Origin: an uncultured Nitrososphaerota archaeon | Lineage (GTDB): Archaea > Asgardarchaeota > Njordarchaeia > Njordarchaeales > Njordarchaeaceae | Direction: 5' to 3' | DNA: 23,254 nt | Assembly: GCA_964518475.1 (NCBI GenBank) | Contig: CAZFGR010000006.1 | Coordinates: 1 to 23,254, forward strand | The notes under the pieces: model-generated | Told to the model about the DNA's origin: nothing | The model's database searches: none | What the model saw: only the letters and a program-made list of their open reading frames with translations | Part shown: piece by piece, positions 1 to 23,254 of the stretch | How positions within the stretch are numbered: position 1 is the first letter of the stretch | Layout: each line of letters opens with the position of its first letter | Position numbers and translations under genes: made by a program

Positions 1-509
1 CCCTTAGCTAGATTGACTAAGAATGTTACAGTAGCCGCTGTTAGGTGTGATGAGTTATAATAGGTCACGTTCCAGATTTGAGACGGTATTTCTTGAAATG
101 AGCTCGCATCAATTACCCTAATAGAGTACTTGTATGCGGGTGGGTCAAAGGTCACGTAGATATCAACAGGCCAATCCACCCTATCCACTACTTCGGGCTC
201 GGTTACTGTTACGTTTATTCTGTATTCCCAATCGGTGTCCCACCAAGTCCCTGGAGGATTTGTCCAAGTAATTCCGCTTGCCTTAACTGTTTCAACACCA
301 GATATAGTTGCTTCTGGTTTGTTCTCGAGTATCTCCGTGTCTATTGGTTTAAGCACTATTCTTCCTTGACTATCAGGAGTGTTTAGTTGCACCATTATAT
401 TTTTCTCCCGTTTCTCTGCTCTTGCCAGAAAAATATCTATGCCGGAGGATAAGATAGGTGGCAGGATCATTAACGCAACCAGTATTATGGCTAGAACCTG
501 TCTTTTCAA
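1..509 (-). CDS. Secreted/cell-surface protein, N-terminal part only (DUF2341-like WWxxxWxYR module); runs off the left edge
   Basis: Not in the ORF track. Manual translation from TTG at 509, preceded by a GGTG SD: MKRQVLAIILVALMILPPILSS...TWWDTDWEYRINVTVTEP...SIRVIDASSFQEIPSQIWNVTYYNSS..., open to the window edge. Basic N-terminus plus hydrophobic stretch indicates a signal peptide. N-x-T/S sequons: NVT twice, NSS. Confidence 0.8.
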   Translation of the reverse strand, partial: MKRQVLAIILVALMILPPILSSGIDIFLARAEKREKNIMVQLNTPDSQGRIVLKPIDTEILENKPEATISGVETVKASGITWTNPPGTWWDTDWEYRINVTVTEPEVVDRVDWPVDIYVTFDPPAYKYSIRVIDASSFQEIPSQIWNVTYYNSSHLTAATVTFLVNLAK

Positions 510-837
510 GATAAAACACCACATATATGCGTCTTGATCATTAGCATACATATGCATAATAAAAGGTTTTTTCTTCGTTATTGAGATATACAATCATTAA
601 CAAATATTATCATTTATTATCATATTATCATAAAAAGTAACGGTCTCCTACCATACGTAAGTCCACAATTTGCTCTTATAGAAGATAATCAAAGGGGGTT
701 CAGTTTTCTTAAACTTAGAGAATACTTTTAGTATGAATTGCTCAGTAAGATTAATTTTGTTAACTCGAGTTATAAGAGCGTTTCAAGAAATCCTTTAATT
801 ACTCCCTGGTAAAGTAGTAATGAGGAGGTTTTTTGTC

Positions 838-2805
838 TTGGATCCTTTGAAAGTATATTTGGATAATATAAGAGGTATATTAGAGAGAATTCTCGCTGAG
901 GAAGTAAATAACATCAAACAGGCAGCCTCTATAATTGCTGATGCCATAATTAGTGATCGTTTAATACATGTTTTCGGCACTGGTCATTCAATGATTCTTG
1001 CTGAAGAAATGTTTCTGCGGGCGGGTGGCTTAGTTCCTATCAATGCGTTACTTGATAAAAACTTTTCAATAATGTCGGGTGTGGCTTCAACAATTAATGA
1101 AAGAACACCGGGTCTTGCTAAGAAGCTATTAGCTGAGTATAATCTCCAAGAGGGTGATATTCTTATAATCGCTTCTGTATCCGGTATCAATGCTGTACCA
1201 GTAGAGTTAGCTGTTGAAGCTAGAAAAAGAGGGCTTAAAGTGATTTCTATAACATCTGTTGAGGCATCTAAAAATCTTCAGCCTAGGAATCCACTTAATA
1301 AACGTCTTTTCGAAGTATCCGACGTAACAATTGACAATAAGGTGCCGCTTGGGGATGCTCTCGTAGCTCTACCCGGTTTGAAACAAAAGGTTGCACCAGC
1401 ATCCACCATCGCGGGTGCTTTTATAATCAATTGTATAGTGATAGAGACTGCCCGTTTGCTTCTAGAGAAAGGAGTTGAACCGCCCATCTGGGTAAGCGGC
1501 AACGTTCCTGAGAGTGATGAAATAAACAAGAGGTACATTGATAAGTTGGTAGGGAGAGTAGCTCATCTAGGGATAGAGGCTCTACTACGTGGTATCGGGG
1601 AAAAGAAGGTCGAAGTTCCCGAGAAAGTTGAGGGTGGAGAAGTTTCAAAGCTCATCATTTATGGCGATATCGTTACTCCGTACACCAATATTAGGAATGG
1701 TTTGATTGTTGTAGAGAATGGAAAAATAACTTACGTTGGAGAAGAGGAAAAAAGTCTAGAGAAAAAAGATTATACTGTACTTGATTTCACGGATCACTAT
1801 ATAGTTCCCGGCTTCATAGATATTCACGTCCATGGATGCGAGGGTGCTAATGCGTTTGACGGCTCTCCACAATCCCTTAAGGCTATGGCTTATAATCTGG
1901 CAAAACACGGTGTAACAGCTTTCTTACCGACCGCTGGAACTCTCCCTAAAGATATGTTGATAAAAATAGCTTCAACAGTTAGCGAAGTTATGGCAAGTGA
2001 TTATGTGGGGGCTGAAATTTCTGGACTAAACATTGAGGGGCCTTTTCTTAATCCAGAGAAAAAAGGTGCTATGATTGTTGGATTCATGAGAAAACCTAAC
2101 ATTGAAGAAGCGAGAGAGATTTTAGAAGCGAGTAAAGGATCTCTCAAAATAATGACTATTGCTCCCGAGTTGGAAGGTGCGTTAGAGATTATTAGATGGT
2201 TAGCGTTGCATAATGTAGTCCCATCAATCGGTCACTCGAATGCCTCTTATGAGGAGGCTGTGAATGCTATTAATAACGGGGCTAGACTAGTCACTCATTT
2301 ATTCAATGCCATGAGAAGTTTTCATCATCGAGACCCAGGAGTAATAGGTGCTGCACTTGCCAGAGAAGATGTACTAGTCGAGATTATTGCGGATGGTATA
2401 CATGTTGATCCCTCCGCGGTAAAATTCGTAATCAACGCTAAGGGAGCGGATAGAGTAATAATAGTCTCTGATGCCACTCCCCTCGCTGGACTTCCTGATG
2501 GGGAATATACCTTCCCCGGATTCCCAAAAATAACTGTTAAGAACGGGAAAGCCACGCTTCCAGACGGCACTATCGCTGGTAGCACTTTAACACTTGACGA
2601 AGCTTTAAAGAATCTTATTAAGTGGGGTATCCCACTAACTCACGCTCTGAAAATGCTGTCCACGAATGCTGCTAAGTTACTAGGTCTTAAAAAAGGAGTT
2701 ATTAAAGCGGGTTACGATGCCGATCTAGTAATCCTAGACAAGAACCTCAACGTAGTATCAACAATTGTTAATGGAGAAGTCGTATACGAGAAAAAATTTA
2801 GCTAA
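838..2805 (+). CDS. nagA: Fusion: SIS-domain phosphosugar-binding protein (UPF0309/COG4821-like) + N-acetylglucosamine-6-phosphate deacetylase
   Basis: N-terminal SIS motifs HVFGTGHS..AEE..RAGGL, SVSGINAVPVE, DVTIDN, PIWVSGN. From about nt 1651, NagA motifs PGFIDIHVHG, EGPFL, GHSNA, THLFNAM, IADGIH, VSDA, AGS, GYDADLV. The longest ORF starts at 820, but GAGGAGGT (822-829) favours TTG at 838. Confidence 0.9.
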   Translation: MDPLKVYLDNIRGILERILAEEVNNIKQAASIIADAIISDRLIHVFGTGHSMILAEEMFLRAGGLVPINALLDKNFSIMSGVASTINERTPGLAKKLLAEYNLQEGDILIIASVSGINAVPVELAVEARKRGLKVISITSVEASKNLQPRNPLNKRLFEVSDVTIDNKVPLGDALVALPGLKQKVAPASTIAGAFIINCIVIETARLLLEKGVEPPIWVSGNVPESDEINKRYIDKLVGRVAHLGIEALLRGIGEKKVEVPEKVEGGEVSKLIIYGDIVTPYTNIRNGLIVVENGKITYVGEEEKSLEKKDYTVLDFTDHYIVPGFIDIHVHGCEGANAFDGSPQSLKAMAYNLAKHGVTAFLPTAGTLPKDMLIKIASTVSEVMASDYVGAEISGLNIEGPFLNPEKKGAMIVGFMRKPNIEEAREILEASKGSLKIMTIAPELEGALEIIRWLALHNVVPSIGHSNASYEEAVNAINNGARLVTHLFNAMRSFHHRDPGVIGAALAREDVLVEIIADGIHVDPSAVKFVINAKGADRVIIVSDATPLAGLPDGEYTFPGFPKITVKNGKATLPDGTIAGSTLTLDEALKNLIKWGIPLTHALKMLSTNAAKLLGLKKGVIKAGYDADLVILDKNLNVVSTIVNGEVVYEKKFS

Positions 2806-3280
2806 TCTTTTTCAATAATTCTTCAACTCTAATTTCTTTTGGCTTCATAGAGGCCATTTGTTGGTAAACAATTTTTATCCCAAGATCGCTCAAAGTCTTT
2901 AATGCTTCTATGTCTTCTCGCAAAACGCTGATTGTTTTCTCGATTCTTATTCTTCCCTCTTTATAACCCATTTGCCCGAGAATTATTCTATCAACTTTTA
3001 GTCCCGCTTTTATAAGCTCGAGCGCGTCTCTTGGAGAGGCTACAAGTATTAACGTTTTTTCAGTCGGTTGTTTCTGGCCTAGCTCTTTAATCGCTTCTTC
3101 CAATCTTAGAATCTTGACATTAATTCCGGGGGGAGCAGAGCTTTTCTGGATCATACTAAGAAACTCGTCATTTGCTATTTCATCACTTACCACCCAGATT
3201 TCCCTTATTTTGAATGCTCTAACCCAGCTAACAGTCACTTGACCGTGAATATATCTATCATCTACTCTCAGGATAACCAT
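2798..3280 (-). CDS. PTS mannose/sorbose/fructose family IIB component
   Basis: LRVDDRYIHGQV matches the RxDxRxxHGQV phospho-His motif. 160 aa, GGTGA SD upstream of the ATG. Confidence 0.95.
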   Translation of the reverse strand: MVILRVDDRYIHGQVTVSWVRAFKIREIWVVSDEIANDEFLSMIQKSSAPPGINVKILRLEEAIKELGQKQPTEKTLILVASPRDALELIKAGLKVDRIILGQMGYKEGRIRIEKTISVLREDIEALKTLSDLGIKIVYQQMASMKPKEIRVEELLKKIS

Positions 3281-3308
3281 TAATAATCACCAAAAAATAG
3301 GAAAAAGT

Positions 3309-4913
3309 TTAGGAGGAGGGGATTTCTACATAACCTACGGCACCTAGTATGCCTAGGGCTCCAAGTATGAATCCTATTGCGAATAGTACTACTAATACAT
3401 AATAGATCTTGAAACCCTTGCTATACAGATACTCTGCTAGGAGTGTTAAGCCCAGACCTATTAACGCGCTCACGAAGAGCGTTAACGAGAATATTCCTAG
3501 GGACGCATCAATAGTTGCCAGTACTTCAGCTCCCACAACTGGTCTTACTTGGAATACTATAGGAATTATTGCTCCGACGCTGAATATAGCTAATGTCTCA
3601 GCGAACTCTCTTATACTGCGCATTCTTTCTTCGGAGAAAACTTTTACAAGAGACAATCCTCTATTGTAGCCGAAGTCAAAGCTCTTAAACCTTATCGTGA
3701 AAGTGACTATGTCGAATGCTATGATGAAGATTAATGGCGCCCAGACGAGACCCCCGTTAATTAGCGTAATCGCTAGGATTAATAGAACCCCACCCGTAGC
3801 TAACCATATGACGCTATCTCCGAAACCAGCTAGTGGACCCATTAGACCTATCTTCAGTTTTCGTATGAAGTCTAGATCCCCCCTTCTTGTATTCTCTATA
3901 GCACCGTCAAGCCCTACTACCATAGGAGCTAGCACGGGGTTTGTGTTGAAGAACTCTAGGTGCGCTTTAGCTGCGTTTTTTAATTCATCTCCCTTGTATA
4001 TATGTTTCAGAATTGGTAGAATGCTGAAGAGGTATCCCAGACCTTGCATTAGTTCATAATTCCAGGAGGATTCAAAGAAGAGAACTGATCGTAGTTTAGA
4101 GCTTCTAAGAATTTCTTTAGGAAGACCTACTCCTTCGCTACCTTCACCACCTTCTATCTTTAATGCTCCTCTATATTTGTACCAAATGATGATAAAACCA
4201 GCAATTATAACAATGGCGAATGTAAAGGAGATGTTGATGAGGCTGACTAGGAGAAAAGCTATAATAAAGTACCACTTGTATCTACCAAGACCTAGATAGG
4301 TTAAAATGAGACCCAGACCCATGGCTGGTAGTACGGCACCAGCAACCGCTAATCCGTCAAGTACCCACTTAGGCAGAGACTCAAGAAAAGTCTTTAGAGC
4401 CTCCCCACCTAACGCGGTAACAATAAACACTGCTATAGCTACGGCTACCCCTCTGAAAAGCCCCAGTATAGGCATCCCCATTAAATGCCACTTATCGATC
4501 TCATCTATCTCGCCTTCTTCGATTAACTTATCTACCCTATGAACCAAGCTGATATTAACTGTTCTACCAATTATGTCAAAGTACATTCCCAAAATTCCGG
4601 CTGGCAATGCTAACACAATTGCTACCATAGGGTCTAAGCCAGCTATAGAGGAGAGAACCACAGCCGTTATCGCGACCATACCAAAGTCTGGGGGTACTGC
4701 TCCGCCCATTGGAACAGCTCCAAGCGCTATGAGCTGAGTAATTGCACCAATAGTCGCTCCTAATGCTACGTTTCCTAAGAGAATGCCAGCGAAGAAACCC
4801 GATAGTAGTGGTAGGATGCCAATCACTATCTTTGGTCCATACGCATCCATTGTAGCTAGAAACTCATAAATAAAGAAGATTATTGCGAGTACTAACGCCG
4901 TCTGGAGAGACAT
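3309..4913 (-). CDS. PTS mannose-family permease, fused IIC-IID (paralogue 1)
   Basis: IIC motifs GGAVPPD and GAVLPAMG. IID motifs SWNYELMQ, HLEFFNTNP, LMGPLAGFGD. Multiple TM segments. GGAGGT SD favours ATG at 4913 (ORF track starts at 4928). Confidence 0.93.
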   Translation of the reverse strand: MSLQTALVLAIIFFIYEFLATMDAYGPKIVIGILPLLSGFFAGILLGNVALGATIGAITQLIALGAVPMGGAVPPDFGMVAITAVVLSSIAGLDPMVAIVLALPAGILGMYFDIIGRTVNISLVHRVDKLIEEGEIDEIDKWHLMGMPILGLFRGVAVAIAVFIVTALGGEALKTFLESLPKWVLDGLAVAGAVLPAMGLGLILTYLGLGRYKWYFIIAFLLVSLINISFTFAIVIIAGFIIIWYKYRGALKIEGGEGSEGVGLPKEILRSSKLRSVLFFESSWNYELMQGLGYLFSILPILKHIYKGDELKNAAKAHLEFFNTNPVLAPMVVGLDGAIENTRRGDLDFIRKLKIGLMGPLAGFGDSVIWLATGGVLLILAITLINGGLVWAPLIFIIAFDIVTFTIRFKSFDFGYNRGLSLVKVFSEERMRSIREFAETLAIFSVGAIIPIVFQVRPVVGAEVLATIDASLGIFSLTLFVSALIGLGLTLLAEYLYSKGFKIYYVLVVLFAIGFILGALGILGAVGYVEIPSS

Positions 4914-5005
4914 TAGAATAACCTCCAAAAACTTTCAACATATCCCAATTCTTTTAATATTTTTTAAACTTGCTGACGTATATAGTACAGGGGAAAAACT
5001 AAAGG

Positions 5006-5455
5006 GTGACACCCTTGGAAAAAACGGAGAATGCTAGAAAATTCGCTAACAAGAGAAAAATCCCAATACTAATTGTTGGTCATGGAGATTTTGGCCACGC
5101 TCTTTTAAGCGCCGCCGAGATGATGACTGGGCCTAATGAAAACCTAGAGGTAATTAGTCTAGAGCTCGGGGAATCTATAGATTCTCTCTATTCTAAAATA
5201 AAAAATGCTTTGGATAGGTATGGAGGGGGAGCATTAATACTCATTGATGTCTTCGGGGGATCCCCCGCTTATGCTGTTGCGAAGCTTCTTAGGGAATATA
5301 GGGAGGTTGAAGCGATAGCGGGCGCTAACCTCCCAATGCTATTAGAGGCCCTGATTTCACGAGAAGAAGCTGGATCTCCTCATGAACTCGCAGATTTAAT
5401 AAGTAATATTGGGAGGGAAAGTATAATAAATATTCGTAAGAGACTTAGGCTTTAG
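5006..5455 (+). CDS. PTS mannose/sorbose/fructose family IIA component
   Basis: ILIVGHG (phospho-His), DVFGGSP, GANLPMLLE. Alternative start TTG at 5015 after GGTGA. Confidence 0.93.
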   Translation: MTPLEKTENARKFANKRKIPILIVGHGDFGHALLSAAEMMTGPNENLEVISLELGESIDSLYSKIKNALDRYGGGALILIDVFGGSPAYAVAKLLREYREVEAIAGANLPMLLEALISREEAGSPHELADLISNIGRESIINIRKRLRL

Positions 5456-6083
5456 ATGGTAAGTATTTCCTAACAAAACGCCATACGAAAGATTCCACAT
5501 CGCCCAAAACTAGTTCCTCAACAAAGATTCTTTCGAGCTCATCATCTGAAAAACATCTTCTAACTTTTTCCAACGAATCCAATCTCTTCAAAATCTTTCG
5601 CGCCGAAACTCTCGGCACTATAGTTTTTAGACTCGGTAAAAACTCTACTAAGAAGTCCTCATCACTTATAGACTCAAGAATCTTTGCTACCTCCTTTTCA
5701 ATAACCTCTTTGACCACGATTTTTAATTGCTCCCTAGAAACCTTCTCAAGCAATAGATACAGCTCAGCTATACATTCAATCTCATCTATCGAACCTCTCT
5801 CCAAAACCCCAGTCTTTACAAGTTCCCTTAAGGCATTAAGCAATGCATCAAAGCCCGCTCTGGAAATTTTTATTACAATAAAAGATGGCTCCCCAGGAAC
5901 TAGAATAATATATTCCCCCTCTCTACTCTCTTTATATACTAGTTTAAGAGCACCAGTTTCCTTATCAGGGACTATCTCAACTGAGTCTTGTACCCGTTTT
6001 CTCTCCAAAAATGTTTGACGCCCCAGACCTTTAAACGTGCTATTTAGTTTAAATACCCGCTTTATCATTTCTATCAATCTCAT
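5445..6083 (-). CDS. Hypothetical protein
   Basis: 212-aa ORF with host-like E/K/L-rich composition, filling the gap downstream of the metallophosphoesterase. No motif recognised; start uncertain. Confidence 0.65.
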   Translation of the reverse strand: MRLIEMIKRVFKLNSTFKGLGRQTFLERKRVQDSVEIVPDKETGALKLVYKESREGEYIILVPGEPSFIVIKISRAGFDALLNALRELVKTGVLERGSIDEIECIAELYLLLEKVSREQLKIVVKEVIEKEVAKILESISDEDFLVEFLPSLKTIVPRVSARKILKRLDSLEKVRRCFSDDELERIFVEELVLGDVESFVWRFVRKYLPSKA

Positions 6084-6837
6084 CAGCTAATTCTTCGAGG
6101 ATCCTATAATAGCTTCTCTTAACGTTTCTAACATAATTGTATCCATAGATTATTCTCCATTCATTTTCAACGTCTATGCCGGGAGGAACCGTTATTATTT
6201 CGCATTCAAGCCTTTTAGTATCTATTATTCCAGCAGAACCAAGGAATCCCATACCAGGATTAAAACATATTGTATCTCCTTTTCTCTCGATCCAAGGAAC
6301 ATGCATATGACCGCATACATGGATTCTAGGGGATGAGACAATGTGTAGAAGATATAAGATTTCTTTTCCACCTCGTTTCCCACTGGTATACGGGATAATA
6401 TCAGCACAACGCTTAGCACACTCATGAGTTACCAGAATATCCACTCTCTCTTCTTTCCTGCATATTTTGTTAGCAAGCCTCAGAACCTCAGCTACGGAGA
6501 ATCTATGCATATCTGAGGTTTTAGGAGAATAGACACCTCCTAGCCCGGCTATAACTATTTTTTCACCATCTATATTGAGGGTTACTACATCGTTTACTAA
6601 GAGGTATATATTCTCTAGAGAAGCTGCGATCTTCCTAAAACATGGTACGCAATCATGGTTTCCAGGGACAATGATTATTGGATTCCTGATGCTCTTAAGT
6701 AATTTAACGAAACGAGAGCACCTAAACTCGCATATATCTCCCGAGAGAATTAATAGGTCAAAATCCGTAGCTTTTAGCAATTTCTGAAACGCTAGTGAAT
6801 TATCATGAATATCTGAGATTACTAGAGCTCGTGCCAT
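6049..6837 (-). CDS. Calcineurin-like metallophosphoesterase
   Basis: All five motifs present: SDIH, SGDI, PGNHD, VTH, GHMH. GGAGGT SD. Confidence 0.9.
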   Translation of the reverse strand: MARALVISDIHDNSLAFQKLLKATDFDLLILSGDICEFRCSRFVKLLKSIRNPIIIVPGNHDCVPCFRKIAASLENIYLLVNDVVTLNIDGEKIVIAGLGGVYSPKTSDMHRFSVAEVLRLANKICRKEERVDILVTHECAKRCADIIPYTSGKRGGKEILYLLHIVSSPRIHVCGHMHVPWIERKGDTICFNPGMGFLGSAGIIDTKRLECEIITVPPGIDVENEWRIIYGYNYVRNVKRSYYRILEELADEIDRNDKAGI

Positions 6838-6921
6838 TTTGACCTCCGTTCCGCAATAATTTTATCTCCTCTTTCGTTGGTTAATACAAAAATCCATATT
6901 CTATATAATGGTGGTTAAAAT

Positions 6922-7743
6922 ATGCTATTAGATAGCATTTTTAAAGCAATCACACTCTTAGGAGACGAAATTTTCCTCCTCATTGTTTTACCTATAGTGT
7001 TTTTCGCAAGAAGGAGAAATGGTTTAAAACTAGCAATCAGTGTGTTAATAAGCGTCTATATCGCACATTTGCTGAAACCAATATTCCGCATCCCGAGACC
7101 TTCAAGGGAACGCTGGAAAGTTACAGCCTCAGGTTACAGCTTCCCTAGCGGACATGCCACAAATTCCATGGCCTTTTGGGGATACGCTGCATACCTGACC
7201 CGAAAAAGATCTGTTTTATCGACCTTGCTTATCATTGTAGCACTCATGGTCGGTTATTCAAGAGTCTATCTAGGGGTTCATTGGTGGACTGATGTAATTG
7301 CTGGATGGATTCTCGGAGCGGTTGTTTTCATCATTATTGAAATCGTCGACGAGAGATGTAGTAGTATCATACAAAACATAAGTTATGAAGAAAAGCTCTT
7401 TCTCAGTATGGTAATTCCTATGGGACTTATTCTAGCGAGTATGGCATTGATAGGGGTCAACGTATCGGAGTTTCAGACGATTCTCAAGGTTTTAAGTACT
7501 TTGTCTGGAATGCTAGCTGGATATGTTATAGCGGATAAGCGAAAACTATTATTAGCTGATACTAACAATATCAAAACGATCCTGATAAGGAGCTTGATTG
7601 GATTATTACTAGTTATCGCTCTTTACATAATATACGAAATGCTTAAGGCATTAACAATATTCATTATAATTCCCACATTCTGGTTAATCGGGGTCTCAGT
7701 AACACTCTTCACTCCCTACATTATGTCGCAATTGACTAAATAA
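6922..7743 (+). CDS. PAP2-family membrane phosphatase
   Basis: KxxxxxPRP (KPIFRIPRP), SFPSGH, SRVYLGVHWWTDV. Multiple TM helices. GGTGG SD. Confidence 0.92.
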   Translation: MLLDSIFKAITLLGDEIFLLIVLPIVFFARRRNGLKLAISVLISVYIAHLLKPIFRIPRPSRERWKVTASGYSFPSGHATNSMAFWGYAAYLTRKRSVLSTLLIIVALMVGYSRVYLGVHWWTDVIAGWILGAVVFIIIEIVDERCSSIIQNISYEEKLFLSMVIPMGLILASMALIGVNVSEFQTILKVLSTLSGMLAGYVIADKRKLLLADTNNIKTILIRSLIGLLLVIALYIIYEMLKALTIFIIIPTFWLIGVSVTLFTPYIMSQLTK

Positions 7744-7773
7744 TTTCTTCGGCAATTCCACTATTATTTTTTC

Positions 7774-8439
7774 TTAGAGTAGATCTGTGAAAACTTCACG
7801 AATAGTTCTTGCTAATAGCGTTTTAGGGAGAATAACAGGCTTTCCAGATCTATTCCTTAGGACTTTTTTATGAGTTAATTTGTAACCTATACAGTCGAGA
7901 ATAATAAGATCAACGTCCTTGAACTTATTTGCAATTGATAAAAGATTCTCTTTTTTTCCAGAATATGGTGAGAATGCTTCTGCAACAACCTCACCTATGC
8001 CTGACCATTTTTCGACAGCCATATCTATTTGCTCCCTCAGAGGAACTAACACACCAATCTTTTCAATACCTTCAAATGACGTAACTAAGCCTCTCATTAG
8101 ATAATATGGTCTCAAGAAAAATTTAGTAGAAGCGAGCTCGGGAAACTCATCTGTGCAAAGGAGAACTAATACATCGTTCTCTTTTTCACATTCTCTGATA
8201 AGATCTTTTAGCCGAGCAATCACCTTCTCCCTATCTAATCTTACCTCTTTTCCATTCCTAAGCTTTGATACTAAGACGTCACTTCCCATAGGTAATAGCT
8301 TCTTCATTATCTCCTCTTCCGTCATGTTATCTAGCACACCTCTTTGTCTAATGTCGATTCCCGCTAATAGTGGATAAATCTCAAGCAGTACGTCATCGCG
8401 TGGGGATTGACCAATTGTTATAAAGCATACTTTCACCAT
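7774..8439 (-). CDS. AroM-family protein
   Basis: TIGQSPRDD, VSKLRNG, LLCT, SPY and LDCIGY motifs. About 220 aa, GGAGG SD. Confidence 0.88.
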   Translation of the reverse strand: MVKVCFITIGQSPRDDVLLEIYPLLAGIDIRQRGVLDNMTEEEIMKKLLPMGSDVLVSKLRNGKEVRLDREKVIARLKDLIRECEKENDVLVLLCTDEFPELASTKFFLRPYYLMRGLVTSFEGIEKIGVLVPLREQIDMAVEKWSGIGEVVAEAFSPYSGKKENLLSIANKFKDVDLIILDCIGYKLTHKKVLRNRSGKPVILPKTLLARTIREVFTDLL

Positions 8440-8453
8440 TTTTCTTCCTCCAC

Positions 8454-8480
8454 AAGAAGAAAGAAGAAAAAGAAGAAGAA
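8454..8480 (-). terminator. Pyrimidine/oligo-T tract after the aminopeptidase stop (possible archaeal terminator)
   Basis: Minus strand reads TTCTTCTTCTTTTTCTTCTTTCTTCTT immediately after the stop codon and just before the AroM SD. Confidence 0.45.
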
Positions 8481-10985
8481 TTATAGTTTTGTTTCTAGTC
8501 TAGCTAAACGATCCAGTAATCTTCTGTTTTCTTCCTTAATCTTCTCGATTTCTTCCCTTAATAGTTTGTATTCAACACCCTTCTCTAATGCTCTCCTAAT
8601 CTTTGTTGCTACTTCTCTGGCTCTTCTTCTCAATCCATCACTCAAGTCCTCTGAAGCGATCCTATCCAGCATTGGAAGAAGCTTCGGTGACATCAGCTCG
8701 GCAGCAGCCGCTATTGCTGCTCCTCGAATCCTGCTATTCTCATCCTTACTTGCTTCGAGAATAATATCGATAGCCTCCCTCTTCTCTGGGAATTTTGCCA
8801 TCGCTATTATGGCTGCTATCCTAACGAAAGTAGGCTTTCCTAGTTTCGTGTATTCCTTAATCACCTTAAATGCTTCTTCGGTTCCTAGTTCTGCTAATCC
8901 TCTTATCGCACCTATAGTTATTACGTCATTGTGCGAGGGTGCATCAATGTGTTTAACGAGATAATCATGGGCTTTCTCCCATCTCGTTTTTCCTAAGCTT
9001 TCAGCCGCTTCTGCTCTTACATAATAACTCTCTTCCGAGTTCTCGAGAACCTCGCTTAGGGCTTTAGCTGCTCTTTCATCTCTGAAATTACCTAGTGCCT
9101 TCACTATTCCCCTTCGGATCCTTGGATGCTTAACAGTTTTTATACACTCTAGTAAGGCTAGTAAGGCTTCTTCTGTACCTATCTTTCCTAGAGATAGTGC
9201 TGCCTCATAACTTACGCCCCAGAACTCATCATGTATCACAGCATTTTTCAACGCCTCAACTACTTTAGAACTTCTAAATTTCGCCAATGCACGAGCCGCT
9301 AAGACTCTACAATAGACGTGCTCACATTTTAGCTGGCGTATCCATTGTTCTGGTCCCTGATCGATCTTAAGTACCGCGAAGACTTTGAACTCAGGATCAA
9401 AACATACCTGTTCGGGCTTCTCGTCTAGTGAAATGTAAAATACTTGTTCTTTTCTCTCTATCCAGAAATTGTATTTTCTTGACCCATTCTTTGTTGCAAC
9501 TCTTATCTCGAGAGGGAGTTTGTACTCATCCCAGCTATCCTCTTTCTGGACTTGCCGTACACTTATTTTTAGTTGCTTTGACTCTGGGTCGTACTTGTAG
9601 TTTATGGCGAGCTCTGGATGCCCCGCATTATAAACGTACTGGTCAAAGAACCACTCAAAGTCCTTGCCCGTGACTTCTTCGACTACTTTTCGGAAATCTT
9701 CCGTATCAGCGTTTGAGAATTTGTATTTCTCTAAAAATCTCTTCAGTATAGTGCGGAATGTTTCCTCACCAACTAGGTTATTTAATGTGTGCAATACTAA
9801 TGCTCCCTTGGGATAACTATGCCTATCAAAGACCTCTGAAGGGTATTTGAATAACCGAGTGACTATTGGGCGTGCGTATCTCGTACTATATTCTCGGAGA
9901 TAAGCATCGAGATCTTCTATAAGCCTATATACGAATTCATCGTTTCCTTTCCAGTGTCTCCTATATACTGCTTCCAAGTACGTAGCGAAGGATTCATTGA
10001 TCCAAATGTTAGCCCAATCCTTTGTAGTGACCAAGTCACCAAACCATTGGTGAGCTGCCTCATGAGCAACTAAAGGCTCGCTTTCGAAATCCATGTGAGC
10101 TTTCTCATCATGTAATGTCCTATCTGTTAAGATTGTTAGGGTAGTATTCTCCATACCTCCAGCAACGAACTCGCTTACGCATACTTGCGCGTATTTATTC
10201 CAGGGGTATGGTACGCCAAGATACTCGCTAAAGAATTTTATCATATCAGGTGTTCTCGCAAAGCTTCTCTTTATATCGTCTTTTCTCCCCTTAGGCACAT
10301 AGTATTGGAGCGGGATCCCATCTACAGTTTCTTCTTCATAATCGAAGAGACCTATAGCCACCGCTATAAGGTACGTGGAGTGGGGTTTATCCATTAGCCA
10401 ATGCCAACGCTTCCAATCTCCTTCTTCTTGAACAGAAAGTAACTTTCCATTCGAAACAACAGTAAATTCCTTTGGAGCAATGATTATTAGCTCAGACGTG
10501 CACTTCATATTCGGATAGTCGTAGAGAGGAATCCAATACCTATTATCCTCGCTCTCCCCCTGAGACCATACCTGTGGAACCCGATTGGGATAGTACTTAT
10601 CTGGGAGAACAAAGTATAATCCCTTCTTAGGTCTGGCCCCATAATCGATCGTTATCTCTACTATATCTCCTCGCGACAACTTTTTAGGTAGGATAACTCT
10701 TAAAGCGTATCCATCATAATCATAGTCTACTGCTTGATCATTCATTTTTACCGATTTTATCGACATATCCACGGCGTCTAATTCAACGTTGCTTAGTCCA
10801 TTTTTTAAACTCTTGAGCCTTAGGGTTGCTTTTCCTTCAATTCTCTTCTCGAACACATATACCTTGATTTCAGCTTTCACATGCTCAAGCTTATAATCTG
10901 GGCTCCTTGGATAATTCGGTTTATAATCTGGAAAAGCGAAATCACGACCATGCTTAACAATATGCAATCCGAAAACACCTTCCAA
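8481..10985 (-). CDS. M1-family zinc aminopeptidase with C-terminal HEAT repeats and coiled-coil tail
   Basis: GGMEN, HEAAH-x18-E (WINES), YPKGA. HEAT-like repeats (AARALAK, AALSLGK, AAESLGK). Alternative start TTG at 10967 after AGGTG. Confidence 0.93.
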   Translation of the reverse strand: MEGVFGLHIVKHGRDFAFPDYKPNYPRSPDYKLEHVKAEIKVYVFEKRIEGKATLRLKSLKNGLSNVELDAVDMSIKSVKMNDQAVDYDYDGYALRVILPKKLSRGDIVEITIDYGARPKKGLYFVLPDKYYPNRVPQVWSQGESEDNRYWIPLYDYPNMKCTSELIIIAPKEFTVVSNGKLLSVQEEGDWKRWHWLMDKPHSTYLIAVAIGLFDYEEETVDGIPLQYYVPKGRKDDIKRSFARTPDMIKFFSEYLGVPYPWNKYAQVCVSEFVAGGMENTTLTILTDRTLHDEKAHMDFESEPLVAHEAAHQWFGDLVTTKDWANIWINESFATYLEAVYRRHWKGNDEFVYRLIEDLDAYLREYSTRYARPIVTRLFKYPSEVFDRHSYPKGALVLHTLNNLVGEETFRTILKRFLEKYKFSNADTEDFRKVVEEVTGKDFEWFFDQYVYNAGHPELAINYKYDPESKQLKISVRQVQKEDSWDEYKLPLEIRVATKNGSRKYNFWIERKEQVFYISLDEKPEQVCFDPEFKVFAVLKIDQGPEQWIRQLKCEHVYCRVLAARALAKFRSSKVVEALKNAVIHDEFWGVSYEAALSLGKIGTEEALLALLECIKTVKHPRIRRGIVKALGNFRDERAAKALSEVLENSEESYYVRAEAAESLGKTRWEKAHDYLVKHIDAPSHNDVITIGAIRGLAELGTEEAFKVIKEYTKLGKPTFVRIAAIIAMAKFPEKREAIDIILEASKDENSRIRGAAIAAAAELMSPKLLPMLDRIASEDLSDGLRRRAREVATKIRRALEKGVEYKLLREEIEKIKEENRRLLDRLARLETKL

Positions 10986-11147
10986 AAAGAGTCACTGTAT
11001 AGCTGAAAAATTCAGCTAATAAATATAGTGAAAATACTACAGTTTCTTTGTTCTTCATCTCAAATAAACTATTCTCTAATTTTCAGTAATATTGATTACT
11101 TCACAAAACAATGATCTCATAATTAATTCCTACTTATTTCGCATGCT

Positions 11148-12536
11148 TTACCAGCCGTAAATTTCGGGCCCCCAGTCTCTTATCTCTAATTCTTGCTTAG
11201 GAAGAATTAGTTTTCTTGGAGGTACGTCCTTATAAACGATTACTCCTGGACCGACTATGCTATAGGGACCTATCCTAACACCAGGCATTATCATTGAGTT
11301 TACGCCTGTTCTACAATAATCCCCAATATATGCAGCAGAAGCTATTCTGGGCGGGAATTCCCTTCTTTTACGAATCCTCATTCTTGGAGGATTATCATCA
11401 AATCTAAGATTTCCGACAACAGTGCCCGCGGCTATATCTGTGAACCGTCCTATTACCCCATAAATCATTGCGTGATGCATCACAGATACGCCATCCATGA
11501 TTACTCCTTCAACTTCCGCTAGGTGGAGAATTCTCGTACGCTTGCCTATAGATGTCTGAGGCCAGATCTTGCAGTATTCTCCGATCCTAGCGTAATCTCC
11601 AATAACGACGTTTTCCCCAATTATGCAGTGTTCTATATTTGCATTAGCTCCTATAAACGCATTTCCTCTAATAACTGTGTTTGGGCCTATCTTACTGTTT
11701 TTTCCAATAACTATGTGACCATATATCTCTGCCCGCTCCGAAACTTCTGCTTCGGGATCTATTAGATCCTTCTCTAATCGTTCCCCAATATATTTTAGGT
11801 ATTCCTTGTTCGCTTCTAGAATATGCCATGGTTTATCCACATCAACAATAAAGTTGGAGGGTTCTACGGCTAAGATTTCCTCCCCATCATCTATCATCAT
11901 TGCCATGCTTTCTTCTAGGAAGTATTCTTTCGGAGGCATTACCCCCACTGGTATGTGGGACATGAATTCTGGAGTTATTTCGAGGTAGGGGATTATTTTC
12001 TCTGATAAAACATATATCCCCACTAACCTATGAGAAACACTGTGTCTGGGATGAGCAATAATTTGTTCAATTCTCTTCTCTCTAACCCTACAGCAGATCC
12101 AATCGTTGGGTCTTTCACGATTTAGTTTAGTAGCGAGAACAACACATTCTCCCCGTCTCTTTGATGCTTCATTCAAGATTATTTCATAATTCTCCTTCGC
12201 GGAAACAATGTCTCCATATACTACTAACCAACGATCCTCAATATCCTTCCTTACCTCTTCTAAAGCAGTCTTTAATGCATGCGCAGTACCCAGCGGCTTA
12301 TTCTGAATTATGAATTCAACCTCCTCTAGTCCTCTGAGGTCCTTCTTGATCTGGGAATGCTCTGGCGGAACAATCAGATAGATATTATTAATACTAAATT
12401 GCTTAACCGTTTCCACTATATGTCTTATAATTGGCTTATTACCGATAGGAATCGAAGGTTTTGGTAATGTTTCAGTGAAAGGCTTCAGTTTCTCACCAAT
12501 TCCAGCTGCAAGAATAAAAGCAGACTCTATTCTCAA
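11148..12536 (-). CDS. Sugar-1-phosphate nucleotidyltransferase with left-handed beta-helix domain (archaeal GlmU-like, divergent)
   Basis: ILAAGxGxKLxP..PKP, QxxPLGTAHA, YGD, DVDKPWHILEAN, hexapeptide repeats, AGT..GNLRFDD, GVNS.I.PG. GGTGG SD favours TTG at 12536 (ORF track 12566). Confidence 0.85.
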   Translation of the reverse strand: MRIESAFILAAGIGEKLKPFTETLPKPSIPIGNKPIIRHIVETVKQFSINNIYLIVPPEHSQIKKDLRGLEEVEFIIQNKPLGTAHALKTALEEVRKDIEDRWLVVYGDIVSAKENYEIILNEASKRRGECVVLATKLNRERPNDWICCRVREKRIEQIIAHPRHSVSHRLVGIYVLSEKIIPYLEITPEFMSHIPVGVMPPKEYFLEESMAMMIDDGEEILAVEPSNFIVDVDKPWHILEANKEYLKYIGERLEKDLIDPEAEVSERAEIYGHIVIGKNSKIGPNTVIRGNAFIGANANIEHCIIGENVVIGDYARIGEYCKIWPQTSIGKRTRILHLAEVEGVIMDGVSVMHHAMIYGVIGRFTDIAAGTVVGNLRFDDNPPRMRIRKRREFPPRIASAAYIGDYCRTGVNSMIMPGVRIGPYSIVGPGVIVYKDVPPRKLILPKQELEIRDWGPEIYGW

Positions 12537-12588
12537 TCCCAAACCACCGCGAAAATAAATCATCACTTAAAAAGTGTAAAAATAGCTT

Positions 12589-14226
12589 TTAAGTTGATAC
12601 GGCTACTTGACCTATCGTACCCACTAAACCAATGGTACCGAGAATGAATCCTATGGCAAATAGGAGAAGAAATAGCCTCGTTGGTCCATAACCTTTTCCA
12701 TACAGATTCTTCATCAGTAATGTTAGGATAAGCATTATCGATGCTCCGAGGAACTGATTTATAGAGATTATAGCTAGTTTCGCCTCGATTCTTGCGAGGA
12801 ACGTGGCTAGTGGAACAACTCTAATAGCTGTTATAAATGGTATTGTTGCTCCAATGCTCACAATAGATAACCATTCAAAGATCTCTCTCAGGGATTGTAT
12901 TTTCTCACCAGAGAAACTTTCAGTGATCCTCATACCTCTTTTGTAACCAAACTCACTCCCTATTACCCTGAACGGGATGAATATGGCGTCAAATACTATC
13001 AGAATTATCAAAGGGGCGAGCGCGTACAGAGGCCGCTCTAAGGACATAAGAGATAATGTTGACCCCATTATCAGCAAAATCCCGCCAATGACGAAGAATA
13101 TTAGACTATCTCCTATACCCGCAAACGCACCCATAAGTCCTGTTTTTAAACTTCTTACTAGTTCAAAATTTCTAGGAGAACTCTCTTCTATTGCTACGTT
13201 GACACCGACGAGGATAGGAGCCAGAAACGGATTAGTATTAAAGAACTCCAAATGAATCTTAGCGGCTCTTTTCAACAATTCATTATCTCTATATATTCTT
13301 TTTAGAGCTGGGAGGATAGAGAATAAATAACCAAGAGCCTGCATCCTCTCATAATTCCAAGAACATTCAAGGAAGAATCCTGATCTTATAGCAATTTTCC
13401 TTAACAATGATCTGTCCAATCGTCCTTTACCTTCTCCTAGTGAGCTTACAGATCCTTTAGCGTATTTGCGTAGTCGTACCCAAGCAACAACGCTTGCAAT
13501 CACTATCAGAATCGTGAAGACTACTGTGATATCAATTATTACAATAAGAGAGACTATCAAGAAAGGGATCAGGAGAAGATGATATCTCCTCGCTACCCCT
13601 ATGTAGCTAAGAAGAATCCCTAGCCCTAATGCTGGTAGAACAGCTCCTGCCACACTCAAGCTCCTCAAGAACCAGACTGGAAGGGTCTCCAAAACACTCT
13701 TTAGAACATCAATTCCCCACTTTAATACGATATATGCTGAGATACCATATAATGCTCCTCTAAATCCCGCCAACGGTAACAATCCCAAGAAATGTAATCG
13801 ACCAACACTATCTATTTGGCCCATGTCGATTAAGGATTCGGCTTTTCTGATTAGAGAAACATTTATTGTCCTAGCTAATATCTCCAAATACATCATTACT
13901 ATCCCAGCCGGTATGAGAGAGAGCACGACTAACGGTAACATCGATAAGTCTAGTCCCCCATATATGAAGACGGCAGCAGTTATTGCTGCTACAATAGCGA
14001 AATCCGGCGGCACAGCTCCTCCTATCTCTATTAATCCAAGAGACAATAGTTGAATATAGGCACCAATATACGCTCCTAAAGCTATATTGCCCAATAATAA
14101 TCCAACAAAAAAGCCAGTTATCAATGGCATTATCCCTAGTAAACTCTTTATACTATAATTGTCGATCCCTGTAATAATCCCCCAAATCACTAGGATAGCT
14201 ACTACACAAGAGATGCTCATACCCAT
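12589..14226 (-). CDS. PTS mannose-family permease, fused IIC-IID (paralogue 2)
   Basis: GGAVPPD, GAVLPALG, SWNYERMQ, HLEFFNTNP, LMGAFAGIGD. GGAGTG SD before ATG at 14226 (ORF track 14235). Confidence 0.92.
   Translation of the reverse strand: MGMSISCVVAILVIWGIITGIDNYSIKSLLGIMPLITGFFVGLLLGNIALGAYIGAYIQLLSLGLIEIGGAVPPDFAIVAAITAAVFIYGGLDLSMLPLVVLSLIPAGIVMMYLEILARTINVSLIRKAESLIDMGQIDSVGRLHFLGLLPLAGFRGALYGISAYIVLKWGIDVLKSVLETLPVWFLRSLSVAGAVLPALGLGILLSYIGVARRYHLLLIPFLIVSLIVIIDITVVFTILIVIASVVAWVRLRKYAKGSVSSLGEGKGRLDRSLLRKIAIRSGFFLECSWNYERMQALGYLFSILPALKRIYRDNELLKRAAKIHLEFFNTNPFLAPILVGVNVAIEESSPRNFELVRSLKTGLMGAFAGIGDSLIFFVIGGILLIMGSTLSLMSLERPLYALAPLIILIVFDAIFIPFRVIGSEFGYKRGMRITESFSGEKIQSLREIFEWLSIVSIGATIPFITAIRVVPLATFLARIEAKLAIISINQFLGASIMLILTLLMKNLYGKGYGPTRLFLLLFAIGFILGTIGLVGTIGQVAVST
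13183..13365. repeat. 183-bp perfect direct repeat, copy 1 (inside permease paralogue 2)
   Basis: Base-by-base identical to 14958-15140 (offset 1775). The flanking bases differ on both sides. Confidence 0.95.
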
Positions 14227-14384
14227 AATAATCACTCCGGCAACGAAGAGGAATGGTCACAATGATTCGTAATATTTCACAAAAATAAATCTTTCTAGAA
14301 CTTTTGTGATAATTCTTCAGAAATAAGACCCTATCATAAAATTTTGCTCAATTTCTTAGGTAAGGTTTTAGGTGAGAACATATT

Positions 14385-16004
14385 TTAGATAGGTGTAGTT
14401 AATATTCCCAATGCTCCAAGCAAAAAACCTATCAGGAAAATCATTAACAATGAGAACAGGATACCATACCACCCATACAACTTTTTCATGAGTAGTAAAG
14501 CTAATAGGGAGATCACACCGCTGATGAATTTGTTAATAGAGATAATAGTAGAGATAAACTTTATTTCCATGGCCATATGCGAAAGTGAAGAGACCCTAAG
14601 ATGAGATATTACTGGAATCAAAGCCCCCATAGTTAATAATGAGAGTTGCTCAAAAGCATCTTTCAGTTTCTTTATTTTCTCTTTCGCTAAGAAGTCAATA
14701 ATTTTCAGCCCACCTTTATAACCTAGCTCACTCCCTTTAAGTTTGAAGGGAATAAATACACTATCAAAAATGAGAATAACTATTAATGGCACATACGCAT
14801 ACAGAGGATTAACCATGCTTTGAAGAGATAAAACCGAGCCCATCACAAGCAAGATTCCCCCAACAGAGAATATTACTAAGCCATCACCGATGCCCATAAA
14901 TGCTCCCATTAATCCTCTTCTTAGACTCCTTATCAACTCGAAGTTCCCTAAATTCCGCTCTTCTATTGCTACGTTGACACCGACGAGGATAGGAGCCAGA
15001 AACGGATTAGTATTAAAGAACTCCAAATGAATCTTAGCGGCTCTTTTCAACAATTCATTATCTCTATATATTCTTTTTAGAGCTGGGAGGATAGAGAATA
15101 AATAACCAAGAGCCTGCATCCTCTCATAATTCCAAGAACACTGGAGAAGAAAACCTGATCTGAACGTCACCGCTCGCAATATTTTTTTGCCAAGCTTCCC
15201 TAGTTCTTGATCATTATAGATTAGGGATCCTATTTCGAACTCTCCCTTAGCCCACAGCCAAGCAACCCTTACCAGAATCACAATCAGTACCGCCAAAGCT
15301 ATCAACGAATCACTTACGGTTAATAAAGCAGATAGTGTGAAGGATGCGAGGAGAATATGGTATTTCTTTTCATAACTCATGTACGTGAGAAGAATACTGA
15401 ATCCGAGAAGAGGCAATAATTCCCCAACCACTTTTAGTCCCCCAAAGAACCACGTAGGCGCCTCTCTTACCAAGTCACGCAGCGCATTAATACCCCATCT
15501 CAACATTATGTAAGCCCCTATAACATGCAGAAACCCCCGAACACCCGCTAATGGAAGCAGTCCTAAGAAATGCCATTTAGAAATGTCGTCAAGTTTACCC
15601 TTGTCTATAGATTCTTCCGCTTTTTTTATCCACAAGGCATTAAAAGATCTTGCATAAACTTCTAAGTATTTCATTAATACTCCAAGCGGAATGAGAGAGA
15701 GGATAAATACAGGAATTAAATACGGATCTACCCCACCAACTATGATAGAAACAACAATAATCGCAGTTATAATCTCGAAATCTAATGGGACCTTTCCTCC
15801 TATCGGTACTAAACCAAGAGCCATTAATTGAAGATAAGCCCCTACATATGTACCAGTTATAGGATCTCCTAGAAGAATACCGATAAAGAAACCGGATATT
15901 AAAGGCACTACCCCACATAAGACTTGTGCACTATACAGATCCAGAGCTACAACTGTCCCCCATACTCCCAGTATTATCGCGATACATAATGGATCATAAA
16001 TCAT
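14385..16004 (-). CDS. PTS mannose-family permease, fused IIC-IID (paralogue 3, most divergent motifs)
   Basis: GGKVPLD, GELLPLLG, SWNYERMQ, HLEFFNTNP, LMGAFMGIGD. Likely ATG at 16004 after GAGG (ORF track 16043). Confidence 0.9.
   Translation of the reverse strand: MIYDPLCIAIILGVWGTVVALDLYSAQVLCGVVPLISGFFIGILLGDPITGTYVGAYLQLMALGLVPIGGKVPLDFEIITAIIVVSIIVGGVDPYLIPVFILSLIPLGVLMKYLEVYARSFNALWIKKAEESIDKGKLDDISKWHFLGLLPLAGVRGFLHVIGAYIMLRWGINALRDLVREAPTWFFGGLKVVGELLPLLGFSILLTYMSYEKKYHILLASFTLSALLTVSDSLIALAVLIVILVRVAWLWAKGEFEIGSLIYNDQELGKLGKKILRAVTFRSGFLLQCSWNYERMQALGYLFSILPALKRIYRDNELLKRAAKIHLEFFNTNPFLAPILVGVNVAIEERNLGNFELIRSLRRGLMGAFMGIGDGLVIFSVGGILLVMGSVLSLQSMVNPLYAYVPLIVILIFDSVFIPFKLKGSELGYKGGLKIIDFLAKEKIKKLKDAFEQLSLLTMGALIPVISHLRVSSLSHMAMEIKFISTIISINKFISGVISLLALLLMKKLYGWYGILFSLLMIFLIGFLLGALGILTTPI
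14958..15140. repeat. 183-bp perfect direct repeat, copy 2 (inside permease paralogue 3)
   Basis: Identical to 13183-13365. Encodes CSWNYERMQ...VNVAIEE. Confidence 0.95.
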
Positions 16005-16213
16005 AAAATCTGGCCTCTTAGGGAAATAACTACCGGATGGCAAGGCGCTTTAAAGACTAATTATCAAGTCGGTGATAATATTGTTATTAAATAGTTTCCC
16101 GAATAACATCTATAGGAGATCAATAGTTCTCAATATAATGGAGCTCACAATATATAGGAGAATATAGAATAGCTAGATGCATCACCTTAAACCAAAAAGC
16201 ACTAAAGCATATC

Positions 16214-16234
16214 AAAAGAAAAAGAGAAAAAGAG
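16214..16234 (-). terminator. Oligo-T terminator-like tract after the aminotransferase
   Basis: Minus strand reads CTCTTTTTCTCTTTTTCTTTT directly after the stop codon. Confidence 0.55.
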
Positions 16235-17545
16235 TTATGAGCTCTCTTTCAATTTTTCTACGAAGTCTTCTGTTGCTTTAAGGAACCGTTCTACGTCATT
16301 TTCCGTGTGTGCAATGGATAAGAACAGATGGGGAGCGGAAGGAGAAAGGTATACGATCTTGTTATTCAGCATATGTCTGTGCAACCTCTTCATCGCGTCG
16401 ACGTCTTTTGTTTTTGAAATTTCCACTGGATCTAATTTTTTAGCTTTAGTGAAATGGATTCCTATCATCGATGATAAGCCCGTAACTAGGGCCTCTATAC
16501 CATAGTCTTGGAAGATGTTTTCGAGTCCTTTCATGAATTTTTCTCCCAGAGAGTCAAGGTATGGGAATATTTCATCCTTCTTTGTCTCAAGTTCTCTTAT
16601 TAGGGTATAGCCAGCTCTCATCGTTAATGCGTTTCCAGTATATGTACCTCCATGGAAAACTCTTTCCCAGAAATTCTTTCTCTTGGTATGATCAATGAGA
16701 TCCATTATTTCTTCAATTCCGCAGATCGCTCCTGCTCCAGGGAAATATTGCCCACCAACGGCTTTCCCAGTTGTTATAATATCTGGTTTCACACGGTAGT
16801 AGTGTTGAGCACCCTTGTAAAACCTGAACCCAGTAATTACTTCGTCAAATATTAGCACAATTCCTTTTTCATCACAGAGCTCTCTCAATCCTTTTAGGAA
16901 ATCTCTCTCAGCTGGAATAGCGCCTCCAGCACCAAGAACTGGCTCAACTATTATTGCTGCTAATTCCTCATTTTTCGCTTTCTCATAAACACCCTCAAGA
17001 TCATTATATGGAAGGACTATGATATCGTTCTGTACACAATCTGTTAAGCCGAGAGAAGCCGGCTTATCAAAGGGATACGCAACAGCCTTATGGAGACCAT
17101 CGTACCCACCATGCCATCCTCCAGCGAACTTTCCAATTTTTCTTCTTCCCGTATAAGCTCTAGCTAATCTAATTGCATACATATTAGCTTCTGTTCCACT
17201 ATTAGAGGGTCTCACTTTATCCATGTCAAACCATCTACAAACAGCCTCAGCCCATTTAATCTCCCACTCATTTGACCAACCAAAATGAATACCATACTCT
17301 AGCTGTTCCTTTACAGCCTCTATTATGGGCTCATAATTGTGCCCAAGAACAGCTGCACCATGAGCCATCCAGAAGTCTATATACTCGTTACCATCAACGT
17401 CCCAGACTCTACTCCCTTTAGCTCTTACAACGTAGAAAGGATAGGGTTCTATCCCCCTAATATAGTATGTTACGCCCCCTGGTAAATATTTTCTAGCTAA
17501 CTCGTATAATTCCTTAGATCGTTTGGTAAAATCCGTATACTCCAT
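16235..17545 (-). CDS. Class-III PLP aminotransferase, glutamate-1-semialdehyde aminomutase-like; substrate unknown
   Basis: WDVDGNEYID, NSGTEA..AIRLARAYTGR, GGWHG, IVEPV, FDEVITGFR, GKAVGG (PLP Lys), GTYTGN. Confidence 0.9.
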   Translation of the reverse strand: MEYTDFTKRSKELYELARKYLPGGVTYYIRGIEPYPFYVVRAKGSRVWDVDGNEYIDFWMAHGAAVLGHNYEPIIEAVKEQLEYGIHFGWSNEWEIKWAEAVCRWFDMDKVRPSNSGTEANMYAIRLARAYTGRRKIGKFAGGWHGGYDGLHKAVAYPFDKPASLGLTDCVQNDIIVLPYNDLEGVYEKAKNEELAAIIVEPVLGAGGAIPAERDFLKGLRELCDEKGIVLIFDEVITGFRFYKGAQHYYRVKPDIITTGKAVGGQYFPGAGAICGIEEIMDLIDHTKRKNFWERVFHGGTYTGNALTMRAGYTLIRELETKKDEIFPYLDSLGEKFMKGLENIFQDYGIEALVTGLSSMIGIHFTKAKKLDPVEISKTKDVDAMKRLHRHMLNNKIVYLSPSAPHLFLSIAHTENDVERFLKATEDFVEKLKESS

Positions 17546-17558
17546 ATGTAAACGCCCT

Positions 17559-18566
17559 CTAGATCCTGATTTTGCAGGAGGGGATAGTAATATCTTTCAT
17601 TGTTAATACTCCCTTAGGAGCTTCAAGAATCTTTGGGATAGCATTTATTACCATCGCTGCCGTTGCTATATCTCCGTGCGTTCCATATTCGTTTCTCCAC
17701 TTAAGTGGTGGCTCTCCCTCAATCACTACCTCATCATAGTCTTGTCTCTCCACAGCAGCTAAGAGCTCCAGCTTTATGAACTCTCTATCACCTACATAAC
17801 CGATCCCAAAACCTCTGATACCACAGACGTGTCCCGGTTTTATCTCAAAATATTGTGTCCTCATAGGCTTCTCGGCTATGACCGGTTCCTGACCCTCTAT
17901 TACCCTATCTAATTTTATGCCTAGCATCGAGGCTATGAGCATGATTGATTCTGCATACCCTACATGGGCGGTTATTTCTCCCCTCGCCATTTTTTCTTTG
18001 AATTCTTCGGGGGTTAAGCTTAAACCATACTTCTTCTGGAAGGGGTATCTTCTCTTAGCAGCGTCTATTGATCTTACTACGTGTATCTTATCAACTCTAA
18101 CACAAACTGCTGTGAGGAACGCCGGAAGTGAGTCAAAGATGAAACCTGGGTTAACACCTGTTCCGAGGATAGATACATTGTGCTCCTTAGCCATTTTATC
18201 TAATTTATCCGCTAATTCTGGAAATCTATACCACGGATAAGCTAGAGTCTCGGATGTGGATACAACGTTAGCCCCAGCTTTAATGCACTTTTCTAGCTGC
18301 GGAAAAGCTTTGTCGAGATAAGTAGTAACTGTGTGAATAACTACGTCTGGCTTAGTTTTGTGCAGAAACTCCTCAGCTTCGTTATCATGCACTACTCTCG
18401 CTCCTAAGGAACCAACACCAATTACTTCTCCAATATCTTTTCCAACTTTATTAGGGTCAACATCGATTGCCCCAATTATAGCGGCCCATTCTCTATTAAC
18501 TAAATACTTAGCAATTAAGGAACCTATAGCTCCTAGACCATAGATAACAATTTTTACCTTAGACAT
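17559..18566 (-). CDS. NAD(P)-dependent amine dehydrogenase / 2,4-diaminopentanoate dehydrogenase family protein (DapB-like N-domain)
   Basis: YGLGAIG Rossmann motif, NVVSTSE, GTGVNPGF, HVG..ES, GD.ATAA..INAIP. GGTG SD favours ATG at 18566 (ORF track 18596). Confidence 0.85.
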   Translation of the reverse strand: MSKVKIVIYGLGAIGSLIAKYLVNREWAAIIGAIDVDPNKVGKDIGEVIGVGSLGARVVHDNEAEEFLHKTKPDVVIHTVTTYLDKAFPQLEKCIKAGANVVSTSETLAYPWYRFPELADKLDKMAKEHNVSILGTGVNPGFIFDSLPAFLTAVCVRVDKIHVVRSIDAAKRRYPFQKKYGLSLTPEEFKEKMARGEITAHVGYAESIMLIASMLGIKLDRVIEGQEPVIAEKPMRTQYFEIKPGHVCGIRGFGIGYVGDREFIKLELLAAVERQDYDEVVIEGEPPLKWRNEYGTHGDIATAAMVINAIPKILEAPKGVLTMKDITIPSCKIRI

Positions 18567-18727
18567 AATGAACACCATAACAGATAGATACTCCAAGCCT
18601 TTTAAATCCGTAATATTTAACGGGAAATTGAAGAATCAGGGATTGGGTGGTTAATCTAAATTATGCGAGTCCAGGAAATGTGAGAAAAAGAGGAGGGATT
18701 TTCGAACAAATTGTCGCCTTTTAGTAT

Positions 18728-20458
18728 CTATTCCCATTCCTCAATTCCGTATTTTCTAGCGATGTTATTAATCGTTTTAAGATCGGTTAGAATAAGAATT
18801 CTCCGCGTCTCTTGCAGGGCTCTATTTATTGCCGATTCTTCGATACCTACCTGGGAAATTATCCAGCAAGCTTTCACGATTTTCCTCTCGATTAGCTCTA
18901 TATTCTCACATTTTTTCAGAACTTCTTCTATATGATCTCTTCTTATCCGCTCAGTTTCTTTAACCTCTACAACCACTAATTCTTCATTTGCTAAGAGAAT
19001 ATCCACGCTTATTTGTTCCTCACCAATCTTCTCTGTCCAATTCTCTATTAGTCTATTCCCTATCGTTATGTCCGAAGCAATATTTGCACGTCCAAGAGCT
19101 AGGGAAGAGAAAGTATTGCCTCTTAACTGGTTAACAACTCTAACAACCCACTCCTTAAAGCTTGGTTTCGCATACCTCGTAGCTTCTAGTTTCTCAATCA
19201 GATTTTTCAAATACCCTACAACTTTTGGATTTCTTAAAGCATCAACTGATAGTAGATATTGAAGAGATCTAGAATAGACGAAAGCTCTGAATAATTGATC
19301 CTTATAAAATACCTTCCCGTTCTTTTCCTGAAGGATTTCTAGAGCTATAAGTTCTTTCAGAATTTTATTTAATTGTCCTTCCTCGATCCCAACACTCTTA
19401 GATATAAAGCTTGATGAAGCACCTTCATTAACGGCTACTAGATGTAACACATCAAAGTATGGGCTATCATCCAGACGCAGATATGAGAGAAACTTCTCAA
19501 GGCTCAAAGCAATATTTCCATTAGAAGTTAGGGCTTCCGCCATAAAAGCTTTCTCCAGTACTTCTTCATCCCGAGATCCCCAACTACTTCGCATCTCAGA
19601 CAATAAAGTCGTAGCTCTCTTCAACAAGAAATAAAGGTACTCTGGGACACCGCCTGTATATGTATATAGTATCGAAAGGGTCTTTCCGGGAAGAACCCTC
19701 TTAACAATTCTTTCCGCGAATTTAGCTGCTTCCTCCCTCTTAAATGGTCTCAATTGGATAGTATCAATCTCTGTTTCAAAGAACCTCCTTGCATCCCTAG
19801 CGAATTCAATCATTTTTGTTGCAGATAATCCAGATATGACAAGGAGTAGCGGAGCGCCTATTTTTTTCAATAATTCGAAAAATTGTTTAACGGATCTTGC
19901 ATCTCGAGACAGTAGGACATGGAAGTTATCGAAAACTATTATTATGGGTTTTACATCTATGGCTGTTCTCTCTATAATTTCTAATAGATTCTTTAGAGCT
20001 CCTTGCACATCCCCCTCCACGTAATTTTGTTCAAATTCATCCACTTTTTCCTTCATAAAATCCCTTAAAATAGTTTCCCGCATCTTCCCAACAATATTCT
20101 TAATCTCATCCATTGATAAAGCATGATTCGGGAACCCTATCCACGAGCCAAAGAGCCACCAAATGACTCTTTCAAAGACATAAAGAGTAAAAGTTTTCAA
20201 CTCATCAGGCACAAATACGCTATCTAGATAAACCACTCGAACCTTATCTTCTTTCAAAACTCTTGAGATCATTTCTTTAATAAACATAGTTTTTCCAACG
20301 CCTTTTCGCCCATAGATAAATATTACCCTGAATTTTCTCTCCGTATAAACCATGTTCACATTAAAAAGAAATTTTGAGATCTCTTCATCTCTTCCTACAA
20401 AAATTTCAGATTCCTCTGGGGGATACATAAATAGTAACTGATCCAAGGAACCACTCAT
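18728..20458 (-). CDS. Archaeal STAND-type P-loop ATPase with winged helix and C-terminal PD-(D/E)xK-like domain
   Basis: FVGRDEE, Walker A YGRKGVGKT, Walker B IIVFDNF, ISGL, LRPF, TGGVPEYL, HTH-like segment, C-terminal VDIL...VVVEVK. GGTGG SD. Confidence 0.85.
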   Translation of the reverse strand: MSGSLDQLLFMYPPEESEIFVGRDEEISKFLFNVNMVYTERKFRVIFIYGRKGVGKTMFIKEMISRVLKEDKVRVVYLDSVFVPDELKTFTLYVFERVIWWLFGSWIGFPNHALSMDEIKNIVGKMRETILRDFMKEKVDEFEQNYVEGDVQGALKNLLEIIERTAIDVKPIIIVFDNFHVLLSRDARSVKQFFELLKKIGAPLLLVISGLSATKMIEFARDARRFFETEIDTIQLRPFKREEAAKFAERIVKRVLPGKTLSILYTYTGGVPEYLYFLLKRATTLLSEMRSSWGSRDEEVLEKAFMAEALTSNGNIALSLEKFLSYLRLDDSPYFDVLHLVAVNEGASSSFISKSVGIEEGQLNKILKELIALEILQEKNGKVFYKDQLFRAFVYSRSLQYLLSVDALRNPKVVGYLKNLIEKLEATRYAKPSFKEWVVRVVNQLRGNTFSSLALGRANIASDITIGNRLIENWTEKIGEEQISVDILLANEELVVVEVKETERIRRDHIEEVLKKCENIELIERKIVKACWIISQVGIEESAINRALQETRRILILTDLKTINNIARKYGIEEWE

Positions 20459-20718
20459 AGAACCACCCTTTTAACAACACACCTAATCAGCAATATAATT
20501 CTTCATCTAATTGAAAGCGAAAATAAACAATTTGGAAGACTCAGCATATTAAATTGAGTATAAGATAATTCAACATAATGAGAATATGCATAAAAGTATC
20601 CACCACTAAAATTAATTGATCAAGAAAAAACAACAGCAAATCGAATATTAAATCTTGAGAAGACTAGAAGAGGGCAAAATTGCTCTATAATTATCATAAT
20701 AGCTTGATAGAGAACTCT

Positions 20719-21120
20719 TTACTTGTTATTTTCCAGAAACTTCTTCACAAATTCTGCAATTTTACTAAATGTTTCCTCATGGATACCGTGTTCTATGTAG
20801 CAGGCATCTTCTTCAGCAATCTCTTCGGGTACCCCCAGAATATCTATTAAGAACCGCTTAATTATTTTATGGCGTTCATAGATCTCTTGAGCGATTTTCT
20901 CACCATCTGGAGTCAACGCTATCATATCATATTTCTCATAAGCTATCAATCCACGCTTTTTTAACCGTTTCAAGAAATCAACAACACTGGCTGGTTTCAC
21001 ATTCAGAAGTCTTGCCAGATCTTTTACTCGAATAGATTTCTTCTTCAGAAACAAGATATACATAGCTTCAAGATACTCTTCTTCACGTTTTGATAAGTCA
21101 AGCTTAACTCCCGTACTCAT
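20719..21120 (-). CDS. DtxR/MntR-family metal-dependent transcriptional regulator
   Basis: EEYLEA, RVKDLA..LNVKPASV, LTPDG, RH..I..FL, AEEDACYIEH. No FeoA domain. Likely ATG at 21120 (ORF track 21144). Confidence 0.93.
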   Translation of the reverse strand: MSTGVKLDLSKREEEYLEAMYILFLKKKSIRVKDLARLLNVKPASVVDFLKRLKKRGLIAYEKYDMIALTPDGEKIAQEIYERHKIIKRFLIDILGVPEEIAEEDACYIEHGIHEETFSKIAEFVKKFLENNK

Positions 21121-21198
21121 TCTCAAACCCACTAATCTCCCCACATATTAAATTATAAAGAATATTTTTCAACAATTAAAAGATATGTCACAGATTAC

Positions 21199-21507
21199 CT
21201 ACCGAAATTTCCAACAACATCTAATACGTAACCGTCCCCGTCTCCTAGTAGTGAATTTGGGATTCCCATCCAAGAGCTCCGAGCTAGAAGCTCTATATCT
21301 ATTGTCTACAAAGTCGGGGCGGACAAAAATTCTCTGAGACCTCCTATTCCCTCGTAAATACGTCTCATCAGCCCAATTTTCTAATAATGGATAGTATTTC
21401 TCCCTTTTAGATTTTAGGAGAATTATTATAAGCACCGCCACTTCGATTAAAGCTAGTACTAGTTGAAAGACGAGTATATATTGGAGCCATGGCATAATAT
21501 CGAGCAT
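21199..21507 (-). CDS. Small hypothetical single-pass membrane protein with basic tail
   Basis: AGGTGA SD upstream of the ATG. One long hydrophobic helix followed by KSKREK, then an Arg-rich C-terminus. Confidence 0.6.
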   Translation of the reverse strand: MLDIMPWLQYILVFQLVLALIEVAVLIIILLKSKREKYYPLLENWADETYLRGNRRSQRIFVRPDFVDNRYRASSSELLDGNPKFTTRRRGRLRIRCCWKFR

Positions 21508-21674
21508 TCTTGGATCACCTAATATTATAATTAGAATTGTAATATTATTAAATATTTTTTCCTTTTCTAACTAGAAATTTTTCTCCCTACGCACTGGTAT
21601 CTATTGCAAATGAGACAAAAACTAGTGTAGGTAATATCGGAATGGCAACTAAAAAAGAAAATCACTTCTATTTT

Positions 21675-22703
21675 TTACCATTCTCCTATAATGTGTTCCG
21701 TTGGCAGGAATGCTATCTCTGTTCTTAGCTTAATATGGTGTTTTATCGGCTTTACCATTCCCGAAACTCTTCTCGGTACTGCATGATACCCCGCTTTTTT
21801 GAATATTCTTAGCATTGTGCCTTCCATCGCATTGGATAAAATTCCAATAACTCCATTTTCCTCGAGTTTCTTCGTGATTGCTGATACTACACAGGTTAGT
21901 GAGTCAATGTTCTTTGTGACTATGTTTGATACTATTCCTATCCTAAATTTTGAGCCGTAGGTGTTTGCGAATAATCTTATAGAACCTATTCCTGCTGTAT
22001 CGTTTTTGTACGCAACAATTTGAGCTCTTTTCAATCTCTTAGGACTTATTCTGGAGTAGAGATTCATCTCTAGGCCTATCTTGTTTAACATGTTTGTTGC
22101 TGAATCATTTTTCAGGAATGTTATACCTGAGCACTCGGGTACTTTCTTCTTCGGTAAGAAATATGGTATTAGCTTAAATATTCTCCTCGAAATCAATCTT
22201 GCGAAATCTCTTCTATTAACTACCCTAAACACAACTCTGAGGAATATCGCATCTTTATACCCGAATTTCTCGTACATTCTGTGGGCTATTCCTCCATGGG
22301 TTGTGAAAAGCATGCTGAAAGACATATCATGTTCCCTTAATGCTTCGTCTGCTCCTCGAAATACCTTCTTTCCAAGTCCTCTACCCTGGTACTTGGGATG
22401 AACAGCTACGTCATCTATGAATCCCGCTAAATGCTCTTCGCCGCTTATTACGACTTTTTTAATCGTCAGTATTGTTGATGCAACAACGTCTTGATCTTTA
22501 AATATTAGTGAAACAACGACATCCTCAAAATCACCACTCTTCACGGGCGAGATGTATTTCTCAATCCATTCCTCGGGGTATCTGAATATACTAAATCTTA
22601 GCGGGTTTGCATGAGAGAACGTCGTATTGAATAGGTTGCATGTGCTGGATATCTGGTCAATTGATAATTCATCCGCGTGAACTAACACTTGTTTAAAGGT
22701 CAA
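21675..22703 (-). CDS. GNAT-family N-acetyltransferase (extended, Eis-like N-terminal domain)
   Basis: Acetyl-CoA motif A DDVAVHPKYQGRGLG and motif B AHRMYEKFGY. A second degenerate GNAT-like half ends IFKKAGY. GGTGA SD before the TTG. Confidence 0.9.
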   Translation of the reverse strand: MTFKQVLVHADELSIDQISSTCNLFNTTFSHANPLRFSIFRYPEEWIEKYISPVKSGDFEDVVVSLIFKDQDVVASTILTIKKVVISGEEHLAGFIDDVAVHPKYQGRGLGKKVFRGADEALREHDMSFSMLFTTHGGIAHRMYEKFGYKDAIFLRVVFRVVNRRDFARLISRRIFKLIPYFLPKKKVPECSGITFLKNDSATNMLNKIGLEMNLYSRISPKRLKRAQIVAYKNDTAGIGSIRLFANTYGSKFRIGIVSNIVTKNIDSLTCVVSAITKKLEENGVIGILSNAMEGTMLRIFKKAGYHAVPRRVSGMVKPIKHHIKLRTEIAFLPTEHIIGEW

Positions 22704-22960
22704 AATTCTTCACCATAATCTCTGCGTTCTCCTCCTACTTAGCTTAACAATTACTTCCAAAGCCTTTTAAACCTCCACAAAGAACTATTTGCACGACTAG
22801 CTTCAAGACACCTTGGATCACGGTTTCTGAAGGATGGAAAAGCTTTGTTCAAAGAGAGCATTCTAATTAATGACTAGGCAGCAAGTCCCTAAAAAAACTA
22901 ATGAATCGAGAACACTTAGAAAGAAGCCAATGTATGGCTTTTTCTAGCAAAAGCTTAAAT

Positions 22961-22991
22961 AAAGTTACAAATGTATTTATAATGTTACAAA
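22961..22991 (+). promoter_or_regulatory. TATA-like box flanked by a direct repeat, upstream of the zinc-ribbon ORF
   Basis: GTTACAAA at 22964-22971 and 22984-22991 brackets TTTATAA (22976-22982), about 20 nt before ATG 23003. Confidence 0.4.
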
Positions 22992-23002
22992 ATTATTGCG
23001 TG

Positions 23003-23254
23003 ATGACTAGGGCTGGCAGAGAACCCGTTACATTAAAGAAAAAGTTTATGTGTACTAGGTGCGGAAAAATAATAGAGGTTCCGTGTGGTACTCCTAAGCC
23101 ATCAACTTGCCCATATTGCGGTGCTCCTCGTACTATAATTCACAGAATTGGTAAAGATCCTTGCGGATCCAGAGCTTATCACCAATATTCAGAAGGTTTG
23201 TCACCCCAAGACACGGTGCCTTTTAGAGGAGGGGAGAGGAAAAAGAAGTTGGCG
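23003..23254 (+). CDS. Rubredoxin-like/zinc-ribbon (CxxC...CPxCG) protein, truncated at the right edge
   Basis: Not in the ORF track. Manual translation: MTRAGREPVTLKKKFMCTRCGKIIEVPCGTPKPSTCPYCGAPRTIIHRIGKDPCG...KKKLA, with no stop before the edge. Confidence 0.75.
   Translation, partial: MTRAGREPVTLKKKFMCTRCGKIIEVPCGTPKPSTCPYCGAPRTIIHRIGKDPCGSRAYHQYSEGLSPQDTVPFRGGERKKKLA

Follow-up and report, generated by a model that had tools for sequence, protein, structure and literature searches.

A UPF0309-family SIS domain fused to NagA in an archaeal lineage: a probable bifunctional enzyme of N-acetyl-amino-sugar phosphates

The window analysed here, a 23,254-nucleotide stretch of DNA from an uncultured archaeon of the Njordarchaeales, carries a gene in which a single SIS domain of the UPF0309 (NagS) family is joined in one frame to NagA, both halves being members of known families. 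Our preferred reading, to which we give a probability of about 0.58, is that the product is a bifunctional enzyme acting on N-acetyl-amino-sugar phosphates and that the gene was born when a UPF0309 SIS gene merged with the nagA that followed it in an operon. The pairing of SIS and NagA had previously been described only in Streptomyces and the fusion shows it to be old and widespread.

The listing of open reading frames in the window gives a single uninterrupted frame of 661 residues, bearing out the description in the earlier note of an SIS domain joined through a charged linker to a complete NagA (Table 1). The frame starts with an ATG, and a TTG in frame at 838 lies 9 nt past an AGGAGG at 823–828, so that either codon is a possible start. 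The motifs quoted in that note, namely GTGHS and RAGGL in the SIS domain, the linker GEKKVEVPEKVEGGEVSK (nt about 1597–1650), the SD-like GAGGGTGGAG and GLNIEGP in NagA, were all found as quoted. The two domains fold with confidence in AlphaFold2, residues 250–274 of the ~ 25-residue linker have a pLDDT < 50, and the prediction (pTM 0.60) gives no confident inter-domain arrangement.

Table 1 Features of the fused gene and of the sugar-related genes in the window
Feature	Position (nt)	Strand	Details
Whole fused gene	820..2805	+	661 aa; alternative TTG start 838; TAA stop 2803–2805
UPF0309 / NagS-family single SIS domain, aa 11–250	850..1569	+	NF002805, SIS_2 and PDB matches
Flexible K/E-rich linker, aa about 250–276	1567..1647	+	SD-like GAGGGTGGAG at 1630–1639
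NagA domain, aa 277–661	1648..2802	+	TIGR00221 350.6 bits; 2vhl 1e-71
Mannose-family PTS IIB	2798..3280	-	PTSIIB_sorb 1.8e-42; TIGR00854 124.8 bits, below cut-off
Fused PTS IIC-IID permease	3309..4928	-	EII-Sor + EIID-AGA
Mannose-family PTS IIA	5006..5455	+	EIIA-man 1.6e-22
Archaeal GlmU-like sugar-1-P nucleotidylyltransferase/acetyltransferase	11148..12566	-	TIGR03992 232 bits, below cut-off
Two further fused IIC-IID permease paralogues	12589..16043 (12589–14235, 14385–16043)	-	

Residues 11–250 form a full-length match to NF002805 (UPF0309 / PRK02947), with 287.8 bits against a cut-off of 135 over model positions 5–246/247, and residues 13–146 match Pfam SIS_2 at 2.8e-45. The domain thus belongs to UPF0309 / PRK02947, with a single SIS_2 domain and the C-terminal extension. 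Its match to PF01380 reached only 19.3 bits, below the cut-off, and profile searches gave weak matches to MurR/RpiR models. Residues 1–260 had no match at E ≤ 0.01 to the MurQ models TIGR00274 and NF003915, nor did the SIS domain match the models for GlmD (NF041128), NagB-II (NF046059) or AgaS (TIGR02815), which places it outside both MurQ and these deaminases. Sequence matches to the PDB identify 3cvj (4e-40) and NagS, 9eol (2e-39), as the sole solved relatives.

The earlier note's view that the UPF0309/COG4821 family has no firm function is outdated. SCO4393, the UPF0309 protein of Streptomyces coelicolor, is NagS, a GlcNAc-6-P dehydratase with structures 9eol, 9f7o and 9f7v (PMC12680351). 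NagS dehydrates GlcNAc-6-P, yielding 6P-chromogen I, as well as ManNAc-6-P, and its product is deacetylated by NagA; GlcN-6-P, Fru-6-P, Glc-6-P and GalNAc-6-P are not bound, 6-phosphogluconate is an inhibitor, and H53, R64, E94 and D179 are essential (PMC12680351). In the published SIS tree NagS adjoins MurQ. Its authors confine the function to the Streptomycetaceae and leave the distant homologues without a role, those of Clostridium, Paenibacillus and Acidothermus, about 26–36% identical, showing no dehydration of GlcNAc-6-P (PMC12680351). That paper and its preprint were all that we found in the literature on UPF0309/COG4821/SCO4393 and on amino-sugar metabolism in Njordarchaeia.

The archaeal SIS domain resembles NagS in family, in its functional pairing with NagA and in nine substrate and catalytic residues. 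The four essential residues of NagS correspond to H56, R67, E94 and D179, and its contacts S54, S91, S119, S121 and N228 to S57, T91, S119, S121 and N228. Eight of these nine never vary within the fused clade, and the ninth, at position 91, is T, S or G; the essential four are also nearly universal in the family as a whole. Since the NagS residues are conserved throughout the family, they do not discriminate between substrates. Orthologues of NagS were defined by at least 58.7% identity, membership of the Streptomycetaceae clade and a divergent dmdR1 neighbour (PMC12680351), whereas the archaeal domain is ~ 35% identical (counted on the alignment), comes from an archaeal host, lies outside that clade and lacks the dmdR1 synteny, having PTS genes as neighbours and being covalently fused to NagA. 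Homologues near this level of identity are those found inactive as GlcNAc-6-P dehydratases.

The assignment of the second domain is straightforward, residues 278–652 matching TIGR00221 (nagA) with 350.6 bits against an equivalog cut-off of 225.65 over model positions 6–379/380. The metal and catalytic residues (H336, H338, E406, H472, H493 and D551) and those of the phosphate site (H502, H503, R504 and H528) are invariant in the 13 fused proteins and all align to the HxH, Glu, His, His, Asp and phosphate-site residues of B. subtilis NagA (2vhl) and other binuclear NagAs. Compared with these enzymes, the fused clade is distinguished by HGCEGAN, by GLNIEGP with Asn replacing the His before the bridging Glu, by KKGAMIVGFM, in which Met/Leu replaces Gln/His and is followed by the hydrophobic IVGFM, and by SDATPLAG. 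As a set these motifs are specific to the fused clade; the unfused SIS-adjacent NagAs are canonical. The Asn in place of the usual GxHxEGP, to which the earlier note drew attention, is real and invariant in the fused clade, but has no significance alone because 13 of 107 stand-alone relatives share it; the metal ligands are also all intact, and we rejected the idea that Asn marks an inactive or otherwise unusual NagA. Deacetylation of GlcNAc-6-P is predicted from the sequence of the domain, and the pocket motifs peculiar to the clade allow for other preferred substrates.

The gene lies beside a mannose-family PTS. The IIB gene is convergent with it, their 3′ ends overlapping by 8 nt. Proximity to the IIC-IID permease is conserved among fusion genes: the permease adjoins the fusion gene in the window and in loci L011, L012, L015, L016 and L017 and lies two genes away in L013 and L014, the orientations varying among fused loci. 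In L015 and L016 the unit of fusion gene and IIC-IID is adjoined by a GlmU-like gene. The genome also encodes EI and HPr; a BadF/G kinase was not found in it. Assignment of the PTS cargo by subfamily failed, since IIA, IIB and IIC-IID fall below every cut-off and the mannose, GalNAc and GalN models score alike.

We surveyed 93 loci across the family, using a locus search built on a 12-sequence alignment. A BadF/G kinase is present in 35 and PTS permeases in 18, and the two never occur together (0/93), indicating that the SIS enzyme follows primary phosphorylation, much as MurQ follows MurK or MurP. UPF0309 homologues outside Streptomyces therefore sit at the first step after phosphorylation of the sugar. 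NagA is found in 20 unfused and 10 fused loci and a ceramidase-like amidase in 23, and in the actinobacterium Nonomuraea (P0241) this amidase is itself fused to the SIS domain. The earlier note's description of a Rosetta-stone fusion linking a UPF0309 SIS domain to NagA is upheld by nine other loci with a split SIS gene followed by nagA and one with the reverse order. These loci, the NagA fusion and the independent amidase fusion together show that SIS proteins of this family have been paired with an N-deacylase since ancient times, and that the pairing extends widely through archaea as well as thermophilic and gut bacteria.

There is a parallel in the MurP/MurK–MurQ–NagA route for N-acetylmuramic acid in E. 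coli and Gram-positives, in which a PTS or a BadF/G-type kinase yields an N-acetyl sugar 6-phosphate, the SIS enzyme abstracts the proton at C2 with elimination at C3, and NagA then acts (PMC5061867). MurQ itself differs in belonging to a separate SIS subfamily. Which sugar is the substrate, in what order the domains act and which of three outcomes applies at the SIS domain are matters of inference, and we propose the following. The mannose-type PTS would import and 6-phosphorylate an N-acetylhexosamine, its IIA, IIB and IIC-IID components being encoded in the window and EI and HPr elsewhere in the genome. The SIS domain, which like NagS probably forms a dimer whose subunits meet at the active site, would bind the N-acetylated sugar 6-phosphate, open the ring and take the C2 proton in chemistry of the NagS/MurQ type. 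The outcome may be loss of water to give a 2,3-unsaturated sugar phosphate, elimination/rehydration if the sugar is 3-O-substituted, or epimerisation at C2. The NagA domain, of the binuclear type, would deacetylate the product of the SIS domain and/or GlcNAc-6-P. Deamination would not fall to the SIS domain, GlcN-6-P passing to another enzyme or to UDP-sugar salvage. The role of UPF0309 proteins outside Streptomyces can now be addressed on one probably thermostable polypeptide.

The earlier note proposed instead that the SIS domain acts after NagA, as a hexosamine-6-P deaminase/isomerase of a new, single-SIS kind; the fusion would then replace NagA and NagB. We regard this as unlikely, while recognising what speaks for it. 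NagB-I was not found in three genomes of the genus (that of the window and two relatives), there is no deaminase gene within the fused loci, and the SIS domain in such a role would neatly fill the resulting hole in the pathway; clusters of kinase, ceramidase-like amidase and SIS genes would likewise cover all three steps of a GlcNAc route if the SIS protein were the deaminase. Aldose-ketose deamination by the GlmS/NagB-II mechanism also begins with ring opening and abstraction of the C2 proton. Moreover, the distant NagS homologues were assayed for dehydratase activity only (PMC12680351).

Against deamination by the SIS domain stand the failure of NagS to bind GlcN-6-P and Fru-6-P (PMC12680351), the retention of the NagS residues and the unmatched deaminase models. 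GlmD, NagB-II and AgaS share the SIS fold and the pathway and adjoin NagA or AgaA, but they have two PF01380 SIS domains akin to the isomerase half of GlmS, whereas the archaeal protein has the single SIS_2 domain. Separate deaminase candidates accompany SIS and NagA in 12 of the 20 unfused NagA-linked loci (NagB-like in 7, double-SIS in 5), and none lies nearby in the remaining 8 or in any fused locus. One of the NagB proteins is above the cut-off, at 294.7 bits against an equivalog value of 236.9, in an operon that reads nagE-SIS-IIA-nagB-nagA. In addition, the genome of the window encodes a double-SIS protein of 346 aa, along with a second GlmS-like paralogue without the N-terminal Cys, and a GlmU-like salvage gene is nearby. 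The earlier note's question of whether the genome has nagB or glmD thus receives a divided answer: NagB-I was indeed not found, but the argument drawn from this is weak, because other double-SIS and GlmS-like candidates are present and salvage by the GlmU-like enzyme needs no deaminase. The second GlmS-like paralogue was considered as a possible deaminase partner of the fusion and set aside as uninformative, as most genomes of the class have two GlmS paralogues, fusion or not. From the binding properties of NagS and the separate deaminase candidates in 12 of the 20 loci, it follows that the SIS domain most likely acts on a sugar phosphate that still has its N-acetyl group, either ahead of NagA or alongside it. 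Annotating the domain as a deaminase because NagB is missing is an attractive route, probably a wrong one, that is now removed.

A further scheme, which we consider rather improbable, achieves deamination without NagB. The SIS domain would dehydrate N-acetylhexosamine-6-P delivered by the PTS, the diverged NagA would turn the resulting 2,3-unsaturated sugar phosphate into an enamine by deacetylation, and the enamine would hydrolyse to a 3-deoxy-2-keto sugar phosphate and ammonia. If true, chemistry that forms a toxicity pathway in Streptomyces would here serve catabolism productively, and the missing NagB as well as the changed pocket of NagA would be accounted for.

SIS domains are also known as ligand sensors, in the RpiR/MurR regulators and in GKRP. 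The earlier note's other suggestion, a non-catalytic SIS domain that senses a sugar phosphate and regulates the fused NagA allosterically, could draw on this and on the inhibition of NagS by 6-phosphogluconate (PMC12680351). The invariance of the catalytic residues makes such a role very unlikely. Furthermore, the unfused ancestors stand alone as proteins of enzyme size in catabolic operons, and the SIS domain has a dN/dS as low as an enzyme would be expected to show.

The bifunctional reading includes an origin by fusion of an operon pair, for which the distribution of the gene provides the evidence. The database search for the SIS-NagA architecture proposed in the earlier note recovered 13 protein clusters, 49–73% identical, from JGI, ENA, NCBI and Logan assemblies. 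The fusion is present in six of the seven species genomes of the genus and limited to this one genus-level archaeal lineage and related metagenome-assembled genomes; dN/dS of about 0.06–0.16 in both domains indicates purifying selection. In the SIS tree, calculated from sequences other than NagS itself, the fused clade is monophyletic (support 0.997) and sister (0.935) to SIS genes directly preceding nagA in Thermococcus sp. EP1, Thermotogaceae, Desulfurococcales and Acetothermia. In the subfamily that encloses it, the SIS gene immediately precedes nagA, with cases in Thermococcus, Desulfurococcales, Bathyarchaeota, Thermotogaceae and Acetothermia. This nesting of the fused clade among SIS genes directly upstream of nagA points to the fusion of such a pair. 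An assembly chimera or sequencing frameshift merging two separate genes is effectively refuted: gaps of only 10–20 nt in the split pairs mean that one indel could merge them, but independent projects contributed the 13 clusters, in which, as in six species genomes, the frame is continuous; the linker diverges in sequence among homologues yet stays in frame, and the same genomes also carry separate canonical SIS and NagA. In the genome of the window the canonical NagA lies on contig C4 (25440–26621), where a ceramidase-like gene occupies 26740–28056.

The SD-like GAGGGTGGAG had been suggested to be the relic of a separate gene start. The motif is present, but the suggestion is not borne out, as the motif is not conserved; four of seven other homologues lack an SD-like motif in the linker and the other three have it elsewhere. 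No in-frame ATG, GTG or TTG was found in the linker of P0001, and an in-frame start codon at the domain border is absent from most homologues. K/E-rich linkers are purine-rich by composition.

In the ORF listing of the window, the fusion gene is a single open frame without interruption that encodes 661 residues. The start placed at 838 in the earlier note is confirmed as an in-frame TTG, with ATG 820 also allowed; given an AGGAGG at 823–828, upstream of TTG 838, the true start is one of these two. The motifs quoted there, the charged linker and GAGGGTGGAG at 1630–1639 were all found in the sequence. AlphaFold2 folds both domains confidently and gives residues 250–274 a pLDDT <50, and at a pTM of 0.60 the model does not predict how the domains are placed relative to each other. 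Among fused homologues the linker sequence varies with the frame kept, and most of those examined have no in-frame start codon at the domain border. The suggestion that an SD-like linker motif is the relic of a gene start is unsupported, the motif being missing at the equivalent position in most homologues. The fusion gene and the IIB gene converge, sharing 8 nt at their 3′ ends.

Coordinates of the fusion gene, its domains and related genes (C, contigs of the same genome; L, loci compared; P0241, a protein)
Feature	Position	Remark
Fusion gene	window 820–2805 (+)	
UPF0309-type model NF002805, whole model	residues 11–250	NCBIfam, 287.8 bits, cut-off 135
SIS_2	residues 13–146	Pfam
nagA equivalog TIGR00221	residues 278–652	NCBIfam, 350.6 bits, cut-off 225.65
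Amidohydro_1	residues 327–655	Pfam
3′ overlap with IIB gene	window 2798–2805	
Fused IIC–IID permeases	window 3309–4928, 12589–14235, 14385–16043; C4:61162–63114	mannose-type PTS
Stand-alone NagA, then ceramidase-like gene	C4:25440–28056	
UPF0309 paralogue	C2:3826–4593 (−)	adjoins HPr
UPF0309 paralogue	C78:3165–3986 (−)	
UPF0309 paralogue	C1:26632–27348 (−)	several NagS-type residues lost
GlmS-like proteins, Gly for Cys	C11:58795–60639 (−); L087:2500–4335	above GlmS cut-off
LarA-like homologues	L034:6609–7886; L073:8750–10027	under all model cut-offs
P0241 ceramidase-like domain	residues 14–413	
P0241 SIS domain	residues 431–662	

The fusion is genuine and under selection. The architecture occurs in 13 clusters (49–73% identity) from JGI, ENA, NCBI and Logan assemblies, two of them named Candidatus Njordarchaeia, and dN/dS in moderately diverged pairs is ~0.06–0.16 in both domains alike. 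A survey of 14 species genomes of the class places it in six of the seven from a single genus, the other three genera lacking it altogether. An assembly artefact can be excluded. Both domains are from known families, and our literature search found no paper mentioning the fusion or an archaeal SIS–NagA module.

The fused gene is derived from an operon pair by the classical route. When prokaryotes were scanned with a single genome for each species, a UPF0309 gene turned up in at least 584 genomes; 80 loci from this set were analysed together with others. A same-strand SIS gene directly precedes nagA in nine: in Thermococcus sp. EP1 (L022), a Njordarchaeota genome also bearing the fusion (L028), Desulfurococcales (L064, L087), Bathyarchaeota (L069), Thermotogaceae (L061) and Acetothermia (L047, L071, L076); one locus, L026, has the reverse order. 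In the SIS-domain tree, the fused clade is monophyletic (0.997) and its sister is a clade of nagA-adjacent SIS genes (0.935), those adjoining BadF/G kinases being placed elsewhere. The Njordarchaeota genome with both forms (G001; fused gene in L012) has a split pair orthologous to the C2 SIS gene and C4 NagA of our genome, not to the fused gene.

The only solved relatives of the SIS domain by sequence are 3cvj, a Bacillus halodurans protein with a putative phosphoheptose isomerase annotation, and 9eol/9f7o/9f7v, "UPF0309 protein SCO4393", which is NagS (PLoS Biol 2025, PMC12680351); the view of UPF0309 as a family lacking a firm function is therefore outdated. NagS dehydrates GlcNAc-6-P, and ManNAc-6-P more slowly, to 6P-chromogen I, which NagA subsequently deacetylates; this NagS–NagA coupling was published in 2025 (PMC12680351). 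The enzyme is dimeric, its active site lying at the dimer interface; four residues are essential (H53, R64, E94 and D179), two are important (S91 and N228), and S54, S119 and S121 hold the phosphate (PMC12680351). The authors place MurQ as the neighbour of NagS in the SIS tree, confine true NagS to Streptomycetaceae and report no GlcNAc-6-P dehydration by three homologues 26–36% identical (PMC12680351).

With a probability of about 0.58, we propose that the fused SIS domain acts on an N-acetylated sugar 6-phosphate that the PTS would deliver, opening the ring and taking the C2 proton. The outcome would be a NagS-like dehydration, a MurQ-like elimination and rehydration of a 3-O-substituted sugar, or an epimerisation, and the NagA domain would then act on the product and/or on GlcNAc-6-P.

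Over 93 loci, the SIS gene is accompanied by a BadF/G-type sugar kinase in 35, a ceramidase-like amidase (PF04734-related, ~440 aa) in 23, NagA in 20 (plus 10 fused), an ABC permease in 19, PTS permeases of galactitol and mannose type in 9 each, a double-SIS protein, a GH84 N-acetylglucosaminidase and an M20 peptidase in 8 each, and a NagB-like protein and a GntR/UTRA regulator in 7 each. Kinase and PTS never occur together (0/93), as would be expected were a primary sugar 6-phosphate the substrate of the SIS enzyme; MurQ, acting after MurK or MurP, has the same place behind primary phosphorylation. The recurring partner is a deacylase of either of two unrelated folds, NagA or the ceramidase-like amidase. 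The 667-residue P0241 of Nonomuraea phyllanthi, in which a ceramidase-like domain (24% identical to the neighbour of an archaeal fusion gene) is joined to a SIS domain with all NagS catalytic residues kept, is a second, independent Rosetta stone. Among relatives, the fusion gene adjoins a fused IIC–IID permease in six contexts, in varying orientation, and a ceramidase-like gene in four.

The deaminase activity proposed in the earlier note now seems unlikely. NagS binds none of Glc-6-P, Fru-6-P, GlcN-6-P or GalNAc-6-P (PMC12680351), the SIS domain matches no SIS-type deaminase model, and separate deaminase candidates stand in 12 of the 20 unfused NagA-linked loci, one operon reading GlcNAc-type IIBC, SIS, IIA, NagB (294.7 bits, cut-off 236.9), NagA, and those of Thermococcus and Thermotogaceae GlmS-isomerase-like protein, SIS, NagA. 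In its favour, the fused loci have no deaminase gene and distant NagS homologues were assayed only as dehydratases. NagB-I was not found in our genome (91% complete) or in two relatives, and a 346-aa double-SIS protein falls under every deaminase cut-off. A GlmU-like gene adjoins the permeases, so GlcN-6-P could also enter UDP-sugars without any deaminase. One strong GlmS is accompanied by a second GlmS-like protein without the N-terminal Cys; most genomes of the class have two such paralogues, and the second is thus uninformative on the fusion. Two GlmS-like proteins have Gly for this catalytic Cys and so may not use glutamine.

Nine NagS residues align with H56, S57, R67, T91, E94, S119, S121, D179 and N228 of the fused SIS domain, and all are invariant across the 13 fused proteins except position 91 (T, S or G). 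The four essential ones are near-universal in ~225 family members, which indicates that the catalytic machinery is retained and does not indicate the substrate. A pure sensor, the other role suggested previously, fits these invariant residues poorly and is very improbable. In the fused NagA, the HxH pair, bridging Glu, both His, catalytic Asp and phosphate-site residues all align with B. subtilis NagA (1e-71). The Asn of GLNIEGP, singled out as unusual, indeed does not vary within the fused clade, and 13 of 107 stand-alone relatives have it too. Confined to the fused clade are HGCEGAN, SDATPLAG, and Met/Leu replacing Gln/His followed by hydrophobic IVGFM. Unfused NagAs adjoining SIS genes are canonical, as is the second NagA of our genome; the change in the fused pocket therefore dates from the fusion or later.

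The genome (2.33 Mb, 121 contigs, 38% G+C) has EI and HPr genes and four UPF0309 members; a BadF/G kinase was not found in its 91% complete assembly. Against four fused permeases in the genome, a single IIA and a single IIB were seen in the window; all are below subfamily cut-offs. The C4 ceramidase-like gene, immediately downstream of the canonical NagA, is 52% identical to one adjoining the fusion in locus L015, and a short ORF after it resembles cytidine deaminase by eye. In two Bacillota genomes, a homologue of the LarA nickel-pincer 2-hydroxyacid racemase lies between SIS and nagA, which would suit hydroxy-acid release. Tandem UPF0309 duplicates of Chloroflexota, Spirochaetota and Armatimonadota, in L036, L038, L046 (a triplicate), L051, L072, L097 and others, split into two distinct paralogue clades, which suggests hetero-dimers.

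Follow-up and report, generated by a model that had tools for sequence, protein, structure and literature searches.

The window, by which we mean the whole 23,254-nucleotide stretch of DNA analyzed here, probably holds the bigger of the genome's two mannose-family PTS loci, with two orphan permeases (permeases 2 and 3) served in trans by phosphate donors whose genes do not adjoin them. The finding adds a host and a larger layout to a known kind of transporter; there is no new mechanism, and the accepted view of how the PTS works is unchanged. A 2021 survey of Asgard transporters recorded zero PTS proteins (PMC7997004), and no report linking Njordarchaeales with a PTS was found in the literature searched. 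In one genus of this group, EI and HPr are encoded together with an ascorbate-family EII and as many as four mannose-family permeases.

The window encodes three paralogous permeases alongside a single IIA and a single IIB, as the original prediction held. Pfam assigned three intact IIC-IID fusions of 534 to 545 amino acids, one IIA-Man and one IIB-Sor, and found no second IIA or IIB in the window. Both donors lie around permease 1:

820 to 2805, plus strand: SIS sugar-isomerase domain fused to NagA (N-acetylglucosamine-6-phosphate deacetylase), Pfam SIS_2 and Amidohydro_1
2798 to 3280, minus strand: IIB of the sorbose/mannose subfamily (PTSIIB_sorb, PF03830, E value of 1.8e-42)
3309 to 4928, minus strand: fused IIC-IID permease 1 (PF03609, EII-Sor, and PF03613, EIID-AGA)
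5006 to 5455, plus strand: IIA-Man (EIIA-man, PF03610, E value of 1.6e-22)

The IIB gene is on the same strand as permease 1 and 28 nt downstream of it, and the IIA gene is divergent from both, a layout also found at the second locus. IIA carries its conserved phospho-His motif GHG as IVGHGDFG. IIB carries RVDDRYIHGQV (conserved form, DDRxIHGQV), an active-site motif without variation in the alignment. Both donors therefore have the phosphorylatable histidines of the mannose family, in which IIB is phosphorylated on His and not Cys. Permease 1 has a probable start at ATG 4913, preceded by GGAGGT, to give a product of 534 amino acids. It keeps all 24 of the most conserved family columns and has orthologs in four sister species at 66 to 81% identity.

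All three permeases join an N-terminal IIC half (EII-Sor) to a C-terminal IID half (EIID-AGA) with no internal stops. Pfam scores were 164 to 194 bits for IID and 115 to 162 bits for IIC, against cut-offs of 25 to 26, and NCBIfam subfamily models matched below their cut-offs. The IID family PF03613 is unique to mannose/fructose/sorbose-family Enzyme II (TC 4.A.6), and its presence together with a IIC of the family type (PF03609) assigns the permeases there on domain content. The motifs SWNYERMQ, HLEFFNTNP, and GxGDS are kept. Among PDB entries, the N-terminal half of permease 1 matched ManY chains and the C-terminal half matched ManZ chains. Permease 2 was modeled with AF2 (pLDDT, 90.8; pTM, 0.90), and Man-PTS IID and IIC chains were the model's sole significant PDB matches by Foldseek, with a TM score of 0.79 against the IID chain of 6k1h. 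The model has the fold of a ManY-ManZ protomer, and each protomer is a single chain in which some 15 to 35 linker residues join a ManY-like half to a ManZ-like half.

The fusion itself is neither specific to archaea nor undescribed, even though the original prediction had set it against the separate IIC and IID genes usual in bacteria. IIC and IID were fused in at least 86 of the best 150 cluster representatives, and fused forms occur in Alicyclobacillus, Clostridium, Leuconostoc, Thermofilaceae, and Baldrarchaeota, the bacterial examples including several Bacillota and Actinomycetota. Cbei2901 of Clostridium beijerinckii was already listed as "IICD" in 2010 (PMC3024867). An artifact of ORF calling or a frameshift was ruled out, as two assemblies of the species and over 10 independent archaeal records all show the fusion as one open frame.

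Permeases 2 and 3 lie apart from the donors, and neither has an adjoining IIA or IIB:

11148 to 12566, minus strand: GlmU-like sugar-1-phosphate nucleotidylyltransferase/acetyltransferase (Pfam NTP_transferase and Hexapep)
12589 to 14235, minus strand: fused IIC-IID permease 2 (PF03609 and PF03613)
13249 to 13289, minus strand: conversion-like patch of 41 nt within permease 2 that matches permease 3 and not assembly L110
14385 to 16043, minus strand: fused IIC-IID permease 3 (PF03609 and PF03613)

Permease 2 probably starts at ATG 14226 (545 amino acids) and permease 3 at ATG 16004 (539 amino acids), and the permease 3 ORF is intact in two assemblies. Identity among the three window permeases is 37 to 52%. 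Permeases 2 and 3 are 52 to 53% identical, with a central stretch at 78% nucleotide identity. In trees, permeases 1 to 3 form a single clade restricted to the Njord group, within which permeases 2 and 3 are sisters (SH-like support, 99); a quick LG+G4 tree (IQ-TREE) agreed with FastTree. The three are true paralogs, neither permease 2 nor permease 3 has a dedicated IIA or IIB, and these two permeases form a tandem duplicate. Permease 2 keeps 23 of 24 conserved columns, whereas permease 3 keeps 21, with changes in the GLMGPxAGxGD motif. Terminal branch lengths were 0.65 to 0.68 for permease 3 versus 0.22 to 0.26 for permease 2. Permease 3 is the faster-evolving tandem copy, at about three times the rate of permease 2, and the acceleration and motif changes could reflect either neofunctionalization or relaxed selection. 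A contig of 86.8 kb from a separate ENA assembly (L110) is 99.9% identical and has the same gene order, tandem pair included, and 18 of the 19 differences between it and the window fall inside the 41-nt patch.

Further PTS components of the genome lie beyond the window. The whole-genome count was four fused permeases, two IIB, and two IIA-Man, and the second IIA, the second IIB, and the fourth permease sit together on one contig (C4). Contig C2 encodes one EI (591 amino acids) with the His motif SHFAIIAR and a CGE motif and one HPr with a GLHARPA motif, so the general components are present in the same genome and the relay is complete. The proposal of one IIA and one IIB for several permeases therefore holds for the window but not for the genome. 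Extra donor genes, which would have counted against a shared relay, do exist on C4, but there they accompany a permease of their own. With four permeases and two IIA/IIB pairs, some permeases would have to borrow donors.

How the system works can be proposed by homology. The genes present, their intact motifs, the fold, the trees, and the component counts of related genomes are observed, whereas activity, trans-phosphorylation, and cargo are inferred. PEP would phosphorylate EI, EI would phosphorylate HPr, and phosphate would pass from HPr to IIA-Man and on to IIB. IIB would then phosphorylate the sugar during its carriage by a trimeric, elevator-type IIC-IID permease. Permease 1, IIB, IIA, and SIS-NagA form a conserved module, and the imported sugar, most likely an N-acetyl-hexosamine, would then be deacetylated and either isomerized or deaminated. 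Permeases 2 and 3, a species-level tandem duplicate of a sister paralog, would be fed in trans by the window IIA and IIB or by the C4 pair and would widen the range of related amino sugars taken up. A complex prediction of permease 2 with the window IIB scored 0.29, against a mark of 0.32, a score that has no bearing on binding either way.

Sharing of the phosphorelay is the best reading, given what is found in sister species. Three of them (G003, G004, and G005) each encode two fused permeases and one IIB, which lies within a C4-type locus, while the window-type permeases of these species are found by themselves, on contigs (9.8 to 17 kb) that have neither IIA nor IIB. In a further species (G007), the IIA beside the permease 1 ortholog has at least four in-frame stops, while the permease, IIB, and SIS-NagA are intact. 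One relay for several permeases thus gains comparative support, amended by the two IIA/IIB pairs in the genome.

The same relatives can be read as evidence of decay. Permeases 2 and/or 3 might have left the PTS, either as IIB-independent facilitators whose sugar is phosphorylated by a kinase or as redundant copies drifting to loss, and the orphans of sister species might be remnants of a decaying locus. The G007 IIA pseudogene and the lack of IIB at window-type loci in three species suggest that this type of locus is eroding in the genus. Consistent with decay are the long branch of permease 3, its 3 changed columns out of 24, and the integrase genes that adjoin orphan permeases at two loci (L026 and L108). 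The orphan ORFs are, however, full length in all species examined, the three permease motifs are retained, and no sugar kinase is linked in the window. Moreover, it is IIA and IIB that erode and not the permeases, the reverse of what useless permeases would predict. We consider departure from the PTS unlikely.

A bolder form of the sharing hypothesis is hub-and-spoke: one or two IIA/IIB pairs in Njordarchaeales would supply orphan one-chain permeases whose repertoire shifts through gain, duplication, and recombination (of which the conversion-like patch may be a case) and which might form heterotrimers. We regard this extension as a long shot. If true, it would mean that IIB-permease pairing is promiscuous across paralogs less than 30 to 45% identical, which would be undocumented in this PTS family and would occur in a lineage near the eukaryotic stem.

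Two further explanations seem very improbable. Perhaps, as in the second option of the original prediction, the three window paralogs, with or without the fourth permease, co-assemble as mixed trimers in which the subunit mix sets specificity or regulation. Protomers of elevator transporters generally act independently, however, and the gene set can be explained without mixing; a single window-type permease suffices in sister species, and the three window permeases are only 37 to 52% identical. In favor of mixing, the paralogs are co-resident, permeases 2 and 3 are adjacent and the most alike, and Man-PTS permeases are trimers joined via their Vmotif domains (PMC8021565). Alternatively, the shortage of donors might be an assembly artifact, with dedicated genes in the unassembled 9% or so or on lost short contigs, as is conceivable for a metagenome-assembled genome (MAG) that is 91% complete in 121 contigs, for relatives that are 66 to 90% complete, and given an ascorbate-family EII split over three contig ends, which indicates that contig breaks can coincide with PTS genes; but in two assemblies some 8 kb of unbroken sequence flanks permeases 2 and 3 on each side without IIA or IIB, the 2:1 ratio recurs in MAGs of three other species, and IIA and IIB of this family normally sit beside their permease, as they do at C4 and related loci.

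The cargo of permease 1 is most likely an N-acetyl-hexosamine of the GlcNAc or GalNAc type, as suggested by the adjoining SIS-NagA fusion. The fusion scored 350.6 bits against TIGR00221 nagA (cut-off, 225.65) and 287.8 bits against NF002805 SIS (cut-off, 135), and its gene is convergent with and overlaps that of IIB. Linkage of a permease to a NagA deacetylase and a putative sugar-phosphate isomerase is the pattern of a nag/aga-type regulon, and SIS-NagA is predicted to carry out the first catabolic steps on the sugar-phosphate product of permease 1. SIS-NagA also adjoins a permease at L025, L026, and L108, and the NagA part does so at L029 of Baldrarchaeota. The association with NagA thus extends from permease 1 to a member of the permease 2 clade (L108) and to the outgroups L029 and P0026. 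The GlmU-like gene, 22 nt downstream of permease 2, is a possible link to amino-sugar salvage; its product scored 232 bits against Arch_glmU, below the cut-off of 292, and the linkage is limited to this species. Other neighbors of permeases 2 and 3 are a GSA-aminomutase-like transaminase and an Ord-like dehydrogenase. As none is conserved with that clade in other species, these neighbors give little information on cargo.

Each known system shares part of this layout. In E. coli aga (GalNAc/GalN), one IIA (AgaF) serves two mannose-family permease sets, so a soluble phosphocarrier common to paralogous permeases has a precedent, and aga is likewise linked to a NagA-type deacetylase and an SIS-type isomerase. 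The aga permeases each keep their own IIB, however, and have separate IIC and IID genes, whereas the window system would share IIB too, with orphans 8 to 11 kb or a contig away. E. coli ManXYZ (ManYZ structures 6K1H and 7DYR) and the man-PTS of Listeria and Lactococcus share the two Pfam families, the fold, and the IID motifs, and the trimeric elevator mechanism of ManYZ is presumed for the window permeases (PMC8021565). They differ in that the window IIC-IID is one chain and IIA and IIB are separate with no ManX fusion; identity is about 25 to 31%, the host is archaeal, and the cargo is probably an N-acetyl-amino sugar. Single-gene fusions of 520 to 650 amino acids occur in C. beijerinckii (Cbei2901-2903, IICD/IIB/IIA), Alicyclobacillus, Clostridium oryzae and C. 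neuense, Leuconostoc fallax, and Enorma, but these form tree clades apart from both archaeal groups, and the listing gives the C. beijerinckii fusion an IIB and an IIA of its own. A mannose-family PTS is reported for Thermofilum pendens (PMC2678158), and loci of this type were seen in a Thermofilum sp., an Infirmifilum sp., and a Desulfurococcales MAG. Thermofilaceae loci are also archaeal, with fused permeases of 534 to 554 amino acids and separate IIA and IIB, and their GFO/IDH/MocA, DUF7916, and HAD genes match the C4 locus gene for gene. The window permeases, in contrast, belong to another clade with SIS-NagA instead of GFO/DUF7916, and the Njordarchaeales genome has four permeases.

Nearest relatives differ between the two permease lineages. 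Trees place the permease of C4, which lies within a syntenic locus, as sister to those of Thermofilaceae (support, 98), and the nearest named relative of the window clade is a Baldrarchaeota MAG, which documents that entire PTS loci have been transferred repeatedly between anaerobic archaea. IID was found in only 7 of the 400 species genomes searched from the phylum. Thermofilaceae, Desulfurococcales, and Njordarchaeales are described as heat-loving, and one-chain permeases of likely thermophiles are attractive for structures of IIB docking. The natural permease:IIB ratios of 2:1 and 4:2 offer a test bed for the specificity of IIB-permease recognition, and the loci point to amino-sugar scavenging in Njordarchaeales.

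The genome is that of an uncultured archaeon of the Njordarchaeales (Njord group, Asgard). The MAG has 5.8% contamination, no 16S rRNA gene was found in it, and an Rfam scan of the window returned no RNA family. A conserved 212-amino-acid protein without assigned function gave no usable match in an Atlas search. The archaeal origin assumed from the outset was confirmed by orthologous loci in Njordarchaeota MAGs and by a permease 2 match of at least 90% identity, a protein whose NCBI name begins "Candidatus Njordarchae". A bacterial contig was ruled out, since five Njord-group MAGs have orthologous, syntenic loci, the GC content of the window is in line with the rest of the genome, and the scaffold also encodes a CCA-adding enzyme of archaeal class I, although past a 100-N gap.

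The window encodes a real and apparently functional mannose-family PTS, carried by an Asgard archaeon. Its predicted mechanism is that of other PTS, and the one-chain permease type is already known from Thermofilaceae and several bacteria; the new elements are the host lineage, a double acquisition, the expansion and an implied sharing of IIB. The window genes are as follows.

820-2805 (+), fusion of SIS_2 and amidohydrolase domains, 661 aa (ORF listing and Pfam)
2798-3280 (-), IIB-Sor (ORF listing and Pfam)
3309-4928 (-), permease 1, fused IIC-IID (Pfam)
5006-5455 (+), IIA-Man, divergent to permease 1 (Pfam)
Between IIA and the GlmU-like gene, a 212-aa gene of unknown function, metallophosphoesterase, PAP2, AroM, and M1 aminopeptidase with HEAT repeats
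11148-12566 (-), GlmU-like nucleotidyltransferase/acetyltransferase
12589-14235 (-), permease 2, fused IIC-IID (Pfam)
14385-16043 (-), permease 3, fused IIC-IID (Pfam)
Past permease 3, class-III aminotransferase, Ord-like dehydrogenase, archaeal ATPase_2 protein, DtxR and GNAT

The original prediction of three fused permeases with one IIA and one IIB was confirmed by the ORF listing, Pfam and uninterrupted frames. Each permease joins an EII-Sor N-terminal half to an EIID-AGA C-terminal half in one unbroken frame, and the phospho-histidine motifs of IIB (RVDDRYIHGQV) and IIA (IVGHGDFG) are intact. Moreover, a separate ENA assembly includes a contig (L110) that matches the window at 99.9% identity and repeats its gene order, with permeases 2 and 3 again in tandem. 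Thus, the arrangement is not a one-off assembly product.

A bacterial origin of the contig would have undermined the prediction, but orthologues, synteny, GC content and an archaeal gene on the scaffold all uphold an archaeal one. A protein filed at NCBI under "Candidatus Njordarchae..." shares 90% identity or more with permease 2, and a scan of a genome collection found orthologous loci in the Njordarchaeota MAGs B77_G9 and M288, a Promethearchaeati MAG and Ca. Njordarchaeum guaymaensis. The B77_G9 locus (L025) is syntenic with window positions 820-7743. The GC content of the window (37-43%) is similar to that of the remaining MAG (121 contigs totalling 2.33 Mb, with 91% completeness and 5.8% contamination), and an archaeal class-I CCA-adding enzyme is encoded on the same scaffold, C6, beyond a 100-N gap. 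The window covers C6 from its first base to base 23,254 and the gap (C6:23255-23354) begins right behind it, so the window is linked to the other 56 kb by scaffolding only. The ENA contig runs about 55 kb beyond the window end, in agreement with the size of the remaining scaffold, and appears to bridge the gap.

Permeases outnumber IIA/IIB pairs, and the imbalance recurs within the genus. The MAG (G000) was found to hold two IIB-Sor, two IIA-Man and four IID, every IID fused to IIC, as well as one gene each for HPr and EI with motifs intact in both. The ratio of three permeases to one IIA and one IIB therefore applies to the window, and the genome as a whole has two pairs for four permeases. 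The second mannose-family locus, on contig C4 (C4:57200-66300; L014:7213-16256), has IIA and HAD genes divergent from IICD, IIB, GFO/IDH/MocA, a small gene and DUF7916. We note that vapC-like PIN, HAAS and PadR genes are inserted between IIA and IICD in this locus. An ascorbate/Ula-family EII is also present, broken over three contig ends (IIA, IIC-GAT and IIB tail; C23:1-1505, C73:3250-4413 and C2:3-158), and probably runs on into a cluster on C2 of DHDPS-like, creatininase, PTE, FAH and SIS genes, followed by HPr.

Mannose-family PTS genes in the MAG and in sister-species genomes
G000: IICD 4, IIB 2, IIA 2
G003: IICD 2, IIB 1, IIA 3
G004: IICD 2, IIB 1, IIA 1
G005: IICD 2, IIB 1, IIA 1
G007: IICD 2, IIB 2, IIA 2 (including a pseudogene adjacent to the permease-1 orthologue)

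G003, G004 and G005 carry their single IIB in the C4-type locus. Their window-type permease is alone on its contig, and its neighbors are either unrelated genes (integrase, KaiC-like, clostripain-like and PAP2) or just SIS-NagA. In G007, the closest sister species, the IIA pseudogene (L025:2474-2899 (-), which is G007:C165:6652-7077) is 50% identical to the window IIA and carries four in-frame stops within the IIA domain and seven in the aligned stretch; its neighbors are intact and are 81% (IICD), 69% (IIB) and 73% (SIS-NagA) identical to the window. We infer from the sister-species counts and the pseudogene that window-type IIA and IIB were repeatedly lost while the permease was retained. 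The pattern is best explained if window-type permeases are served in trans by the other IIA/IIB pair, with the completeness of the MAGs (66-90%) as the main caveat. The proposal of one relay for several permeases gains from a surplus of permeases that recurs in the genus; the second pair in G000 partly goes against the original count, although it sits with its own permease.

Trees built by FastTree (132 rows) and by an IQ-TREE quick search (53 rows) agreed in topology. Permeases 1, 2 and 3 fell in one clade (support of 100) in which all named members are of the Njord group and the others are metagenome proteins, and permeases 2 and 3 were sisters (support of 99; 52-53% identity). The permease 3 branch is about 3 times longer than that of permease 2. 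The permease-1 lineage comprises G000, B77_G9, M288, M2 bin245 and the metagenome protein P0007, and the permease-2 lineage comprises G000 twice, N. guaymaensis and P0023. Nearest to the clade are a Baldrarchaeota MAG and three metagenome proteins, P0025 and P0026/P0011; NagA-like, IIB and HPr genes occur around these three, and their contexts look archaeal, as judged by AFOR and KaiC-like ATPases. The C4 permease falls outside this part of the tree, as sister to Thermofilaceae/Desulfurococcales (support of 98), and the Thermofilum, Infirmifilum and Desulfurococcales MAG loci share GFO, IIB, DUF7916, HAD, IIA and synteny with the C4 locus. Synteny and sister permease together imply whole-locus transfer between Thermoproteota and Njordarchaeales. 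Because the window-type and C4-type permeases are apart in the tree, we conclude that the genus acquired two different fused-permease loci.

Both window-type lineages plus the tandem duplicate were found in G000 only. Within the class, IID was found only in this genus (5 of 7 species genomes), and within the phylum it was found in 7 of 400 species genomes: five Njord genomes, a genome whose fused ORF is 548 aa long (probably the Baldrarchaeota MAG) and one with an unfused copy. That copy, the sole unfused IID in the 400 Asgard species genomes (G070:C329:7543-8310; L111), comes from a small contig in a MAG that is 7% contaminated, and may itself be a bacterial contaminant. A 2021 paper on the Asgard transportome reported zero PTS proteins (PMC7997004). 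We note that tyrosine-recombinase (phage integrase family) genes lie 0.2-7 kb from orphan window-type permeases in two relatives (L026:9772-10737 and L108:8982-9941), a hint that the orphan permease genes travel as small cassettes.

The fusion of IIC to IID is not unusual. An exhaustive HMMER search with permease 2 returned 2,654 relatives at an E value of ≤0.001. Of the 150 top-ranking cluster representatives, 86 have lengths of 480-620 aa, and most of these align to both halves of permease 2. Among named genomes, one-ORF forms occur in bacteria (three Alicyclobacillus species, Bacillales/Bacillota MAGs, Clostridium oryzae, C. neuense, Leuconostoc fallax and Enorma) and in other archaea (Thermofilum, Infirmifilum, and the Desulfurococcales and Baldrarchaeota MAGs). 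An "IICD" entry for C. beijerinckii Cbei2901 was tabulated in 2010 (PMC3024867), and the layouts given in a 2026 review are four-protein or IIAB-fused only (PMC13543919). Fused forms sit at several separate places among split forms in the tree, which implies that fusion or fission took place repeatedly.

Permeases 1, 2 and 3 retain 24, 23 and 21, respectively, of the 24 columns that ≥85% of 53 other fused homologues have in common. AF2 gave a confident model for permease 2 (pLDDT of 90.8), with lower confidence at residues ~231-270 (block means of 64-78) and a disordered IIC-IID linker (~260-274), and the model's structural matches are man-PTS chains only. Between the window and L110 there are 19 differences, 18 of which fall within 41 nt of permease 2 (13249-13289) where the window copy is permease-3-like (compare 15024-15064 of permease 3); over a wider stretch of ~450 nt, the two genes are 78% identical. 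The patch is either a population-polymorphic gene-conversion tract or a local chimera of the tandem copies.

What the permeases carry is predicted from linkage. The 661-aa protein beside IIB scores above both the NagA equivalog and the SIS subfamily cutoffs, the SIS-NagA fusion accompanies members of both window-type lineages (L025, L026 and L108), and a NagA-like gene accompanies the outgroups. The best guess for the cargo of permease 1 is therefore an N-acetyl-hexosamine, with the same prediction made less firmly for permeases 2 and 3. Located 22 nt past the end of permease 2, the GlmU-like gene fits amino-sugar metabolism, but it scores below family cutoffs and its linkage is species specific.

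Other window genes merit comment. The gene for the 212-aa protein (5445-6083 (-)) is convergent with IIA and overlaps the terminal part of the metallophosphoesterase gene; the protein had no matches in Pfam, NCBIfam or Atlas, and one of 61% identity occupies the same position in the sister species. Directly upstream of permease 3, 16235-18596 (-) encodes a glutamate-1-semialdehyde-aminomutase-like PLP enzyme and a 2,4-diaminopentanoate-dehydrogenase-like enzyme, both below NCBIfam cutoffs, and the pair looks like a diamino-acid pathway. A 191-nt spacer with an AT-rich TATA-like stretch separates this aminotransferase and Ord-like dehydrogenase from permease 3, to which they may be unrelated. 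Finally, the archaeal ATPase_2/AAA_16 protein (18728-20458 (-)) has a weak TrmB-like winged-helix tail and lies upstream of the dehydrogenase-aminotransferase-permease 3/2 string, a position that makes it a candidate regulator.
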